64,000 nucleotides of DNA from an uncultured Christensenella sp. Lineage in GTDB: Bacteria; Bacillota; Clostridia; Christensenellales; UBA1242. The DNA is taken from contig CAYVXW010000005.1 of assembly GCA_964455585.1 (NCBI GenBank), positions 1,972 through 65,971 on the forward strand, in the 5' to 3' direction. The notes under the pieces are model-generated. The model searched no databases. It saw only the letters and a list, made by a program, of their open reading frames with translations, and was not told the origin of the DNA. Shown piece after piece: positions 1 to 64,000 of this stretch. The position numbers and the translations under genes are program-made. Every line of letters begins with the position of its first letter. Positions within the stretch are counted from its first letter, which is position 1.

Positions 1-162
1 CATATTCAAAAAATTCGGTCTATTGTCGTTTGTTGCAGTTAGGGCCTCATCTATATAAGTCTTTACAAGATTTATTTTATTTTTTTCGCAATAATCTAAT
101 ATTGCTCGTTTTTGTGCCTCTATACTATAACCATCTCTTTGGTTTTCCGAACTATATCTCAT
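1..162 (-). CDS. Serine recombinase (integrase), N-terminal fragment running off the left edge
   Basis: Minus-strand translation from ATG at 162: MRYSSENQRDGYSIEAQKRAILDYCEKNKINLVKTYIDEALTATNDNRPNFLNM. It carries the resolvase-domain signatures Y-x-R-x-SS-x-x-Q, S-I-E-x-Q and RP-x-F. No ORF-track entry because it is truncated. Confidence 0.55.
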   Translation of the reverse strand, partial: MRYSSENQRDGYSIEAQKRAILDYCEKNKINLVKTYIDEALTATNDNRPNFLNM

Positions 163-217
163 ATATGCACAAGCATTTATTGTATTTTTAGGACTATACC
201 AAACATAATCTTTTGAA

Positions 218-799
218 TTAATCATTTTCACCACCATAATCTCTTATTGATTTAACCAAATACCCCAAAATTTTATACTCTTTTTCGTTAGAAATATCTA
301 TTGGGGGTTGGTCATTTTTTATTGATAGCATTTTTACCCCATTTTTTGCCCATAGGAAGCCCAAAAAGAGTTTACTTGATAAATTACTCACCAAGACCGT
401 TTTATTGCGAAAATCACAACAATTTCGAGCGAAAATAAGCATATCTCCATTATTTATACCAACTTGATTTTCAAAATTTGAGAAAATAGCAAAATATTGA
501 TTGTTTCCATCCAATAAAAATGGGTTGATTTTACTTTTTGTTGAGTTGTCCAAAATGTTAGTGTAAAAATCGATTAGATTATTTCCATTGTCATAATTTA
601 GCAAATAATCGGTGTTAACATGGTAGACCTTTGCTAAATCAAGTAACACTTTACCTCTAGGAATGCAAACATTATTTTCGTATTTACTAATTAAATATCT
701 ACTTATTCCAATATTTTCTGCAACTTCTTCTTGAGACATGCCCCTATTGGTTCTTATCTCTTTTAATCTATCTCCAAGTCTCATACTATTTACCACCAT
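218..799 (-). CDS. CI/LexA-like repressor (N-terminal XRE HTH plus C-terminal S24-like domain)
   Basis: HTH segment LKEIRTNRGMSQEEVAENIGISRYLISKYENN. C-terminal pattern GINNGDMLIF...KTVLVS...KLFLGF...KILGYLV resembles the LexA/CI autocleavage domain. Alternative start ATG at 784. Confidence 0.6.
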   Translation of the reverse strand: MVVNSMRLGDRLKEIRTNRGMSQEEVAENIGISRYLISKYENNVCIPRGKVLLDLAKVYHVNTDYLLNYDNGNNLIDFYTNILDNSTKSKINPFLLDGNNQYFAIFSNFENQVGINNGDMLIFARNCCDFRNKTVLVSNLSSKLFLGFLWAKNGVKMLSIKNDQPPIDISNEKEYKILGYLVKSIRDYGGEND

Positions 800-1175
800 T
801 AAAACTTAAGATTAAGGACTTTGTGTTTTGCAAGACAATATTCAATTCGTTATCGGACAAATTGTCGATGTCACTTTTTGAAACACCCAACATAGACAAA
901 GCAAGAAATAAATGTTCTCTTTCGTTATTACTTTGGTTTTCTTCAGTGGTTTCAACACCATAAATGTCGTTTGGTGAAACTTCAAGAATATCGCAGTATG
1001 CAAAGATAACATCTACACTTGGAACATAATCTCCCTTTTCCCAATGTGAGATGCTCGAATTGGATATTTGCAAGTTTAATTTTTCAGTTAAAAGATTAGC
1101 CATATCTCGTTGACTAATCTTTTTTTCTTTTCTTAATTTTGATAAGTTTTGGGCAAAAACGAATTTCTTTTCCAT
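786..1175 (-). CDS. XRE-family HTH transcriptional regulator (second immunity-region repressor)
   Basis: LSKLRKEKKISQRDMANLL...ISHWEKGDYVPSVDVIFAYCDILEVSPNDI is a classic Cro/C1-type HTH. Divergent from the Cro-like gene. Confidence 0.6.
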   Translation of the reverse strand: MEKKFVFAQNLSKLRKEKKISQRDMANLLTEKLNLQISNSSISHWEKGDYVPSVDVIFAYCDILEVSPNDIYGVETTEENQSNNEREHLFLALSMLGVSKSDIDNLSDNELNIVLQNTKSLILSFNGGK

Positions 1176-1243
1176 ATTTTTTACTCCTTTGTGTATTTAT
1201 AATAATACAATTATAAACAAATTTCAATAGAAATGACAACATT

Positions 1244-1377
1244 TTTTGCGAAAAAAAACAAATATTTTTGCGATTAAAAATAAAAAGTTTGCGAAAAACA
1301 CAAATTTTTTTGAAAAAATGATTGACATTTGCGAATATCTCAAATATAATAGTTGTATAGTTTGAGAAAATCGCAAA
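1244..1377. promoter_or_regulatory. Candidate operator set: TTTGCGA x4 direct (1244, 1267, 1288, 1328) plus 1 inverted (1371-1377)
   Basis: A repeated heptamer in the divergent intergenic region. One copy sits in the spacer of the rightward promoter. Confidence 0.4.
1322..1350 (+). promoter_or_regulatory. Rightward early promoter, consensus TTGACA-17 nt-TATAAT
   Basis: TTGACA at 1322-1327, TATAAT at 1345-1350, exactly 17 nt spacer, upstream of the Cro-like gene. Confidence 0.65.
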
Positions 1378-1403
1378 CTAAATTTATTAAAAGGAGAAAT
1401 GCT

Positions 1404-1643
1404 ATGATAAGAGAAACAAGCAATTTAGGTCAATTAATCAAAGATTTCATTGATGCGAGATATATGAAAATTGAATTATTGGCAACTGGGCTGGGTTTGT
1501 CTACTGATATCGTGTCTAAAATGTTGCGTGGCAAGAGAACTATTTCTGCTATTGAATATTTTGGAATTTGCAAGATATTGGAAGTTAAACCCAGCTATTT
1601 TTATGACCTAATGCAAAAAGAAAATGCCGGAATTAGGAAATAA
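1404..1643 (+). CDS. Cro-like HTH protein
   Basis: Start moved to ATG 1404, behind RBS AAGGAG. LATGLGLSTDIVSKMLRGKRTISAIEYFGICKILEV is an HTH motif. Divergent to the repressors. Confidence 0.6.
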   Translation: MIRETSNLGQLIKDFIDARYMKIELLATGLGLSTDIVSKMLRGKRTISAIEYFGICKILEVKPSYFYDLMQKENAGIRK

Positions 1644-1734
1644 AAACAAGGTTCGTTTGATTGAGCCCACAAAATCACACGAACAATCAATCTTTGCCTA
1701 TCATTTTAAAAAATTTCAAATATGGAGAAACAAT

Positions 1735-1996
1735 AATGAAAACAAAAACAACAATTATAGTAATAAATCAAAAAGTGTTAGTTGATGACGATAAAGAATC
1801 ATCTTATGAGTTTCGTATTGATGATTTGTTTAGATATGCAATGATTGAAAATGATAAATCTCGCAAGGCTACAGTATTTAAACAAGTTGCACAATTTTTA
1901 TTTGATAATGATATACGGGATGGGCAAATAATTACTTTTGTGGAAGAAAAATTAATAGAAGGAGAAAATAATGAAAATCATAGTAAAAAGTATTGA
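1735..1996 (+). CDS. Hypothetical early protein
   Basis: ORF with RBS GGAGAAAC before ATG 1735. No motif recognised. Confidence 0.4.
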
Positions 1997-3851
1997 TTTA
2001 ACAAATTTTAAAGGTTTTGCTAAATTACATAAAGAATTCGATCCTATAAAAGAAACTATAATGGCAGAAAACGGACAAGGAAAGACAACTCTAAAAGATG
2101 GTTTTTTCTGGGCTTTAGGTTTTAATCATATAGGAAATGTTATTCCAAGCAAAGACAACCTTGAAATTCCTAATTTGGAGATTAGGGCAACCATTAAAAT
2201 GGATATTGATGGTATCGAGTATTCTTTGGAGAGAACACAAAAAGAAGTGTGGAAGACTAACAAAGATACTGGTATCGAAGAAAAAATGAACAATGAGAGT
2301 TCGTATTTATTGGATGGAATTGAATATACTCTCAAAAATTACAAAGAAAAAATTGGAGACTTGTTCGGTGTTAACTATGACAAAATGTTAATGTTAATAG
2401 AAAAAGAGTTCTTTAACTCCAACACAAATAAATGGGGTTGGGCAGATAGAAGAAAAGAATTGTTTGAACTTTGCAACATAAACTCGCTATTAACTACATT
2501 GGTAGACAATGAAGAATACGACTTAATTAGAGAAGACATAAAGAAGGGATATTCGACTGCTGATATCAAGAAATCAATCGCAAAAGAAAGTAAAGGTTAT
2601 AAGGAAGAGAAAGAAAGGAATATGATTCTAATTGCCGATAAGCAAAACGAAATCTCAAAATATAACTCTGTTGATTTTGATACTATTGAAAAAGAAAAAT
2701 CGGAGTTGGAAAATAAGTTGACAGACCTATCTTTGCAATCGGCAAAACAAAAAGCAAATTCGATTATTGCAGAATATCAAAAACAAAAAACCGATAAAGA
2801 AATTGAACTACAAAAGTTAAAATTGGAAGATGTCCAAAAATCAAATGCAACCGAAGAGCAGTTAGATTTAATTTCTAGGGAACTTAAAAAGACAACTAGT
2901 CGTGCTAACGACCTAAAAGAAAATATTAAAACCGAAGAACAAAGAAGAGAAATTTATTTAGGGAAAATTGAAGAACTTAAAAAGTCTGAATGGCAAGGTT
3001 CAACTATTTGTCCTACATGCAAACAAACACTTCCAGTCGAAATGATTGAAACTGCAAAACAAAACTTTGAAAACGAGAAAAAACTAACTATTGGCAAATA
3101 CAATAGTTCTATTGAAAGTATTAATGCCTTTATTGACAATTCAAATAATGCAATTAATTCAATGAGAGCAAGTTATTCAACCCTTAAATCACAGTATGAT
3201 GAACTTATTATCAAAAAACAATCTTTTGTTGTTAACCCACTAATTGAACAATTGGAGAATGATATTAAATCTATCAACGATGAGATTACAAAAATTTTAA
3301 CCAATATGGAAGATGATAAAGAAAACAATTCCCTTATCGCAAGTATTAAAGAACAAATTAAAATCAAGAATGAACAACTTGCCTATAAAAATGTTGCCGA
3401 AGCAATTTCAAATAGGGTTGCAGAATTGAAAGAAAGAAACAAAGATTTGACCGATAAAGAAATGCTTTGCAAGACCAAAATTAAACAACTTGATGCTTAT
3501 GTTTCTGCACAAGTAAAAATGGTTACAGACTTGGTTAATAGCAAGTTTGACAATGGTGTTAGTTTTTCATTGTTTAATGTCTTGTATGCAAATAGTGACC
3601 ACGAAATAAGTGAAGAATGTGTTTGTATGCTTAATGGAAAAACTTACGATGAGATGTCATATGGCGAAAAGTTCATTGCAGATTTAGAGGTTGTTAAATC
3701 TCTTCAAAGAGAATATAATGCAAATCTTCCAATATTCTTGGACAATGCAGAGTGTGTGACAAGAGATTATGTTGCTAACCAACAACTTATTGAATTGTTT
3801 GCAAGTCGAAACAAATTTATTGATGCAATCAAAATAGAAAGTATTTTATAA
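1971..3851 (+). CDS. SMC/Rad50/SbcC-like recombination ATPase with central CxxC zinc hook
   Basis: N-terminal Walker A AENGQGKTT. Long coiled-coil with CPTCKQ near its middle. C-terminal Walker B/D-loop LPIFLDNAE. Confidence 0.7.
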   Translation: MKIIVKSIDLTNFKGFAKLHKEFDPIKETIMAENGQGKTTLKDGFFWALGFNHIGNVIPSKDNLEIPNLEIRATIKMDIDGIEYSLERTQKEVWKTNKDTGIEEKMNNESSYLLDGIEYTLKNYKEKIGDLFGVNYDKMLMLIEKEFFNSNTNKWGWADRRKELFELCNINSLLTTLVDNEEYDLIREDIKKGYSTADIKKSIAKESKGYKEEKERNMILIADKQNEISKYNSVDFDTIEKEKSELENKLTDLSLQSAKQKANSIIAEYQKQKTDKEIELQKLKLEDVQKSNATEEQLDLISRELKKTTSRANDLKENIKTEEQRREIYLGKIEELKKSEWQGSTICPTCKQTLPVEMIETAKQNFENEKKLTIGKYNSSIESINAFIDNSNNAINSMRASYSTLKSQYDELIIKKQSFVVNPLIEQLENDIKSINDEITKILTNMEDDKENNSLIASIKEQIKIKNEQLAYKNVAEAISNRVAELKERNKDLTDKEMLCKTKIKQLDAYVSAQVKMVTDLVNSKFDNGVSFSLFNVLYANSDHEISEECVCMLNGKTYDEMSYGEKFIADLEVVKSLQREYNANLPIFLDNAECVTRDYVANQQLIELFASRNKFIDAIKIESIL

Positions 3852-3861
3852 GGAGAAAATT

Positions 3862-4857
3862 ATGCAAAACGATATTATTATTTATGACAACAAAGCAATG
3901 ATAGATATTGCTGACAAATATTTACAAGAAGAAACTAGGGGTTTGGCTCTACCTGCAAACTATGACTATAAAGGGGCTGTTTCGGCATTGTATCTTCAGT
4001 GCTTAACAGTTACAACAAGTGACGGAAAACCAGCACTTGAAGTCTGCACAAGAGAAAGTATCGCAAAAACCATTCAAGACATGCTTGTGAAAGGTTTAAA
4101 CCCAAGCAAAAAACAATGTTATCCTATTGTTTATGCAAAGAGAGACAAGGACACGAAAGAAGTTATATGCTGGGAATTGCAACTACAAGAAAGTTATTTT
4201 GGTAGAAAAAAACAAGCATATACAAACAACAAAGAAATTGCAAACAACGGAATAATTGGACAATGTATTTACAAGGGAGACATTTTTGAAACCAGCATAG
4301 ACCAATACGGAAGAAAACACCTTGTAAAACACGAACAAAAATTTGAAAATATTAAAGATTCCAATATCATTGGAGCATATGCTTGTGTTCGATTTAAAGA
4401 TGGTTCGGATATGATAGATGTTATGGATATTGATTCTATTAAAAGGTCGTGGGCAATGAGTAGAACACAAGGTGACACTCACGGAAAATTTCCACACGAA
4501 ATGGCAATTAAAACTGTTATTTCAAGATTGTCAAAACAACTAAATAACTCAACCGATGATGAAATGGTTCTAAACCCAACCGATACAAATACCGATGAAA
4601 CCGAATTCGTTTTAGATCCTACAACAATAATTAACGAAGACCATTTAGAAGCGGAAGATCAAGACACTATAATAGTTGAAGATGTTCAAGAACCAACAGA
4701 CATTGCAGAAGAATCAATTAAAGAAGACATTCAAGAAACAACCAATAAATTAATATGTTCTAAATGTAATAAAGAAATCACACAAGCAGTTTATGATTTT
4801 TCGGTTAAGAAATTTGAAAAACCATTGTGTATGACTTGCCAAAAGGAAGAAAAATGA
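3862..4857 (+). CDS. RecT-family single-strand annealing protein with C-terminal zinc ribbon
   Basis: RecT-like pattern (GLNPSKKQCYPIVY, ESYFGRKK, GAYACVRFKDG, SWAMS, HEMAIKTVISRL). C-terminal CSKC...CMTC. Confidence 0.6.
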   Translation: MQNDIIIYDNKAMIDIADKYLQEETRGLALPANYDYKGAVSALYLQCLTVTTSDGKPALEVCTRESIAKTIQDMLVKGLNPSKKQCYPIVYAKRDKDTKEVICWELQLQESYFGRKKQAYTNNKEIANNGIIGQCIYKGDIFETSIDQYGRKHLVKHEQKFENIKDSNIIGAYACVRFKDGSDMIDVMDIDSIKRSWAMSRTQGDTHGKFPHEMAIKTVISRLSKQLNNSTDDEMVLNPTDTNTDETEFVLDPTTIINEDHLEAEDQDTIIVEDVQEPTDIAEESIKEDIQETTNKLICSKCNKEITQAVYDFSVKKFEKPLCMTCQKEEK

Positions 4858-5537
4858 AATTAGTTTGTGTCAGTTCTGGCAGTAATGCCAACTGCTATTT
4901 TCTAATTAATTCAAAAGGGGAAATCTTAATTTTGGATGCTGGTGTTAAGGTTGATAAATTAATGAACAATAAATATTTTAGTTCTTTTAAGAGTGTTGTA
5001 GGGTGTTTAATAACTCACCAACACAAAGACCACTCGTTGGCAGTTCAAGATTTTGAAATGGCCGGAATAGAAGTTCTTGGGTATATGAATATGCAATCAC
5101 AAAAAAAATATCAACTAGGAAATTACATAATCATTCCATTTAATGTTGTTCATGATGTAAAAAATTATGGGTATATCATTAAAGAAATAGATTCCAAATC
5201 ATTATTCGTATATGCTACGGACTTCTCCGACCTTCCTTTAATAGCAAATATTAATAATTGGTTGATTGAATGCAATTATTGTGAAGATTTATGGGAAGAA
5301 AAACTAATGGGTGAAAACCCTAATTATGGGTATCTTGGCAGAGTTCAAGAATCGCATATGGGGTTGTCGGCGCTAGAAAACTACTTTTCAAAAATCAAAA
5401 CACGACCAAACAAAATTATTCTTTGCCACCTTTCACAAAATGGAAATGCTGATAAGGTAAAAATGATTGAAGCAATGAGTAAGTATTCGCAATATGTCGA
5501 TATTGCAACTAAAAATAAAACATGGGAGATAGATTAA
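4854..5537 (+). CDS. Metallo-beta-lactamase-fold hydrolase/nuclease
   Basis: HQHKDH (HxHxDH) motif. Start ATG 4854 overlaps the RecT stop (ATGA). Confidence 0.65.
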   Translation: MKLVCVSSGSNANCYFLINSKGEILILDAGVKVDKLMNNKYFSSFKSVVGCLITHQHKDHSLAVQDFEMAGIEVLGYMNMQSQKKYQLGNYIIIPFNVVHDVKNYGYIIKEIDSKSLFVYATDFSDLPLIANINNWLIECNYCEDLWEEKLMGENPNYGYLGRVQESHMGLSALENYFSKIKTRPNKIILCHLSQNGNADKVKMIEAMSKYSQYVDIATKNKTWEID

Positions 5538-5945
5538 ATGTTTTCAGTATCAAATGAAGAAAGACAATTTTATTATAAGGTTCAACAGGTCAATGTTGGA
5601 ACCACAAGCAAGGGCAAACCTTTTACCTTTATTTCTATATCTAATAGGAAAAAGGATAGTAATGAATATGAAAATGCTAAATTAATGTATTGGGATGAAG
5701 CCGAAGTAAAAAAAGACGACTTTGTAGCATTCTTTAATGTTTCAGGTGTTGAACAATATAGTTTTTCACCTAGTGGGAGCATAAAAACTTATACCGGAGT
5801 AAATATTAGCACCACAAAGATTACAGTTAAACCACCAAAAGAAGACAAGGAAGAACCAAAAGAAAGTGCAGAACCACAAGTTCAGAACCAACCAATTTCG
5901 CAAAAAGATTATCAACCAATAGATGACAATAGTCTACCATTTTAG
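5538..5945 (+). CDS. SSB-like OB-fold protein
   Basis: Sits in the recombination module. Low-complexity P/E/K linker and terminal DDNSLPF resemble the SSB acidic tail (DDD-x-PF). Confidence 0.5.
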   Translation: MFSVSNEERQFYYKVQQVNVGTTSKGKPFTFISISNRKKDSNEYENAKLMYWDEAEVKKDDFVAFFNVSGVEQYSFSPSGSIKTYTGVNISTTKITVKPPKEDKEEPKESAEPQVQNQPISQKDYQPIDDNSLPF

Positions 5946-5952
5946 GTGATAA

Positions 5953-6510
5953 ATGAAAATTGATATAAATCTAACAAAAACAACTATAGATAAGTTGCTA
6001 AAACAAATGGTGATTTTAGTTGATACTGCCGAACAAGAAAATTCGCATATTATCAAATACTTTGATGACCACAATATTAAATGGAAGAAAAAGAGTTTGG
6101 AATTTGGAGATTATTCTTGCATGTTGACTAAAAATGAAGAACTAAATTTGCCTTGTGATGTGACTTTGGAAAATATAGTTGTAGTTGAAAGAAAAAACTC
6201 ATTAACCGAAATTAGCAACAATCTCAAAAAGGGAAGAACTGAATTTCATAATGAATTTATAGATACAATTAGGGTTGGTTGTAAAACGATTCATTTGGTT
6301 ATAGAAAAAGGTAGTTGGCAAGATATTCATAATTCTAATTACTATAGACCAGACGGAACTTATGTTGATGAAAAGGCATTTTATAATTCATTACTATCGT
6401 TTAGTAATAGATATAATATTAAAATAGATTTCGTTCCAAAGGACTTAATTGGTTTGCATATCGTAAGAATTATGCAAATGCAGTTGAAAAACATATTGGA
6501 AGTGAATTAA
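5953..6510 (+). CDS. ERCC4-type (Mus81/Hef-like) structure-specific nuclease
   Basis: VLVDTAEQ ... FGDYS ... VVERKNSLTEISNNL..GR matches the ERCC4 signature (D-x-R-E, GDY, ERK-x3-D). Confidence 0.6.
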   Translation: MKIDINLTKTTIDKLLKQMVILVDTAEQENSHIIKYFDDHNIKWKKKSLEFGDYSCMLTKNEELNLPCDVTLENIVVVERKNSLTEISNNLKKGRTEFHNEFIDTIRVGCKTIHLVIEKGSWQDIHNSNYYRPDGTYVDEKAFYNSLLSFSNRYNIKIDFVPKDLIGLHIVRIMQMQLKNILEVN

Positions 6511-6521
6511 AGGGAGACACT

Positions 6522-6977
6522 ATGGAGAACAAAACCATAAAATATTGCCAAACATTAAGAACAATGTGCGACAATATCAAAGACGAAATAAAATACGAAA
6601 TATTCCTTTATGCTTGTAGGAAATTCGTAGATTATAAATTGGGTAAATCACCCAGTAAAAATGTATCAAAACCTGAAATAATTTCTCACTTGATTAACAA
6701 GGGATATATGAAATATTCGGTAAATACCGAAACAGGTGTAAGAGATAAGTTGCCTGACGATAGGGGTGTTCGAAAAGCAATAAGAGAACTACTTACGGAA
6801 GGGTATCCGATAATAACTTCATCAAATGATAAAGGTTGCTTTATTGTGGAAGATCCACTAGAACTTGATAGACCACAAGAAGAGAATCACAATCGAGCAG
6901 TATCAATACTTGCAGTTGATAAAGGATATAACATGGTAAGACAACTATTGTCAGGACAACAAAATTTTTTACGATAA
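6522..6977 (+). CDS. Hypothetical protein
   Basis: ORF with RBS AGGGAG. No motif recognised. Confidence 0.4.
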   Translation: MENKTIKYCQTLRTMCDNIKDEIKYEIFLYACRKFVDYKLGKSPSKNVSKPEIISHLINKGYMKYSVNTETGVRDKLPDDRGVRKAIRELLTEGYPIITSSNDKGCFIVEDPLELDRPQEENHNRAVSILAVDKGYNMVRQLLSGQQNFLR

Positions 6978-7021
6978 ATGTATTATTTACAATACAAACA
7001 AGTTAAAATAAAGGAGAAAAA

Positions 7022-7843
7022 ATGGCAGATAAACGAATGTTCAGTAACAAAGTAATAGGAAGTGATGCTTTCTTGGAAATGCCAGACAGCACACAAAATC
7101 TATACTTTCACTTATCAATGTATGCTGATGATGATGGGTTTGTTGATAAGTATAAAACAATTATGAGAATGACAGGGAAAAAGGAAGACGACCTAAAACT
7201 CTTAATAGCAAAATCTTTTATAATTCCTTTTCAAAGTGGAGTAATAGTAATTCGACATTGGAGAGTTAATAACTATTTAAGAACTGATAGATATAACGAA
7301 ACACAATACATTGAAGAAAAGTCTAAATTGGTTATTAGCAAAAATGGAGAATACTCACTTGGTATACCAGTGGTATCCACAGATAAGATTAGTATAGATC
7401 AGATTAGTATAGATAAGAGTAATAATAATATGTTAGGTTTTTGCGATCAAAATGAACCTGCTTTATCTAAAAATGACACGATTGATGTTATTTCTCAATT
7501 TGAAATCTTTTATAAACTCTACCCCTGTTCAATAAACAAAAACAAAAAAACAAGCTTGAATTTATATTGGAATTGGTTGCAAGGTAAACACATTACTGTT
7601 ATGGGGAGCAAGAAATTAACTAGGTATAACCACTTACAGTTAATGTTCGCATTGAAAGAGTTTATAAGAGTTAATAAAGATAAAGAAGAAACATTTATTC
7701 CAAGATTGCCAACTTTCTTGGGAGAAAAAACATTGTGTGATTATGTGGAAAACTCCAAAGAGCAATACGAAAAGTATATGCTTGAAAAGTATGGAGAAGA
7801 GTGGAAGAAAATCAAATTTGAATATTCCAAAAATGGAGTTTAA
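7022..7843 (+). CDS. Phage replisome organizer / DnaD-like replication initiation protein
   Basis: N-terminus KRMFSNKVIGSDAFLEMPDSTQNLYFHLSMYADDDGFV is typical of the phage replisome-organizer N-terminal domain. It precedes the primase-Zn and helicase genes. Confidence 0.55.
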   Translation: MADKRMFSNKVIGSDAFLEMPDSTQNLYFHLSMYADDDGFVDKYKTIMRMTGKKEDDLKLLIAKSFIIPFQSGVIVIRHWRVNNYLRTDRYNETQYIEEKSKLVISKNGEYSLGIPVVSTDKISIDQISIDKSNNNMLGFCDQNEPALSKNDTIDVISQFEIFYKLYPCSINKNKKTSLNLYWNWLQGKHITVMGSKKLTRYNHLQLMFALKEFIRVNKDKEETFIPRLPTFLGEKTLCDYVENSKEQYEKYMLEKYGEEWKKIKFEYSKNGV

Positions 7844-7845
7844 AA

Positions 7846-8598
7846 ATGGCATGGCTTGATATTGTTAAAAACTCTATAACAAGTCGAGATGTCCTAGATA
7901 GGTATATAGGGCAAAACAATTTACATTTTCACACAAGAGATAAATACATGTGTCCTTTTCACGGAGATAAAAACCCAAGCATTTCAATAAACGAAAAAAC
8001 TGGCAAATGGAAATGTTTTGGTTGTGGGGTTGGTGGTGATGGTCTAGATTTTGTAATGCTATATTTCAAACTAAATCAATATGATGCACTTAAATTACTA
8101 GATTCCGATTTTCGATTAGGTCTTGAAAATTGCAAGAAAGATAGTGATGAAAAAATAAAAAAAATCAAATCGGAAAAAGAAAAACGAGAAAGGCAACAAC
8201 GGATAGACAAATCAATTAAGAAATTTTTATCAATGAAAATTCACAGTGCGATGCAAATTGCGCAAGAAATTTATAATAAAAATTGCCCACGACAAAACGA
8301 AAGTATCGAAGATTTTGCTATGGATGAAAAAAGGGTAGAACAATCAATGTGGGCCTCATATCAAATAGAGTATCTTGTTTGGTTAAAATTGGTTCTTGAT
8401 GAAAGTTATTATATTTGCGATCAAGACTACCCACCATTTCAGTTTGATTTGTTCGTTGTTGGCAAGTTTCCATTTGAATATGAAAAGGGTTTGTATGAAG
8501 AAAACGAGTTGGCAAAACATCTAAAGCAAAGATATATCTTGGTTTCGAATATGTTAAGAGAAAACACAATAGGTATCTTTGCCGATAGATTTTACTAG
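7846..8598 (+). CDS. CHC2 (DnaG-type) zinc-finger protein, no TOPRIM seen
   Basis: CPFHGDKNPSISINEKTGKWKCFGCGVGGDGLDFV is the primase CHC2 zinc finger. The rest has no E..DxD TOPRIM motif. Confidence 0.55.
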   Translation: MAWLDIVKNSITSRDVLDRYIGQNNLHFHTRDKYMCPFHGDKNPSISINEKTGKWKCFGCGVGGDGLDFVMLYFKLNQYDALKLLDSDFRLGLENCKKDSDEKIKKIKSEKEKRERQQRIDKSIKKFLSMKIHSAMQIAQEIYNKNCPRQNESIEDFAMDEKRVEQSMWASYQIEYLVWLKLVLDESYYICDQDYPPFQFDLFVVGKFPFEYEKGLYEENELAKHLKQRYILVSNMLRENTIGIFADRFY

Positions 8599-8606
8599 GA
8601 GATATT

Positions 8607-9650
8607 ATGGAAATAAAAGATGCTGTAATTGATTTTGGGAGTATTCCATATGAAAGGAAGTTGCCGGAAAGGGCATTGTATCCTTTTAGCCAGTTGAACT
8701 ATTTAACTGGTGGAATGGAACTTGGAGAAATAACCGTTATTGCTGGTGAAACTGGTTCTGGTAAAACAACATTTGTTTCACAGGTTGTGGACAATATTAT
8801 AAAAGACGATAAAGTGTTTTGTGTTTATGGCGAAAGCACAATACAAAAACAACAGCAAAATACATATAGGCAAATGGCAGGTTATGGCAAAGAAAAATAT
8901 GAATATGTGTCTTACAAGAAGAATGGCAAAGATACAAATATTGGTGCTTATTTTGTAAACGAAGAAATTGAAAGGCAAATTAGAAATAAGACATCAAAAA
9001 AATTATTTTACTATGATACTCGATACGGAATGACGATAGATAAAATTTTGGAAGTAATTAAATTTTGTCACGAAAACGAAAGGGGAAAGATTAATTACTT
9101 TGTGTTGGATAACTTAATGCAAATAGAAACAACCACTGCAGATGAAATAAGAGAGCAGAAAGATTGTTTTGAAAAATTGCGAAGATATACAACTGAAAAC
9201 AATATTCACATTGTGGTTCTTGCACATTATCGCAAATCTGCTGATATTGGGGTTATTAGAAGAAATCTATCTGAAATCGCAGGAACAAGTGCCATAGGTA
9301 ATAAAAGTGCTACTGCATTAAATATTATGAGACTTGATAATGTCGACAAATCTGGCAAGGCATACAAGTCGTTAAAGGCAGTTGTAAAACTAAACAATTA
9401 TGATTTAGACCAAGCCGATGCAGTTATTGAAGTTCTTAAAAATCGTTTTAATAAATTAGGTTTTATTTGCCTTAAATACGATAGAATTTCAAACACATAT
9501 TATGAATGCCCAAAATTAGATGAAGAAAAGAAAGAAAGTGAAAAGTCAGTAGTCTATGAGACTAAACAAACATCAATCGACCTTATGCCAATGACAGAGT
9601 TGAGTGAAAAAGAGCAACAAGAGATTGATGATATTTTTGGAGATTTTTAA
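8607..9650 (+). CDS. DnaB-like replicative helicase (RecA-fold C-terminal domain)
   Basis: Walker A AGETGSGKTTF, Walker B-like YFVLDNL, and VLAHYRK. Sits in the replication module. Confidence 0.6.
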   Translation: MEIKDAVIDFGSIPYERKLPERALYPFSQLNYLTGGMELGEITVIAGETGSGKTTFVSQVVDNIIKDDKVFCVYGESTIQKQQQNTYRQMAGYGKEKYEYVSYKKNGKDTNIGAYFVNEEIERQIRNKTSKKLFYYDTRYGMTIDKILEVIKFCHENERGKINYFVLDNLMQIETTTADEIREQKDCFEKLRRYTTENNIHIVVLAHYRKSADIGVIRRNLSEIAGTSAIGNKSATALNIMRLDNVDKSGKAYKSLKAVVKLNNYDLDQADAVIEVLKNRFNKLGFICLKYDRISNTYYECPKLDEEKKESEKSVVYETKQTSIDLMPMTELSEKEQQEIDDIFGDF

Positions 9651-9662
9651 AAGGAGAATATT

Positions 9663-9848
9663 ATGGTTAAACAAAATAAAAGAGTTGTTGCAAACACAGT
9701 AATAACAAGAGAAAAAAATATTATAAAAAAGGCAGAATCCGATTTGGTAGATTTGAAAAATGCCGAATTGGACTTGACTCAATTTATTGCCGACCACAAA
9801 AAAATATTAGCAAGTTATGAGGAGACAAACAATGGAAAACAAGGTTAA
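9663..9848 (+). CDS. Hypothetical small protein
   Basis: ORF with RBS AAGGAG upstream. Confidence 0.35.
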   Translation: MVKQNKRVVANTVITREKNIIKKAESDLVDLKNAELDLTQFIADHKKILASYEETNNGKQG

Positions 9849-10116
9849 AAGTGCAAAGGTCTCTGATAAGTTAAAAAAAGAGAACGAAAAACTTAAGTTG
9901 GAAAATCAAAAATTGAGAGCAATAGCATTTTATCTTTTCAAAATTCATAGAGTTGCTCCAACGGGAAGAAAACTCAATAAGAGTGATGTTGAAATTGATA
10001 TTATGACTTTAGAAACTCTTGAGCATGTTATCAAAGAAAAAAACTCAAAACAAATTGAACAAGAATATAAACATGCGCTAACAAAAAGAATATTACAAAA
10101 AATTAAGAAAGGTTAA
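9832..10116 (+). CDS. Hypothetical coiled-coil protein
   Basis: Start placed at ATG 9832 behind GAGGAG. The track start 9817 is an alternative. Confidence 0.35.
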   Translation: MENKVKSAKVSDKLKKENEKLKLENQKLRAIAFYLFKIHRVAPTGRKLNKSDVEIDIMTLETLEHVIKEKNSKQIEQEYKHALTKRILQKIKKG

Positions 10117-10127
10117 TAGGTGAAAAA

Positions 10128-10310
10128 ATGAATGTAAGAGAAGCTATGGAGAAAAAGGGTAAATTAATCACAAGTCTTGACGAACTATTGACACAAGAAA
10201 ATGTTATTTTTGCAGGGAAACCAATTCCGATTTCGTGGTGTTATGGTTGGACACTGAAACAAGCAAAAAAGAACATAGATAGAAAACTTGTGTATGCCAT
10301 AAACGAATAG
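10128..10310 (+). CDS. Hypothetical small protein
   Basis: ORF in the operon; no motif recognised. Confidence 0.35.
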   Translation: MNVREAMEKKGKLITSLDELLTQENVIFAGKPIPISWCYGWTLKQAKKNIDRKLVYAINE

Positions 10311-10318
10311 GTTGCAGT

Positions 10319-12028
10319 ATGGCATACGGACAAATGAGTTTATTTGATGGCAGTAAAGATTTTGTGATAAATAAACCTATTAGATTAATTGAATTGTTTG
10401 CAGGATATGGTAGTCAGCACTTTGCTTTGAAATATCTAGGTTTAAATGTTGAAAGTTATAAAATTTGCGAATGGGCAGTTAAAAGTATTCAAGCTTATAA
10501 AGATGCACACTTTTCAAATGATAACACTGATTATTCTGAAACTTTGTCTTATGATGAAATTGTTCAATGCTTACTTAAATGGGGAATCAGTGCAAATTAT
10601 AACGAACCAATGGCAATAGACCAAATCAAAAGAATGGGTGAAGCAAAATGTAGACAAGTCTATAACAACATTAAAGCAACTCACAACCTAGTTAATATTC
10701 AACAAGTAAATGGTAAAGATCTTGAGATTGTTGATGTAGACAAATATACCTACATAATGACTTATTCGTTTCCTTGTCAAGATTTGAGTATGGCAGGGTT
10801 GAGAGAAGGTATGGCAAAGGGCAGTGGAACAAGAAGTGGGTTACTTTGGGAAGTTGAGAGAATTTTAGATGAAATTTCCTCAGCCGATAAAACTAAACTA
10901 CCACAAATTCTACTAATGGAAAATGTTCCAGAAGTTATAGGGAGTGCTAATATATCACATTTTGCTGATTGGTTAAAGAAATTGGAAGAGTTGGGTTATA
11001 GAAATTATAAACAAATACTTAATTCAAAAGATTATGGTGTCCCTCAAAACCGAGCAAGGTGCTTTATGATTAGTCTATTGGGTGATTACTATTATGGGTT
11101 TCCTCAGCCGATAAAACTAAATGACAAGTTAAAAGATATTCTCGAAGAGAATGTTCCAGAAAAGTATTATTTGTCTGAAAGAGCATTGAAAGGTTCTTTG
11201 AATACAAATTTTGCTTGTTCAAAACTTGAAAACAAACTGCCTAAAGACGGTATTATTCCTACACTTTGTGCAAGAGATTACAAGGATCCAAAATGTGTTA
11301 TGGTTGAAATTCCAAAGGTAAACATAAACGGAAAGGACTACGATGTTACGAAAAATTGCGAAAATTATATTGAGCGGCACCAAAAGGGTTTGTTAGATAT
11401 GGAGACTAGAGCATGGAAAGATAACAAAATCGCACCGACATTACACACAAATTGTGGAAAAACTAAAATTTTGGAAAGTCAAAATTTAAAAACAAAATTG
11501 TGTAACGACTTAATCACTAGTGGGAAAGTTAAGGAAGGTGATGTGATTAGACACTCGTATAGTTCAAGTCGTATGAAAAATTTTTATGTTTCTAATTCCG
11601 AAAACCCAGATTGCAGTCCAACACTTGATACAAGATGTGATTGCTTGGGTGTCGTTGTAAAAGTGAATAGCAATAATAAAAGATTACAAGACCTTGTTTC
11701 AAAGACACAATTTGGGGATGATACATTGGCTTTAGATTGTTATAACCAAACCACACATAAAGACTTTATGCAAACAATTAAAACTAGTATTGATACTAGT
11801 AATATGAATATGATTTATACCGATTATCGTATTCGAAAATTAACTCCTAGAGAGTGCTTTAGACTTATGGGAGTAAACGATATTGACTTTGATAAAATTG
11901 CTCAAAACCAATCAAATGCGAGTTTGTATCATCTTGCAGGAGATAGTATTGTTGTCAATGTCTTAATGGCAATTTTTAAACAAATGCTAAAAGGAGAAAA
12001 CAATGAAAACGACAAAATTACAAATTGA
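10319..12028 (+). CDS. DNA cytosine-5 methyltransferase with oversized target-recognition region
   Basis: Motif I LFAGYGS, IV SFPCQDLS, VI LMENV, VIII QNRARCF, IX RKLTPRECFRLMG, X AGDSIVVNV. About 260 aa lie between motifs VIII and IX. Confidence 0.85.
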   Translation: MAYGQMSLFDGSKDFVINKPIRLIELFAGYGSQHFALKYLGLNVESYKICEWAVKSIQAYKDAHFSNDNTDYSETLSYDEIVQCLLKWGISANYNEPMAIDQIKRMGEAKCRQVYNNIKATHNLVNIQQVNGKDLEIVDVDKYTYIMTYSFPCQDLSMAGLREGMAKGSGTRSGLLWEVERILDEISSADKTKLPQILLMENVPEVIGSANISHFADWLKKLEELGYRNYKQILNSKDYGVPQNRARCFMISLLGDYYYGFPQPIKLNDKLKDILEENVPEKYYLSERALKGSLNTNFACSKLENKLPKDGIIPTLCARDYKDPKCVMVEIPKVNINGKDYDVTKNCENYIERHQKGLLDMETRAWKDNKIAPTLHTNCGKTKILESQNLKTKLCNDLITSGKVKEGDVIRHSYSSSRMKNFYVSNSENPDCSPTLDTRCDCLGVVVKVNSNNKRLQDLVSKTQFGDDTLALDCYNQTTHKDFMQTIKTSIDTSNMNMIYTDYRIRKLTPRECFRLMGVNDIDFDKIAQNQSNASLYHLAGDSIVVNVLMAIFKQMLKGENNENDKITN

Positions 12029-12260
12029 AGCTAGAACTTCAACTATGGAGAAAACAATAAAAGGTCTCGGAATTGAAATAGGGGATATTGTAAGAGTTGG
12101 ACAAGCAATTCTAATATGCACAGAAAAATATGATCTTGTTGATTTTGCAAGTGGCAAATACTCTTCAAGTGTTCCTAATTTAATTTTAGGTATGGTGTCT
12201 GGGAAAAATGAATACACGGTCTTTAAAGTTTCAGAAATGGTGGTTTATACTCTGCAATGA
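12003..12260 (+). CDS. Hypothetical small protein
   Basis: RBS AAAGGAG. Overlaps the flanking methylase genes. Confidence 0.35.
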   Translation: MKTTKLQIEARTSTMEKTIKGLGIEIGDIVRVGQAILICTEKYDLVDFASGKYSSSVPNLILGMVSGKNEYTVFKVSEMVVYTLQ

Positions 12261-12991
12261 CACTTGGAAGATTTGAATTAAACAAAGTGTATAACGAAGA
12301 TTGTTATAAAGCAATCAAAGATATCCCAGACAAAAGCATTGATTGTATTTATGTTGATATTCCTTACTTGTTTATGGGGGGGGGTGGAGGCACCAGCCGA
12401 ATCGCACAGCAAGTAAGTAAAATGAAACAAGAACTCAAGGATAATAACATTTATGATGGTATTGATTACAAAATATTTGAAGATTTTGTTAGAGTTCTCA
12501 AAAAAATAAATTGTTTCATTTGGTGTAGTAAAGAACAAATTTATCCAATTTTAGATTGGTGGATGAAAAATACTGACTGCACCTATCAAATACTTTGTTG
12601 GTGTAAAACAAACCCTGTTCCAATGTGTAATGGTAATTGGTTAAGTGATATTGAATATTGTTTGTATTTTAATCGTGGAACGAAATTGAACGATGGAATA
12701 AAACATAAGAGTAAGTGGTATTTAAGTCCACTAAACCAAAAGGATAAAGATAGTTTTGGACATCCAACCATTAAGCCATTGCCATTGGTTGAAAGACACT
12801 TATTACATACAACACAACCAAATGAGATTATTGCAGATTTCTTTTGTGGTAGTGGAACTACTTGTGTTGCTTGTAAAAATAATGGAAGAAATTACATTGG
12901 TTTTGAAATCAATGAAGAGTGGTGGAAAGTTGCAGAGAATAGATTAAACAACATAGATTCTCGTGGGCAAATTAGTCTTTTCACCAAATAA
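12257..12991 (+). CDS. Beta-class N6-adenine/N4-cytosine DNA methyltransferase
   Basis: Motif IV DIPY near the N-terminus and motif I FFCGSGTT near the C-terminus (circularly permuted beta-class order). Confidence 0.8.
   Translation: MTLGRFELNKVYNEDCYKAIKDIPDKSIDCIYVDIPYLFMGGGGGTSRIAQQVSKMKQELKDNNIYDGIDYKIFEDFVRVLKKINCFIWCSKEQIYPILDWWMKNTDCTYQILCWCKTNPVPMCNGNWLSDIEYCLYFNRGTKLNDGIKHKSKWYLSPLNQKDKDSFGHPTIKPLPLVERHLLHTTQPNEIIADFFCGSGTTCVACKNNGRNYIGFEINEEWWKVAENRLNNIDSRGQISLFTK
12376..12384 (+). repeat. Poly-G tract (9 G) inside the N6/N4 methylase coding sequence
   Basis: Read directly: ATG GGG GGG GGT, encoding MGGG just after DIPY. Confidence 0.9.
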
Positions 12992-13001
12992 AGGAGAAAA
13001 A

Positions 13002-13250
13002 ATGGTAAAAGAAGAACAAAAAATTGTAAAAGAAACTTTGCGACAAGTAAAAAATAAGTCGGTTGTATTTGACTTAAAGAGATGTGTCAGTGATGTCGTG
13101 TGGAGAGTTTGCCCTATGTCTTACTTGCAAGGACTTTGGGAAGATTATCACATCGGAATGGATATGTTTGTAAATTACTTAACTGTAATCGCTGCAAAGA
13201 AACTAGGTAAAAGGGGTGTGAATTATGACATTAACAAATTCATTCAATGA
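13002..13250 (+). CDS. Hypothetical protein
   Basis: Start at ATG 13002 behind AAGGAG. Confidence 0.35.
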   Translation: MVKEEQKIVKETLRQVKNKSVVFDLKRCVSDVVWRVCPMSYLQGLWEDYHIGMDMFVNYLTVIAAKKLGKRGVNYDINKFIQ

Positions 13251-13677
13251 AACACCTAAAATAGTTAATAAAACTTGCAATGGCAAATGTTCTAGTTGTG
13301 GAGAGTGTTGTGCAGACATTCTCCCAATAGATGACTATGAAATAAAAAAAATAAAAGATTATATAAAAACACACCAAATAAAGGAATGCAAACATATTCC
13401 TGTCGTTTGCAATTATTCGGTGTTAGATTTGACTTGTCCGTTTAGAGACAATGAAAATAAAAAATGTGCAATATATCCAGTTAGACCAGCTATTTGCAGA
13501 TGTTTTATTTGCTCACAACCTGGACCGGATATTATGCGAAATAAATTATTGTTTCACAATAAAAAAGATGTCCATAGTATGAGACACGAATTCTTTGGTG
13601 GAGATGATCTCCCAACAATTATGGAAAAACTACAAGTCATGGTAATGAGTGGTTTTAAGGGGGGCAATTATGACTAA
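13225..13677 (+). CDS. YkgJ-type cysteine-cluster (CxxCxxCC) protein
   Basis: CSSCGECC followed by CPF...C..Y..RP..CR.F.C pattern. Confidence 0.5.
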   Translation: MTLTNSFNETPKIVNKTCNGKCSSCGECCADILPIDDYEIKKIKDYIKTHQIKECKHIPVVCNYSVLDLTCPFRDNENKKCAIYPVRPAICRCFICSQPGPDIMRNKLLFHNKKDVHSMRHEFFGGDDLPTIMEKLQVMVMSGFKGGNYD

Positions 13678-13822
13678 AGAAGAAATGGAAAAATATATTG
13701 AAGAAACAATGAACTTTTTCGTAATGAACGATCCCCAATTTTATAGTGTCAAAGAAAACTACGATTGGACAGTTAATTATATTAGAAAGACATTATATAA
13801 AAAATATAACATTAAGGAGTAG
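13670..13822 (+). CDS. Small hypothetical protein (50 aa, below ORF-track cutoff)
   Basis: ATG overlaps the upstream stop (TTATGA). MTKEEMEKYIEETMNFF... fills an otherwise empty gap. Confidence 0.3.
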   Translation: MTKEEMEKYIEETMNFFVMNDPQFYSVKENYDWTVNYIRKTLYKKYNIKE

Positions 13823-13824
13823 TT

Positions 13825-14208
13825 ATGGAGTTTATTAAACATTTGAAAAATATCTATAATGTAAATTCGGAAGAAAAGAGAAAAATATGCCTTATGTGTG
13901 GTGGTTTGTTGTCAGCAGATATCTTGCCACAAAAAAGCAATGGCATAGAGTTTAATAATGGTCTAATGCTATCTATTCAGGCTAGTTTTGGTCATTATTG
14001 TTTTCCTAGAAAGACCTTGCCATACAACCAATACAAATCAATGGAGTTTGCCTTATGTAATGAGCAAGATTTTGTCAATGTTAAAGAATATTTGAACACT
14101 GACGAATATGATACATATTTTGATGGCAGTGTTTATGGGTATGTTCCAATAGAATTGATTGAAAAATTATATCAAGCATTAAAGAGTAAGTATGGGTTAA
14201 AGAGGTAG
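13825..14208 (+). CDS. Hypothetical protein
   Basis: RBS AAGGAG; no motif recognised. Confidence 0.4.
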   Translation: MEFIKHLKNIYNVNSEEKRKICLMCGGLLSADILPQKSNGIEFNNGLMLSIQASFGHYCFPRKTLPYNQYKSMEFALCNEQDFVNVKEYLNTDEYDTYFDGSVYGYVPIELIEKLYQALKSKYGLKR

Positions 14209-14210
14209 TT

Positions 14211-14438
14211 ATGGAAGAAAGAAGATATTTAATAAAGTGTCCGTATTGTGGAAAAGAGCAATACTGCACAAAATCAATATTTCATAAAATGGGAATATAT
14301 GAAATGGGTAGTGGCAATTGCTTGGTATGTAAAAAACATATGCAAATTGTTTACAAACCTGTAAGTGACACAATGGAAACGAGAGAATGGGAAAAATTTG
14401 ATAAGGAGATAAGGGATAATGAGACAAATTCTAATTAG
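14211..14438 (+). CDS. Zinc-ribbon protein
   Basis: CPYCGK ... CLVCKK pair of CxxC motifs. Confidence 0.4.
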   Translation: MEERRYLIKCPYCGKEQYCTKSIFHKMGIYEMGSGNCLVCKKHMQIVYKPVSDTMETREWEKFDKEIRDNETNSN

Positions 14439-15033
14439 TATTCAACCTAAATGGGTTGCAAAAATACTCAATGGTGGCAAAACAATCGAAATTCGCAAAA
14501 CAATACCAAAATGCGAATTGCCTTGCAAGGTTTATATTTATTGCACAAAAAGTAAACCATATCTATATAGAGTAGATGATGACAACGAATTTGAAACAAG
14601 CAATGAACTAAAATTTGAGGAAGATTGTTTTGTTAAAAATTATAATGCTCTAAATGGTAAAGTTGTGGCAGAGTTTACATTGAATAAGGTTACAGAGCAT
14701 AAAAAGAACTTTATAGATTTTGCAGATAATAAGTGCTACAACTTTAAGGTTTGCGATGTTAAAAATGCAGGGTTTGATACCGATGTGTTATCACTTTGTG
14801 ATTTTGATAATTTTGTTGAATGGTATGGCAAAGGCAAACCTTTATATGCTTGGCATATTGACGACTTAAAAATCTATGACGAGCCAAAGGAATTGAGTGA
14901 GTTTGTGTTGCCAAATAAAAAGAATTGCAAAACTTGTTTTCTTTATCCAAATATGTGCAATAAAGTTTGTGAAGAAATCGAACAACACTTATTTAGACCA
15001 CCACAAAGTTGGTGTTATGTGGAGGTAGAATAA
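14419..15033 (+). CDS. ASCH-domain-like protein with C-terminal Cys cluster
   Basis: N-terminus ILISIQPKWVAKILNGGKTIEIRK resembles the ASCH fold start. C-terminal CKTC...C...C. Confidence 0.45.
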   Translation: MRQILISIQPKWVAKILNGGKTIEIRKTIPKCELPCKVYIYCTKSKPYLYRVDDDNEFETSNELKFEEDCFVKNYNALNGKVVAEFTLNKVTEHKKNFIDFADNKCYNFKVCDVKNAGFDTDVLSLCDFDNFVEWYGKGKPLYAWHIDDLKIYDEPKELSEFVLPNKKNCKTCFLYPNMCNKVCEEIEQHLFRPPQSWCYVEVE

Positions 15034-15632
15034 TGATTTGTTATGCGATTAAATACAAAAATAATGGCAGATACATAATATTCAAACAAGAGAATGTGTT
15101 TACACCATATGATGTAAATCCATCATATTCAGCGAGAGATATTTGCGATGCAAGTTTCTTTGATGATTACGAAACTGCACTATGCTACTGCCCTAGCGAT
15201 TGCAAAGTCGTCAAGGTCGAGATTAGAGAAAAACTAGAATGCGAACATTTATTGTCGGAAGTTGAATGGCAAGATTATTGTTCATATAAAAGAATTGAGT
15301 CACAAATTAAAGGTTGTTTAGATAGAGAAAAACAACTCACTGAAAGAATAAACGAGTATGAAAGTCTTATGAATAAATATAATGTTGAGGATTTAGAGCA
15401 TTTGGATTTGATGTTGTTTTGTTTAAGTAGTGAAACTAAATATAGGTTGGCAGAGATTAAAGAAAAACACAAGAAAGAACTCCAACAATCCCAAAACCAA
15501 ACGGCAATAGAGTGCTTGGAGAAATTAAGAAAAAAGTTTGAACCTCTTCGTCTTGATTTTTATTTGGCTGGCGAAGTTATGAATGAAATAGACAAGCAAA
15601 TCGCAGAGTTAAGGGGGAAAGAGAATGATTAA
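15033..15632 (+). CDS. Hypothetical protein
   Basis: Start at ATG 15033 behind GGAGG. Confidence 0.35.
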   Translation: MICYAIKYKNNGRYIIFKQENVFTPYDVNPSYSARDICDASFFDDYETALCYCPSDCKVVKVEIREKLECEHLLSEVEWQDYCSYKRIESQIKGCLDREKQLTERINEYESLMNKYNVEDLEHLDLMLFCLSSETKYRLAEIKEKHKKELQQSQNQTAIECLEKLRKKFEPLRLDFYLAGEVMNEIDKQIAELRGKEND

Positions 15633-15915
15633 AGAAACAAATCTTAAAATAGAATGCTGTGATATATATAACAAATTAAAAGACAAGTCTGAAATGATTG
15701 ATTATCTTTATATATCAAAAGTTCATATCAAAGAACTTACGGCACAACTCGCAGTAATGAAGAAAGCACTAGAATTGGCTTGCGACTATCTTGTTTCTAA
15801 TGGGGATGATGAACTATATTATTCAATTATAAACATATATGATGATGACGAATATTTGACAGCAAAAATAAATTATTTCATAACCAAAGCAAAGGAGATA
15901 TTGAAAGATGAGTAA
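15625..15915 (+). CDS. Hypothetical protein
   Basis: Translationally coupled ORF. Confidence 0.35.
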   Translation: MIKETNLKIECCDIYNKLKDKSEMIDYLYISKVHIKELTAQLAVMKKALELACDYLVSNGDDELYYSIINIYDDDEYLTAKINYFITKAKEILKDE

Positions 15916-16654
15916 AGTTTTAAAACCCTGTCATATATTAGATAGACTTCACGATTGGTTTGATTTATATAAAAATCAAAATTATGAAAGGGCTGAAAGA
16001 GAACTGAAACCAGCAATAGACGAATTATATGACTATCAGCAGAAAGACAAACAAATCGCAGATTTAAAACAACAGTTAGAGCATTACAAGGGAACTAAAC
16101 TTGAAGATTATTCAAATGAAATTCGAGAACTTAAACAAAAACTAGAAGCAAAAGACCGAAATGCTTTGGCTTTGTTTAGTGCTTTGTATGAAGTCCTTGA
16201 AAAGCAAGACCCCGAAAATGTGTCAAGTCGAATTGATTTCTTGACAAAACAGGACAATGGCAAAATTAATGATATTTACAAAGAATGTCGAGTGTTGAAG
16301 CAACAACTAGCCGAGTCGCAAGAAAAACTAGCAGATGCAGAAGAGCATATTGATAGCCTAGAATTGCAACTAAGAGAGCAATATCAAGTGGTTGATAAGA
16401 CAGATAGAGAAATTGCTAAATTAAAATCTATTAATATAGAGAAAATTTTAATAGAGAACGAAGAATTGAAATTCAAACTTAAAATTCAGCCACGAGAGAT
16501 TGTGGAGAAGATTAAACAACGACTTAGAGAGCAAGTTACTGAAATGAGCAATAACGAACATTGCTACTTGCAAAAGGCAGTTCGTTGGAATGACATAGTT
16601 CCAATTTTGGGGCAAATTCTAAAATCTTACGAGGAGAAAAGAGATGAAAAATAG
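15908..16654 (+). CDS. Hypothetical coiled-coil protein
   Basis: Heptad-rich, E/K/Q/L-rich sequence. Confidence 0.35.
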   Translation: MSKVLKPCHILDRLHDWFDLYKNQNYERAERELKPAIDELYDYQQKDKQIADLKQQLEHYKGTKLEDYSNEIRELKQKLEAKDRNALALFSALYEVLEKQDPENVSSRIDFLTKQDNGKINDIYKECRVLKQQLAESQEKLADAEEHIDSLELQLREQYQVVDKTDREIAKLKSINIEKILIENEELKFKLKIQPREIVEKIKQRLREQVTEMSNNEHCYLQKAVRWNDIVPILGQILKSYEEKRDEK

Positions 16655-17117
16655 ATATATATTAAAATTAATAATTAAAGATAGTGTAATGCCGGAAGGG
16701 CTATACGAACTAAAAGACACCAAAAGTGATTTTTATGCTATGATTGAGGGCAAAAGAGATGCGAAAAAGATTGTAAATCTACTTAACTCAAAAGAGCAAA
16801 TGATTAGGGATATGGAGAAAGATAATGATGAAACTATTATTGCTGGGTTGCAAGTGGTTAAAGATACCCTTATGTTACAAAATAAATGTTATGACCTATT
16901 AATAGATGATGTTGTATTAAGAATAGCACTAAAAATGGCATGTAGATATTTTCTTTATCCTAGTCACGAAGATAATAAGATATTGCAAAAAAGATTGAGC
17001 ATTTTGGATAAGTCTCCACGTTTAAAGGTTGACGAGGCCGCTAAATATTTTGAGGAGAAAGCAAGAAAAGAATGTAAAATAGGAGAAAAAGATTATGGCA
17101 AGAAAGAAAACGGATAA
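16644..17117 (+). CDS. Hypothetical protein
   Basis: Translationally coupled ORF behind GAGGAG. Confidence 0.35.
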   Translation: MKNRYILKLIIKDSVMPEGLYELKDTKSDFYAMIEGKRDAKKIVNLLNSKEQMIRDMEKDNDETIIAGLQVVKDTLMLQNKCYDLLIDDVVLRIALKMACRYFLYPSHEDNKILQKRLSILDKSPRLKVDEAAKYFEEKARKECKIGEKDYGKKENG

Positions 17118-18144
17118 TACTATAAATAATAGTAATAATAATAGTATTGATAATGTTGAGAAAAAGACTGAAAAGAAAAGAAATGGAATAAATAATCATC
17201 ATGGTGGAGCTGCAAACGATGGGCAACCACTTGTAAAGGTTGATGAAAACGGAAAACCACACAAATACGATAAATATGGAAATCTGGTTACCGAAAACAC
17301 TGGAAAGGGCAAGGGAATCACACTTAAAAATTATTATGCTTGTGCAAATAAAAACATTTCGGCGCCAATGCCAGAAGAGTTAATTCGCAACCTAACTCGA
17401 CCATATCACTCAATAAACGATATGCCAATAGAATATATATATAATAGTATTATAAATTATTTTATTAGTCTAACCGAGCCAGTGTATGAACGAGTTCCCA
17501 AACTAGATGAAAACGACAACCCAATATATGATAATTATGGTAAACCAATTCTTGAAACAAAACTCGTAAAATGCAACTACAAAAATGTTCCAACAATGTA
17601 TGGACTTGCTCAATCACTAGGTGTCGAAGTGAAAACTCTCTATGACTACCTTAATACTAAACAATTTAGTGATAACTCATTATATAATACTAATATTATT
17701 AATAATAAAAATAATGGTTATTCTAATCATCGTCAGACAACTTTGCCTAATAGTAGAAATAAAATAGTAGATTTGAGTGATTTTAATAATAATACTACTA
17801 AATTATTATATAATATTTATGGAGAAAGTATTTTTGAAGAGTGTAATAGGGTAAGGACTGAAAAAGATTACAAAATCGATCTACTCAAAAGGGCTAGAAC
17901 GGAAATTCTTAAGTATCACGAACAAAGATTAGGCACCAACGAAAATGTTTCAGGTTCTATGTTTGCCTTGCTCAACTCGAAAGATGGTTGGACAAACGAA
18001 CACAAGGTTACTGTGGAAGTTCCAAATTTATTGGGTGGCATTAAAACTCCGGAAGAGTTGGACAACCTTGCCGATGATGATGATAATATAATTGTTGTAG
18101 ACAACGGAGAAGGGGTTTTTGAAGTTCCAGATAGTCTTGACTAG
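17095..18144 (+). CDS. Terminase small subunit (P27/Terminase_2-like) with N-rich N-terminal extension
   Basis: HTH NVPTMYGLAQSLGVEVKTLYDYL. Later LKRARTEILKYHEQRL..NENVSGSMFALLNSKDGWTNEHKV matches the TerS pattern (agaiFaLKN..GW.D). Confidence 0.6.
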   Translation: MARKKTDNTINNSNNNSIDNVEKKTEKKRNGINNHHGGAANDGQPLVKVDENGKPHKYDKYGNLVTENTGKGKGITLKNYYACANKNISAPMPEELIRNLTRPYHSINDMPIEYIYNSIINYFISLTEPVYERVPKLDENDNPIYDNYGKPILETKLVKCNYKNVPTMYGLAQSLGVEVKTLYDYLNTKQFSDNSLYNTNIINNKNNGYSNHRQTTLPNSRNKIVDLSDFNNNTTKLLYNIYGESIFEECNRVRTEKDYKIDLLKRARTEILKYHEQRLGTNENVSGSMFALLNSKDGWTNEHKVTVEVPNLLGGIKTPEELDNLADDDDNIIVVDNGEGVFEVPDSLD

Positions 18145-18615
18145 AAAAAGTTTTGAGATATTCGCAAGAAAAAGATTTGTGATTTGTGAAAATATCAATT
18201 TTTTGGCACCTAGAAAGCACGAAAAAGATTTTTGCGATAAATTACCCTAGTCGGTGGTTAAAATGCCTAGAATGGCACAAAAACTAACGATTTAGGCATA
18301 TCTGAATACAAAAATAAAAGTAGGAGAAAAAGATTTCCTACTTTTTTACTAGAAAAAGATATGTTTGAGTGCGATAATTTTGATAAAAATGTTAACTTGC
18401 TGGTAATTTGTCGGCAAGTTGCTAATATCACTATTTATATATAGTATTAATAATAAATACTATTATTGCGAGAAAAAGATAGACATTTTAACTTGCTAAT
18501 AAGCATTTTTGAGAAAAAGATTGCCAAAACAATTGGAAAAAGATAAGAAAAAGATTTTCCGCCACCTTGCAAAAGATTTGTGGAAATGTGGAAAAAGATT
18601 TTCCAGGAAAAAGAT
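18143..18615 (+). repeat. Iteron array: 10 exact, same-strand copies of GAAAAAGAT plus 2 variants
   Basis: Exact copies start at 18168, 18221, 18326, 18352, 18472, 18513, 18536, 18547, 18591 and 18607. Non-coding region immediately after TerS. Confidence 0.85.
18320..18348 (+). terminator. Hairpin plus T-run after TerS
   Basis: GTAGGAGAAAAAGATTTCCTAC followed by TTTTTT. Confidence 0.45.
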
Positions 18616-18872
18616 TTATTAATGTATGGGGTGGAAATTTGCCCCAAAACAAAACCCGAAATTTTTAGGGGTGGATGTGTTCGGGGTAGTGGGTTATTTT
18701 TAGCACTAAAAAAAGAGAGCTTTACAAACTCCCTTTTGATTGTTTTATTATTTCATATTTTAGGTCTTTTATTTGTTTCATTTCTTGCATTTGTTTTTTG
18801 TTCTCCTTTATTACTTAAATTTTTTGTTTATGCCCTTTATAAAATTTGCTAATACTCCAATTATTATATATA

Positions 18873-19103
18873 TTAATTGCATAGTCTAAACGATCCACAA
18901 CTTAATTTTTTTAGTTGCTCTTGTGCTTTTTGTTCGGTTTCGTATATACTACAAAAATATAATTGATTATGATCATATGTTGCATAGCATTTTAAAATGT
19001 GGGCTTGTTCTTTTGTTCTTGATCCTTTATATGGTAAAATTTGCTTTTGTTCGATTGTTGCCATGTTGCCGAAATTGTCAAAATACTTTTTTATTGGTTG
19101 CAT
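18873..19103 (-). CDS. Hypothetical protein (accessory island)
   Basis: Strong RBS AGGAGG upstream on the minus strand. Confidence 0.45.
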   Translation of the reverse strand: MQPIKKYFDNFGNMATIEQKQILPYKGSRTKEQAHILKCYATYDHNQLYFCSIYETEQKAQEQLKKLSCGSFRLCN

Positions 19104-19114
19104 GTGTCCGCCTC

Positions 19115-19363
19115 CTATAACTCCACGTCTACAAATTTATATTTGTATGTGTATGTTATATTTTGTATTTGGGTTTTGTATTGGTCAAACCTTTGTATTA
19201 TGTTTATTTCGTTGTTTAGTCTTGTTATTTGTGTTTTGGTTGCTCGTTTTGTTTCTTTTGTATATAGAGTTTGTGCGATATTTTTATATATTGTTGTTGT
19301 GTCCGTGCTTGTAATTTCGTTTACTTGTTCGTTATTTCTATAAATTTTTAAAATCATTTGCAT
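19115..19363 (-). CDS. Hypothetical protein (accessory island)
   Basis: RBS GAGGTG. Overlaps the stop of the upstream gene. Confidence 0.4.
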   Translation of the reverse strand: MQMILKIYRNNEQVNEITSTDTTTIYKNIAQTLYTKETKRATKTQITRLNNEINIIQRFDQYKTQIQNITYTYKYKFVDVEL

Positions 19364-20304
19364 GGCTTCACCTCGTAAAGTGTTTTGCCATTATATGAAA
19401 TTGATAAAATATTTTTTACATATAGATCATCGTTTTTTTGTTTGCGTCTTATGGTTTCCCTTGTTTTGCTATCCCATCCAAAACAAGTATAATTAACTTG
19501 ATCCCCTTTTTTGTTGTATGGTTGGCGCTGTATGTCTTCGGCTTTATATTTGCCCGTTATGGTCTCGCCGTCTTCTAGTAGATATGTTATAACAATTTGA
19601 TTTGCTTTTTCTGGTATTGTGTCCTTTATTTCTTTTGACAATCTGTATTGTTTATATTCGTTGTTTGTTTCAATTTCTTTTAAATATTCTTGTTTTAGTC
19701 TGTTTATTAATTTTTTATATTTTATGTGCTTTGTAATGTCTTCAATTTTTGCATTAATGTCGTTTGTTATTGTTTTGTTGGGGTTTTCAATAAATTTCAA
19801 TAATGTTTTTGTAAAACGTGTGCTTTGTGTTCGGTTTTCTTGTTTCTCCCCATAATAATATAAATGTTCGGCATCTTCTCTTGCTGTGTGTTCGTTGCAC
19901 TCGTCCGGCTCGTTGTCGTCTGGTGTATTTTGCGCTATTTTTTCAATTTCTCTTGCTAGTAGTTCGTTATATTGTTTGTCAATTTCGTTTTGGTCTATGT
20001 TTCCGAAATCTTCTTTTATTGTTGTTTTTGTGTATGGATCCCATTTTTCAAAATAACTTTTTAGCTTAAAGCTTGCAAAATATAGTTTGTTTGTTCTTGT
20101 GTCTATTACTCCGTAATAGTCCGGTTTATTGTCCGTGTCCGGTGTGTCTTTTACATATTCAAACCCGTAAATATAATCAAATATATTTATTTTAGTTTTA
20201 AATAGTATTGTTTTATATCCTTGTCGGTCTTCTTGTGTTGTCAAATTTCTTTGTTTTTGATCATAAATAAAATCAAATATTTGTTTTTGTTTTTCGTTTA
20301 GCAT
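19354..20304 (-). CDS. Hypothetical 316-aa protein (accessory island)
   Basis: RBS AAGGAG. K/N/T/Q/E-rich, no motif recognised. The coding strand is strongly A/C-rich. Confidence 0.5.
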   Translation of the reverse strand: MLNEKQKQIFDFIYDQKQRNLTTQEDRQGYKTILFKTKINIFDYIYGFEYVKDTPDTDNKPDYYGVIDTRTNKLYFASFKLKSYFEKWDPYTKTTIKEDFGNIDQNEIDKQYNELLAREIEKIAQNTPDDNEPDECNEHTAREDAEHLYYYGEKQENRTQSTRFTKTLLKFIENPNKTITNDINAKIEDITKHIKYKKLINRLKQEYLKEIETNNEYKQYRLSKEIKDTIPEKANQIVITYLLEDGETITGKYKAEDIQRQPYNKKGDQVNYTCFGWDSKTRETIRRKQKNDDLYVKNILSISYNGKTLYEVKPCK

Positions 20305-20423
20305 TTTGCGATCTCCTTTTGTTTGTTGTATTCTTGTAGACTTTTAAAGTCTTGCGGCCTCTTGCCGTGTTGTTTGCACCAATCAATATATTTTTTGATG
20401 CTGTTTGTTGTGTCTTTTGTCAT
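20298..20423 (-). CDS. Small hypothetical protein (41 aa)
   Basis: RBS AAGGAGATTG, then ATG at 20423. Its stop overlaps the next start (ATGCTAA). MTKDTTNSIKKYIDWCKQHGKRPQDF... Confidence 0.3.
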   Translation of the reverse strand: MTKDTTNSIKKYIDWCKQHGKRPQDFKSLQEYNKQKEIAKC

Positions 20424-20746
20424 ACTTTTTCAATCTCCTTTTATATTATATTTTGTTAGTTATGACATACTAACATTATTAATATAATATATTTTGTTTG
20501 AAAAGTCAATAAAAAATCACAAAATTACAAAATAAAATCACACACAATATATATATATTACTTTTTTTGTTATATATGTGACTTGCACCCCATCCCCTAT
20601 ATGAACAGAGGCACCCCACATAAGGTGAGCCTCTACACTACGCCAAATTTCAAAAAGTCGGCAAAACCAAAAAGGGCATATTATACACTATGGGGAGCAA
20701 ACCCATCTCTCAATTTCTCTAAAAAATAAAAAGGGGCAGTAAAGTA

Positions 20747-20775
20747 TTGACAATTGGTTCAAGTTGTGATAAACT
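20747..20775 (+). promoter_or_regulatory. Promoter TTGACA-17-TAAACT with TGn extension
   Basis: TTGACA 20747-20752; TGATAAACT ends at 20775. No protein ORF follows. Confidence 0.4.
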
Positions 20776-20781
20776 GCAAGT

Positions 20782-20872
20782 GTTAGCATTTTGAAAGGGT
20801 GAGTTGTGTCTCCCTGTCATACTTGTGCTATATGAAAGAGAACGGGTTTAATGCCCGTTCTCTTTTGCTATT
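20782..20872 (+). ncRNA. Candidate ~90-nt small RNA, antisense to the 3' end of the HNH-like gene
   Basis: Bounded by the promoter above and the hairpin 20836-20864 plus T-rich tail. Internal stem GGGTGA/TCTCCC. No coding potential. Confidence 0.25.
20836..20864 (+). terminator. Hairpin AAGAGAACGGG / CCCGTTCTCTT with T-rich tail on the plus strand
   Basis: 11-bp stem. The stop codon of the minus-strand gene lies in the loop. The T-run is present only on the plus strand. Confidence 0.5.
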
Positions 20873-21513
20873 TTATTGAGTTCTCGTTTTAGTTTCTTAA
20901 TCGTTTCGTTTTCGGTATTTATTTTTTTGTTTAGTTCTTCAATGTTGCTTTGATAATTTTTTATATGGGTTTGGCACATGGTGATTTCTGCCCGGATCTT
21001 GTCGATTGAATTTTTATTACAATTAACTCTTTGATTTTTTAGAGCTGCAAGTTCTCGCTCAAGGCTTTCACGATATTCGGTAGAAAGGTTTTGTTGAGTA
21101 GAGAGAATATCATTTATTAGAGAGATTCTAAAGTCTATTTTCCGTTTAGATGAGTTTCTTGATTTGCTCATCCATTGGCAGTTTTCTGGCGAATAGCCTT
21201 TGGTATTGTCAATTCGGTCTATTGATAGTCCCTCATAGTATCCATTTGCATTTGACCAATCATAGAATTTTTTAAAACCATTTTCGTTATTCAGCCATTC
21301 ATTGCAAATTGTAATACCTTTTGCTCCGTAAGATTTATAATTGGGATTGTTTTTGTTATAACATCGATGTTTCATTCCGTTGTAAATTGAAAGTAGGTGT
21401 GAATATTGTTCAAATGGAACCTTGAAATTAAATTGTTTAGAAATTGCAAAATGTTTATTCTTATATTCTGAATCGTATCTACTGAAAAACCATTCGGTAT
21501 TAATTGTTTCCAT
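20848..21513 (-). CDS. HNH/homing-endonuclease-like DNA-binding protein with C-terminal coiled coil
   Basis: MKHRCYNKNNPNYKSYGAKGITICNEW ... GLSIDRIDNTKGYSPENCQWMSKSRN is a motif common in phage HNH-like proteins near terminases. Confidence 0.5.
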   Translation of the reverse strand: METINTEWFFSRYDSEYKNKHFAISKQFNFKVPFEQYSHLLSIYNGMKHRCYNKNNPNYKSYGAKGITICNEWLNNENGFKKFYDWSNANGYYEGLSIDRIDNTKGYSPENCQWMSKSRNSSKRKIDFRISLINDILSTQQNLSTEYRESLERELAALKNQRVNCNKNSIDKIRAEITMCQTHIKNYQSNIEELNKKINTENETIKKLKRELNKIAKENGH

Positions 21514-21515
21514 AT

Positions 21516-21722
21516 TTATTCTCCATAGTCAAGCATTTGATTAAAGGTGAAACGCTTTTCAAAGAAAGCGTAGAATAATTGGGAAATCTCTTCACCATTA
21601 AAAGATTTAATTCCATAAATCTTGTCTAAAAGTTTGTCTGTTGATATTTTTAATAAATGAGCGGCTTCTTTAAGTTGGCAACTTGTTGCAAGATAAAAAT
21701 ACATTGTTTTAAATTTTGGCAT
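21516..21722 (-). CDS. Hypothetical small protein
   Basis: RBS AAGGAG. Coupled to the downstream HNH-like gene. Confidence 0.4.
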   Translation of the reverse strand: MPKFKTMYFYLATSCQLKEAAHLLKISTDKLLDKIYGIKSFNGEEISQLFYAFFEKRFTFNQMLDYGE

Positions 21723-21885
21723 TATAATTTCTCCTTTAGTTTAAATTGATTGATATTTTCTTCTTGCTATGCTACAATAAATTTAGCAAAATGAGAATAT
21801 CGTTTTGTTGTAAATAGTGTTTGTCTAGGTTTCAAGTTCGGCAGACACTATTTTTTTGTAGCTTTTATTCTCCTTTTATAAAATA

Positions 21886-21914
21886 TAATATAACACAAAT
21901 AATAACTAGTGTCA
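21886..21914 (-). promoter_or_regulatory. Leftward promoter TTGACA-16-TATATT
   Basis: Read on the minus strand upstream of 21516..21722. Confidence 0.35.
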
Positions 21915-22006
21915 ACAAAATAAAATCACAAAATTACAAATATTTTGATAATGTGTGATTTTGTATTGTTTATAATACAAAAATTTTGTAAAAATGCGAA
22001 AAAATA

Positions 22007-22035
22007 TTGACATTCTAAAAAGTTTAGTGTAAACT
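22007..22035 (+). promoter_or_regulatory. Promoter TTGACA-17-TAAACT
   Basis: TTGACA 22007-22012, TAAACT 22030-22035. Preceded by the palindrome at 21962-21979. Confidence 0.5.
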
Positions 22036-22060
22036 ATGCAATATAAAGGAGCGAATAAGC

Positions 22061-22327
22061 ATGGAAAACGAACAAAAAAAAGAAAGAAAACCATATAGAA
22101 AGAATCGTGCAAGTCAAGAATTGAGAAATCAAATAAGTGCAGAGATAGAGTTTTGGAAAGAAAAAAGAAGAATGACAAACACTTCTATTGCAAGTGCATT
22201 AGGAACCGATAGAAGAACTTTTCAAACAATGCTTACTGGCAAAGATGTCCTTCTTGGCAATCTTGAGGCAACTGCCAAAGTTTTAGGTTGCGAATTGGAA
22301 ATCAAGTTTGTTAAAAAGGGAGAATAG
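22061..22327 (+). CDS. HTH DNA-binding protein
   Basis: MTNTSIASALGTDRRTFQTMLTGK is HTH-like. First gene of a two-gene moron. Confidence 0.45.
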   Translation: MENEQKKERKPYRKNRASQELRNQISAEIEFWKEKRRMTNTSIASALGTDRRTFQTMLTGKDVLLGNLEATAKVLGCELEIKFVKKGE

Positions 22328-22328
22328 C

Positions 22329-23078
22329 ATGAATAAGCAATTTAATCCAAACAACCCAAAAGATGTTAAAAAATTGGAAAAAATGAAAAGAGTGTCCGAG
22401 AAAAGAGCAACCAATAATGGTTTAACCAAGCAACAAAAGGAATATGCTTTCTATTCTTTGATTTGTTTGCTTTTAGGTGTTGTGTGTATTATTTTTATCA
22501 AGTCCACACTTTGGAGATTGCTGTTAGGCATACTTTTAATTGGACTTTCTCTATCAAGTTTAATGGTTGTGTTTGAAAAATACTTTAGAACGAATACAAC
22601 CAAAATGTTTGTCTCGGATAAATTTCCTAATATTATGGCATGTGGAATAAATCGCAATGTCAACTATAATTGGGAGAGCGAACAATTTATAGTAACAAAT
22701 ATCGATACTGAAATTTCTCCGATTTTAAATTTTTCTGACATTCTAAAAATTGAAGTTGTTGAAGACAATGAAACAAAAGTTAAATATTCGTTGACTGGTG
22801 CTTTTGTGGGAGATTGGGCTTTTGGAACAATCGGAGCGGTTTTGGGTGCAAAACATTGGTCAAAAACTAAAAACTATTGCAACAAGTTAGAGTTGGTTGT
22901 TTATTTTAAAAACCAAAATTATTCTAGTGAAACTTTTGCATTTATAAACAAGAAGACCGACAAAAATTCTGCAAATTATAGGAATGCAGTAAGTTTAATT
23001 AAAGATTGCTATGGGAAATTCCAAGCAATGATGCAAGATTCAGTTGCAAAAACAAAACAAGAGCCCATAGAGGCCTAA
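22329..23078 (+). CDS. Membrane protein (2 TM plus C-terminal domain), possible exclusion/abortive-infection factor
   Basis: Start at ATG 22329 behind GGGAGAA. Hydrophobic FYSLICLLLGVVCIIFI and LLLGILLIGLSLSSLMVVF. Glycine-zipper-like GAFVGDWAFGTIGAVLGA. Confidence 0.45.
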   Translation: MNKQFNPNNPKDVKKLEKMKRVSEKRATNNGLTKQQKEYAFYSLICLLLGVVCIIFIKSTLWRLLLGILLIGLSLSSLMVVFEKYFRTNTTKMFVSDKFPNIMACGINRNVNYNWESEQFIVTNIDTEISPILNFSDILKIEVVEDNETKVKYSLTGAFVGDWAFGTIGAVLGAKHWSKTKNYCNKLELVVYFKNQNYSSETFAFINKKTDKNSANYRNAVSLIKDCYGKFQAMMQDSVAKTKQEPIEA

Positions 23079-23158
23079 AACTAGTGCATAGACACATACA
23101 AAATTTTAATTAAGTCGAATTCGACCAAATTAGATTTGTAATTGTCTGTGCATTTTTT
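23061..23158 (+). repeat. Structured element copy 1 (conserved 5' block, long hairpin, T-run)
   Basis: GAGCCCATAGAGGCC...AGTGCATAGACACAT, then inner hairpin GTCGAATTCGAC. Closing arm TGTCTGTGCA pairs with TGCATAGACA, followed by TTTTTT. Confidence 0.7.
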
Positions 23159-23170
23159 ATAGGAGATAAT

Positions 23171-24874
23171 ATGATTAATTGCGAAGAAATAACACTTGAA
23201 GAAAATTTAAAACTAAATAATTATATAAACGAGTTGAATGGAAGACCAAAACTTGTTGACTGCGAGAGATTGTTTGAGTATTTGAGAATTATAAGAGATA
23301 AATATGGTGATAGTGTTAGAAAGATTACCAATAAGATAAATTTGAAAATTGTCAAACCTGCAATTGCATATATTATGAGAAATAGCAAGTTTACGACTGA
23401 ATATAGAAATAAGGCATTTGAATTAAGTAAAAAAGTATTATATTTCTCTGCTCGTGATGATTTTGATAGTTTTTTGTTGTATACCGAAATTGATCGACCA
23501 TACACGGAAAAGTTTTGGCAACCACGAAAAAAATCACAAATGAAAAAAATATGTGAAGCATTGCAAGAATTGGCAGATGATGAACTCGATGTCTTGTTTG
23601 TTGCTTGTCCACCCAGAGTGGGAAAGTCTACATTGGGAATTTGGTTCGATAATTGGTTAGCAGCCAAAAATGCAAGTGGGCAAAGACATTCAATCTTATC
23701 GGTTGGACATAGTGCAAGTCTTGTTAATACTTTCTATGAAGAATCTAATAATTTTTGCACTGGAGATAAATACAAGTTTTTTGATGTGTTTCCAGAACTT
23801 ATGGATAAAATGCAAGTTAGCGCCAAAAATCAAACAATAAATTTTGGAGAAGAGAGAAGATATAAAAGTATTTCTTTTCGTTCGGCAGAAAGTGGTTTGT
23901 CTGGTGGTGTTGAAGCCGATTTGCTTTTGCATATTGACGACTTGATTAGTGGAATGGAAGAAGCTCTAAACCCTGACCGACTTGAAAAAAAATGGCAAGT
24001 TTTATATGGGGATATAAGACAAAGAAGAAAAGAAGGTGCCAAAATTCTTTACATTGGAACCATTTGGAGTATGAAAGATCCACAAGTTAGGTTTCGAGAA
24101 CTTTTAGAAGAAGATCCAAATTTCAGAATAAAGATTATTGAATTACCAGCATTAGATGAAAACGATGAAAGTAATTTTGATTATACCGGTGGTTTCTCGA
24201 CTGAACACTATCGTTCTGAAAGAAATGGTATGGATAATGTCACTTGGAATTGTATATATCAACAACAACCAATGGAACGAGATGGGTTATTGTTTTCCGA
24301 AGATCGTTTCAAGACTTTCAAAAAAGAAATACTTAATGTTTTCCCAATTGCAAAAAAATCGTTTTGCGATGTTGCATGGGGTGGAAACGACTTTGTATCT
24401 ATGCCAATTTTGTATAAGTATGAAGATGGTTTATATTTGGCAGATGTTGTTTATAACAACTCGAATAAGAAAATTACGGAACCGATAATTGCTCAAAAAA
24501 TCATAAAACACAAACTCTACGAATGTCCTTTTGAAAAGAATAATGGTGGTGGAGAATATGCTGACGATATAAAAAACCTATTAAAAGAGCAGAGATATAT
24601 TTGTAGGGTTGTTGCAAGGCAATCTCCCAATACAGCAAATGCAAAACTGCAAAGAATTATTCAATATTCTCCTGAAATTCAAGATATTCACATACTCGAA
24701 AAGAAAGATAGAACTCCAGAATATCAAAAATTTATCAATTCATTATTAACATTTAATCAAAATGGGAAAAACAAAAACGATGATGGTCCGGATAGTCTCG
24801 CATTATTATTTATGTATGATGCAAATAAGCCCAAAGAAGTCAAGATTTTGCCTAAAAATTATAAAATTTGCTAA
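23171..24874 (+). CDS. Terminase large subunit
   Basis: Walker A ACPPRVGKST, Walker B LLLHIDDLISG, C-terminal nuclease-like DVAWGGNDF and NDDGPDSL. 567 aa. Confidence 0.85.
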   Translation: MINCEEITLEENLKLNNYINELNGRPKLVDCERLFEYLRIIRDKYGDSVRKITNKINLKIVKPAIAYIMRNSKFTTEYRNKAFELSKKVLYFSARDDFDSFLLYTEIDRPYTEKFWQPRKKSQMKKICEALQELADDELDVLFVACPPRVGKSTLGIWFDNWLAAKNASGQRHSILSVGHSASLVNTFYEESNNFCTGDKYKFFDVFPELMDKMQVSAKNQTINFGEERRYKSISFRSAESGLSGGVEADLLLHIDDLISGMEEALNPDRLEKKWQVLYGDIRQRRKEGAKILYIGTIWSMKDPQVRFRELLEEDPNFRIKIIELPALDENDESNFDYTGGFSTEHYRSERNGMDNVTWNCIYQQQPMERDGLLFSEDRFKTFKKEILNVFPIAKKSFCDVAWGGNDFVSMPILYKYEDGLYLADVVYNNSNKKITEPIIAQKIIKHKLYECPFEKNNGGGEYADDIKNLLKEQRYICRVVARQSPNTANAKLQRIIQYSPEIQDIHILEKKDRTPEYQKFINSLLTFNQNGKNKNDDGPDSLALLFMYDANKPKEVKILPKNYKIC

Positions 24875-24923
24875 AAATGTATTATTTGTAATACAAAAAT
24901 TACGACAAAACTGTGAAAAATTG

Positions 24924-24952
24924 TTGCATTTTTCAAAAAAAGTTTGTATAAT
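24924..24952 (+). promoter_or_regulatory. Promoter TTGCAT-17-TATAAT
   Basis: Upstream of the portal gene, preceded by the palindrome at 24878-24895. Confidence 0.5.
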
Positions 24953-24995
24953 GAGTAAAAATGAGTCTGTGGAATTTGTGTAAAAGGGGGTTAAA

Positions 24996-26603
24996 ATGGC
25001 TGAAACTAGTGAAAATGTAAAAAAAATAATTGAGCCACCTTGCTTTGGAAGACAAAAATATTACACTGCTTATAAATCTGAAAGCATAACAAAGAGTAAT
25101 GTCGTTGATATAGTAAAATCTTACTTTAATGAATTTATTCTCGAAATAGACATTCTTTTGTTTTTGGATAGATACTTTAGAGGCCAGCAACCAATTCTTC
25201 AGAAAGAAAGAGATGATGAAGATGCTGGAAATAATAAAGTTGTTGTAAACCTAGCTAGAACTGCAACCAATAAAATTAAACAAGCATTTGTTGGAGAAGA
25301 GACACAATATTTACCAATTGATCCAACAGATACACTTCAAAAGAAAGCATTGAAAGATTTGCTTGTATATTATAGGTCTATTGAAGAACCTGCACACAAT
25401 GCTCGAATTGAGGGCGATAGGGGAAAATATGGATATGCCTATGAGTTTATTGGGAGAAAAAATGGAAAAATCAAATTAAAAAGATTAAAACCATTTTTCA
25501 CTTGTGCAGTATTTAATGAAGACGATGAAGATGAAATGGTCTTTGTATTTAATTTTCATAAAAAATACGATGTAGAGAATAAACATTCTGGCTACCATTT
25601 CTCGGTATATACCAAAACCAATATTTTTGAGTATGACACAAATACTTCCATAGGACTGGATAGTGCAATTGTAGAAACCCCAAACACAATTGGAATTATT
25701 CCAATCGTTAGATATGAGAATAATGATGAACTTATGGGAGATTTCGAACCAGCAATTCCGGTTTTAAACGGAATAAATGAAGTCTATAGTAAAAGACTTG
25801 ATAACATATCCGATATTGTTGAAGCATTGCTAGTTTTTGTCAATTCTTCAATTTATGAGGAAAAAGAAGACGAAAACGGAAATATTACCTACGACAACAA
25901 GAAGATTAAGGCAATGCGAAAAAATCGTGTTGTAGAACTACATGGAGAACAAGGACTACCTGCAGACATAAAACACATTGTCAATACCCTAGACCAATCT
26001 AATACTCAAATTGTGTGCGACAATCTTGCAAGACTGGCTTATGTTATAATGGGTGTTCCAGATGGAGTAAATGCAAAAACCAATGGTGGTGGAGATACTG
26101 GTGAGGCTGCAAATACACGAGAGGGTTACAAAGACTTTCAACAACTACTTAACGATAAGGAAAGGTTGTTCAAGCAAGGTCTTAAAGAAAGAATTGAGAT
26201 TATTAGGCGCTTAAGTTTATTTGACAATGATACTCAATTGAGATTTATTCAAAAGGAACAGGTCGATATTCGTTTCATTAGACAAAAGTCTCTAAATGAC
26301 CAATCTGAAGCCCAAGCATTGGCAACTCTTAATGAAACTGGGTTGTTTAGCAAAGACACAATCTTGACACAATCAAACCTTTGCGAAAGTCCACAGGAAG
26401 AAATAGAAAAGATAATGAATACTTACAAAAAACTGCTTGAAGATAAAGTCCTAACCCAAGAACAATATAACAAAGCAGTTGCTAGTTATTATTTGCCAAA
26501 AGATGTAGTGTCTGCCATTTTTACAAACACTACCGATAAAGAAAAAGATGAAGGAGAAGATAATGGAGAAGACAACGAAAAACTACAATCTAAAGAAAAT
26601 TAA
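24996..26603 (+). CDS. Portal protein
   Basis: 535 aa, immediately after TerL, with an acidic C-terminus. Call is by position and size. Confidence 0.7.
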   Translation: MAETSENVKKIIEPPCFGRQKYYTAYKSESITKSNVVDIVKSYFNEFILEIDILLFLDRYFRGQQPILQKERDDEDAGNNKVVVNLARTATNKIKQAFVGEETQYLPIDPTDTLQKKALKDLLVYYRSIEEPAHNARIEGDRGKYGYAYEFIGRKNGKIKLKRLKPFFTCAVFNEDDEDEMVFVFNFHKKYDVENKHSGYHFSVYTKTNIFEYDTNTSIGLDSAIVETPNTIGIIPIVRYENNDELMGDFEPAIPVLNGINEVYSKRLDNISDIVEALLVFVNSSIYEEKEDENGNITYDNKKIKAMRKNRVVELHGEQGLPADIKHIVNTLDQSNTQIVCDNLARLAYVIMGVPDGVNAKTNGGGDTGEAANTREGYKDFQQLLNDKERLFKQGLKERIEIIRRLSLFDNDTQLRFIQKEQVDIRFIRQKSLNDQSEAQALATLNETGLFSKDTILTQSNLCESPQEEIEKIMNTYKKLLEDKVLTQEQYNKAVASYYLPKDVVSAIFTNTTDKEKDEGEDNGEDNEKLQSKEN

Positions 26604-26760
26604 ATGTCCTTTTTGCAATAAGGTATTTGCAGAAAGTAGTTTGGAATATGACTTCAATATAAAGGGTGCAATTCCCACCAATAGACATATATGTCATGGT
26701 TGTCATAGGTCGGTTCTTTATATTATCAAACCCAACATTCCAATAACGAACGAAAAATAA
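26563..26760 (+). CDS. Zinc-ribbon protein
   Basis: Start ATG 26563 behind AAGGAG. CPFC ... CHGC. Confidence 0.4.
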   Translation: MEKTTKNYNLKKIKCPFCNKVFAESSLEYDFNIKGAIPTNRHICHGCHRSVLYIIKPNIPITNEK

Positions 26761-26907
26761 AAACTATAAAATAATCGTTGTGTTTTAAACACCGAGAACC
26801 TTTGCGAAAGTAAGGATGAAAAAAAGCAGTTCTTCGAGAACTATGAGATTTTGATTATTTTACTCACAATTACAATTGAAAGTGATTTCACCATTCGCTT
26901 TCTCCGA

Positions 26908-27012
26908 GAGCCCATAGAGGCCGAATAAATTAAGTGCATAGACACATTGGTGCCGACATAAATGTCGGTAGCATACGGATAAATCGACTATCCGAGAATC
27001 TATGCACTTTTT
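26908..27012 (+). repeat. Structured element copy 2
   Basis: Same GAGCCCATAGAGGCC...AGTGCATAGACACAT block. Inner hairpin CCGACATAAATGTCGG. Closing arm TCTATGCAC, then TTTTT. Confidence 0.7.
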
Positions 27013-27096
27013 ATTTTGATATAACCACAAGTGATTGTGTTTATATAAATAAAATATTGGACTTGAAGGAGTGAAGGACTTCAAGGACTAAAAGGA

Positions 27097-27714
27097 GTGA
27101 ATATGGACAACGAAATTAAAAAAAGTTCTATCAATCTTCAATTATTTGCAGATGGTGGTGATGACAATGGTTCAAAAGACCAAATGTCAGAAGAAGACAA
27201 ACGTGTGCAAAGTATAGTGGACAAGGCTGTAACTAAAGCACTTGCCACTCAAAAAGCAAAATTAGAGGCTGCTCACAATGAGGAGATTTCTAGTTTGCAA
27301 AACAAGTTAAATTCTTTTGAAGAGAAAGGTTTAACGGATGCTGAAAAGGTAGCAAAACAACTAAAAGAAGCTGCCGATGCGAAGAAAAGTTATGAGGTCG
27401 AAAAACAAAAATTGCAACTTGAGAAAAGTTTTGCAAAAATGGGTATCGCCGAAGAAGACTATCTTCCTGTGATTAGCGATTATTTGTCTAGCAACTTTAT
27501 TTCAGCAAATGAAAAATTGGGAGAAATTATTGAAAAAAGGGCAAATGAATTGGCTGCTCAAAAATACAACGAAGCAGTAAGCAAAATTCCAGATCCTAAT
27601 GGTGGTAATTCTTCCAAAGATGGAGAAATGACAAAAGCAAAATTTGACAAGTTGACTTATACCGAACAAATTGAACTTTTGGAAAAACATCCAGAATATG
27701 CAAAATTTTTATAA
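27097..27714 (+). CDS. Scaffolding protein
   Basis: N-terminal NLQLFA motif. Alpha-helical, K/E/A-rich, just upstream of the capsid gene. Confidence 0.55.
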   Translation: MNMDNEIKKSSINLQLFADGGDDNGSKDQMSEEDKRVQSIVDKAVTKALATQKAKLEAAHNEEISSLQNKLNSFEEKGLTDAEKVAKQLKEAADAKKSYEVEKQKLQLEKSFAKMGIAEEDYLPVISDYLSSNFISANEKLGEIIEKRANELAAQKYNEAVSKIPDPNGGNSSKDGEMTKAKFDKLTYTEQIELLEKHPEYAKFL

Positions 27715-27733
27715 TAAGGAGAAATAAAAGACT

Positions 27734-28900
27734 ATGCCACAATTTGATAGTAAAACCTTTAATGGTGAAGTGTTTGGTAGATATGTTGAAAGAATACCTA
27801 GCACTAAAAGAAACGAATTGATTAAGTCTGGTGCTTTGGAACTAGACGACAAACTTAAAGCCCTTTTTGCTCCACAAACTGGTGCATTTAAGGGAACTTT
27901 GCCTTTCTTTGGGAAAATTGGCAAAAGCACACAAAATTACGATGGTCAAACTGACATCGAAGCAAACACAAGTGAAACTTATTCACAAACTTACATTGTT
28001 GTAGGTCGTGCAGATGCATGGACAGAAAAAGACTTCTCTACCGATATTACTGGTGGTGTTAAGTTTATGGACAATGTTGCAGCTCAATTGAGTGAATATT
28101 GGGATGATGTTGATACTGAAACACTTGTAAGCACATTGAAAGGTGTATTTGGAATTAAAGGTTCTGACTTTGTTTCTAAACACACACATGATATCACTGG
28201 CAAAACTGGTGCAGATGCTTTGTTTGGCGCAACAACTCTTAATACTGCACTTCAAAAAGCAGTTGGGGATAATAAGGCAACATTTAGACTTGCAATCATG
28301 CATTCTTTGGTTTCTACAAACCTTGAAAATATGAACTTGCTTGAAAGATTGAAATATACCGACAAAGATGGTATTCAAAGAGATCTTACACTTGCAACCC
28401 TTAATGGAAGACTTGTTCTTGTTGATGATGGTGTTCCAACAAAAGATGTAATAACCTATGGGAAAACAGCAGACACAGATGTTGTTTCCGGAAAAACATA
28501 TTACACATATTCAAGTGGAACATATACAGCAGTATCAAACCCATCTAAAGAGAGTATTGCAAATTATTATGAAATCACTGATGAATATACTGCATACACA
28601 ACTTATGTATTCGGTAATGGTGCTATTAAATATTGTAATGTTGGTGTTACACACCCTTACGAAATGGCAAGAAGTGCTTTGAAAAATGGTGGTGAAGACA
28701 CTCTTGTTGGTAGACAAAGAAAAATCTTTGCACCTAAAGGAATTTCGTTCATTGGTAATATTGCATCGCAATCTCCAACAAATGAAGAACTTGAAAAGGC
28801 TGAAAACTGGGATGTCGTAAACAACGGGAAAACTGGCAGTGCCAAAAAATATATCGACCACAAGGCAATTGCTATCGCAAGAATTATTACTAGAGGTTAA
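27734..28900 (+). CDS. Major capsid protein
   Basis: 388 aa following the scaffold gene. Call is by position, size and composition. Confidence 0.65.
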   Translation: MPQFDSKTFNGEVFGRYVERIPSTKRNELIKSGALELDDKLKALFAPQTGAFKGTLPFFGKIGKSTQNYDGQTDIEANTSETYSQTYIVVGRADAWTEKDFSTDITGGVKFMDNVAAQLSEYWDDVDTETLVSTLKGVFGIKGSDFVSKHTHDITGKTGADALFGATTLNTALQKAVGDNKATFRLAIMHSLVSTNLENMNLLERLKYTDKDGIQRDLTLATLNGRLVLVDDGVPTKDVITYGKTADTDVVSGKTYYTYSSGTYTAVSNPSKESIANYYEITDEYTAYTTYVFGNGAIKYCNVGVTHPYEMARSALKNGGEDTLVGRQRKIFAPKGISFIGNIASQSPTNEELEKAENWDVVNNGKTGSAKKYIDHKAIAIARIITRG

Positions 28901-28902
28901 TT

Positions 28903-29220
28903 ATGGATAATAAAGAATTAACACTTACTGACAGATTGAAAATTGAGTTGGGTATTAATTCTGAAGATGCAGAAAAACTATCAATTCTTGATAATTGTGT
29001 GTGGCAAGCAGGCGAATTAATAAAAAACAAACGAAGAACGACCGAAGTTGAACAAAAATATGAAATTATACAATTTCAGATTGCTCTTCGTTTGTGGAAT
29101 ATTCGTGGCATTGAGGGTGAAACAAATCATATGGAGAATGGGATAACCAGACAATACTCCGATGATGTTATTTCCGATTTAATGAAAAGAGTTATTCCGA
29201 AAGTAATTGTGGGAGATTAA
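28903..29220 (+). CDS. Head-tail connector protein
   Basis: Small ORF directly after the capsid gene; positional call. Confidence 0.45.
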   Translation: MDNKELTLTDRLKIELGINSEDAEKLSILDNCVWQAGELIKNKRRTTEVEQKYEIIQFQIALRLWNIRGIEGETNHMENGITRQYSDDVISDLMKRVIPKVIVGD

Positions 29221-29221
29221 A

Positions 29222-29593
29222 ATGGCAAGGTTAATTACAGCAAGGACATCTGAAAACAATAAAAATGCAACATTGCGATATTCCAACCGATTATCCAACA
29301 CTCCAAAATCTACTCCCTATGGAGATCAGTATGAGTATGGAGATATTGAAGAATTGGATGTGTGTTTGGTTCCAATATCCACATCGTATGAAGCCGATGC
29401 TTATGGAGTAAATCTTGTTGGTAGTTTTAAAGTTTCATTAACAATGGAACAAGCAAAACTATTTAACGAATTTACACATATTTGGGTTAAAGGGTTGCCA
29501 AACGACAAGTGTGAAACTGAATTTGTTGTTAAAAGTGTTCCTACAGTCATTAACTATGGTCTAATGGTTATCTCGAAGAAAGTCGGAGAATAA
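29222..29593 (+). CDS. Head-closure/head-tail adaptor protein
   Basis: Positional call. Start moved to ATG 29222. Confidence 0.35.
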   Translation: MARLITARTSENNKNATLRYSNRLSNTPKSTPYGDQYEYGDIEELDVCLVPISTSYEADAYGVNLVGSFKVSLTMEQAKLFNEFTHIWVKGLPNDKCETEFVVKSVPTVINYGLMVISKKVGE

Positions 29594-29596
29594 AAA

Positions 29597-30118
29597 GTGG
29601 CAAAAAAAGTCAGTAATAAAGTTGCCCAAAACCGAATGAAAAAAAGTATTTCGGAACTTGAAAAACTTTCTACAATATTCAAAAACCCAAGTGATCTTAT
29701 GTTGGCTATTGCCGAAGAAGGCAAAGAGTTAGCAAAGGAACAACTTGAGATTTATGGTATTAATAAAAACGGAGAGTTGGGTTCAAGCATTGAAGCAACT
29801 ATTATTGATAAAAATACTGCTCAATTATCTGCCGATGGTGGACATGCTGTGTTTGTTGAATATGGTGCTGGAATTGTTGGCAAAAAACATCCACACGAAT
29901 TAGCAAAAAAGCATGGAGTTGTCTATAATGAGGGACCTCAAATTCAACATTTCAAAAATAAGAACCAAGACTTTTGGACTTATTTTGATGAAGATAAAGG
30001 AACTTTCTTTAGAACACACGGACAACAAAGCAAACCCTTTATGTTAAAGGGAGTAAAGAGACTAACCAATAAGACTTCAAGCATTATAAAATCTAAAATC
30101 AAGGAGCTTTCGAAATGA
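29597..30118 (+). CDS. HK97 gp10-like head-tail joining protein
   Basis: GTG start. GGHAVFVEYGAGI resembles the gp10-family EFGT region. Positional support. Confidence 0.45.
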   Translation: MAKKVSNKVAQNRMKKSISELEKLSTIFKNPSDLMLAIAEEGKELAKEQLEIYGINKNGELGSSIEATIIDKNTAQLSADGGHAVFVEYGAGIVGKKHPHELAKKHGVVYNEGPQIQHFKNKNQDFWTYFDEDKGTFFRTHGQQSKPFMLKGVKRLTNKTSSIIKSKIKELSK

Positions 30119-30555
30119 TTGATGTTTATCCACAAATCTTTGAAGAATTAAATAATCATATTCAAGCATATTTAGGGAGTTCGAATAGGGCAACTTGTTT
30201 AAATAAAAAACAAGTTAAGTTAAGACCTGAATTTGAAGATTCCACATCAACTTTTCCGTATATAACCATTGCAGAAAAGGGAAATGAATATGCCGACAGA
30301 GAACTCGATAATCAAGAAAAACATAGTAGTCTTGTATATGATATAAACATTTACGATAATTCCAAAAATAAAATGGAAATTTGCTCTAAATTGGCAATGG
30401 TGGTCAATGACTATATGAGTGAAAAAATGGGTTTTATGAGAACCTTTCACGAACCATTGCCCAATGCTAGAGATAATACTATCTATAGAATTACTCAACG
30501 ATATGAGGGTTATATAGACAATGAAACTGGTGTAATCACCAAAAATATTTTATAA
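30115..30555 (+). CDS. Tail completion/terminator protein
   Basis: Positional call. Confidence 0.35.
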   Translation: MIDVYPQIFEELNNHIQAYLGSSNRATCLNKKQVKLRPEFEDSTSTFPYITIAEKGNEYADRELDNQEKHSSLVYDINIYDNSKNKMEICSKLAMVVNDYMSEKMGFMRTFHEPLPNARDNTIYRITQRYEGYIDNETGVITKNIL

Positions 30556-30565
30556 GGAGAAAATT

Positions 30566-31276
30566 ATGGATAATAAAGTCGTTGCACATAGTGATTTGGG
30601 TTGTATGTTGTTTAGTTTCAATAAAGAAACCCAAAAATTCGAATATTTAGTTCCAGTTAGGAGTATTCCTGCAACTGGTGGTTCTCCATCACAAATTGAA
30701 GTGACTGAAATGGATAGTCCTATCAAGCAATTTATTCTTGATAGGCAAGACACTCCAGCATACGAATTTGACTATAACTACACCAAAAATAATTATGCTA
30801 AATGTAAAGAAGTGTTTGATGGTAAAACTGAAAACGAGTTCTTGATTACATATAGTGATAAGTCCGGTGTTAGATTTAGTGGCACAGGAGCAACTTGGAG
30901 AGATTCGGTTAGTGTTGGTGGTGAAATCAAAGGAAAAATTTCGGTTGCTGTAAGTTCAGTTGATGATATTGAAGATTGTTCTTCAATCATTAATGTTAAC
31001 TCTATTCCAACTGGTAAATCACATCCATTTGCAACTTCCACTTATGAGATTGCATTTGATTTGAATGGTGGAACAGGAACATCTGTTGAGAATATGTCTT
31101 GTGTAAAGGGTGCATATATCATAATTCCTAATTGCGATGCTGTTGCAGATAGCGATGAAGACTTTAACTGCTGGAACACACAAGCAGATGGAAAGGGTGA
31201 TAATTTGGCTGTCGGGCAAAAATTCTTTGCTTTGGAAAACACAACCCTATATGCAAAATATGTTGAAAATAAATAA
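30566..31276 (+). CDS. Major tail protein with C-terminal Listeria-Bacteroides repeat domain
   Basis: Sits before the chaperone pair. C-terminus IAFDLNGGTGTS...NCWNTQADGKG...TTLYAKY matches the Flg_new-type repeat. Confidence 0.6.
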   Translation: MDNKVVAHSDLGCMLFSFNKETQKFEYLVPVRSIPATGGSPSQIEVTEMDSPIKQFILDRQDTPAYEFDYNYTKNNYAKCKEVFDGKTENEFLITYSDKSGVRFSGTGATWRDSVSVGGEIKGKISVAVSSVDDIEDCSSIINVNSIPTGKSHPFATSTYEIAFDLNGGTGTSVENMSCVKGAYIIIPNCDAVADSDEDFNCWNTQADGKGDNLAVGQKFFALENTTLYAKYVENK

Positions 31277-31294
31277 TAAAGGAGAATTTTCGTT

Positions 31295-31648
31295 ATGAAA
31301 ATCAAAGTTAAATACGAAGAACAAGATTATTTTTTAGGTTTTACTCGTGCTACTGCCATTGAAATGGGCAAACATGTAAAAAAATCAAAGAATAACGATG
31401 GTTCTATAGATAACACTGAAATTTTAATCAAGTGTTCATTGAAAGCACATCAACCAAAATTGTCTGCAAATGAAGCAGATACTATTACCAAGTTTATAAT
31501 GGATAATTATAATTTGGTTGGAAAACTAGATGATGATGGTAATGTTGTTGAGAAAGGTCTAATTCAACACCTTAATGACAACTTAATGGGTTGTATGCCA
31601 AAGGGTTTTACAGGACAGGCAACGATGCAATTCGAGATAGTAGAGTAA
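31295..31648 (+). CDS. Tail assembly chaperone (G-like)
   Basis: Lies between the major tail and tape measure genes. Overlapped by a -1 frame ORF. Confidence 0.6.
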   Translation: MKIKVKYEEQDYFLGFTRATAIEMGKHVKKSKNNDGSIDNTEILIKCSLKAHQPKLSANEADTITKFIMDNYNLVGKLDDDGNVVEKGLIQHLNDNLMGCMPKGFTGQATMQFEIVE

Positions 31649-32016
31649 AATCTACTGTCTCTAATTCGTTGTCTTTTTGTGATTTTTGCAACAATTTAAT
31701 AAAACAAATTGAAGATTTGTTTCCATATGCCTTGTCTCTCGGTATGACTTATGAACAATATTGGAACGAAGATGTTGAACTGATAAATGTTTATATGAAA
31801 AAAAGAGAATATGATTTTATTCGTAAAAATCAAGAATTTTATTTACAAGGACAATACATATGTTTGGCAGTAATGGAAGCATTAAAATCGAACAAAAATG
31901 ACAAAGTGTATCCAGATAAACCTTTTGAATTATCTTTCAATAAGAAAGAACCACAAAATGAGCAAGAGAGAATTGAGGCAGATATGAAAGCAATGTTCTC
32001 TTCATTTAAAAAATAA
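31295..32016 (+). CDS. Tail assembly chaperone frameshift fusion (GT-like), -1 slip at 31603-31609
   Basis: Slippery heptamer G GGT TTT at 31603-31609. The -1 frame continues as GFYRTGNDAIRD... to 32016. Confidence 0.55.
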
Positions 32017-32034
32017 CGAAGGGGGTTTACAAAA

Positions 32035-34251
32035 TTGGCACTTAATACACAAACACAAGTTACATATCAATTTGTTGCAATAGATAATGCATCTGCAACA
32101 CTAGAAAAAATAGCAAACTCACTTCAAAAAATTGACGACTTGCAAAAATCTACTGAGGCACTACAAATTGGTGTTCAAAAAACAAAACAACTTGCACAAA
32201 ACACCGAAAAGGCAAATAAATCAATTTCTAAATCAATCATAAATATGAAATCTATGAAAAAGGCAATAGATTTTGTGACTGATGCTTTGGCAGAAAGTTC
32301 ATCTTGGACTGAAAATTTACATATGTTTGAAGTTTCGTTTGGTTCGGCAAGTGACGAAGCCTATGATTTTGCAAAAACAATCGTAAATGCTTTTGGAACA
32401 AGTCAAAACGAAATTATCAAATATGCTGGTTACTTTAATCAAATAGCATCTGCTATTGGTCTTGCCGAAGAAACAACCAATAAATTCTCAATGGCTTTAA
32501 CTGCTTTGGGTTATGATATTGCTTCCTTGTATAATTTATCAATCGAACAAGCAATGGAAAAATTACAAGCAGGTGTCGTAGGACAAACAAAACCATTAAG
32601 AACTTTGGGTATGGATATTACTGCTACAACATTAGATACTTACCTAAAAGAAACAATGGGGATATCGAATGTTACTAGTAAAATGTTAACTCAAGCAGAT
32701 AAAATGCTTTTACGAACAGTTGTTATCATGCAACAAGCACAAAGCACATATGGAGATATGGCACAAACCATAAATACTTTTGCAAACCAAGTAAAAGTTA
32801 TGCAAGGAGCAATCTCTAACTTAAAATTGGCAGTGGGAGATCTTGCTAAAACATATTTGGCGCCTTTGGTGACAACAATTGCAGGGTTTATGGTTGCTCT
32901 AACATCTATCATTAGGGCATTTATACCGGAAGAAACCGAAACGGGTATTGAAGGTATTGCTAATGCAATTTCGGATGTTAATGATGAGTTGGAAGATACT
33001 TTAAATAAGACAGGACTATTAGACTTTGATAAATTTAACTCTTTAACAAAAAATGGAACCGATACGACAAGTATTACATCTTTATTGGAAGAAGAATTTT
33101 ATCAAAAATATGAAGAATATATGGCTTCATTCAATGATAGCATGAAAAGTATAGAAAACAATGCAAACAAGGTCGCATTAGCAATCGTTCAGTGGGTATT
33201 TCCTTTATCCGAGTTTAACGAAGAAACTGGTGGTATTGATGTGAATTTGAGTAAAGTAAATTCATTACTAAAAATATTATATGAATCTTTAAAACTTATA
33301 ATTGCTATAGGTATAGCAAAAAAACTCGGTTCCCTAGTGGTCGCAATGCAAACTTGGGCTGTTCAAGCAAAATTAATGTCTATGGAAGCAAAAACTTTAG
33401 GGGCAACTGTCGGTTCATTAAAAATGTCTTTACAGGCATTGTCAAATGTTTTTGCAGTAGTCTTGGTTATGGGTATTATGAAAGTTATTGAAAAGTGGAG
33501 TAGTATGAGTTCCGCGATGAAAGTTGTTTCGGTTACCCTGTTATCTGTTGTTGCCGCCTTATCTCTTTATTCTAGTGGTATGGGTGTTGCAATTCTTCAA
33601 ACCATAAAGTTTACAACAGTTGCAATAGCCAATATGATAAAAACTCTAGGGTCCTCATTGCTTGATGCGATTAAAAAAGTTATTGCATGGATGGGTTCTT
33701 TGAGTGCCGCTACAATCACACTAACCGTTGGGGTAAGTGCATTAGTAGCAGGTTTCGCTGTCTTGGCATTAAATTGGGATAAAATGGGTGCTTGGCAAAA
33801 AGTTATAACAATCTTTGCAGCCATAACAGCAGCCGCAATAGCAGCGGCAGTGGCAATAGGCGTATTTCATACTGCATGGACATTAGGAGTTGGTGCAGCC
33901 GCAATAGCAGCCGGAGTTGTTTTAGTTACTGGTTCCATTCTTGCAGCCAATAGTGCTACAAAATTTGCCGATGGGGGTTATCCAGAAAACGGAACACTTT
34001 ATTGGGCGGGAGAAGATGGTCCGGAAGTCGTTGCTAATGTTGGTGGTGGACAATCTGGAGTAATGAACTTGATTCAATTTGAAGAAGCTTGTTATCGTGG
34101 AACCCTTAAAGCGATCTCTATAAGTGGTCTCGACAAGATTTCTACTCGTAAAGGCAACACCATACTAAATGTTAATGGAAGAGAATTGGCAAGGGCAACA
34201 ATTGAAGATTTTAGATCGGAAGCAAATAGACAAAATATTAAATTTAATTAA
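32035..34251 (+). CDS. Tape measure protein
   Basis: 738 aa, TTG start, helical N-terminus, long hydrophobic A/V/G-rich segment. Follows the chaperones. Confidence 0.8.
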   Translation: MALNTQTQVTYQFVAIDNASATLEKIANSLQKIDDLQKSTEALQIGVQKTKQLAQNTEKANKSISKSIINMKSMKKAIDFVTDALAESSSWTENLHMFEVSFGSASDEAYDFAKTIVNAFGTSQNEIIKYAGYFNQIASAIGLAEETTNKFSMALTALGYDIASLYNLSIEQAMEKLQAGVVGQTKPLRTLGMDITATTLDTYLKETMGISNVTSKMLTQADKMLLRTVVIMQQAQSTYGDMAQTINTFANQVKVMQGAISNLKLAVGDLAKTYLAPLVTTIAGFMVALTSIIRAFIPEETETGIEGIANAISDVNDELEDTLNKTGLLDFDKFNSLTKNGTDTTSITSLLEEEFYQKYEEYMASFNDSMKSIENNANKVALAIVQWVFPLSEFNEETGGIDVNLSKVNSLLKILYESLKLIIAIGIAKKLGSLVVAMQTWAVQAKLMSMEAKTLGATVGSLKMSLQALSNVFAVVLVMGIMKVIEKWSSMSSAMKVVSVTLLSVVAALSLYSSGMGVAILQTIKFTTVAIANMIKTLGSSLLDAIKKVIAWMGSLSAATITLTVGVSALVAGFAVLALNWDKMGAWQKVITIFAAITAAAIAAAVAIGVFHTAWTLGVGAAAIAAGVVLVTGSILAANSATKFADGGYPENGTLYWAGEDGPEVVANVGGGQSGVMNLIQFEEACYRGTLKAISISGLDKISTRKGNTILNVNGRELARATIEDFRSEANRQNIKFN

Positions 34252-34261
34252 GGAGAGTGAC

Positions 34262-35146
34262 ATGGGAGAAAATCAATTAATTGATATATCTATCAATGGC
34301 TATATGTTTAAGGGTTATTCAGACTTTACTTGTATTAACTCGAAAACTTATGTAGTCGAACCAGAGAGAGCAGACAATGGTTCAATGCCGGATATTAACA
34401 ACCATGTCACTTTCTTTGTTCCTAGAGTTCAAATATCTTTCAAGTATATGAAAATAAAAGATTATCAAAGATTTTTGGTTGCAATAGAACCAAATGAATT
34501 TGTGGTAAGTTATTTCGATTATACAAAAGGTGAAGTGGTTTATCACAAAATGTATTGCGAACCACAAGAGCTTGAAAAAATACACACATATCGACTAGAA
34601 GTTTTAGGCATTCTAAACAAAACAATTTCGTTAATCGGAACTCTTAACCCAATAGATACATTTGCTTTGACTTATAATGCAAATGGTGGTCTAGGTGGGG
34701 AAAGTGGTAGAACTTTCACAATGGGAGAATGGTTACATATTAGCACCGGTTCAAATATATCGAAAAATGGATATACACTAAAAGAGTGGAATACCAAACC
34801 CGATGGTAGTGGGTTGTCGATTATTCCTAATAGTTATAAGGTTGCAGAAGAAAGTAATTTGACTTTATATGCTATTTGGCAATCGACATCTGCCTATTCA
34901 ATTTCTTTCGATTACAATGGTATGACAAAAACCGAAACCGAGAAAGATGAAGATTGGATAACATCTAAAAGTGTTGTTTATAATCAATCGGTTGGAACTT
35001 TGCCACACCCAAACGTGGAAGGATACGACTTTTTAGGTTGGTATGTCTATACTGATTACGAACCAAGTAAATATGAAGACAATCAAACATATTCCGTAAA
35101 GGGTTCAATAACACTAAAAGCAAAATGGCAAGAGGTGGCTGAATGA
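34262..35146 (+). CDS. Distal tail protein with two Listeria-Bacteroides repeat domains
   Basis: Start ATG 34262 behind AAGGAG. LTYNANGGLGGES...GYTLKEWNTKPDGSG...LTLYAIW and ISFDYNG...GYDFLGWY...ITLKAKW. Confidence 0.5.
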   Translation: MGENQLIDISINGYMFKGYSDFTCINSKTYVVEPERADNGSMPDINNHVTFFVPRVQISFKYMKIKDYQRFLVAIEPNEFVVSYFDYTKGEVVYHKMYCEPQELEKIHTYRLEVLGILNKTISLIGTLNPIDTFALTYNANGGLGGESGRTFTMGEWLHISTGSNISKNGYTLKEWNTKPDGSGLSIIPNSYKVAEESNLTLYAIWQSTSAYSISFDYNGMTKTETEKDEDWITSKSVVYNQSVGTLPHPNVEGYDFLGWYVYTDYEPSKYEDNQTYSVKGSITLKAKWQEVAE

Positions 35147-36327
35147 GTAAAATGGGGAATATGCCTAGAATAGAAATTAAATATTTGGTTGACATAGAAC
35201 TAGTTGTCAATTTGGCGAATAGCACACTAAATAACTCTATTGGACATTTATCCGACATTACCAATGATTCATATGCCCACAACAATTCTTCTTTCGATAA
35301 AGAAGGCAAAAAGGGGTTTTATTTAAGTGGTGGTTCGGTAGACAACAATGGCGAAGTTAGTGGTTGTATAATGGATGGCACTTATACTCTTTTTGATAGC
35401 AAGGGGTATGCTGGGGCAGTTGGAAATAGTTTTAGCAAAGATGATTACACTTTTGATACTGAACAATCTATAACTTTACAAGTTAAAAATTCAGATACAA
35501 CAATTAAGCATTTAGTTATATATTTCGATCCAGTTGCGAATGAATATGCCACACAATTATCTTTTAGCAGTGATAGTGCTACAACCATTAACAAAAATTC
35601 AAGACTTGTGTATTTTAAAAATTTTGGCGAAGAATCTAATCTAACATCGGTAAAATGCTCTTTCATAAAATGGAGTAAGAAAAATTCATTGGCAAAGGTT
35701 TTGAAAATAAAAACTGGCTTTACTGGAATTTACGATTATAAGACAATTAAAAAATTTGAATTGTCGGATGAAAAAGTGTCAAACGAGAACGAAATATCGT
35801 TTGGTGTAAGTAGTCAATATTGCGACTTAACTATATTGGATGACACGGGAGATGTCACATCGTTGTTCGGTGCAGATTTGCTATTGGAAAATATTACAGC
35901 ATTTTTCTATATAGTAAACACCAAAACTGCAACTGCCGAAGATGGAACAATTCACGAATTTGAGCAAAGAGAAAAAATTGGTGAACTTGTTATTGACAAA
36001 AAGAAGAATGTTGAGGGTTCAATTAGGTGGACTTATAACTTAATAGATAGACTTGAGCAGTTAAGATCGGTTATTTGTCCGGCATTAGATGTTCAAAACC
36101 GAACACTATATCAAATTATCAATCAAATCACAAGTGAGACAGGTATTGCAAACATTGTTTCGTGGTCTACCGAAGCAGAAGAACATTGCAAAAGTATTAA
36201 GATCGAAAGTTCCTTTATAAAACCAAATCAATATATGTTTGATGTTTTGGGCAAATGCTGTGAAGTCGGTTTGCTAAAAATGTTTATTAACCCAGATGGA
36301 CAATTAAGAATTGAAAGGGGGTTGTAG
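35143..36327 (+). CDS. Tail-associated/baseplate protein
   Basis: Positional call, after the Dit-like gene. Confidence 0.4.
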   Translation: MSKMGNMPRIEIKYLVDIELVVNLANSTLNNSIGHLSDITNDSYAHNNSSFDKEGKKGFYLSGGSVDNNGEVSGCIMDGTYTLFDSKGYAGAVGNSFSKDDYTFDTEQSITLQVKNSDTTIKHLVIYFDPVANEYATQLSFSSDSATTINKNSRLVYFKNFGEESNLTSVKCSFIKWSKKNSLAKVLKIKTGFTGIYDYKTIKKFELSDEKVSNENEISFGVSSQYCDLTILDDTGDVTSLFGADLLLENITAFFYIVNTKTATAEDGTIHEFEQREKIGELVIDKKKNVEGSIRWTYNLIDRLEQLRSVICPALDVQNRTLYQIINQITSETGIANIVSWSTEAEEHCKSIKIESSFIKPNQYMFDVLGKCCEVGLLKMFINPDGQLRIERGL

Positions 36328-36330
36328 GAT

Positions 36331-37494
36331 ATGTCGGATATTATTTTAATGCCAAATCAATACAAAAACCTTGAAAGTTTTCTGGGTGAAAGAAACAAGG
36401 TGTCTATGGTTGTTGGAAAAGAATACAAGATTGACACAAGCAATGTTTTTGAAATTTCTGCTGGAGCAAAAAATTTGAGCATTGGCACAAAAACTTATGT
36501 TTATTCTTGGGCGGCTCTTGATGCATCAAACCTATTTGGAACACATTGGAGAGTTAGGGAAGAGTTTTGTGTTGTATCTGGAAGTTATTCATTTGCATAT
36601 ACACCAACAAATGAAAGTTTTGATATAAATAGTGTTGTTGCTAGTTATGAACTAAAATACAATAAATATCATAAAGGTTCTAACCCTGTAAATGGTAATA
36701 ACTGGACAAGTTATAAGTGTGTGTTTAGTTCAATTAAGTCTAGTAGCAACTTGGAGAAGGGTGACTACTCAAATGAAGATTGGGATAGTGATAATGAATG
36801 TTGGAAAACAAGTGGAATGATTGAGCATTCAAGGGGCAAGGTGTCGAATTGGCTTGGACAAGAAAGTTATACAGATTCGTTGTATTATCCATCTCAATAT
36901 GTAAATATAAGATTTTCGCATAGGGTTTACAACTCTTCGACACAATTAACTACTTATTATTTTAATGTAAATTATCGTTTTGTATCTGCTACTGGTTGGA
37001 GTAAACACTATCAAGGTTTCTTTAGTGGCAATGATAATTCATATTATAGGGAAGTTCAAGAAGCAATAATAACAATCAAGGCTTGCAGTGTCACATCGGA
37101 AGAAATAAACAAAAGTGTTGGTATTGGAACACAAAAAATTACTCTTCAAACAAATGAATTAATGCAATCTTCAATGAGCAGTTCGACATCTTTGTTTGAT
37201 ACCACTGCAAATCAAATAATTGATGCATATTCAAACAATAGGTTAATTGTCACATTAAAACTGCTTGAAATTAAGCAATACACAATCAATGGCGAAACTC
37301 GGATGTTGAGAGCTGGAGATAAAGTCAAAATTAAAAACAATAAAGATAAATTTATTAGTGAATATACGAAATTGCAAAACAACGAAACTATCATTGATGG
37401 AAACGAATTTGAAATAATCAAAATTGCAAATTGTTATGAAGGGAAATTTTATAAACAATTGACCTTGAGAGAAGTCTTGAGAGAAGATCAATAA
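36331..37494 (+). CDS. Tail/baseplate protein
   Basis: Positional call. Confidence 0.35.
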   Translation: MSDIILMPNQYKNLESFLGERNKVSMVVGKEYKIDTSNVFEISAGAKNLSIGTKTYVYSWAALDASNLFGTHWRVREEFCVVSGSYSFAYTPTNESFDINSVVASYELKYNKYHKGSNPVNGNNWTSYKCVFSSIKSSSNLEKGDYSNEDWDSDNECWKTSGMIEHSRGKVSNWLGQESYTDSLYYPSQYVNIRFSHRVYNSSTQLTTYYFNVNYRFVSATGWSKHYQGFFSGNDNSYYREVQEAIITIKACSVTSEEINKSVGIGTQKITLQTNELMQSSMSSSTSLFDTTANQIIDAYSNNRLIVTLKLLEIKQYTINGETRMLRAGDKVKIKNNKDKFISEYTKLQNNETIIDGNEFEIIKIANCYEGKFYKQLTLREVLREDQ

Positions 37495-37508
37495 AAGGAG
37501 AAAGTTAT

Positions 37509-38393
37509 ATGAGTGCATGGGAACAAAAACCGGAATATACCGAACTTGAAGAAATATTTTCAGAACAAACAACCAATAAAATCGGTTTAACTGCCGAGCA
37601 ACTTAATATAGTATTACATAATATTAGATACTTAAAGAACCATTTAGGTCTTGCAGATGTCGAAATGGGTGTTATGGAAACTGTGTATACGGAACCGGGC
37701 TCACCATTTGATGTTGTGATAACACACAGGGAAGAAAGTCAAGGTGAAGGTGTAAATAAAGTTGATTATTTCGATTTCAAATTTTACATTGCAGTTGCAA
37801 AGATAGAAACCGAAGCCAATGCGATTATTTCTGAAAACACAAATGAAGTTAAAGCAACTATTGAAAATACAAAGTTGTCAGATATGACAGGTTATAAGTT
37901 TAAGTTTAACTTTACAATTCCGAGAGGTTTGCAAGGAACAAAAGGTGCAGGTTTTAGGAATAAAGGAACTTATAACTCCGAGACAACCTATGTAAATAAC
38001 GATATTTATATAGACTATGTTAATTATAATGGTAGTTTGTATTGCCCAAAAGTCGAAGAAACAATAGGACACGAACCAACTGAAACTGATTACTGGACAT
38101 TAATGGTTGCCAAAGGTGAACACGGAGTGAGTATTGTTGGTATAGAAAAAACCAAAACGGAAGGACTGGTTGACACCTATACCATATCATTTAGTGAAGG
38201 TGAACCATTTGTATTCGCAGTCACTAATGGAGACACTCCAGATGTTTCCGACAAAGAAGACAAGTCAAATAAGGTATCCGAAATATCAACATCCAATAAA
38301 ACAAGTGATGAAAAATATCCGTCTTGTTCGGCAGTTGCTAATTATGTCGATACAAAATTTGGAGAAATGGCAACATTGCTAGGTGAGGTGTAA
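37509..38393 (+). CDS. Tail fibre protein
   Basis: Short collagen-like GLQGTKGAG. Sits in the fibre module. Confidence 0.45.
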   Translation: MSAWEQKPEYTELEEIFSEQTTNKIGLTAEQLNIVLHNIRYLKNHLGLADVEMGVMETVYTEPGSPFDVVITHREESQGEGVNKVDYFDFKFYIAVAKIETEANAIISENTNEVKATIENTKLSDMTGYKFKFNFTIPRGLQGTKGAGFRNKGTYNSETTYVNNDIYIDYVNYNGSLYCPKVEETIGHEPTETDYWTLMVAKGEHGVSIVGIEKTKTEGLVDTYTISFSEGEPFVFAVTNGDTPDVSDKEDKSNKVSEISTSNKTSDEKYPSCSAVANYVDTKFGEMATLLGEV

Positions 38394-38394
38394 T

Positions 38395-38709
38395 ATGAAT
38401 GGAGAACAAGCTTTTACAACTCAAATAGATAGAATTAAGGAAAATATTAGCAATGCTTATATTAGAGCAGAACAAAAAGGTGCAACAATGCCTACCATAA
38501 AAAATAGCGACAATCTACCAAGCACAATTGAAAGCATAACTGCTGGTGGTAGTGGTGGTGGAAACTTTGAAAAAATGTATGTCACTCAAACTATAAGTGG
38601 AGATGGTTGCACACTTGCAATTTCTTCGAGTGGTAGTGAAGATGATGCCAAAATTGTTGGACAAATCGTTTCTGGTGAAAACGGAAAAATATACATAGTG
38701 GAGGTCTAA
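38395..38709 (+). CDS. Tail fibre-associated small protein
   Basis: Start ATG 38395. Contains a G-rich linker AGGSGGGN. Confidence 0.35.
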   Translation: MNGEQAFTTQIDRIKENISNAYIRAEQKGATMPTIKNSDNLPSTIESITAGGSGGGNFEKMYVTQTISGDGCTLAISSSGSEDDAKIVGQIVSGENGKIYIVEV

Positions 38710-38710
38710 A

Positions 38711-40015
38711 GTGAGTATAGATACAACCAAAAAGGTAAATGGAATATCTGTAAATGGAACAAATATGCAATTCGGTTCCGGTATAGATTCCAATATATTA
38801 CCAAGTAATATTAAAGAAGGTGTTAGCATTTTGGGTGTTGATGGAACATTCAAAGGTGGCACCTTACAAAACAAAACAATAAACATAACAAGGAATAAAA
38901 CGACCATTGTTACACCCGATGATGGATATTATGGTCTTGGACAAGTTGAAATCATAACAAAGGTTCAAGGCGGCAGTGGTGGAACATCGTCTGCAATCTA
39001 TGGGGTGTCTTGGGATAACGATGGCACAACAACAATGACAAGAACCGATGATGCTGTAGAAATGACTTATGCGATTTCAAACGGAAAAGTTGCAAGTGAT
39101 TTTGACAATGTGTTCCCATACAACGAAATGAAAAGAACAACAATAGACGGAAATGTATTTGTACATGTTCCTGCCATGTTCTTTAGGGTAACAGTTGATG
39201 AGGACAAAAAAATCACAGGTGTTGCAGTAAGTCAAACACAAGGTGAGGGTGATGACTGGTATGAAACAAGACCTTTCTATTACGGAGCCTATGGTGCATC
39301 TAGTGATGGTTCGGTATTAAAATCGGTTAGTGGTGCAAGTAGAAAATATTCTATTACAAGAGCAAATGCAAGAACCCAGGCAATGGCAGTTGGAACTGAT
39401 TATCACCAAAGAGACCTATATGCTGGAACAATACTTATGTTCTTGTGGTGGATAGAATTTGCAACCAAAAACTCGGCAAGTATTATGACAGGCACACAAT
39501 ATGACAAAACCACTGGCAATACCGATAGCATTTACAACGAAGAAGAAGGTGAAAATTTCTGTGTTAGTGGTTATAATACATCCACATCTCAAATGGTATG
39601 GCACGGAATTGAAGATTATATCGGAAATGGTCTTGAGTGGGAAGATGGAATTACCGGTAATGGTTCTTCTGGTGGAACTCAATATGTGAGTGATGACTAC
39701 ACTCTATATGACGATTATTCTGGTGGGAGCAAGATGTCAGAATTGTCGTTCAATTCTCCGACAACAAGTGGGAACTGTCTAGAGGCTCTTGGCTGGGATG
39801 AAGATCATCCATTCTTGGTTCAACCTATTGCAACACGAAGTGATGGTAGTTATGTGAGTGGGTTCTGCGACTATGGTTCGACTAGCAACAATATAGTCTC
39901 CTCCCGTGGGTGTAGCTACCCGTCGAGTGCCTACAGCGGGGTCTCTTACTTCGCTCGTCGCAATGTGTCGCCTTCGTATTCGGACATCGGTTGTCGCCTT
40001 CTATTAAATGCCTAG
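38711..40015 (+). CDS. DGR target protein: receptor-binding tail fibre with C-terminal FGE/C-type-lectin-like variable domain
   Basis: GTG start. IGNGLEWEDG (FGE-sulfatase-like motif). The C-terminal 36 codons form the VR, ending ...IGCRLLLNA. Confidence 0.85.
   Translation: MSIDTTKKVNGISVNGTNMQFGSGIDSNILPSNIKEGVSILGVDGTFKGGTLQNKTINITRNKTTIVTPDDGYYGLGQVEIITKVQGGSGGTSSAIYGVSWDNDGTTTMTRTDDAVEMTYAISNGKVASDFDNVFPYNEMKRTTIDGNVFVHVPAMFFRVTVDEDKKITGVAVSQTQGEGDDWYETRPFYYGAYGASSDGSVLKSVSGASRKYSITRANARTQAMAVGTDYHQRDLYAGTILMFLWWIEFATKNSASIMTGTQYDKTTGNTDSIYNEEEGENFCVSGYNTSTSQMVWHGIEDYIGNGLEWEDGITGNGSSGGTQYVSDDYTLYDDYSGGSKMSELSFNSPTTSGNCLEALGWDEDHPFLVQPIATRSDGSYVSGFCDYGSTSNNIVSSRGCSYPSSAYSGVSYFARRNVSPSYSDIGCRLLLNA
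39896..40005 (+). repeat. DGR variable region (VR)
   Basis: 110-bp alignment to 40089-40198 at a constant offset of 193. 16 mismatches fall at TR adenines and 2 do not. Confidence 0.85.
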
Positions 40016-40027
40016 ACAGGGGGCAGT

Positions 40028-40042
40028 GGGGGATATTCCCCC
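40028..40042 (+). promoter_or_regulatory. GC hairpin downstream of VR (GGGGGA-TAT-TCCCCC)
   Basis: 6-bp stem and 3-nt loop, about 22 nt after the end of VR homology. Confidence 0.6.
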
Positions 40043-40088
40043 AAATACAACCAATTACAATTAAATAAAATAAAGGGTATTTGTTGCT

Positions 40089-40198
40089 GTCTCCTACCGT
40101 GGTTGTAACAACCCGTCGAATGCCAACAACGGGGTCTCTTACTTCAATCGTAACAATGTGTCGAATTCGAATTCGAACATCGGTTGTCGCAATGTATT
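40089..40198 (+). repeat. DGR template repeat (TR), non-coding
   Basis: In the VR frame it reads V S Y R G C N N P S N A N N G V S Y F N R N N V S N S N S N I G C R N, with 12 AAY codons. Confidence 0.85.
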
Positions 40199-40326
40199 TC
40201 CAAAAGCATCAAAAAGAAAATTCGTTTTCAAGGCAACACTTATCCTATACCACTTGGTAGAAAACACTCCGAACTAGGAGTAGGTTAGTAAATAATTGAA
40301 AGCTTACTAGGGGAAATAGATGGTTT

Positions 40327-41406
40327 ATGAAAAGAGTAGGATATATTTATGAAAAGATTATTGATTTGCAAAATTTAGAGTTGGCAATTGTAAAAGCATG
40401 TGAACACAAAAAGAAAAATAAGTTTATTGTTCATTTGTTGGAGAATAAAAGTTCATATGCTCAAGAAATAAGAACTCTAATTTTACAGGAAGATTTCCAT
40501 CCTTTAATCATTAAACATAAGAAAATAAAAGAAAAGACCAAAGTAAGAGATATTGCAGTTCCAAAGTTTTATCCAGACCAAATTATTCATTGGGCAGTTT
40601 GTTTACAATTGAATCAGATATTTATGAAAGGTATGTATCATTACAATTGTGGCAGTGTTCCAAATCGTGGTGGAGTTTATGCTAAAAAATATATCGAAAA
40701 ATGTTATTCAATATTAAAAGAGAAAAAATCTTACACGTTGAAACTTGACATTAAAAAATATTTTTACAACATTTCACACGAAAAAATGGAAGAATTGTTT
40801 CGAGAAAAAATTAAAGATGAAAGAGTTCTTGAAATGCTACACAAAATTATTGATTGTGGGGAAGATGGTTTACCAATAGGGTTTTATACATCCCAATGGT
40901 TCGCAAATTTTTATCTTCATAGACTTGATAATTATATAAAACAAGTATTACAAATTAAATACTATATTAGATATGTAGATGATATGGTTTTAATTGATAC
41001 AAATAAACGAAAATTACACAAGGCAGTTGAAGAAATACAAAAATATCTCGATAACAATAGTTATTGTGTAACACTAAAAGATAATTGGCAGTTGTGGAAA
41101 ACCTTTTCTCGACCACTTGATTTTCTAGGATATAGGTTCTACAAAAATTATACATTGTTGAGAAAAGGAATTCTCAAGAAAATGAAAAGACAAATCTTGA
41201 GAGTTGGAAAAGAAAAGACTTTGAGAATATGTAGGGCAAGGGCATTGACTTCGTATATGGGTTGGTTAAAACAAACAAGCATATCAAGGAGTTTCTATGT
41301 CAAACATATTAGACCTACTTGCAGTAAAAAATGGGTTGGCAGAATAATATCACATGATAGTAAAAGGAGAAATAAAAATGATAATAAAAGACGGAACAAA
41401 CCCTAA
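40327..41406 (+). CDS. DGR reverse transcriptase
   Basis: RT motif 5 IRYVDDMVLI (YxDD). DGR-type motif 4 LPIGFYTSQWFANFYL. 359 aa, directly downstream of TR. Confidence 0.9.
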   Translation: MKRVGYIYEKIIDLQNLELAIVKACEHKKKNKFIVHLLENKSSYAQEIRTLILQEDFHPLIIKHKKIKEKTKVRDIAVPKFYPDQIIHWAVCLQLNQIFMKGMYHYNCGSVPNRGGVYAKKYIEKCYSILKEKKSYTLKLDIKKYFYNISHEKMEELFREKIKDERVLEMLHKIIDCGEDGLPIGFYTSQWFANFYLHRLDNYIKQVLQIKYYIRYVDDMVLIDTNKRKLHKAVEEIQKYLDNNSYCVTLKDNWQLWKTFSRPLDFLGYRFYKNYTLLRKGILKKMKRQILRVGKEKTLRICRARALTSYMGWLKQTSISRSFYVKHIRPTCSKKWVGRIISHDSKRRNKNDNKRRNKP

Positions 41407-41638
41407 AATTGAAAAATTAAAAACTAGGCTTGGACTGACTGGAGATGTCTATCTTTATAACAACCATTTTGTCGAGAATTTGGAAAGTCACAAAAGACTA
41501 ATTCCAAATAGCACTGCCACCACTATAAGTGAAGCATTTGTTGAGAGGGTTGAGTATGAAATTGAACAAGAGAAAATTCGAGAAGAAATGCAAAAAGAAC
41601 AAATTGCAGAAGGGGAAGAAAAACCAGTCGAGATATAA
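41378..41638 (+). CDS. Hypothetical acidic protein overlapping the RT 3' end
   Basis: ATG 41378 (track start 41354 is an alternative). No motif recognised. Confidence 0.35.
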   Translation: MIIKDGTNPKIEKLKTRLGLTGDVYLYNNHFVENLESHKRLIPNSTATTISEAFVERVEYEIEQEKIREEMQKEQIAEGEEKPVEI

Positions 41639-41760
41639 TATATCATTGTTTTATGAAAGTGTGAAAAATGGTATTTATAATTCTGGATATGTTCAACTCA
41701 CCCAAGAAGAATACGAAAAATTATTAAACAAGGACTAATTGTTCTTAAAAGGAGAAAATT

Positions 41761-42501
41761 ATGGAACCTTACGAAGATGAAGAGTTGGATAAAATTATTG
41801 AAGATAGGTTAAAGCAAAAAGAAGAGAAAGCACAAGAAGAGCAATCTCGTGATTTGCAACCTGTAGAAAGCAATAATATGAGTGTTTCTGAAACACAAAT
41901 TGAAATGCCTAATTTTATCCCACAAATTGATAAGTCAAAGGAATTAAGTGAACAAGCAAGTGATGTTGTTCAGATAATGGGAGCCCAAAAAGCATCAACC
42001 GACCAAAGTTTTATGGAAGATGTCTCAAAGAATTTCCAAAAAGGTGTTCTTACCGAGCAAGAAACAAAAAATATGAAAAAACAAAGATTGCTTGAACAAG
42101 AATACTTTCTAAAATGGAAAGATGTCTTGAACTTTGTTTTCATTAAGTCACCACATGGTTTACTTTTTATGAAGATAATGACTTTTATTGGTATGATTGT
42201 CTATATTCCAACTAGACTTGTGGGTATGATAATCAAAGCAGTTGGAATGGTTGGTGAATTTATAAACGAAATCTTTAACTCTGTCTTTGGTGGCAAGGGG
42301 AAATATTTGAGAGATTCCAATGGGAACCCAGTTTTAGATCCCGTGACAAAAAAACCATACATAGAAAAACAAGGATACAACTTGTTCGCAAAAATGCTAT
42401 TTGGCATTGTGATTGCAGGTTTGGCACTAGCATTAATATTCTTATTTGTCGAATTGTTCACTGGTTTCAGTGTATTCGGTTGGTTTAGAGAAATATTATA
42501 A
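41761..42501 (+). CDS. Membrane protein (acidic N-terminus, C-terminal TM segments)
   Basis: RBS AAGGAG. TM stretches LLFMKIMTFIGMIVYI and LFGIVIAGLALALIFLFVELF. Confidence 0.45.
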   Translation: MEPYEDEELDKIIEDRLKQKEEKAQEEQSRDLQPVESNNMSVSETQIEMPNFIPQIDKSKELSEQASDVVQIMGAQKASTDQSFMEDVSKNFQKGVLTEQETKNMKKQRLLEQEYFLKWKDVLNFVFIKSPHGLLFMKIMTFIGMIVYIPTRLVGMIIKAVGMVGEFINEIFNSVFGGKGKYLRDSNGNPVLDPVTKKPYIEKQGYNLFAKMLFGIVIAGLALALIFLFVELFTGFSVFGWFREIL

Positions 42502-42935
42502 TGTTTCCTACCGAGTTAAGAATATTTTATGAGCGACCAAAACCCAAAACATTTATTGAGTATATTATCGACCAAATAATAAATGGTCGTAATATAAATT
42601 TAGAAAAAAAGGAGGCCTTTGTAATGTTAGAACGTTTGCAAGAAAAGAAAGTTCAACTTAATGCAAGACTTGAGACTATTGGTGGTTCTCACGAAGAAGA
42701 AATCAAAGTTAAAGTTGCAGAATTTGAAGCAAAAATTCGTGAAGAGTTTGAAATTGCCGACAAAGTTGAACGAGAAAAAGTGATTAACCAACTTGAAATC
42801 GTTGAAGAATTAATCACTGAAGAAACTAACCGAGCAAATGAAGCTTTGGCAGATCAGTCAACTGACACAGAAACAACTGAACCAGTCACTGAAAATTACG
42901 ATCCAACAAACGAAATAAGTGTAGAAGGAGAATAG
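42501..42935 (+). CDS. Hypothetical acidic coiled-coil protein
   Basis: Alternative start ATG 42624 has a strong RBS AAGGAGG. Confidence 0.35.
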   Translation: MFPTELRIFYERPKPKTFIEYIIDQIINGRNINLEKKEAFVMLERLQEKKVQLNARLETIGGSHEEEIKVKVAEFEAKIREEFEIADKVEREKVINQLEIVEELITEETNRANEALADQSTDTETTEPVTENYDPTNEISVEGE

Positions 42936-42939
42936 TTTT

Positions 42940-43455
42940 ATGTGGAGAGAGATTTTTATGAGTGCATCAATATTGGCCTCAATAATTTTGGCAGTAGTTG
43001 GAATTTGTAAAACTCCATTCAAAACCTTTAAAGCAAAACATCCTAAAACTTATAGAGCAGTATTCTTTATACTATCATTGCTATTAGTAGTTGGTGGTAG
43101 CATAATCTCTGAACTATACATAATTGAGGGGCCATTGCTTTCGGTTGAGTTTGCAATTTTAATTATTTCCACAGGGTTTGTAGTATTCGGTGGATATGCT
43201 GGATATGAAAATCTTGGAATAAAGACACTAGTGCATAAGATTACTGGGGGCTTGAAAACTTTATTTTCAACATATAGCGATAGTAAAATCGCAAAGATGA
43301 TTGGACAAGTTGGTATGGATCGCATTAATGAAATATATAATGCAACCAATACAACAATAGTGGAAGAAAAAACAATTGAAACTAATGTTGTTGTGGAAGA
43401 ACCAAAACTTGAACCGGAAATCATCATTGATGAAAATAAACCAAATGAAAATTAA
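42940..43455 (+). CDS. Holin-like multi-TM protein
   Basis: Three to four hydrophobic segments (ILASIILAVVGIC, AVFFILSLLLVVGGSII, FAILIISTGFVVFGGYAGY). Last gene before the terminator. Confidence 0.4.
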   Translation: MWREIFMSASILASIILAVVGICKTPFKTFKAKHPKTYRAVFFILSLLLVVGGSIISELYIIEGPLLSVEFAILIISTGFVVFGGYAGYENLGIKTLVHKITGGLKTLFSTYSDSKIAKMIGQVGMDRINEIYNATNTTIVEEKTIETNVVVEEPKLEPEIIIDENKPNEN

Positions 43456-43470
43456 TAGTTAAAATAAAAG

Positions 43471-43500
43471 AATAGACATCGTAATGGTGTCTATTTTTTT
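43471..43500 (+). terminator. Rho-independent terminator
   Basis: ATAGACA-CGTAATGG-TGTCTAT followed by TTTTTTT. Confidence 0.65.
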
Positions 43501-43594
43501 ATCTATATTAAACGTGCTTCCTTTTTGCCTTTTTCTAATATTAATCTTAATACTAAACATTTAGAAATATTTACTAGTGATAATGGAATGTCAA

Positions 43595-43603
43595 GGGGGG
43601 GGG
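43595..43603 (+). repeat. Poly-G tract (9 G) upstream of the lipoprotein gene
   Basis: Read directly. Immediately followed by TATGAT, 65 nt before ATG 43668. Confidence 0.9.
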
Positions 43604-43667
43604 TATGATAGGGTTAGAGAATGTACTTTTTGCATTCAAAAATTTAAAAATTAAAAAAGGAGAAAAT

Positions 43668-45263
43668 ATGAAAGAAAAATTTAAAAAACTTTTAAAAATG
43701 TTCGCGATTTGCTGTATGGCGCTCATTTCGTGCTTCTCGATTTTTGCTTGTGGCGAAACACCTGACGACCCAGAAACTCCCGGCAGTGGAACTGAACAAG
43801 AATTGCCAGAAGGCGTTACAGGTACTCCTGTTACCGAGACTACTGCGGTTGATAAATTCAATCAATTGAAGACTGCAAGGGATGCAATGACTCCAAACAA
43901 CGGCTACACTTACACCGACGAAGGTACAACCAAAATGGAAGTAACACCAAACTGGGATGCTTTTGAGAGAAATAAAGTAGCAAAAATGGAAGGTGAAGAT
44001 GTTTCACTTGCCGATGATACTACTTTCACTGCATTCAAAGGTACCATTGATGCAGGTCTTTCTCGAATGAATGATGACTATTCTAGCAAAGAAATTATAT
44101 CTTACAATAGCACTACTAAAAATGGATATAATTTGTATGAATCTTCTAGTGGAGATAAGACATATGAAATTTCGGATATCGAAAATAATATGTTGTATGA
44201 TTATTCTAGCAATACATACACAGATAGTGGTAATAATACTCTAGAATACAAACGTAAATACAACATTGACCAAAACTACTATAACCAATTCACTTATGAC
44301 TTCTATGAAAATATGGAATATAGCGTTGGTGAGGTTCTAAAAGACACTTTGGAAGACACCGAAAGTTATCTAAGAAATGGCTTTGAATCAATGGGTCTTA
44401 CTTTTAGTGAAGATGACCTTGGATTTACTTTTGAAGAAGAAAACGGGCTTTATACTTTGGTTATCTATGCAAATGTAACAGATAAAACAATGAATTTCTA
44501 TGGTGAAAGCCTTACAGGTGCGGACTTTACAATGTCGCTAGTATTCAAATTTAATTCTACTATGCTAACAGAACTTAGTGCGGTTATGAACCTTGATGCA
44601 ACTATGGCTATGCCTGTAGGTCAAGATGCAAACGGAAATGACGTAAATCTTTCGATTGCTTTTGATATGGACAACACCCAAAAATTCACTTTCTCAAACA
44701 CCTATGACGCCGAGCACGCTCCAACGTACGTTGCTAGTGAGTTTGTAGGCGATGGCTATGATGATGGCGAACAAGTTGTAACAAATAATTCTTCAAATGT
44801 ATGTCTACATATTGGCGATTATGAGTTTGGAAATGTAGATTTTAAAATGGGAGATGCTTTAAATTATAGCGATCCTTGGATTTTTAGTGGTTTTGTTACA
44901 GGTGGACTAAACGGTATTACTTGGTATACCGACAAGGCTTGTACTCAAGCATTTATAGGAAATATGCCATCTTATGACATTAACCTTTATGCAAAATATA
45001 GTGATGCTTTGGCAAAATTGGATACCAATCACGTATTTGTTCTTGAAATGTATACAAGCAACTATGTTTCTAGTGTAGACTATGAGGCTTACAGTGAGCC
45101 TAGAATTGATGTAACTGAAAAAACAGGAACAGTTAACGCCGAATATTACACTTGTGCATATGTAAATGGCACAAAAGTAGAAGCAGGTCAAAGTTATACT
45201 CTAAATACAGGCCTAAACAAAATTATATTTGTTTACAATCCAGAATATTATTATTATTATTAA
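43668..45263 (+). CDS. Surface lipoprotein with C-terminal Listeria-Bacteroides repeat
   Basis: Start ATG 43668 behind AAAGGAG. Signal peptide with lipobox SIFAC|G. ITWYTDKACTQAF...INLYAKY. Ends in YYYYY. Confidence 0.7.
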   Translation: MKEKFKKLLKMFAICCMALISCFSIFACGETPDDPETPGSGTEQELPEGVTGTPVTETTAVDKFNQLKTARDAMTPNNGYTYTDEGTTKMEVTPNWDAFERNKVAKMEGEDVSLADDTTFTAFKGTIDAGLSRMNDDYSSKEIISYNSTTKNGYNLYESSSGDKTYEISDIENNMLYDYSSNTYTDSGNNTLEYKRKYNIDQNYYNQFTYDFYENMEYSVGEVLKDTLEDTESYLRNGFESMGLTFSEDDLGFTFEEENGLYTLVIYANVTDKTMNFYGESLTGADFTMSLVFKFNSTMLTELSAVMNLDATMAMPVGQDANGNDVNLSIAFDMDNTQKFTFSNTYDAEHAPTYVASEFVGDGYDDGEQVVTNNSSNVCLHIGDYEFGNVDFKMGDALNYSDPWIFSGFVTGGLNGITWYTDKACTQAFIGNMPSYDINLYAKYSDALAKLDTNHVFVLEMYTSNYVSSVDYEAYSEPRIDVTEKTGTVNAEYYTCAYVNGTKVEAGQSYTLNTGLNKIIFVYNPEYYYYY

Positions 45264-45286
45264 GATATATAACTTAATAGAGAAAA

Positions 45287-45316
45287 GGCAAGATTTTATA
45301 GTCTTGTCTTTTTTGT
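45287..45316 (+). terminator. Terminator after the lipoprotein gene
   Basis: GGCAAGA-TTTTATAG-TCTTGTC followed by TTTTTT. Confidence 0.5.
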
Positions 45317-45412
45317 TTTGATAATATTTTCTTTTGTGCTAAACTAGTGGGGTATAATAGGGGTGGTGTGGAGTTTTGGAGCACCGAACCCAAAAGAACT
45401 AATGGAGAAATT

Positions 45413-47755
45413 ATGGACTTACTAGATAAACTAAATAGCCAACAAAGACTAATTGCAATGGACACCGAGGGGGCAAAACTTGTAACTGCCGGTGCGGGTT
45501 CGGGAAAAACTAGACTATTAACGCATAGGATTTGTTATTTAATACAAGAAAAAGGGGTAAGCCCAAGCAACATTTTGGCAATTACTTTTACAAACAAAGC
45601 CACAAATGAAATGAGGGAAAGAATTGAGCAAATGATACCTAATAGTTTTGGTATTACTATCAAGACTTTCCACGCCCTTTGTGCAAACATTCTTAGGGAC
45701 AATATTTCCAAGTTGGAGGGTTTTGATAGATACTTTTCGGTGTACGACAGTAGCGACCAAGACAAACTACTAAAGAAGGTTATAAAGTCCTTGGAAGTAA
45801 AAGACGATTTGGCAAAATATTGCGATTATCATATATCAAAAGCCAAAAATGCGGGACTTACTCCTGCCGAGTATCTAAGGGATAATAAGTACGAAAGAAA
45901 CATAGATACTTATGTAAAAGTGTATTCCGAGTATCAAAAGGAACTTAAAGCCAACAATGCTCTTGACTTTGATGACTTGTTACTTAAAACTCTTGAGTTA
46001 TTCCACCAAAGTCCCGAAACGCTAGAATATTACCAAAATAAATATAGATACATCCACGTAGACGAATTTCAAGACACAAACCTTGTACAATACAAAATTG
46101 TAAGGCTACTCTCGGCTAAGTGGAAAAATATATTTGTCGTGGGTGATGAGGACCAATGTATTTATTGTTGGAGAGGGGCGAATATTGAAAATATTAAGAA
46201 CTTTACAAAAGATTATGATTGCAAAATATACAAGTTGGAGCAAAACTATCGTAGCACAAAAAACATTATAAAGACGGCAAATACGCTAATAAAAAACAAC
46301 TTTGCTCGTATTGACAAAACACTCTTTACCGAAAACGAAGAGGGCGAAGAAGTTACATACAACGAGGCGTACGACGAAAACGAAGAAGCCGAGTATGTTG
46401 CAAGGCAAATATACAATCTAAAGGCTAAAGGCGTAAATTTGAGCGAAATTGGCGTGCTTATGAGGGTCTCGGCTCTAAGTAGGCTTGTGGAAGAAAAAAT
46501 GCTTAATTACAATATTCCATACAAAGTTAGTGGGATATTTAAGTTCTTTGAGCGTTTGGAAATAAAAAATACCATTGCATATCTTAGTATGGTGGTCAAT
46601 CCAAAGGACGCCGTCAATGTTACAAGGGTCATAAATTGGCCAAAAAGGGGCATAGGACAGGCGACAGTTGACAAACTAATAGAGGAAGCAAGGCTTAGAA
46701 ATATGCCTCTTGTCGACCTTATTGAGAACTTTAGAGAAAGTAGTCTTCCTAGTGCCATAAAAGCCAAGATTGCCGACTTTGGCGACCTGATTACCGACCT
46801 TAAAAAGGCTTATCAAGAAAAATCACTATTTGACTTTGTGGACTATGTTATAACAACCGTTGGCATAAAGGATATGTACAACACCAACGCCGAGGAAGAT
46901 ATTGACAGGTGTCTAAACATTGACCAATTGTTGCAATCGGTAAAAAGTTATGAGCATCTAAATCCAGATGCCAATTTGGTGGACTATTTGGAGGGTATTA
47001 CTCTTCAAAACAATATGGAAGAAGATAGCGCCGAAGACACCGTATCCATATCCACCGTTCACGCAAGCAAGGGGCTAGAGTTTGATTATGTATTTGTAAT
47101 AGGTGCCGAAGAGGGCAAGTTCCCTTTGAATAGAGCAATGGAAAGTGAGGACGAACTTGAGGAAGAAAGAAGACTTATGTACGTTGCTATCACTAGGGCT
47201 AGAAAAAAACTATATGTAACAAAAGCAAAATCAAGGTTTTTGTACGGCAAGCGAGAAACGCAACTACCTAGTAGGTTCCTAAAGGAAATGGGGCTAAAAG
47301 TAGCCGAAAAACCAAGATATAGTGGCTATGACGAAGATAGTGGATATGCAAGCAAAAACTACGGCTATAGTGGATACAAGTCAGGATATTTAGGCGGATA
47401 TGGTCAAGGTGGCTACTCTTCTGGTGGCTCAAATTACGGAAAGTCCGCTAGTCCAAGTTATGGAACATATGATAGTTACGCAAAGACCCAATCAAGTTTT
47501 GGTGGAACGCAAAAATCGGGTTTAAACGGCTTGCAAAACTTGCAAAATATAAATACAAGCAAAATTAGTGAGCAAAAGAAGAAACTTGACGACTACAAGG
47601 TGGGTGTTCAAGTGCTTCATACCAAGTTTGGTGTGGGAACTATTGTAAAAGTGGAAGATGCGGGTGGCAACAACTATGTGTCGGTTGACTTTGGTGCAAT
47701 TGGCGTAAAAACCTTGTCTCTAAACTTTGCACCACTTCAAATTTTGAAAAAATAA
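45413..47755 (+). CDS. pcrA: ATP-dependent DNA helicase PcrA/UvrD
   Basis: AGAGSGKT, DEFQDTN, QNYRST, VHASKGLEF, RRLMYVAITRA, and a C-terminal Tudor-like VLHTKFGVGTIV. Start moved to ATG 45413. Confidence 0.9.
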   Translation: MDLLDKLNSQQRLIAMDTEGAKLVTAGAGSGKTRLLTHRICYLIQEKGVSPSNILAITFTNKATNEMRERIEQMIPNSFGITIKTFHALCANILRDNISKLEGFDRYFSVYDSSDQDKLLKKVIKSLEVKDDLAKYCDYHISKAKNAGLTPAEYLRDNKYERNIDTYVKVYSEYQKELKANNALDFDDLLLKTLELFHQSPETLEYYQNKYRYIHVDEFQDTNLVQYKIVRLLSAKWKNIFVVGDEDQCIYCWRGANIENIKNFTKDYDCKIYKLEQNYRSTKNIIKTANTLIKNNFARIDKTLFTENEEGEEVTYNEAYDENEEAEYVARQIYNLKAKGVNLSEIGVLMRVSALSRLVEEKMLNYNIPYKVSGIFKFFERLEIKNTIAYLSMVVNPKDAVNVTRVINWPKRGIGQATVDKLIEEARLRNMPLVDLIENFRESSLPSAIKAKIADFGDLITDLKKAYQEKSLFDFVDYVITTVGIKDMYNTNAEEDIDRCLNIDQLLQSVKSYEHLNPDANLVDYLEGITLQNNMEEDSAEDTVSISTVHASKGLEFDYVFVIGAEEGKFPLNRAMESEDELEEERRLMYVAITRARKKLYVTKAKSRFLYGKRETQLPSRFLKEMGLKVAEKPRYSGYDEDSGYASKNYGYSGYKSGYLGGYGQGGYSSGGSNYGKSASPSYGTYDSYAKTQSSFGGTQKSGLNGLQNLQNINTSKISEQKKKLDDYKVGVQVLHTKFGVGTIVKVEDAGGNNYVSVDFGAIGVKTLSLNFAPLQILKK

Positions 47756-47760
47756 TATAA

Positions 47761-49740
<1,980 letters not shown>

Positions 49741-49782
49741 CATCAAAAAAATAAATTTAAGCATTAAAATCGCAAAAAAGTG

Positions 49783-49811
49783 TTGAAAAAATTTCATTTA
49801 TATATTAGAAT
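49783..49811 (+). promoter_or_regulatory. Promoter TTGAAA-17-TAGAAT upstream of rpoZ
   Basis: Read directly in the ligA-rpoZ spacer. Confidence 0.4.
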
Positions 49812-49842
49812 ATATAAGTATTAAATATTTAGGAGCAAAATT

Positions 49843-50040
49843 ATGTTATTAGAACCACCTATTGATGAATTAGTAGAAAAAATGGGTAATCCATATAAGT
49901 TGGCAGTAGTAGTTGGAAAGAGAGCAAAATTCTTAAACGAAACTCTTACTGACGAAGAAAAAGAGGCTATACCTGAGGTTACTAGAGCAGTTGACGAAGC
50001 CTATGATGGCTCAATCGTACTTGATGACGAAAACTTGTAA
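49843..50040 (+). CDS. rpoZ: RNA polymerase omega subunit
   Basis: PPIDELVEKMGNPYKLAVVVGKRAKFL is a typical omega sequence. 65 aa, upstream of priA. Confidence 0.8.
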   Translation: MLLEPPIDELVEKMGNPYKLAVVVGKRAKFLNETLTDEEKEAIPEVTRAVDEAYDGSIVLDDENL

Positions 50041-50146
50041 TAGTTTCTTTAGTGAATTTATGGGCTAAAATATTTTTCTATTGCAAACTATTACCTAAGT
50101 GTTTAGGGGCTTGCAATAGATTTTTTTTGGAAAGGACGGGATTAGA

Positions 50147-52342
50147 GTGTTTGCCGAAGTAATAGTGGATGTTTTGTCTAGCGAGGTTGACAGGGTATTT
50201 GATTATAACATACCCACTCTTTTTTCGGACATAAGTGTGGGGGAAAGGGTGCTTGTGCCGTTTGGCAACAGAAAAATTGAAGGCTATGTCATTGCCATAA
50301 AGGATTCTACCGATTGCCCACCACAAAAAATTAAGGATATTGTAGAGAGGCTTGACGGCTATCCGCTAATCAAACCCGACCTTGTAAATCTAATTTGGTA
50401 TATGAAAAAAGCCCTGTATCTTAGGCTTCTTGACGGCATAAGGCTAGTTGTGCCTAGCCAAATTAGGTCGGGGGTTAAGGACAAGATTGAGCGTACTATT
50501 ATGCTAAATGACGATAGGGTCGAGGAGTATTTGGGCAGGCTTAGCAAGCGAAACAAAAACGCACCGCTAGTTATTGAGTATCTAAGGGCAAAGGGGAAGT
50601 CGGACTACACCACTCTAGCCAAAAGGTTTACTAATCCGACCATAAACAAAATGCTAACCGAAGGCGTTTTGACCGAGGTAAAAACCAAGGTAAGAAGGCT
50701 AAAAACCGAAAGTGTAGAGCGTTCCACGTGTGTGCTTACTCCTCTTCAAGAAAAAGCGGTTAGTGCAATAGAAAAGTCAGTGGACAAGCCAATTGTGCTA
50801 TTTGGGGTTACGGGTAGCGGAAAGACGGAAGTATATATGCACGTAATTGACGACGCTTTAAGCAAAGGCAAAACGGCACTTATGCTTGTTCCCGAAATAT
50901 CTTTGACACCACAAATGGTAAGGGTATTCAACAAGCGTTTTGGTGACGATGTGGCAGTGCTTCATAGTGCCCTCTCGGTTGGCGAAAAACACGACGAATG
51001 GTTTAGGATATACAGTGGAGAAGCCAAAATAGTGGTTGGGGCTAGGTCGGCGGTGTTTGCACCTCTTGATAACATTGGCGTTATCATTATTGACGAGGAG
51101 CACGACGGGTCGTATCTTAGCGATAGCAACCCTAGATACCTAACCCACGATATCGCCGAGTTTAGGGCAAAAACGGCGGGTTGTCCGCTAGTGCTTGGCA
51201 GTGCAACGCCGTCAATAGAAACTTTTTATAAGACCACCACGGGGGAATATAATAGGGTAGAAATGCCCGTTAGGGTAAATAGCAAGCCTATGCCAAAAAT
51301 TGAAATAGTGGATATGTGTAGCGAGTTTAAACTTGGCAACAACACAATGCTATCGGGCACACTTTTAGAAAAATTGGACGAAACAATAAAGGCAAAAAAC
51401 CAAGCAATTTTGTTTATAAATCGAAGAGGCTTTAGTTCCTATCTTATGTGCAAAGCGTGTTCGTATATCCCAAAGTGCACTGAGTGTGACGCAAACCTTG
51501 TTTATCACAAGCAAGAAGGTATGCTAAAGTGCCACTATTGCGGAAAGCGATTTAAGGTGCTCAGTAGGTGTCCCGAATGTGGAAGCGATAGCATAAAAAT
51601 GGGGGCAACGGGTACGCAACAAGTGGTTGAACTTGTAAAGAACAAGTTTCCAAATGTTCCCGTTTTTAGGCTAGATAACGATAGCGTTACATCCAAGGAT
51701 GCATATTCAAGGATACTTGGCGAGTTTGGAGCAACCAAACCTAGCATACTAGTGGGCACCCAAATGGTTACAAAGGGTCACGACTTTCCGTCGGTGGCAC
51801 TGGTTGGAATTATTGATGCCGATATATCGCTATTTAATTATAGTTACAAGGCAAACGAAACCACCTTTTCGCTTATGACCCAAGTATCGGGGAGAGCCGG
51901 TAGGAGCGAGACTACGGGGCAAGTTGTGCTTCAGACCTATGTCCCACACAACCCCGTATATCTTACTTGTGCAAACTATGATTACCTAAAGTTTTATGAC
52001 AAGGAAATAAACCTAAGAGAAACAACCAAGTTTCCGCCGTTTGCAAAACTTGTAAGGATTTTGCTTACTAGTGCCGACGAGGAACTTGCAAAAAACGCCA
52101 CCCATACGCTAATTATGCGACTAAAAGAGTTTAGGGTAAAGTACGGCAAAGACTTCTTTTTCTTGGAAGCAATGAGGTCGCCTGTGGGGTGGATTAGCAA
52201 CAAATATAGATTTCAAGTAGTAATGCGTTTTGAGAAAAAAATCACGGACGAAGTGCTAGGCGAAACATACAAAATATTAGATGAATTAAGGAATAGTAAA
52301 CTAAGCATTTTTGTGGAAAACAACCCACAATCGCTTAGTTAG
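50147..52342 (+). CDS. priA: Primosomal protein N' (PriA helicase)
   Basis: GTG start. GVTGSGKTEVY, DEEHD, Cys-rich CKAC..C..C..CHYCG..C..CG insertion. Confidence 0.9.
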   Translation: MFAEVIVDVLSSEVDRVFDYNIPTLFSDISVGERVLVPFGNRKIEGYVIAIKDSTDCPPQKIKDIVERLDGYPLIKPDLVNLIWYMKKALYLRLLDGIRLVVPSQIRSGVKDKIERTIMLNDDRVEEYLGRLSKRNKNAPLVIEYLRAKGKSDYTTLAKRFTNPTINKMLTEGVLTEVKTKVRRLKTESVERSTCVLTPLQEKAVSAIEKSVDKPIVLFGVTGSGKTEVYMHVIDDALSKGKTALMLVPEISLTPQMVRVFNKRFGDDVAVLHSALSVGEKHDEWFRIYSGEAKIVVGARSAVFAPLDNIGVIIIDEEHDGSYLSDSNPRYLTHDIAEFRAKTAGCPLVLGSATPSIETFYKTTTGEYNRVEMPVRVNSKPMPKIEIVDMCSEFKLGNNTMLSGTLLEKLDETIKAKNQAILFINRRGFSSYLMCKACSYIPKCTECDANLVYHKQEGMLKCHYCGKRFKVLSRCPECGSDSIKMGATGTQQVVELVKNKFPNVPVFRLDNDSVTSKDAYSRILGEFGATKPSILVGTQMVTKGHDFPSVALVGIIDADISLFNYSYKANETTFSLMTQVSGRAGRSETTGQVVLQTYVPHNPVYLTCANYDYLKFYDKEINLRETTKFPPFAKLVRILLTSADEELAKNATHTLIMRLKEFRVKYGKDFFFLEAMRSPVGWISNKYRFQVVMRFEKKITDEVLGETYKILDELRNSKLSIFVENNPQSLS

Positions 52343-52350
52343 GAGGAAAT

Positions 52351-52827
52351 ATGGCAATTAGAAATGTAGTACAAATTGGTGACGAAATACTTAGAAAAAA
52401 GAGCAAGCCCGTAAGAGAATTTGACGAAAAACTATGGGAACTACTTGACGATATGCGAGAAACAATGAACAAAAACAACGGTTGTGGGCTTGCGGGCGTT
52501 CAAGTGGGCGTGCTTAGGCGTGTTGTGGTCATTGATGTAAACAATATGAAACTAGAACTTATTAATCCCGAAATAGTAGATAGTTTTGGTGAGCAAGTCG
52601 AAAAAGAAGGTTGCTTGTCGGTAAAGAACGAGTATGGGTATGTAAAAAGACCCGAAGAGGTGACCGTAAAGGCTTTTGATAGATATGGAAACGAGTTTAT
52701 GATAAGCGGTGTTGACCTACTAGCCCGTGCATTTTGTCACGAAATTGACCACCTAGATGGCATACTATTTACCGACAAAATTATCAAGGACTACAAAGAG
52801 CCCAAGACAAAGAAATCTACAAAATAG
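52351..52827 (+). CDS. def: Peptide deformylase
   Basis: GCGLAGVQVG, EGCLS, HEIDHLDG. Confidence 0.9.
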   Translation: MAIRNVVQIGDEILRKKSKPVREFDEKLWELLDDMRETMNKNNGCGLAGVQVGVLRRVVVIDVNNMKLELINPEIVDSFGEQVEKEGCLSVKNEYGYVKRPEEVTVKAFDRYGNEFMISGVDLLARAFCHEIDHLDGILFTDKIIKDYKEPKTKKSTK

Positions 52828-52835
52828 GAGGACAT

Positions 52836-53915
52836 ATGAAAGTAGTTTTTATGGGCACTCCCGATGTGGCAGTTCCTATTCTAAAAGCAATTTATAATAG
52901 TAATCATAAGGTTGTTGCCGTTGTGTCGCAACCCGACAAGCCAAAGGGTAGAAGCAACAAAGTTGTTCCAACTCCAATAAAGAATTTGGCACTAGAGCAC
53001 GGCACCCCGGTGTTTCAATTTGAAAATATTAGAAAGGATGATATATCTTCCCTTTTGTTGCTAGATGCCGACATTATTGTTACTTGTGCATATGGTCAAA
53101 TTTTGGGCGAGGATGTTTTGAATGCTTTTAGGTTTGGGGTTATTAATGTGCACTTTAGCGAACTTCCAAAGTATAGGGGGGCTAGTCCCGTTCAATCGGC
53201 ACTTATAAATAGAGAAAATATGACGGGCGTAACCATTCTAAAGTCGGGCAAGGGTATGGACGACGGCGATATAGTCCTAATTGACAGAGGCTTTATTGAA
53301 GAGGACGAAAATGCTTTTGATACATTTGAGTGGCTATCGGCTATGGGTGCAAGGGACATTGTGTTTGCACTTGACGACATCGAGAGCGGAAAGGCTACTT
53401 ATAGCAAACAATCGGGCGAGGGCGTAGAGCCAACATATTGCACAAAGTTGACACCCGAAATGGGCAACATTGATTTTAATAAAGGAGTTCTTGAAATTGT
53501 GGGGCTTATAAAGGGCATTGCAATGTGGCCTACCGCACATATCACAATTGATGACACCTACTTTAAAATTTATAACGCTAGAGTATATCCGTTTGAAGTG
53601 ACCGTTGGCGGGAACAAGTCATACACTTTGGTTTATGACGAGGATGAAGTAAACCCCGAGGCATTTACTTTTGATGGTGGCGAAAAGTATACAAACCACT
53701 TTAATCACGGGCACTTTGTTTTGCCCGACGAACTAAACTTAGATAGTTACAAAAATGGCGAGGTCGTAATTGCAAACAACAAACAAGGTTTAGTTCTAAA
53801 GTGCAACAACGGATTTGTTGAAATTACCGAGTTATTGCCAATAAATGGCAAGAAAATGTCGGCAAAAAGTTATCTTAATGGCAAAAAAATAAACATAGGG
53901 AGCATCGCTAAATAG
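52836..53915 (+). CDS. fmt: Methionyl-tRNA formyltransferase
   Basis: MGTPD..., HFSELPKYRGASPVQ. 359 aa, with an insertion in the C-terminal domain. Confidence 0.9.
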   Translation: MKVVFMGTPDVAVPILKAIYNSNHKVVAVVSQPDKPKGRSNKVVPTPIKNLALEHGTPVFQFENIRKDDISSLLLLDADIIVTCAYGQILGEDVLNAFRFGVINVHFSELPKYRGASPVQSALINRENMTGVTILKSGKGMDDGDIVLIDRGFIEEDENAFDTFEWLSAMGARDIVFALDDIESGKATYSKQSGEGVEPTYCTKLTPEMGNIDFNKGVLEIVGLIKGIAMWPTAHITIDDTYFKIYNARVYPFEVTVGGNKSYTLVYDEDEVNPEAFTFDGGEKYTNHFNHGHFVLPDELNLDSYKNGEVVIANNKQGLVLKCNNGFVEITELLPINGKKMSAKSYLNGKKINIGSIAK

Positions 53916-55195
53916 TGAACAAAGAATTGCGAGTAAGTTACGAAGTCCTAAAAAAAGTCTATCTAGACGGGGCTTATGTAAGCATTGAACTTAATAAAGC
54001 ACTTGAAAAGTCGAAAGGAATTAATACCGCGCTTGTTACAAAAATAATATATGGAGTGCTTGAAAAAGACATAACGCTTGAGTATTTTGTCTCTTCTTTC
54101 GTGTCAAAAATGCCCAAACCCGAACTTCTTATTTTGCTAAAAATGGTGGCGTATATATCCAAAAGTGTGGCAAGTATTCCGTCGTTTGCACTAGTAAATG
54201 AAGTGGTCGAAATGGCAAAGGTGGTGGATAGGCACCAAGCGGGTTTTGTAAACGCCGTATCAAAAAAGTTGATTGCAAACAAAATTGTATTGCCGTCAAA
54301 AACTAATTATACAAAGTACTTGTCAATCAAATATAGTTATCCCGAGTGGGTTATAAAGGAGTTATTAAAAACTCACGACAAGGATTTTGTGGAGGCACTT
54401 GTTTCGGAGAACCTATCAACCGACACGCATATTAGAATAAGGCTAGACAAGACTAATTCCGATGAGTTTAGGAAAAAACTAGCCGAGGCGGGCGTAAGAT
54501 ACTCAGACGGGCTATTTGACGAGGTTATGTATGTTGACTATGGGGCACTACTAAAAACTGAACTAAAAGACCTTTGTGTGGTTCAAGGCTTGCCTAGCAT
54601 AATTACTTGCAAGGCACTTGATGCCAAGTCGGGACTTGTCCTAGATACTTGCTCGGCGCCGGGTGGCAAGGCGTGTTATGTTGCAAGCAGTGGGGATGTG
54701 AGTGTTTATGCTTGCGACATCCACAAACATAGAGTGGAACTAATTGACAAGTACGCAAAGTCCTTGGGGCTAAGTAATATAAAAACTTTTGCACAAGACG
54801 CCACAAAAGAAAGAGCGGAGTGGCTAGGCAAATTTGATTATGTTATGTGCGATGTGCCTTGTAGCAACCTAGGCGTTTCAAGAAAGAAACCCGATGTGTT
54901 CCTAAATAAAACATTAAGTGACACAAAAACTTTGGCGGGGCTTCAATATCAAATATTATCTACTAGTGCCAAGTATGTAAAGCGAGGCGGGGTTTTGCAA
55001 TACTCCACTTGCACCATTTTGGACACTGAGAACGGCGGGGTTATTGACAAGTTTTTATCTACTCACCCCGACTTTGAGACTACCCCAATTGACACAATGG
55101 GACTAAACATTTCAAATGACAACAACAAATATACATTTTATCCAAACTTAACCCATACAGAGGGATTTTTCATAGGGAGATTAAGAAGAAAATGA
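53915..55195 (+). CDS. rsmB: 16S rRNA m5C967 methyltransferase
   Basis: GTG start. N-terminal NusB-like domain, DTCSAPGGK, DVPCSNLG, YSTCT. Confidence 0.85.
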   Translation: MNKELRVSYEVLKKVYLDGAYVSIELNKALEKSKGINTALVTKIIYGVLEKDITLEYFVSSFVSKMPKPELLILLKMVAYISKSVASIPSFALVNEVVEMAKVVDRHQAGFVNAVSKKLIANKIVLPSKTNYTKYLSIKYSYPEWVIKELLKTHDKDFVEALVSENLSTDTHIRIRLDKTNSDEFRKKLAEAGVRYSDGLFDEVMYVDYGALLKTELKDLCVVQGLPSIITCKALDAKSGLVLDTCSAPGGKACYVASSGDVSVYACDIHKHRVELIDKYAKSLGLSNIKTFAQDATKERAEWLGKFDYVMCDVPCSNLGVSRKKPDVFLNKTLSDTKTLAGLQYQILSTSAKYVKRGGVLQYSTCTILDTENGGVIDKFLSTHPDFETTPIDTMGLNISNDNNKYTFYPNLTHTEGFFIGRLRRK

Positions 55196-56490
55196 ATATA
55201 CTTTTAGATTACACACGAGAAGAACTATATAATATGCTTGGTGCTTTTGGCGAGCCTAAATATAGGGTTGACCAAATTTATAATGCAATCTACAACGGAA
55301 AAGACTACGACGACAACATAAATGTTCCAAAGTCGCTACTTGACAAACTAAAAGAGCACGACTATATTTTGCAACCAATCAAAATTAGAAAGGCAATTGA
55401 GAGCAAGGGAAAAGACAAAACAATCAAGTTTTTGTACGACCTAAGCGACGGAAACATTATCGAAGGCGTGCTTATGAAATACGCCTTTGGCAACACCCTT
55501 TGCGTTAGTACCCAAGTGGGTTGCAAGATGAACTGTGCTTTTTGTGCAAGCGGGCTAAATGGCTTTGTGCAAAACTTGAGTTCGGGCGAAATTTTGGGTC
55601 AAATTGTAGCCGTAAATAGATACTTGGGTGGAAGCATAAAGGATAGAGAAATTACGAACATTGTCCTTATGGGCAGTGGTGAGCCTCTAGACAACTTTGA
55701 CAACCTAAAGAAGTTTTTGAGTGCGGTTACTAACGACGAAATGTTTAATATTAGTGTTAGAAATATTTCTGTGTCTACTTGTGGCATTCCTAGTAAGATT
55801 GAAGAACTAGCCGACCTTGGCTATGCCGTGACCCTATGTCTATCGCTTCACGCCTCAAACGACCAAGCAAGAAAGGAAATTATGCCTATTGCAAAAAGGT
55901 ACTCAATAGCCGAGGTTTTGGAAGCACTAAAGTACTATCACACAATGACCAATAGGCGAATAATCATTGAATATACGCTAATTGAAGGCAAAAACAATAG
56001 TTTCAAAAACGCAAAGGAACTAGCCGAATTGCTATCCGACTTGCCTTGTCACATAAACCTAATAAAACTAAACGAGGTGGACGGAAGAAATCTTACTAGT
56101 CCAACAGTCGACAATTGTAAACAGTTCTTGGGTTACCTAAATAGACTTGGGCTTTCGGCTACAATGCGTAGAAGTTTGGGTGACGACATCGAGGGGGCTT
56201 GTGGTCAACTAAGAAACAAAGAACTAAAGGGCGAAGAGGTGGTAATAAAGGAAAGAAAATTGCCAGTTGGGGTTAGACCAATGCCATCCCAAAAGACCTT
56301 AAATAAAGTAAAGGATGTTTCAAAACTAAACGCCGAAAAGGAAAAACAAAAAAAGAAATCTTTTGAAAAAGATGTAAAAAATAAAGAAAGGAAACCTTTT
56401 GATAAGAAAAAATCAAGGGATACTATTACAAAAAAGTCAAATTATTCAAAGAAATCTAATGGTTCAAGCGTAAAAAAGTATGGAAGATAA
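55192..56490 (+). CDS. rlmN: 23S rRNA/tRNA A2503 radical-SAM methyltransferase with Lys-rich C-terminal tail
   Basis: CKMNCAFCAS (CxxxCxxC), GSGEPL, and the conserved C-terminal GACGQL. Confidence 0.9.
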   Translation: MNILLDYTREELYNMLGAFGEPKYRVDQIYNAIYNGKDYDDNINVPKSLLDKLKEHDYILQPIKIRKAIESKGKDKTIKFLYDLSDGNIIEGVLMKYAFGNTLCVSTQVGCKMNCAFCASGLNGFVQNLSSGEILGQIVAVNRYLGGSIKDREITNIVLMGSGEPLDNFDNLKKFLSAVTNDEMFNISVRNISVSTCGIPSKIEELADLGYAVTLCLSLHASNDQARKEIMPIAKRYSIAEVLEALKYYHTMTNRRIIIEYTLIEGKNNSFKNAKELAELLSDLPCHINLIKLNEVDGRNLTSPTVDNCKQFLGYLNRLGLSATMRRSLGDDIEGACGQLRNKELKGEEVVIKERKLPVGVRPMPSQKTLNKVKDVSKLNAEKEKQKKKSFEKDVKNKERKPFDKKKSRDTITKKSNYSKKSNGSSVKKYGR

Positions 56491-57361
56491 TATAAAATTT
56501 GGCACAATTGTAAAAGCGGTTGGTGGAATATACTATGTCCAAGTATGTGGCGAAGTGGTTGAATGCGACATTAGAACTACTGCCAAAAAGACAAGACTTG
56601 TTGTGGGCGATAGGGTCGAAATTGTACCCAACAACTTTAGCCAAGGAAAGTATATAATAAAGAAAGTGTTGGAGCGAAAAAACTCCATTCCTAGGCCACC
56701 TATTGCAAATTTGGATAAATTACTTATCCTTATTTCTCCACGTCCCGAACCCGACCTAATGCTTGTTGACAAACTTATTATTTACTCCTATCTAAACGGC
56801 ATTGAGCCTATTATAGTAATAGGCAAAATAGACATTGCGAGTAGTGAGTTTGTAGAGAGTATAAAGAGGCAATATGCTTTTTTGAAAGTGTTTGAAATTA
56901 GTGCACTAAGCGGTCAAGGCGTAAGCGAGGTTGAAGGGCAACTTTCGGGCTCGTTTGTGGCACTTGCGGGGCAATCGGCGGTTGGAAAGAGTTCGTTTAT
57001 AAACGCACTCATCCCAAACAAAAATTTGGAGATAGGCGGACTTAGTAGGAAGATAGATAGAGGCAAACACACCACAAGAGTAAACGAAATTTATCTTAAC
57101 AAAGACTATATGATAGCCGACACAACGGGCTTTAGTAGTCTAGATTTAGATTTGGATTACACCGAACTAGCGGGATTTTATCCCGAGTTTGAGGAGTGTT
57201 TGGGAAAGTGCAAGTACTTAGATTGCTCACACATAAAAGAGGGCAAAGATTGTGCCATCACAAAAGCCGTAAATGAGGGGAAAATATCTAAGGAAAGATA
57301 CAATAGATATGTGGCTTTGTATGGGGTGTTAAAGAAAAAATGGGAGGAAAAATATGATTAA
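56480..57361 (+). CDS. rsgA: Ribosome small-subunit biogenesis GTPase
   Basis: Circularly permuted GTPase: GKID then AGQSAVGKSSFINAL. C-terminal zinc motif CKYLDCSH...C. Confidence 0.85.
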   Translation: MEDNIKFGTIVKAVGGIYYVQVCGEVVECDIRTTAKKTRLVVGDRVEIVPNNFSQGKYIIKKVLERKNSIPRPPIANLDKLLILISPRPEPDLMLVDKLIIYSYLNGIEPIIVIGKIDIASSEFVESIKRQYAFLKVFEISALSGQGVSEVEGQLSGSFVALAGQSAVGKSSFINALIPNKNLEIGGLSRKIDRGKHTTRVNEIYLNKDYMIADTTGFSSLDLDLDYTELAGFYPEFEECLGKCKYLDCSHIKEGKDCAITKAVNEGKISKERYNRYVALYGVLKKKWEEKYD

Positions 57362-58013
57362 GGTTTTGCCTAGTAGCAACCCTTGTTCCGAGGATGACTT
57401 GGTGGAGTACTGTAGGTCGCTTGAGGACTTGGGAGTAGAATATGTTCATTTGGACGTAATGGACGGGGCTTTTGTTGAAAACAAATGCCTAAGTTTAGAT
57501 AAAATTGCAGAAGTTAGAAACAATAGCAATATTTTGCTTGATGTGCATCTAATGGTGTCCAATCCACTTGAATGGGTTCAAAAATTGGTGGATTTAAAGC
57601 CAAATATTGTAACTGTTCACTTGGAGAGCGTGGACACTATTTCCGAGATGGAAAAGATAATTAGATTGCTAAAGCAAAACGACATTTTGTTTGGCTTGGC
57701 ACTCAAACCCGAAACCGAAGTGGAAGCCATTACGCCATATCTAGATAGGCTTGATTTGGTGTTGGTTATGTCGGTTAAGCCGGGGAAAAGTGGTCAAACG
57801 TTTATTTCTACCTCTCTTCAAAAAATAAGTGATGCAAAAAAACTAATTGGCGATAGATTTGTTTTGCTTGAGGTTGACGGCGGAATAAACGAAGACAACT
57901 ATGAAAGTGTAGTGGACGCTGGGGCGGAGTTCTTGGTTATGGGCAACGCTTTTTATGGGGCAAAGTCTAGGGAAAAATTGCTTCAAAAGGTGGATACGCA
58001 CTATTTGTTCTAA
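57354..58013 (+). CDS. rpe: Ribulose-phosphate 3-epimerase
   Basis: HLDVMDGAFVEN, DVHLMV, VMSVKPGKSGQTF, EVDGGIN. Confidence 0.85.
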   Translation: MIKVLPSSNPCSEDDLVEYCRSLEDLGVEYVHLDVMDGAFVENKCLSLDKIAEVRNNSNILLDVHLMVSNPLEWVQKLVDLKPNIVTVHLESVDTISEMEKIIRLLKQNDILFGLALKPETEVEAITPYLDRLDLVLVMSVKPGKSGQTFISTSLQKISDAKKLIGDRFVLLEVDGGINEDNYESVVDAGAEFLVMGNAFYGAKSREKLLQKVDTHYLF

Positions 58014-58022
58014 TGCTTATTT

Positions 58023-58757
58023 GTGTTATACCGAGAGGGTGCAAAAGCACGAACCGAGTGTATCTATTTCGATGCGACAACTTTTATAGATATACTCCGT
58101 TCGCTCATTACATTCGCTCAGTCGATATGACACGGGTTGAATATTATATGTGTCATACCGAGAGAGCGTAAGCGAACCGAGTGTATCTATTTCCAATTAA
58201 CCACTTTTCGTTCTAGATTCTTCCGCTTTCGCGTTCAGAATGACATAAACCGAGTGATTGCACCACTCGTGTCATTCTGAGGAAGGCAACGCCGACCGAA
58301 GAATCTAAAATGTGCAGTTTGATTTTGGTAAGGATTATCCTTATAGATATACTCCGTTCGGAAACTAATGTTTCCTCAGTCGATATGACACCAAATAATA
58401 TTCTCCCCGTGTCATACCGACCGAGGGGGTTGAAACGACCGAGCGGAGTAAATCTATAAAAATCATCCTCTTGTACTTTTTCACTTTTCACTCTTACTTC
58501 TTCACTTGCAAGGCCATGCCTTGCGTGTGTCATACCGTATTCGACCGCAAGGGAGAATCGCCGTCACCCACTAGAGCACATTATGTAGCGTACACTTGTG
58601 ACGGCACAAAGACTTGGTAGGTTGCTATTACATAAAGCAAACAAGTGAGCGGAGTGTATCTATTGGGTTATCCTCTTGTACACTTCTTCACTTTTCACTT
58701 TTACTTATTACTTGTGGCGACCCTGTTGTCACTTGTCATTCTGAGTGGGTGTAGCCG
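58023..58757. repeat. Mosaic repeat cluster 1 (families A, B, C and long variant D)
   Basis: A units at 58023, 58086(rev), 58150, 58343(rev), 58409. B at 58211(rev), 58271, 58735(partial). C at 58467, 58672. D at 58527-58663. Confidence 0.85.
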
Positions 58758-58830
58758 TATTTTTGTAATTAACACCTAATTTTATGTTTTTTCATATAAT
58801 TAAGTAGTTTATGCGTGCAAAGGGGGAAAT

Positions 58831-58911
58831 ATGAAAATTTATTGCTTTAAGTCGCCAAAGTTTTTAAAACCGCTACTAATATTAATTTTTAAGAAGAACT
58901 ATAGCAAATGA
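58831..58911 (+). CDS. Possible 26-aa leader ORF
   Basis: Strong RBS AGGGGGAAAT. MKIYCFKSPKFLKPLLILIFKKNYSK. Its stop overlaps the next ATG (ATGA). Confidence 0.25.
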   Translation: MKIYCFKSPKFLKPLLILIFKKNYSK

Positions 58912-59156
58912 AAATAATAATTTATGTGGATTTTAGCCACAAAGATTTTAATAAAGACTTTATGTTGTCACAAAGTTTGCTACCCGACCACACCGTTTTG
59001 CTTGTGACAAACAAAGAACAACTTAGTAGTAGCATTGGGACTTATGACCTAGTACTACTAGGTTTTTCGTGTGCGGAAGGGGTTAGTGTGACGGGGAAGC
59101 CCGTGTTTGATGCCAAAACCGCCAGTATTAGCGAACTTAATAAGATTTTAAAATAG
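58908..59156 (+). CDS. Hypothetical 82-aa protein
   Basis: ORF followed by terminator hairpins at 59169-59200 and 59223-59268. Confidence 0.4.
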   Translation: MKIIIYVDFSHKDFNKDFMLSQSLLPDHTVLLVTNKEQLSSSIGTYDLVLLGFSCAEGVSVTGKPVFDAKTASISELNKILK

Positions 59157-59306
59157 CCTTAGTTTCCGCCATCTTTTAGGAAAGGTGGCTATTTTTTTGG
59201 ATAATAAGGGCGTAGAGAATAAAGTATCTAAAAAAACTTTTATTCGGATACTTTGGTTTTTTGTTTGCTTATAATTTTAAGTTAATGTAAAATAATAAAG
59301 TAAATA

Positions 59307-61562
59307 ATGAAATTTGGAAAGGTTGCAAGCGTGACAAAAAAAGACAATAGGTATTATGGTGCAAAAAAACGCCAAATGCCATTTAGTTTAATATTGTTAA
59401 TATGCTTGGCAGTGTGTATTGTTAGCACTACTGTGGCATATTTTTTTGCATCCGATTGGGCAGGTAAATACACCACAATGTCCGGTAAAGTAGATATCGA
59501 GGCGGTCAGTAGCACGGGCTCAAGCATTGAGGATAGAGTAGACGGCGATGTAACCATATCCAATTTGAAAGTGTCGCTAGAGGATAACTACAAGTTTTTA
59601 ATTTCAGGTATGGATATAAAAATGCCCGCTTATGTAAAGGTATATCAGTCCACCACAAAGCCTCTCCTTAGGGCAAAGTTCTCCCTTAAACTATATAAGA
59701 CCACAACTGGTGGTGATGTGCTACTAGAGGGGACAAGTGACCCCAAAAACATTTCTACCCAAATGACCTCAAGTATACACTCGGTTATAGAGACAAATGG
59801 TTGGGTTCTAAACGATGATGGATATTATTATTACATAAAAGGTAGCACCATTCAAGACCCTGTTTCTAATACAATAATGTACGAAGTCGATGCAACGGCG
59901 GGTAATGTTATTGAGCCGTTTGTAAAGGATACCGACCTTATCAAATTTCCCGAGGATATTGATGCCTCCTATTCGGGTTTGAAAATTAAGTTTTCAGTCA
60001 CCTTTGAGGCTATACAAAATTATATTCCAAACCCCGATGACGATGGAAAAACCAACCTTCCAAACACAATTGCCAATTCAAAGCGTATCTTTGATGATGG
60101 CGACGAAATTGGTGGGGGGGGGGCTAGCCTAACGGAGGAAGAAATCTTCCAAATATATCTAGACGCCCTAAACAATATGTCCACAACCCCAACGGGCGGA
60201 TATGTGGCAAATAGCATAGGTTTTGGTTTCCAAAACGGATATAGTGAAGGTGAAAAAATAACAAGCGCCTATAATGGTAATAGTTATGATTCTTTGTACT
60301 TTATTCTTGAAGATAGCCCTACAACCTCGTATGTTGAATATGACCCTTATTCGGATGCTGTAATCTACTGGTATCCTAAAAAAGTTGACAACAAGTATGT
60401 GGTGAAGTATGTAAATGGTGGCGAATTGTACCAAGATGACGAAGTTACGGTCAATGACCTTGCAACCGCAGTTTCGGATCAATATTCGTCCGTTGTGGAA
60501 GCGATAAAAAAGGACTCTTTTGGTTTAAGTGGTTCCACATCTTTTTCTGGATTTTATGAAGAAATAAAATTAGTGTTCCTTGAAGACTATGGCTTTAGCG
60601 AGCAAGTCGTGGACGCAAATGTAAATTACACCTTGGATAAAAGTGGTGGGGTATATAATTTTGTTGTTAGTGGTGATTGTGCGGAGTATATTGATGGCAC
60701 TTGGACTAGACTAAAAATGAGTGCTACAGTCAAATTCAATGGTACTATGGTTTACAAATCTTCCTTTGAACAATTGGAACAAGTGGGCACTTTGCCTAGC
60801 GATATTACTGAGGAATATAGGGTTGTCGAGGACTATGCAATAGAAGGTTATTCAACCAAATATAAGCCAGACATATCGGACATAGAAATACCGGAGGAAT
60901 ACAACGAAATTCTTAAATCGGCATATGCCAAAATGAACGCCAATAACGGCTTTGTGCTTAAGGATTATACCTGGATAAGTTGGACTGGTGAAGGTGACGT
61001 AGATAGTGGTGCGTTTGGTAGAATATCCGCATACGATGGCACTAATAAGGAATCGGCATATAGTGTGGAAAAATATTTGGATGTGGTGGATTATACCGAT
61101 TGGTCAAAGGGTGTGTTGGACTTTTATTATGCGTTCGGCTATGAAGATGGTTCATTGTACTATTACAATAGCGACAATAAATCTATAGCAACAGATAGTA
61201 ATAAAGAAAAAGTTGCAAGTGACCAAATTGAAAAATTTAATTCGGCTTTATCTACAATTGGTGACTATATTGGCGAAACGGGTGGTGATACGGTTACTAA
61301 TTTACGTGATGCGTTAGTCAGTTTTGGTGTTTCGGAATCTGAAATAGTGGCATCGTACACAAAAAATGGTGACACCTATAAGATATCTGTTACTGGAACA
61401 GTTGAAGGGGTAAGGTGGGAATGTGCTATTGAGTTTACTGAAGACGCCATAACTAAGTACTATTTTAAGATAGAACAAAACTATCCTGACAAGGAAAATG
61501 GTGCTTGGCATTATAGTGGATACGATTTTGAAGCCTATAGCACTACTTATAAGCCTATATAG
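59307..61562 (+). CDS. Large secreted/surface protein with SipW-type (TasA-class) signal peptide
   Basis: N-terminal PFSLILLICLAVCIVSTTVAYFFASD resembles the SipW-cognate signal class (..gTyAyFtD). 751 aa, T/S/Y/G/D-rich. Confidence 0.6.
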   Translation: MKFGKVASVTKKDNRYYGAKKRQMPFSLILLICLAVCIVSTTVAYFFASDWAGKYTTMSGKVDIEAVSSTGSSIEDRVDGDVTISNLKVSLEDNYKFLISGMDIKMPAYVKVYQSTTKPLLRAKFSLKLYKTTTGGDVLLEGTSDPKNISTQMTSSIHSVIETNGWVLNDDGYYYYIKGSTIQDPVSNTIMYEVDATAGNVIEPFVKDTDLIKFPEDIDASYSGLKIKFSVTFEAIQNYIPNPDDDGKTNLPNTIANSKRIFDDGDEIGGGGASLTEEEIFQIYLDALNNMSTTPTGGYVANSIGFGFQNGYSEGEKITSAYNGNSYDSLYFILEDSPTTSYVEYDPYSDAVIYWYPKKVDNKYVVKYVNGGELYQDDEVTVNDLATAVSDQYSSVVEAIKKDSFGLSGSTSFSGFYEEIKLVFLEDYGFSEQVVDANVNYTLDKSGGVYNFVVSGDCAEYIDGTWTRLKMSATVKFNGTMVYKSSFEQLEQVGTLPSDITEEYRVVEDYAIEGYSTKYKPDISDIEIPEEYNEILKSAYAKMNANNGFVLKDYTWISWTGEGDVDSGAFGRISAYDGTNKESAYSVEKYLDVVDYTDWSKGVLDFYYAFGYEDGSLYYYNSDNKSIATDSNKEKVASDQIEKFNSALSTIGDYIGETGGDTVTNLRDALVSFGVSESEIVASYTKNGDTYKISVTGTVEGVRWECAIEFTEDAITKYYFKIEQNYPDKENGAWHYSGYDFEAYSTTYKPI
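60114..60123 (+). repeat. Poly-G tract (10 G) inside the surface-protein coding sequence
   Basis: Read directly: GGT GGG GGG GGG GCT, encoding GGGGA. Confidence 0.9.
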
Positions 61563-61650
61563 ACAAAAGGTGGGCTTCCACAAAGAAATTGGCAAAGGTG
61601 TGGTGCTTAAGGACACATGCTTTGAAAAATACTATTGAAACTATTGTTTT

Positions 61651-61700
61651 GATTTGAAAAAATACTATTGCGACAGTTGTTTTGTTGCAATAGTATTTTT
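61651..61700. terminator. Bidirectional terminator
   Basis: AAAAAATACTATTGC...GCAATAGTATTTTTT, a 10-bp stem flanked by A-run and T-run. Confidence 0.6.
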
Positions 61701-61745
61701 TATAAATATTTATAAGGGCAATCCTTATAAAAATCAAATTGTACG

Positions 61746-62872
61746 TTCTAGATTCTTCCGCTGTCGCGTTCAGAATGACATAAACCGAGGATTGTTCCGC
61801 CCGTGTCATACCGAGAGAGGCACATCGTGCCGAACCGAGTGTATCTATTTTCAATTATCCTCTTGTAAACTTTTTCACTATTCACTATTACCTGTGGCAA
61901 TTCTATTGCCACCTGTCATTCTGAAGCGAAGCGAAGAATCTCTATTTTCAATCATCCTCTCGTGTCACACCGAGAGAGTGCAAAAGCACGAACCGAGTGT
62001 ATCTATTTTAATAGGACAACTTTTATAGATATACTCCGTTCGGCTACTATCATAGCCTCAGTCGATATGACACACGTAATAAACCATTCTTGTCATTACA
62101 TAAGCGAAGCGAAGAATCTCTACTTTAGGTCGACCTCTTGTACCTCTTCACTTTTCACTATTACTTATTACCTATGGCAATTTTATTGCCACTCGTGTCA
62201 TACCGACCGAGGGAGTTAAAAACGACCGAGCGGAGCGTATCTACTTTCAATCCAAGCCAACGGCTTCCGTAACTCTTATTTTTTATTTTCAAGTCGCTAG
62301 ACTGGTCTGTCATTCTGAGCGGGCTTTAGCCCCGAAGAATCTCCGCCGTTCGTTTTGCTTGGTTGTAATATGCACTGCACGTTCTAGATTCTTCCGCTTT
62401 CGCGTTCAGAATGACAAATAAGGATGATTGAAAGTAGATACACTCCGCTCGTGCTATCGCACTCGGTCGGTATGACACACGCAAGACATAGCCTTGCAAG
62501 TGAAGAGGTGAAGAGTAAATAGTGAAGAGGTGCAAGTGGATGAATTTTAGTCTATGTCATTCTGAGCGGGCTTTAGCCCCGAAGAATCTAAAACGTGGAG
62601 CGAGGCAATTCGTGTCATATCGACCGAACTGGTGCCAACCAGTGAGCGGAGCATATCTATATAAATCTAACCGCTTGTACACTTATTCACTTTTCATTCT
62701 TCACTATTACCTGTGGCAACAGGGTTGCCACCTCGTGTCATACCGTATTCGACCGTAAGGGAGAATCGCCGTCACCCACTAGGGTACATTATATAGTGTA
62801 CACTTGTGACGGCACAAAGACTTGGTGGTTTGCTATTCCTTAAATCAAACAACGGGAGCGGAGTGTATCTAT
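61746..62872. repeat. Mosaic repeat cluster 2 (families A, B, C and long variant D)
   Basis: A at 61803, 61962, 62025(rev), 62195, 62435(rev), 62612. B at 61746(rev), 61915, 62092, 62309, 62382(rev), 62556. C at 61859, 62134, 62479(rev), 62671. D at 62735-62872. Confidence 0.85.
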
Positions 62873-62895
62873 AAAAATTTAACCTCTTAGCCAAT

Positions 62896-62925
62896 AAAAA
62901 AGCCAAGCGGTTTGCTTGGCTCTTT
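62896..62925 (-). terminator. rpmB terminator
   Basis: AGCCAAGC-GGTT-TGCTTGGCT with a T-run on the minus strand. Confidence 0.65.
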
Positions 62926-62927
62926 TA

Positions 62928-63122
62928 TTAACAACAATGGTCGTTATTCTTAAGTGTTTTAAGACATTTTGTACAAATGTACTCGTTTTGGATTTTGCCG
63001 TCTACTTCGATAGATTTCTTTTGTAGATTGGCACCCCAAGTTCTTCTTGTAGCGATGTGAGAGTGACTTACTTGGTTTCCAGCCACCTTTTTCTTACTAC
63101 ATATAAAACATTCTTTTGCCAT
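62928..63122 (-). CDS. rpmB: 50S ribosomal protein L28
   Basis: MAKECFICSKKKVAGNQVSHSHIATRRTWGANLQKK matches the L28 N-terminus. Start moved to ATG 63122. Confidence 0.85.
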   Translation of the reverse strand: MAKECFICSKKKVAGNQVSHSHIATRRTWGANLQKKSIEVDGKIQNEYICTKCLKTLKNNDHCC

Positions 63123-63378
63123 AGTGTAATTCACCCCCGAGGTATTTTATCTGTATTTTGTTTCAAACAAATAGAGTATAGCAAATTAAAATGGAGTTGG
63201 CAAGACTTTTTTGAAAGTTTTGTTAACTTTAGTCAATTATTTTTCTAAAATCCCTTGCCAAATGTGCTTTCTTATTGTAAAATTAGTATGTAGTATCATT
63301 GTGGGCTTTGTCACATTACTATTTTTGTGTAAAGTTCTATGATGTTACAATAACAATTACTTAGTAAGGAGAGATATA

Positions 63379-63711
63379 ATGGCAGTTAAAACAAGTAATG
63401 CCTATGGTAGTATTACTATAGACGACGAAGCAATTGCGTGCGCTACTGGGCATATTGCCAGAGAGTGTTATGGTGTTGTTGACCTTGTGGGTCAAGGTTC
63501 TGTTAAGTCAAAGAATGTCCTTACTAGGGGCATCAAGATTATAACGGTTGGCAACAGAATTTATATTGATTTGTTTGCTATCCTTAAATACGGGGTGTCT
63601 ATCGGGACTGTTACCGACAACCTAAAAAGTGCGGTTAAGTACGGGGTTGAACAGTTTACGGGTATGATTGTTGATAGTGTAAATATAAATGTAGTCGGAG
63701 TTAGAGTATAA
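63379..63711 (+). CDS. Asp23/Gls24-family (alkaline shock) protein
   Basis: GSITIDDEAIACATGHIARECYGVVDL... Conserved position between rpmB and the DAK2 gene (yloU-like). Confidence 0.75.
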   Translation: MAVKTSNAYGSITIDDEAIACATGHIARECYGVVDLVGQGSVKSKNVLTRGIKIITVGNRIYIDLFAILKYGVSIGTVTDNLKSAVKYGVEQFTGMIVDSVNINVVGVRV

Positions 63712-63742
63712 TACTCCGTTTAAGGATAAGGATAAAGTAGAT

Positions 63743-64000
63743 ATGTTGAAAACAATTAATAGCACTATGTTTAGGAAAATGATTATTGCTAGTGCAAAGA
63801 TTTTAGATGATAACAAGGGCTTTGTAGATTCCCTTAATGTATTCCCAGTGCCAGACGGCGATACGGGTACAAATATGAGTATGACCTACAACAATGTGGT
63901 CAAGGAACTAAACAACTGTTTGGATAGCGATTTTGCGGGTATTACAAGAGCGATTATAACCGGCGCACTTAGAGGTGCAAGGGGAAACTCGGGTGTTATT
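63743..64000 (+). CDS. DAK2-domain protein (YloV-like), N-terminal fragment
   Basis: NVFPVPDGDTGTNM and RGNSGVI are DAK2-domain signatures. Runs off the right edge. Confidence 0.8.
   Translation, partial: MLKTINSTMFRKMIIASAKILDDNKGFVDSLNVFPVPDGDTGTNMSMTYNNVVKELNNCLDSDFAGITRAIITGALRGARGNSGVI

Follow-up and report, generated by a model that had tools for sequence, protein, structure and literature searches.

A prophage DGR cassette with a TR-RT layout, no recognisable Avd gene and an RT-18 RNA directly upstream of the reverse transcriptase

The stretch of DNA analysed here, 64,000 nt in length and called the window below, contains a DGR cassette that is an ordinary member of the known Avd-less class of DGRs, of the Architecture A1 type. 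We regard it as likely that the cassette is an active, phage-borne TR-RT element that works without Avd and diversifies the C-type-lectin tip of a prophage fibre. The features that identify a DGR were all found, namely a DGR-type reverse transcriptase (RT), TR/VR differences almost confined to TR adenines, a VR at the 3′ end of its gene in a C-type-lectin (CLec) fold, and an IMH/IMH* pair with an inverted repeat. Wu et al. (2018) defined Architecture A as TR-RT with no accessory gene, counted it in 75 of 372 DGRs, and described Lineage 3 as Avd-less (PMC5758913); the DGR of crAssphage LMMB is an Avd-less example (PMC7290462), and Avd-independent retrohoming was proposed for such elements (PMC5758913, PMC7290462). 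A cassette without Avd is therefore not unusual, the class having been described in both of these papers. By layout the cassette belongs to Architecture A, with TR-RT, an adjacent target and no avd, HRDC or MutS_I gene, an assignment that covers three of the four accessory types of the class (avd, HRDC, MSL and CH1). The canonical BPP-1-like arrangement (Architecture B), with an Avd gene in the cassette, was not found.

All features of the cassette lie on the forward strand in the order target gene, VR, hairpin, TR, 128-nt spacer and RT. The product of the target gene (38711-40015) is a tail-fibre or receptor-binding protein of 434 aa. VR (39896-40005) and TR (40089-40198) align over 110 nt, with IMH at the 3′ end of VR (...GGTTGTCGCCTTCTATT) and IMH* at the 3′ end of TR (...GGTTGTCGCAATGTATT). 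There were 16 mismatches at TR adenines and two elsewhere over the repeat; one of the two is the fixed IMH/IMH* difference, and the other is a T to G change at column 15, within the mutable part of the repeat. TR contains 28 adenines, mostly in AAC/AAT codons in the reading frame of VR. After the shared GGTTGTCGC, the sequence continues with CCTTC in VR versus AATGT in TR, and this difference was fixed in 12 of 12 prophage copies (see below). A 7-bp GC-rich hairpin (TGGGGGA-TAT-TCCCCCA, 40027-40043) located 3′ of VR and IMH was recognised by DNA folding (folding energy z = -2.5 against shuffles) and by conservation, being kept with a loop change only in two related loci, L173 and L183. An analogous inverted repeat follows IMH in BPP-1 (PMC12875486).

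The target stop (40015) and the RT start (40327) are separated by 311 nt. TR begins 73 nt after the stop, with no gene in between, and ends 128 nt before the RT start. The preliminary description had this gap hold only the hairpin, TR and the spacer, with no ORF fitting on either strand. The three elements are there, but the spacer is not empty, as it holds a structured RNA of the RT-18 type. Two mechanical ORFs are also present, one at 40081-40260 on the forward strand (59 aa, TTG start, reading TR in another frame) and one at 40139-40267 on the reverse strand (42 aa); both are far shorter than the ~110-130 aa of Avd and were rejected as Avd candidates.

The target gene is preceded by a tail-fibre gene (37509-38393, phrog_5073), and VR spans its final ~40 codons. 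The AlphaFold model of the target product had pLDDT > 90 over residues 92-434, and its best fold matches in the PDB were TaqVP (5vf4, E = 1.2e-5), Mtd (1yu4, E = 6e-3) and FGE. The C-terminus, as modelled, is thus a C-type-lectin (FGE-like) variable domain, the fold of DGR variable proteins.

The RT gene (40327-41406) encodes 359 aa and matched RVT_1 (1.8e-14) and phrog_1423 (3.5e-87), with Bordetella bRT (8ub7_A, 3.4e-21) as the closest solved structure. Its ORF is intact, and the motif LPIGFYTSQ (IGxxxSQ) and the catalytic motif YVDD were read from the translation. The RT scored 139 bits against the RT of the lineage-3 LMMB element in tblastn and 79 bits against bRT in phmmer, two values that come from different programs and are not directly comparable.

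The spacer between TR and RT matched the RT-18 structured RNA (Rfam RF03021) at 40248-40321, where it scored 52.8 bits (gathering score 41.3; E = 6e-8) over model positions 1-84 of 84. The structure consists of a 4-bp hairpin followed by a long stem with a conserved UAGUA/GAAA internal loop of the sarcin-ricin type, and 9 of 10 consensus pairs showed compensatory changes across 11 loci. The fold of TR and spacer as a whole region was as stable as that of shuffled sequences (z = 0.02); the structural signal of RT-18 therefore comes from covariation and not from folding energy. Of 160 related loci, about 145 carry RT-18 directly upstream of RT. By our own covariance model (R1), 79 of the 80 viral loci and 65 of the 80 genome loci have it just 5′ of RT, as does phage LBR48, and it was found neither in BPP-1 nor in RT-less loci. 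Five outgroup loci also lack it, and an HRDC-type gene is present in four of these. The TR-RT position of BPP-1 is occupied by RF03022 (RT-10 motif) in place of RT-18. The RT motifs were proposed to serve DGRs by Weinberg et al. (2017) (PMC5737381), and sarcin-ricin loops were predicted in both RT-18 and RT-10 (PMC13085918). RT-18 is presumed, from its position and by analogy, to be the RT-binding part of the DGR RNA. A primer duplex between the 3′ end of TR and the spacer was also sought with RNAduplex, and the result was unconvincing and was dropped.

The systems nearest to the cassette are Architecture A1 or Lineage-3-type elements such as LMMB, the BPP-1 element and a group of RT-18-bearing phages. 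With the first of these, the cassette shares the order target-VR(IMH)-TR(IMH*)-RT, a single adjacent target, the phage context, the lack of avd or another accessory gene, few non-adenine substitutions and a VR in the C-type-lectin fold. However, its RT is only ~30% identical to the LMMB RT, and the LMMB spacer is weakly RT-17-like (30.5 bits, below the gathering score) and not RT-18. The BPP-1 element (mtd-avd-TR-brt) likewise has a tail-fibre CLec target, A-to-N mutagenesis from TR and IMH/IMH*; a hairpin follows its VR, a structured RNA separates its TR from its RT, and the RT comes from the same family. It differs in the identity of that RNA, as described above, and in requiring a pentameric Avd, which is encoded between target and TR there and by no gene of this cassette. 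The RT-18-bearing phages are Lactobacillus phage LBR48 (NC_027990) and prophages from IMG/VR or MAGs (L001-L155), in which the RT is 34-50% identical, RT-18 is directly 5′ of RT, Avd is absent, and RT lies between tail-fibre and lysis genes. They differ in their fibre, which is of a different family, and in the gene that follows RT: in 118 loci a Phage_tail_APC gene (~170 aa) overlaps the RT stop, whereas the window and ~10 lineages have a member of the ORF86 family instead. In addition, a gene for a MutS-domain-I (MSL-like) protein lies 2.2-3.2 kb downstream in 34 of the related loci, and the window has none.

The absence of a recognisable Avd gene in or near the cassette, as the preliminary description reported, was borne out by the profile search that it had proposed. 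None of 148 ORFs of 60-230 aa on both strands of the 64-kb window matched the Avd families bAvd (PF22296) or 23S_rRNA_IVP (PF05635) at E <= 0.0046, while BPP-1 Avd, used as a positive control, matched bAvd at 7.3e-36. HRDC and MutS_I were absent from the Pfam family list of the window; both can be recognised elsewhere, as an HRDC gene that lies 5′ of an outgroup RT scored 2.7e-18 and MutS_I was detected in other loci. The matches listed in an NCBIfam scan of the window ORFs were HTH and housekeeping families, and such a list is silent on weak Avd matches. The search was extended to ~165 related loci, where Avd was absent at E <= 1e-5 from 245 non-redundant ORFs (85-165 aa) located within 4 kb of RT. 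Complete family lists were used in this Pfam scan, an earlier pass having been made with 64 cluster representatives. Searches of all ORFs of the related loci with BPP-1 Avd in phmmer and jackhmmer gave no matches, nor did a local bAvd HMM, which is narrow because it was built only from close bAvd relatives (at least 64% identity to BPP-1 Avd).

An Avd or another known accessory gene could still lie beyond the window, at an unseen prophage end or elsewhere in the genome of the host, and act in trans, as Avd, TR and brt can do from a plasmid (PMC5758913). On the left, the prophage runs right up to the edge, with phage genes (RecT, primase, DnaB-like helicase, methylases) in the first 19 kb; its end may therefore be missing, and the window covers 64,000 bp of a source contig of 68,366 bp. 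We nevertheless consider such a gene improbable. Avd is absent within 4 kb of RT across the whole clade, several members of which are on viral contigs of 30-60 kb, as well as from the 64 kb analysed here; profile searches of the whole genomes of Avd-less DGRs by Wu et al. found no Avd (PMC5758913); and a temperate phage that relied on an Avd of its host would lose the function on a change of host. Among the options that had been put forward, the evidence thus favours a DGR that works without Avd.

The gene that overlaps the RT stop, ORF86 (41378-41638), was the only co-transcribed candidate for a replacement factor in the preliminary description, which called it acidic and unlike Avd. ORF86 is a genuine, conserved gene. 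A Shine-Dalgarno sequence (AAAGGAG, 41363-41369) precedes its ATG at 41378, its family comprises 90 protein clusters, and it is under purifying selection, with 12 invariant residues among 45 sequences. The product has 86 aa (the 94-aa form has a pI of 5.1) and ends in an acidic, low-complexity tail. In the AF2 model (pLDDT 89), a small beta/alpha N-terminal domain of strands and short helices is followed by one long helix. A fold search of this model against the PDB and BFVD gave nothing better than E = 1, the PDB library being expected to include Avd, and the family profile had no match among PDB sequences. The likeness of ORF86 to Avd was thus correctly doubted: with 86 aa, a pI of ~5, no four-helix bundle, and no Pfam or PDB fold match, it was rejected as an Avd.

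It is a separate question whether ORF86 is a non-homologous substitute for Avd, translationally coupled to RT and helping to bind or position the template RNA. ORF86 follows RT in five distinct lineages, and wherever RT is present the two genes overlap at the RT stop, by 29 nt here (RT stop at 41404-41406) and by 4 nt (ATGA) in L163, L167, L170 and L173, so some functional coupling to RT is possible. The conservation of the gene would also agree with such a role. However, three lineages without RT (L166, L171 and L172) have ORF86 directly after a homologous fibre gene, with neither TR nor RT-18 present, and more than 140 related DGR loci that lack Avd do not contain it. Its family HMM matched in only one (L083) of the 160 related loci gathered by RT scan, and L083 was also the sole match of ORF86 in phmmer and jackhmmer searches of the ORFs of these loci; the other RT-bearing ORF86 loci were collected through the ORF86 family. 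An acidic protein with such a tail is the opposite of a nucleic-acid binder, and its predicted fold is no helical bundle and has no structural relative. ORF86 is therefore a poor candidate for a replacement factor; its presence in RT-less lineages and its absence from most RT loci led to its rejection as a general DGR accessory factor, and we think it very unlikely that it takes the place of Avd here.

The distribution of ORF86 is more in line with a role at the fibre. ORF86 and the tail assembly chaperone Phage_tail_APC (PF16778) never occurred in the same locus, and Phage_tail_APC fills the slot of ORF86 in 118 loci. Like Phage_tail_APC, ORF86 is small, lies just 3′ of a receptor-binding fibre gene and 5′ of lysis genes, and is tied to one fibre family. 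It differs in having no sequence similarity to the chaperone, and no fold match was found for it. ORF86 was rejected as a member of PF16778 itself, as it matched neither Pfam nor a clade-specific APC HMM and only its genomic position is equivalent. ORF86 thus most likely acts as a partner of the fibre or in its assembly, and not as a DGR factor, and a chaperone function may be suggested from its position.

Natural copies of the element indicate that it has been at work. Among 12 near-identical prophage copies from different samples, there were three TR variants versus 10 distinct VRs, with the RT ~90% identical where measured (L173, L183). The VRs varied at 25 of the 28 TR-adenine columns and at six non-A columns, two of which (columns 9 and 48) track TR polymorphisms. 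From these sequences the element appears active, in the sense of past activity in the lineage rather than of this particular copy. That the cassette is instead a decaying relic, which lost Avd and ceased to diversify so that its TR/VR differences are historical, could appeal to the T to G mismatch at column 15 and to the fact that the activity of a single copy cannot be read from sequence alone, but is very improbable in view of the intact RT with both of its motifs, the intact and conserved TR, IMH/IMH*, hairpin and RT-18, the diversity of VR over a near-invariant TR, and the retention of the same Avd-less layout in ~150 loci.

For the active Avd-less element that we favour, the following course of events may be proposed. 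TR, the 128-nt spacer and probably the flanks would be transcribed as a single RNA, and the 3′ part of the spacer would fold into RT-18 and recruit RT. RT would then copy TR into cDNA with misincorporation opposite adenines, and the cDNA would replace VR under the guidance of IMH and the downstream hairpin. ORF86 is the usual gene after this fibre, with the TR-RT unit placed between the fibre gene and ORF86. The sister clade has its TR-RT unit in a like position, between another fibre gene and the Phage_tail_APC chaperone that goes with it. Binding of RT by RT-18, cis-primed cDNA synthesis, the dispensability of a protein cofactor and the action of ORF86 on the fibre are what we infer.

As genes for Avd, HRDC or MutS-like proteins are lacking here, the clade appears to run on RT and RNA alone, or with a host factor. 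In the sole biochemically studied system, bRT is inactive without Avd (bioRxiv 10.1101/2023.10.23.563531; PMC12875486), which counts against a cofactor-free RT and leaves it a hypothesis. More tentatively, the RT-18 clade may represent a minimal, two-component DGR composed of an RT of ~350 aa and one RNA (TR plus RT-18), which would carry out cis-primed, adenine-mutagenic cDNA synthesis free of cofactors, with an RNA scaffold or an N-terminal extension of RT doing the positioning job of the pentameric Avd. We hold this proposal with some reserve; it is a possibility that the locus raises rather than one that we would assume.

The locus adds no new class of DGR. Avd-less DGRs make up about a quarter of known DGRs. 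To our knowledge, none of them has been reconstituted, and all mechanistic work has been done on BPP-1. With a short RT, a 311-nt non-coding region that holds RT-18, evidence of natural activity, and ORF86 set aside, the cassette is a well-defined system in which to test how retrohoming proceeds without Avd. A DGR free of protein cofactors, if it proves true, would be a simpler chassis for the DGR-based targeted-mutagenesis tools that are being built in E. coli.

The window carries a complete diversity-generating retroelement (DGR) cassette on the + strand, located as the preliminary description had it in both coordinates and distances. The target ORF (38711-40015, +, 434 aa) ends in the variable repeat (VR; 39896-40005, +), which aligns without gaps over 110 nt with the template repeat (TR; 40089-40198, +), the latter beginning 73 nt past the target stop codon. 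A GC-rich hairpin of 7 bp, kept in relatives, lies 3′ of VR (40027-40043), and the reverse transcriptase (RT) ORF (40327-41406, +, 359 aa) contains the DGR-type IGxxxSQ and YVDD motifs. Over the 110 nt, 16 mismatches fall at TR adenines and 2 elsewhere, and AAC/AAT codons are abundant in TR when read in the VR frame. Near their 3′ ends both repeats share GGTTGTCGC, followed by a fixed difference (CCTTC in VR, AATGT in TR), which together form an IMH/IMH* arrangement. The RT matched RVT_1 and phrog_1423, and its nearest relative of solved structure was Bordetella bRT (8ub7_A, 3.4e-21). The AlphaFold model of the target was confident from residue 92 on, and its best PDB fold matches were TaqVP (1.2e-5), then Mtd, FGE and TvpA, i.e. 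DGR variable proteins and the FGE-type C-type-lectin fold. The gap between target and RT had been described as devoid of ORFs; two mechanical ORFs (59 and 42 aa) do exist there, but they cross TR and, at this length, are of no consequence.

The earlier observation that no gene for the accessory protein Avd is evident withstood a profile check of the small ORFs. The full 64 kb was translated on either strand, and 148 of its ORFs of 60-230 aa were scanned against Pfam. The best 25 of 31 families at E ≤ 0.01, these 25 reaching E = 0.0046, included neither an Avd family (bAvd, PF22296; 23S_rRNA_IVP, PF05635) nor HRDC or MutS_I, which mark the remaining known kinds of accessory gene. The same procedure assigned Avd of Bordetella phage BPP-1 to bAvd (7.3e-36) and detected HRDC and MutS_I in other loci. 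The window lies within a 68,366-bp source contig and does not contain the whole prophage: positions 1-19300 are phage early DNA with genes for replication and recombination (SMC_N-like ATPase, RecT, DnaG-type zinc ribbon, DnaB-like helicase, C5 and N6/N4 DNA methylases), and thus the prophage reaches the window edge.

Scanning with the RT retrieved 80 viral contigs (34-48% identity to the window RT) and 80 genome contigs, mainly MAGs from gut or rumen under the labels Bacilli, Clostridia, Mollicutes or Acholeplasmatales; L083, an Acholeplasmatales MAG, ranked first (50%). The nearest isolated phage by RT was Lactobacillus phage LBR48 (41%). In about 165 of these loci, every gene-like ORF of 85-165 aa lying no more than 4 kb from RT was collected, and removal of duplicates and retention of at most three per cluster left 245 sequences. 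At E ≤ 1e-5, the complete lists of matches to these RT neighbours (20 + 15 families) included no Avd family except the spiked control, and a search of the related-locus ORFs with a local HMM of 120 bAvd homologues was likewise negative. As Avd is missing in the related loci as in the window, its absence is a trait of the clade rather than an accident of the window.

Such elements have precedents. The avd gene was found in 74% of 372 DGRs, while 75 of the 372 belonged to Architecture A, a core TR-RT without accessory genes; profile searches of host genomes by the same authors were unsuccessful, and they proposed Avd-independent retrohoming (Wu et al. 2018, PMC5758913). The crAssphage LMMB, assigned to Lineage 3, has the same target-VR-TR-RT layout as the window (PMC7290462), and its RT matches the window RT at 30% identity. 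In BPP-1, Avd is essential (bioRxiv 10.1101/2023.10.23.563531; PMC12875486); no experimental reconstitution of any Avd-less DGR was found in the literature searched. The Avd-less cassette is correctly observed, but is a DGR of a known kind.

The stretch between TR and RT, previously regarded as a mere spacer, holds a known structured RNA, RT-18 (Rfam RF03021), as a full-length match at 40248-40321 (52.8 bits, where the gathering score is 41.3). RT-18 lay directly upstream of RT in 10 of 10 RT-bearing loci tested and in none of three RT-less loci. Its structure was supported by compensatory changes in 9 of 10 consensus pairs in an alignment of 11 instances, in which the internal loop hardly varied in either its UAGUA or its GAAA strand. 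A covariance model built from this alignment and run over the related loci detected the motif in the window, in LBR48, in 79 of 80 viral loci (the sole exception having no upstream sequence) and in 65 of 80 genome loci; in every case the match ended up ahead of RT, no more than about 100 nt from its start. The model found no motif in BPP-1, the RT-less loci or the five most distant loci (L156-L158, L161, L162); these most distant RT relatives are from Kiritimatiellia and similar lineages (~26% identity). Four loci of that group have an HRDC-type gene directly upstream of RT, a known architecture exemplified by a 201-aa HRDC-domain gene (2.7e-18) abutting the RT start (L162:2795-3397, +), which also serves as a control that the procedure can detect accessory genes. 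RT-18 is the RNA hallmark of a large clade of Avd-less phage DGRs.

In BPP-1, by contrast, RF03022 (the RT-10 motif) occupies the position that RT-18 has in the window; Weinberg et al. (2017, PMC5737381) had located RT-10 in the TR-RT gap of BPP-1 and raised, as a speculation, that further DGRs are served by further RT motifs. More distant Avd-less phage DGRs gave sub-threshold RT-4 or RT-17 matches at the same position, and sub-threshold matches just upstream of RT (RT-17, RT-4, RT-14) were located in LMMB (L189:2910-3002) and phages Perkons (L192:2872-2968), Arawn (L190:2885-2994) and ACA1 (L191:2888-3007). These matches point to the Rfam RT-n families being forms of the DGR spacer RNA, each particular to a lineage. 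A sarcin-ricin loop is predicted alike in RT-18, RT-17, RT-14 and RT-10 (2026 survey, PMC13085918). Judging from position and the shared loop, the counterpart of RT-18 in the BPP-1 spacer is most likely the 3′ "bRT-binding" stem.

The small acidic ORF overlapping the RT stop had been named as the only co-transcribed candidate for an accessory factor. It is a genuine gene (ORF86), starting at ATG 41378 after AAAGGAG, ending at 41638 (+) and encoding 86 aa, with a 29-nt overlap with RT. It matched 90 protein clusters in a 5.8-billion-sequence collection, none of which has a Pfam domain, and 45 aligned members share 12 invariant residues, after which comes an acidic tail of low complexity. The confident family-based AlphaFold model (pLDDT 89) comprises a short beta-hairpin and helices, then one long helix, a predicted fold that is not a helical bundle and had no match in PDB or BFVD. 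Five lineages have ORF86 3′ of RT, namely the window group, L083, L163-165, L167-169 and L170. In a further three lineages with no RT, TR or RT-18 (L166, L171, L172), it lies 9-67 nt past a fibre gene with 37-42% identity to residues 90-431 of the window target, and is followed by small unannotated genes and, in L171 and L172, also by a holin and/or CHAP lysin. Among 192 loci, every ORF86 with upstream sequence available has a close homologue of the window fibre ahead of it (≥ 168 bits). The slot after RT is filled in 118 loci by a Phage_tail_APC chaperone (PF16778, 7.3e-12), never together with ORF86 (0 of 192 loci); the fibres of these loci resemble the window target weakly, at ≤ 51 bits where similarity was detected (12 of 118). 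The overlap of ORF86 with the RT stop is tight gene packing of a sort that the APC gene shows too (median overlap 40 nt). The RT C-terminus is itself polymorphic between near-identical phages: the window and L183 encode 359 aa, with the 29-nt overlap (window 41378-41406), and L173-L182 encode 351 aa, with a 4-nt ATGA overlap (L173:3501-3504). Because ORF86 follows the fibre in RT-less loci and always accompanies a close fibre homologue, it travels with the fibre and not with RT; it is very probably a fibre-linked gene rather than an accessory factor, and our best guess from its position is a fibre-specific assembly or partner function. The TR-RT unit is flanked upstream by a fibre gene and downstream by the partner gene of that fibre.

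Other features of these prophages were also recorded. Downstream of ORF86, window 41761-45263 encodes 246-, 144- and 171-aa proteins without significant Pfam match, then a 552-aa protein whose N-terminus, by eye, resembles a lipoprotein signal; neither an endolysin nor a holin of any recognisable family turned up there. Several relatives are labelled Acholeplasmatales or Mollicutes, and if the host is wall-less, lysis may proceed differently. Host genes start at 45347 (PcrA). No integrase was identified within the window; unlike the window, the close relatives L173 and L183 have a 571-aa serine recombinase right after a 169-aa gene. The tRNA genes at L083:14387-14458 and L172:12170-12235, which adjoin the integrase or recombinase end of those prophages, are likely attachment sites. 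In 34 loci of the RT-18 clade, a 132-aa MutS-domain-I protein (PF01624, ~3e-13) is encoded on the opposite strand (-), at a conserved distance of 2.2-3.2 kb downstream of RT (L036:7669-8067, L095:11459-11854, L025:9464-9859, L088:6149-6544 and 30 others); it resembles the "MSL" accessory class of Wu et al. and has no homologue in the window.

Near-identical prophages were present on 11 contigs from other samples; the two checked, L173 and L183, were ~90% identical to the window in RT, 86-87% in target and 90-94% in ORF86. A T-to-G TR/VR difference at window 39910 (VR column 15), at a non-adenine within the mutable stretch, occurs in the window copy alone among the 12. Two C/T positions account for the only three TR variants in these 12 copies, against 10 distinct VRs. 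Variable VR columns comprise 25 of the 28 TR adenines and six others, two of which track the TR polymorphisms, and the IMH/IMH* difference is invariant. Such a pattern in natural copies is evidence of activity: it is the signature of TR-to-VR transfer that recurred, with mutagenesis of adenines, although the element has no Avd gene of its own.

Follow-up and report, generated by a model that had tools for sequence, protein, structure and literature searches.

Two intergenic mosaics of short repeat units, at positions 58023-58759 and 61750-62872, enclose a pair of genes between rpe and rpmB in an uncultured gut Clostridia lineage. The window, i.e. the whole stretch of DNA analysed, is 64 kb long; the mosaics are filled with units and none occur elsewhere in it. 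We suggest, with a probability of about 80%, that the mosaics are arrays of Ssn-related motif (SRM) hairpins, of the TGTC/CGTC-tagged REP superfamily, that expand two adjacent intergenic gaps and are targets of Ssn. Judged by sequence, the repeats are a divergent gut-Clostridia form of a family published in 2025. In brief, Chenal et al. (Nat Commun 2025) identified the CGTC-tagged REP superfamily as the SRM motifs, and Ssn proteins are 94-aa GIY-YIG ssDNA nucleases that bind SRM and cut beside them (PMC11893778). The hairpin is bound as ssDNA only and the cut is made upstream of it; in Neisseria, cleavage is determined by the GTC 5' of the palindrome and binding by the C 3' of it (PMC11893778).

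The first-pass annotation described two mosaics of about 28 units in three families, and the unit map (n=28) bears this out, with 13 A, 9 B and 6 C units on both strands of the 64 kb. The A family comprises 11 short (40-49 nt) and 2 long (136-137 nt) copies, and the B family 7 intact, 1 degenerate and 1 truncated copy. A and B units lie on the plus strand in 15 cases and on the minus strand in 7. Allowing up to 2 mismatches, GTGTCATACCGA has 19 matches against 2.3 expected, 14 of them within the mosaics. The corresponding values for GAGTGTATCTAT are 22 against 4.5, with 13 within the mosaics, and all 8 exact copies of GTCATTCTGA are found there. A covariance model run with filters off restricts the A units to both mosaics. 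A generic scan for GTC plus a 5-nt stem, followed by the complement plus C, was uninformative (44 matches vs ~39 expected). The short ORFs called over the mosaics lie wholly inside repeat units. The modules are listed below, where each A-type or B-type hairpin is a putative SRM hairpin.

Mosaic 1
58023-58066, plus strand: A-type hairpin, 10 nt past the rpe stop codon (covariance model, 50.3 bits)
58087-58133, minus strand: A-type hairpin (unit map; covariance model, 56.8 bits)
58150-58189, plus strand: A-type hairpin (unit map, covariance model)
58215-58244, minus strand: B-type hairpin with GCGAAAGC in its core (unit map)
58271-58306, plus strand: B-type hairpin (unit map; covariance model, 20.7 bits)
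58298-58350, unstranded: 53-nt spacer module, with an inverted copy at 61706-61758 (83% complementary)
58344-58391, minus strand: A-type hairpin (unit map, covariance model)
58409-58456, plus strand: A-type hairpin, basal stem partly decayed (unit map, covariance model)
58467-58524, plus strand: C module, reading CCTCTTGTAC, a (TTCAC)n pyrimidine run and a 7-bp hairpin that abuts the tag of the next unit
58527-58662, plus strand: long A unit of 136 nt with A-type ends, a ~95-nt insert replacing the apical hairpin; 91% identical to 62735-62872
58672-58732, plus strand: C module (repeat-family map)
58735-58759, plus strand: truncated B unit, 5' half only (unit map)

Mosaic 2
61706-61758, unstranded: inverted copy of the 53-nt spacer module, pairing with 58298-58350
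61750-61779, minus strand: B-type hairpin (unit map)
61803-61847, plus strand: A-type hairpin (unit map, covariance model)
61859-61912, plus strand: C module (repeat-family map)
61915-61941, plus strand: B-type hairpin with GCGAAGC in its core (unit map)
61962-62005, plus strand: A-type hairpin (unit map, covariance model)
62026-62073, minus strand: A-type hairpin (unit map, covariance model)
62092-62119, plus strand: degenerate B unit, 5' stem ATTAC, not ATTCT
62134-62192, plus strand: C module (repeat-family map)
62195-62243, plus strand: A-type hairpin (unit map; covariance model, 57.1 bits)
62309-62342, plus strand: B-type hairpin (unit map)
62386-62415, minus strand: B-type hairpin (unit map)
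62435-62478, minus strand: A-type hairpin (unit map, covariance model)
62481-62539, minus strand: C module, inverted pair (repeat-family map)
62556-62589, plus strand: B-type hairpin (unit map)
62612-62659, plus strand: A-type hairpin (unit map, covariance model)
62671-62731, plus strand: C module (repeat-family map)
62735-62871, plus strand: long A unit of 137 nt (unit map; block identity to mosaic 1)

The modules had also been described as chained in a fixed grammar. One half of this stands, as all 6 C modules run straight into an A or B unit, but the other half, a C module after the 3' end of A, applies in only 4 of 6 cases. Multi-unit blocks are common to both mosaics at 87-98% identity, and part of the copy number is therefore due to block duplication or gene conversion, not to independent units.

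The A and B units begin with an unpaired (T/C)GTC tag followed by a basal stem starting AT. The stem contains one or two modules in which 5'-CGAN-3' stands opposite 5'-N'GAG-3', i.e. a C-G pair, a tandem G·A/A·G and a closing Watson-Crick pair. The apex is a variable mini-hairpin, often GCGAAGC or GCGAAAGC, and an invariant C comes after the stem, giving units that read (T/C)GTC·AT...AT·C with a CT(A) 3' tail. Short A and B units are 27-49 nt long; the long A copies are beyond the 20-50-nt size range of SRM. In an alignment of 30 distinct A units, G4, T5 and C49, the last lying 3' of the palindrome, are invariant and C6 is at least 90% conserved; these are the positions that govern cleavage and binding in the Neisseria SRM. 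All B units start with GTC, and all intact copies end in ...GAATC.

The predicted fold of the A units is supported by covariation. Across the 30 distinct units 93.7% of cells are paired, against 79.2% when shuffled, and the covariation score is 0.302 against 0.099; neither value was reached in any of 500 shuffles, and slid registers of the alignment all score well below this. Of the closing pairs, 16 are CG and 14 GC, and no unit is unpaired there. A separate count of 41 units gave a Watson-Crick closing pair in 41/41 and a Watson-Crick basal pair in 39/41 (C-G 33, T-A 6). Across taxa, the B stem switches between ATTCT/AGAAT and ATCCT/AGGAT. Nearest-neighbour folding with DNA parameters is weak for A and B, with z-scores of -0.2 to -1.9 vs -3.9 to -6.1 for canonical SRMs, so the case for structure is made by covariation and by the fact that G·A tandems and GNA mini-hairpins are known to be stable. 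The GCGAAGC and GCGAAAGC apical cores of these units are classic DNA mini-hairpins.

Covarying hairpins would fold as RNA too, and the units could instead act at the RNA level as terminators, mRNA stabilisers, processing sites or small ribozymes. Their placement fits this, with mosaic 1 directly after rpe and mosaic 2 between convergent gene ends, and in other genomes the unit that stands immediately upstream of each ssn start codon is probably transcribed. We nevertheless consider an RNA-level role quite improbable. In a scan of the mosaics against Rfam 15, covering the hammerhead, twister, pistol, hatchet and RAGATH motifs, no family matched, whether the gathering score or E<=10 with permissive filters was applied. 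A single array holds units on both strands, which would put sense and antisense copies in any transcript, no unit is followed by a T-run, and the apical cores are classic mini-hairpins of DNA. The Neisseria SsnA does not bind RNA (PMC11893778). Clustered ribozymes of the hammerhead or twister type were considered for the GUC and CUGA...GAA look of the units, and were rejected on the negative Rfam scan and the lack of a consistent three-stem topology.

The first-pass annotation did not recognise the three families, and had held that a match to a known named repeat would speak against its reading. By our assignment they are in substance such a repeat, as members of the CGTC/TGTC-tagged REP superfamily (PMC3733652), i.e. 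the Ssn-related motifs (PMC11893778). Its description of a REP/BIME-like intergenic hairpin mosaic was right in kind. In common with SRM, the units have a (C/T)GTC tag that is unpaired, a stem whose first bases are AT, a hairpin, and a C directly following the stem. Clustering around membrane-protein genes is likewise shared, as is the bracketing of a 94-aa single-domain GIY-YIG gene, by A-type units in other genomes. The GTCATTC...GAATC ends of the Neisseria NTS resemble family B, and the GTCATAC...GTATC ends of NTSvar resemble family A. Unlike those of SRM, the stems found here are broken by conserved tandem G·A modules, sometimes in two tiers, the apical hairpin is freely variable, two copies hold ~95-nt inserts, and the units are chained with an additional element, the C module. 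Nothing in the published Ssn/SRM system corresponds to family C or to the long A inserts.

The published SRM search pattern, HGTCWYN(0-2)YYVSBRHN(0-5)WNVSBRGN(0-2)RNCYNB, matches both Neisseria controls, NTS and NTSvar. It gave 0 matches in the 64-kb window and in loci L002, L003, L005, L008, L024, L030 and L032 from other genomes, and we therefore regard the units as a divergent SRM variant. It should be noted that the pattern is its authors' search heuristic and no functional definition, and that it demands an uninterrupted GC-rich stem.

The CGTC-tagged REPs described by Di Nocera et al. in 2013 include Neisseria dRS3 and Rickettsia RPE-4/6 (PMC3733652). The units here share with them the unpaired CGTC tag, which in many repeats is TGTC (PMC3733652), AT at stem positions 1 and 2, and a 3' tail that is short and unpaired; in both cases there are dimers and clusters with either orientation, and a tyrosine transposase is not associated. 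CGTC REPs have a continuous 8-9-bp stem, a 4-5-nt loop and a CCA tail, whereas here the stem is interrupted and the tail is CT(A). Their reported hosts are Proteobacteria, Chlorobi, Bacteroidetes, Spirochaetes and Thermotogae, and Firmicutes are not among them (PMC3733652). The distribution of SRM was likewise reported as 'mainly Gram-negative' (PMC11893778), and a biological role of Ssn has been demonstrated only in a naturally competent Gram-negative bacterium. The host here is an uncultured gut Clostridia lineage, in contrast to the stress on Gram-negatives in the Ssn paper.

A classical REP/BIME mobilised by a RAYT, i.e. an IS200/IS605-type Y1 transposase, is the reading to which the first-pass annotation pointed. 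The overall look of the mosaics fits, with short imperfect palindromes in alternating orientation in intergenic regions. By analogy, RAYT REPs may also be comparable in that a small dedicated nuclease recognises ssDNA and its gene is bracketed by the repeats. However, RAYT REPs carry a GTAG tag and depend on an HUH/Y1 transposase, whereas the tag here is TGTC/CGTC, GTAG is at neither end of any unit, and the gene bracketed by units is a GIY-YIG nuclease. Di Nocera et al. saw no tyrosine transposase gene flanked by CGTC-type repeats (PMC3733652). A tblastn search with IS608 and IS200 TnpA found none in the window or in 156 loci (1.34 Mb), a weak result given that the probes were approximate. 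We give the RAYT proposal hardly any credence, and the partner to be expected is the 94-aa GIY-YIG Ssn.

Genes for 94-aa GIY-YIG proteins (Pfam PF01541, E 1e-19) are bracketed by A-type units in other Clostridia MAGs, namely at loci L002 and L008 and, as two species-level contexts, at L018-23 and L024-29. The ssnA orthologue of N. gonorrhoeae is likewise 94 aa long, has Y6, Y17 and E64, and is accompanied by 10 NTS repeats within 1.2 kb. The Clostridia proteins are shown at sequence level to be homologous to it, with 44-56% identity overall and 49-56% in the matches with tblastn E 1e-19 (94% coverage) and BLASTP 2e-34 (56% identity), which lies within the published Ssn limits (E<1e-10, >75% coverage). 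One of them, P0134, has Y6, Y17 and E64 in a numbering identical to that of Neisseria. The association extends to distant taxa, as inverted hairpins with a TGTC tag stand on both sides of distant Ssn homologues from Chloroflexi and Desulfobacterales. Exact-form B-type units were not seen beside an Ssn gene.

A purely local tandem amplification, which had been named as a finding that would overturn the REP-like reading, does not account for the units, as they are also dispersed across other genomes. We found them at 9 loci in at least 6 MAGs, including 3 contigs of one related MAG, and the length of the array varies between strains (L024 vs L028). At L011-14 the assemblies break in the arrays. 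A single metagenome match to the A signature, L010, looks like chance; it is GC-rich and coding-like and has no neighbouring units.

No ssn gene is located within the 64-kb window, so Ssn activity at these particular mosaics is something we infer, and the units could be orphans. They would then be orphan or relic SRM arrays with no cognate Ssn and no nuclease-dependent function, changing through slippage, block duplication and gene conversion. The multi-unit blocks common to both mosaics fit this, as do the degenerate or truncated units at 58735-58759, 62092-62119 and 58409-58456. An Ssn homologue is absent from 19% of genomes with >200 SRMs (PMC11893778). Against orphan arrays, most units retain an intact tag, G·A modules, closing pair and 3' C, with compensatory changes, which points to ongoing selection or recent spread, and several related MAGs have both units and Ssn genes. 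We regard orphan arrays as rather unlikely.

The mosaics might also serve a phage or an IS110-type recombinase as attachment or target sites, the part that dRS3 plays for filamentous phages of Neisseria. There is a precedent in that dRS3 is cited as a phage recombinase target (PMC11893778), and the B-type signature is found in at least 120 IMG/VR contigs beside phage structural genes. The flanks of the viral copies all differ, however, and no gene family recurs beside them; across 120 viral contigs the B-type units have only ordinary phage structural genes as neighbours, and 0/120 carry an Ssn gene. Searches of viral, phage and plasmid collections with the A signature, the long A form and the whole mosaic gave no match. 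We found no recombinase or prophage at the mosaics, and no TIR pair or parent IS (MITE features) was apparent there by eye. A role as recombinase targets is in our opinion very improbable.

The genes between the mosaics were first taken for an island between rpe and rpmB. Conserved synteny was found instead, as the order rpe, 82-aa ORF, larger ORF, rpmB is kept in relatives lacking mosaics. The intergenic gaps are 139 and 55 nt in these relatives vs 895 and 1366 nt here, so that, compared with related genomes, the mosaics have been gained or expanded in both gaps. The enclosed features are:

58908-59156, plus strand: enclosed 82-aa ORF, 74% and 57% identical to relatives, with no Pfam or NCBIfam family
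59307-61562, plus strand: enclosed 751-aa ORF with a hydrophobic segment at the N-terminus
60114-60123, plus strand: G10 tract, the junction between the ~270 ancestral codons and an extension of 477 codons

Residues 1-270 of the 751-aa ORF match the complete 258-270-aa protein of relatives. Exact-sequence look-ups of this ORF and of Rpe returned no record. A gain or loss of one G in the G10 tract leads to a translation stop at 273-274 aa, and from its sequence this tract in the predicted membrane-protein gene is frameshift-prone. Further poly-G tracts are found in the genome, one of them inside a DNA methylase; G tracts also lie at 12376-12384 and 43595-43603.

The N. meningitidis Z2491 genome paper reportedly describes NIMEs as dRS3 repeats separating RS repeat units. 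The mosaics are like NIMEs in being dense and intergenic, with small tagged hairpins alternating with longer repeat modules, and in lying beside variable surface-protein genes in a genome that also has homopolymer phase variation. Unlike NIMEs, they occur in another phylum and their family C is unrelated in sequence to RS; moreover, NIME is a Neisseria-specific name.

By homology with Neisseria, we propose that a unit would fold when DNA is single-stranded, be it incoming transforming or conjugative DNA or DNA under replication or repair. A 94-aa single-domain GIY-YIG Ssn, encoded elsewhere in the genome, would bind the unit via the hairpin and the 3' C and nick the same strand a few nt 5' of the GTC tag. 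The hairpin of the C module is positioned exactly where the predicted cut would fall. The outcome would be locus-specific ssDNA cutting on either side of the enclosed membrane-protein genes, which would modulate local recombination and may also drive the turnover and spread of units. By analogy we infer that Ssn is present in this genome and cuts these units, with a biological consequence and possibly a role for the C module.

The Ssn/SRM system is already published and the element described here is no new kind. The distribution of SRM is probably underestimated, because the published pattern misses every unit considered here, including those that bracket Ssn genes in Clostridia, Chloroflexi and Desulfobacterales. 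The tandem G·A and mini-hairpin architecture offers new testable substrates for enzymes in development as site-specific ssDNA cutters. The context parallels that of Neisseria in an unrelated gut anaerobe, with arrays on both sides of a membrane-protein gene that has a G10 switch. Together with the other poly-G tracts, this parallel suggests, by analogy, that SRM arrays and contingency loci are linked in general. We speculate, as an unlikely prospect, that gut Clostridia and many phages may carry a distinct Ssn/SRM branch, with G·A stems and a C-plus-hairpin over the cut site, that is missed by current searches. If true, Ssn-type ssDNA cutting would be far commoner than reported and would reach into Gram-positives and phage genomes. 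At this locus it would then serve as a locus-specific recombination gate around a surface-protein gene subject to phase variation, or else as a conflict system between phage and host that operates on ssDNA.

Between rpe and rpmB we found two blocks, mosaic 1 and mosaic 2, that consist almost entirely of short repeat units and flank two open reading frames.

57354-58013, + strand, rpe
58023-58759, mosaic 1
58908-59156, 82-aa ORF
59307-61562, 751-aa ORF
61750-62872, mosaic 2
62928-63134, - strand, rpmB

The units were mapped with regular expressions, delimited manually and sorted into three families. Family A has 13 units, 11 short (40-49 nt) and two long (136-137 nt), and reads GTGTCATAYCGA...GAGYRTATCTA. 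Family B reads GTCATTCTGA...GAAGAATCT and has nine units, of which seven are intact, one is degenerate and one truncated. The six C units consist of CCTCTTGTAC, a TTCAC-rich run and a hairpin of 7-8 bp. This gives 28 units, the number that the first-pass annotation had estimated. The motifs are far more frequent than expected by chance and, within the 64 kb, confined to the two mosaics. A covariance-model search with the A unit, on both strands and with filters off, matched only the 11 short A units and, weakly, two B units up to E = 1. Of the ordering rules proposed earlier, that an A or B unit directly follows C is borne out, as the tag of such a unit adjoins C in six of six cases; that C follows the 3' end of an A unit is true of four C units and not of the other two.

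The mosaics share multi-unit blocks (58527-58663 and 62735-62872, 91% identity; 58030-58103 and 61969-62042, 93%; 58209-58254 and 61744-61789, 98%), and part of the unit copy number is therefore due to block duplication or gene conversion. A fourth module of 53 nt, with a small palindrome TAAGGATTATCCTTA inside, is found at 58298-58350 and, inverted and 83% complementary, at 61706-61758. Since mosaic 1 has its copy at the inner side and mosaic 2 at the inner edge, the module brackets the two enclosed genes. Terminator-like hairpins at 61640-61704 and 62896-62939, which gave weak false Rfam matches (mir-4841, OrzO-P), bound mosaic 2 and so place it where the ends of the 751-aa gene and rpmB converge. 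The hairpin on the rpmB side is conserved in a relative (L015).

The A and B units share a common plan: an unpaired (T/C)GTC tag, a basal stem starting with AT (ATAC/GTAT in A, ATTCT/AGAAT in B), one or two modules with 5'-CGAN-3' opposite 5'-N'GAG-3', a variable apical hairpin at the tip, and a C directly 3' of the stem. A module consists of tandem G·A/A·G between a C-G pair and a Watson-Crick pair that closes it. Among 41 distinct A-type units, taken both from the window and from other genomes, this closing pair is Watson-Crick without exception (C-G 21, G-C 19, A-T 1); at the fourth basal position, 33 units pair C-G, six pair T-A and two are mismatched. In a MAFFT alignment of 30 distinct A units, 93.7% of cells were paired against 79.2% in shuffled alignments, and the covariation score was 0.302 against 0.099; none of 500 shuffles reached either value, and slid registers all fell far below the true register. 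The covariation support for the A-unit hairpin is thus strong. Nearest-neighbour folding with DNA parameters scores the interrupted stems of the A and B units weakly, with z from -0.2 to -1.9 against -3.9 to -6.1 for canonical relatives with perfect stems. The apical part is GCGAAGC or GCGAAAGC in many units, which we take to be the classic, extraordinarily stable DNA mini-hairpins of Hirao and co-workers that energy models under-score. These cores favor a hairpin at the DNA level. A role of the units as RNA is disfavored by such DNA-specific features, by the mixed unit orientations within arrays and by the Rfam scan, proposed earlier as a check, in which the A, B and C units had no match.

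Di Nocera et al. 2013 (PMC3733652) defined a superfamily of CGTC-tagged REPs, in which the tag is often TGTC, the stem begins with AT and the 3' tail is short. The units form dimers and clusters, e.g. dRS3 of Neisseria, and the authors found no dedicated transposase. As Chenal et al. 2025 (PMC11893778) showed, CGTC-type repeats are targeted by the Ssn family of GIY-YIG nucleases (cd10448), which are single-domain proteins of 94 aa. Their Ssn-related motif (SRM) generalises the Neisseria repeats NTS (CGTCATTCCCGCGMAVGCGGGAATCYRG) and NTSvar (CGTCATACTCGGG...CCCGAGTATC), and SRMs flank ssn genes. In brief, Neisseria SsnA recognises the hairpin in ssDNA alone and binds it neither as dsDNA nor as RNA. 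Its strand-specific cut falls a few nucleotides upstream; cleavage is governed by the three nucleotides that precede the palindrome, and binding by the C that comes right after it. In vivo, SsnA reduces transformation by NTS-bearing DNA. NTS clusters adjoin membrane-protein genes, and SRM-ssn-SRM was raised as possibly a present or past mobile element behind repeat accumulation (PMC11893778).

Family B has the ends of NTS and family A those of NTSvar, and the positions critical in Neisseria are the invariant positions of the units described here. The mosaics are real, and the families, left unrecognised in the first-pass annotation, are explained by this recently described system. New here are the stems interrupted by G·A mismatches, the three-module mosaics and the Clostridia host. 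The expectation of RAYT-type REPs is excluded by the tag, which is wrong for the RAYT class; a search for a Y1 transposase, a weak test, found none.

Scanning 185,579 species genomes, we found the A signature at nine loci in MAGs of uncultured Clostridia (Pumilibacteraceae, Ca. Scatosoma and others); one MAG accounts for three of these loci, on different contigs. Each locus holds 1-9 additional A- or B-like units in both orientations. The units are REP-like, as first suggested, and are dispersed in other genomes rather than being a purely local amplification.

Two of the fetched loci (L002 and L008) have a 94-aa ORF bracketed by A-type units, and this ORF consists of a lone GIY-YIG domain (PF01541, E 1e-19 and 2e-15). 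The bracketed gene occurs in two more contexts, beside an HTH gene (L018-23) and downstream of prfA (L024-29), with one unit shortly before the start codon and an array beyond the stop codon. Two samples representing strains of one species, with identical Ssn proteins, differ in the unit order and length of this array (~355 nt in L024, 3285-3640; ~190 nt in L028, 2842-3030), which indicates rapid array turnover. Distant homologues, ~65% identical, lie between inverted TGTC-tagged perfect hairpins in Chloroflexi (L030) and Desulfobacterales (L032-34).

The Clostridia protein matched two N. gonorrhoeae chromosomes in an alignment that covers 94% of its length at 48.9% identity (E 1e-19). The matched locus, with ten canonical NTS repeats within 1.2 kb and a 94-aa product that has Y6, Y17 and E64, is the ssnA orthologue. 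By BLASTP, its product is 56% identical, without gaps, to the Clostridia protein P0134 (E 2e-34) and 44% identical to the L008 protein (E 7e-24). The Clostridia nuclease is therefore an Ssn by the criterion of PMC11893778. The two matched records are the 2.17-Mb PLSDB entries NZ_CP119140.1 (L157) and NZ_CP119142.1, which are labelled plasmids but are evidently N. gonorrhoeae chromosomes with the NTS-flanked ssnA orthologue.

The literal SRM search pattern, which needs an uninterrupted GC-rich stem, gave no matches among the window units or beside any fetched Ssn gene; Neisseria controls did match. We therefore file the units as a divergent SRM variant and not as canonical members. The hairpins that it misses include those around bona fide Ssn genes in Chloroflexi (L030, 1388-1416 and 1880-1910), Desulfobacterales (L032, ~803-826 and ~1190-1215) and Clostridia (L024, 2933-3640), and thus PMC11893778 probably underestimates both how prevalent SRMs are and their association (71% and 42%).

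The B signature, TGTCATTCTGA...GAAGAATCT, is also present in at least 120 IMG/VR contigs (L037-L156) with a GC content of 32% to 67%, in up to five copies per contig. The flanks are unique and lie between ordinary phage structural genes (terminase-, portal- and capsid-like); GCGAAGC and GCGCAGC are the commonest cores among the matches listed. No Ssn-like protein was found in the fetched stretches of the 120 B-bearing viral contigs among these matches. The Ssn paper does not discuss phages (PMC11893778).

The first-pass annotation regarded the genes between the mosaics as an island. The order rpe, 82/84-aa ORF, larger ORF, rpmB and asp23 is kept in relatives with Rpe 81% and 71% identical, which makes the enclosed genes native and not an island. 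The counterparts of the 82-aa protein share 74% and 57% identity with it, and the complete proteins of 270 and 258 aa in the relatives correspond to residues 1-270 of the 751-aa ORF, with 85% and 54% identity. The two gaps measure 895 and 1366 nt in the window, against 139 and 55 nt without units in the 71% relative; the first gap of the 81% relative, 200 nt long, is essentially empty. The mosaics represent expansions of these two gaps that are specific to the lineage. In the 81% relative, the contigs of four independent Logan assemblies (L011-L014) all stop 47 nt past the second ORF, inside a C-type hairpin followed by the start of a long A unit, which looks like an assembly break caused by the repeats. 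Because these repeats disrupt assembly from short reads, arrays of this kind will be under-represented in MAGs.

In the 751-aa ORF, a G10 tract (60114-60123) sits exactly where the ancestral gene of ~270 codons gives way to a C-terminal extension of 477 codons. Gain or loss of one G leads to a stop at 273-274 aa, the ancestral length seen in the relatives' protein. The tract looks like a slipped-strand phase-variation switch of a membrane-anchored protein, or may be an assembly error. A G9 tract (12376-12384) lies in an N6/N4 DNA-methylase gene (PF01555, ORF 12257-12991), a candidate phase-variable methyltransferase (phasevarion) adjoined by a C5 cytosine methylase gene (PF00145, ORF 10319-12028). 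Another (43595-43603) overlaps the ribosome-binding region (AAGGGGGGGGGTATG) upstream of a 552-aa ORF (43605-45263) that lacks a match in Pfam. For a low-GC genome, three G9-G10 tracts within 64 kb seem unusual. The only Rfam match of the window at gathering score is an RT-18 RNA (40248-40321, + strand, 52.8 bits) directly upstream of a reverse-transcriptase gene (PF00078, ORF 40327-41406, + strand), a retron-like or other RT-associated ncRNA arrangement.

We did not find an ssn gene in the 64-kb window, and an orphan array without an active nuclease is a real possibility. By homology with the Neisseria system, a cognate Ssn in the source organism would recognise the units folded in single-stranded DNA and introduce a nick ~3 nt or more 5' of the GTC tag. 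The C module, which has no counterpart in the published SRM system, places its hairpin exactly where this predicted cut would fall; speculatively, this suggests that it protects or positions the cut site. Arrays flanking the enclosed genes would then direct cutting of incoming or exposed ssDNA at this locus.
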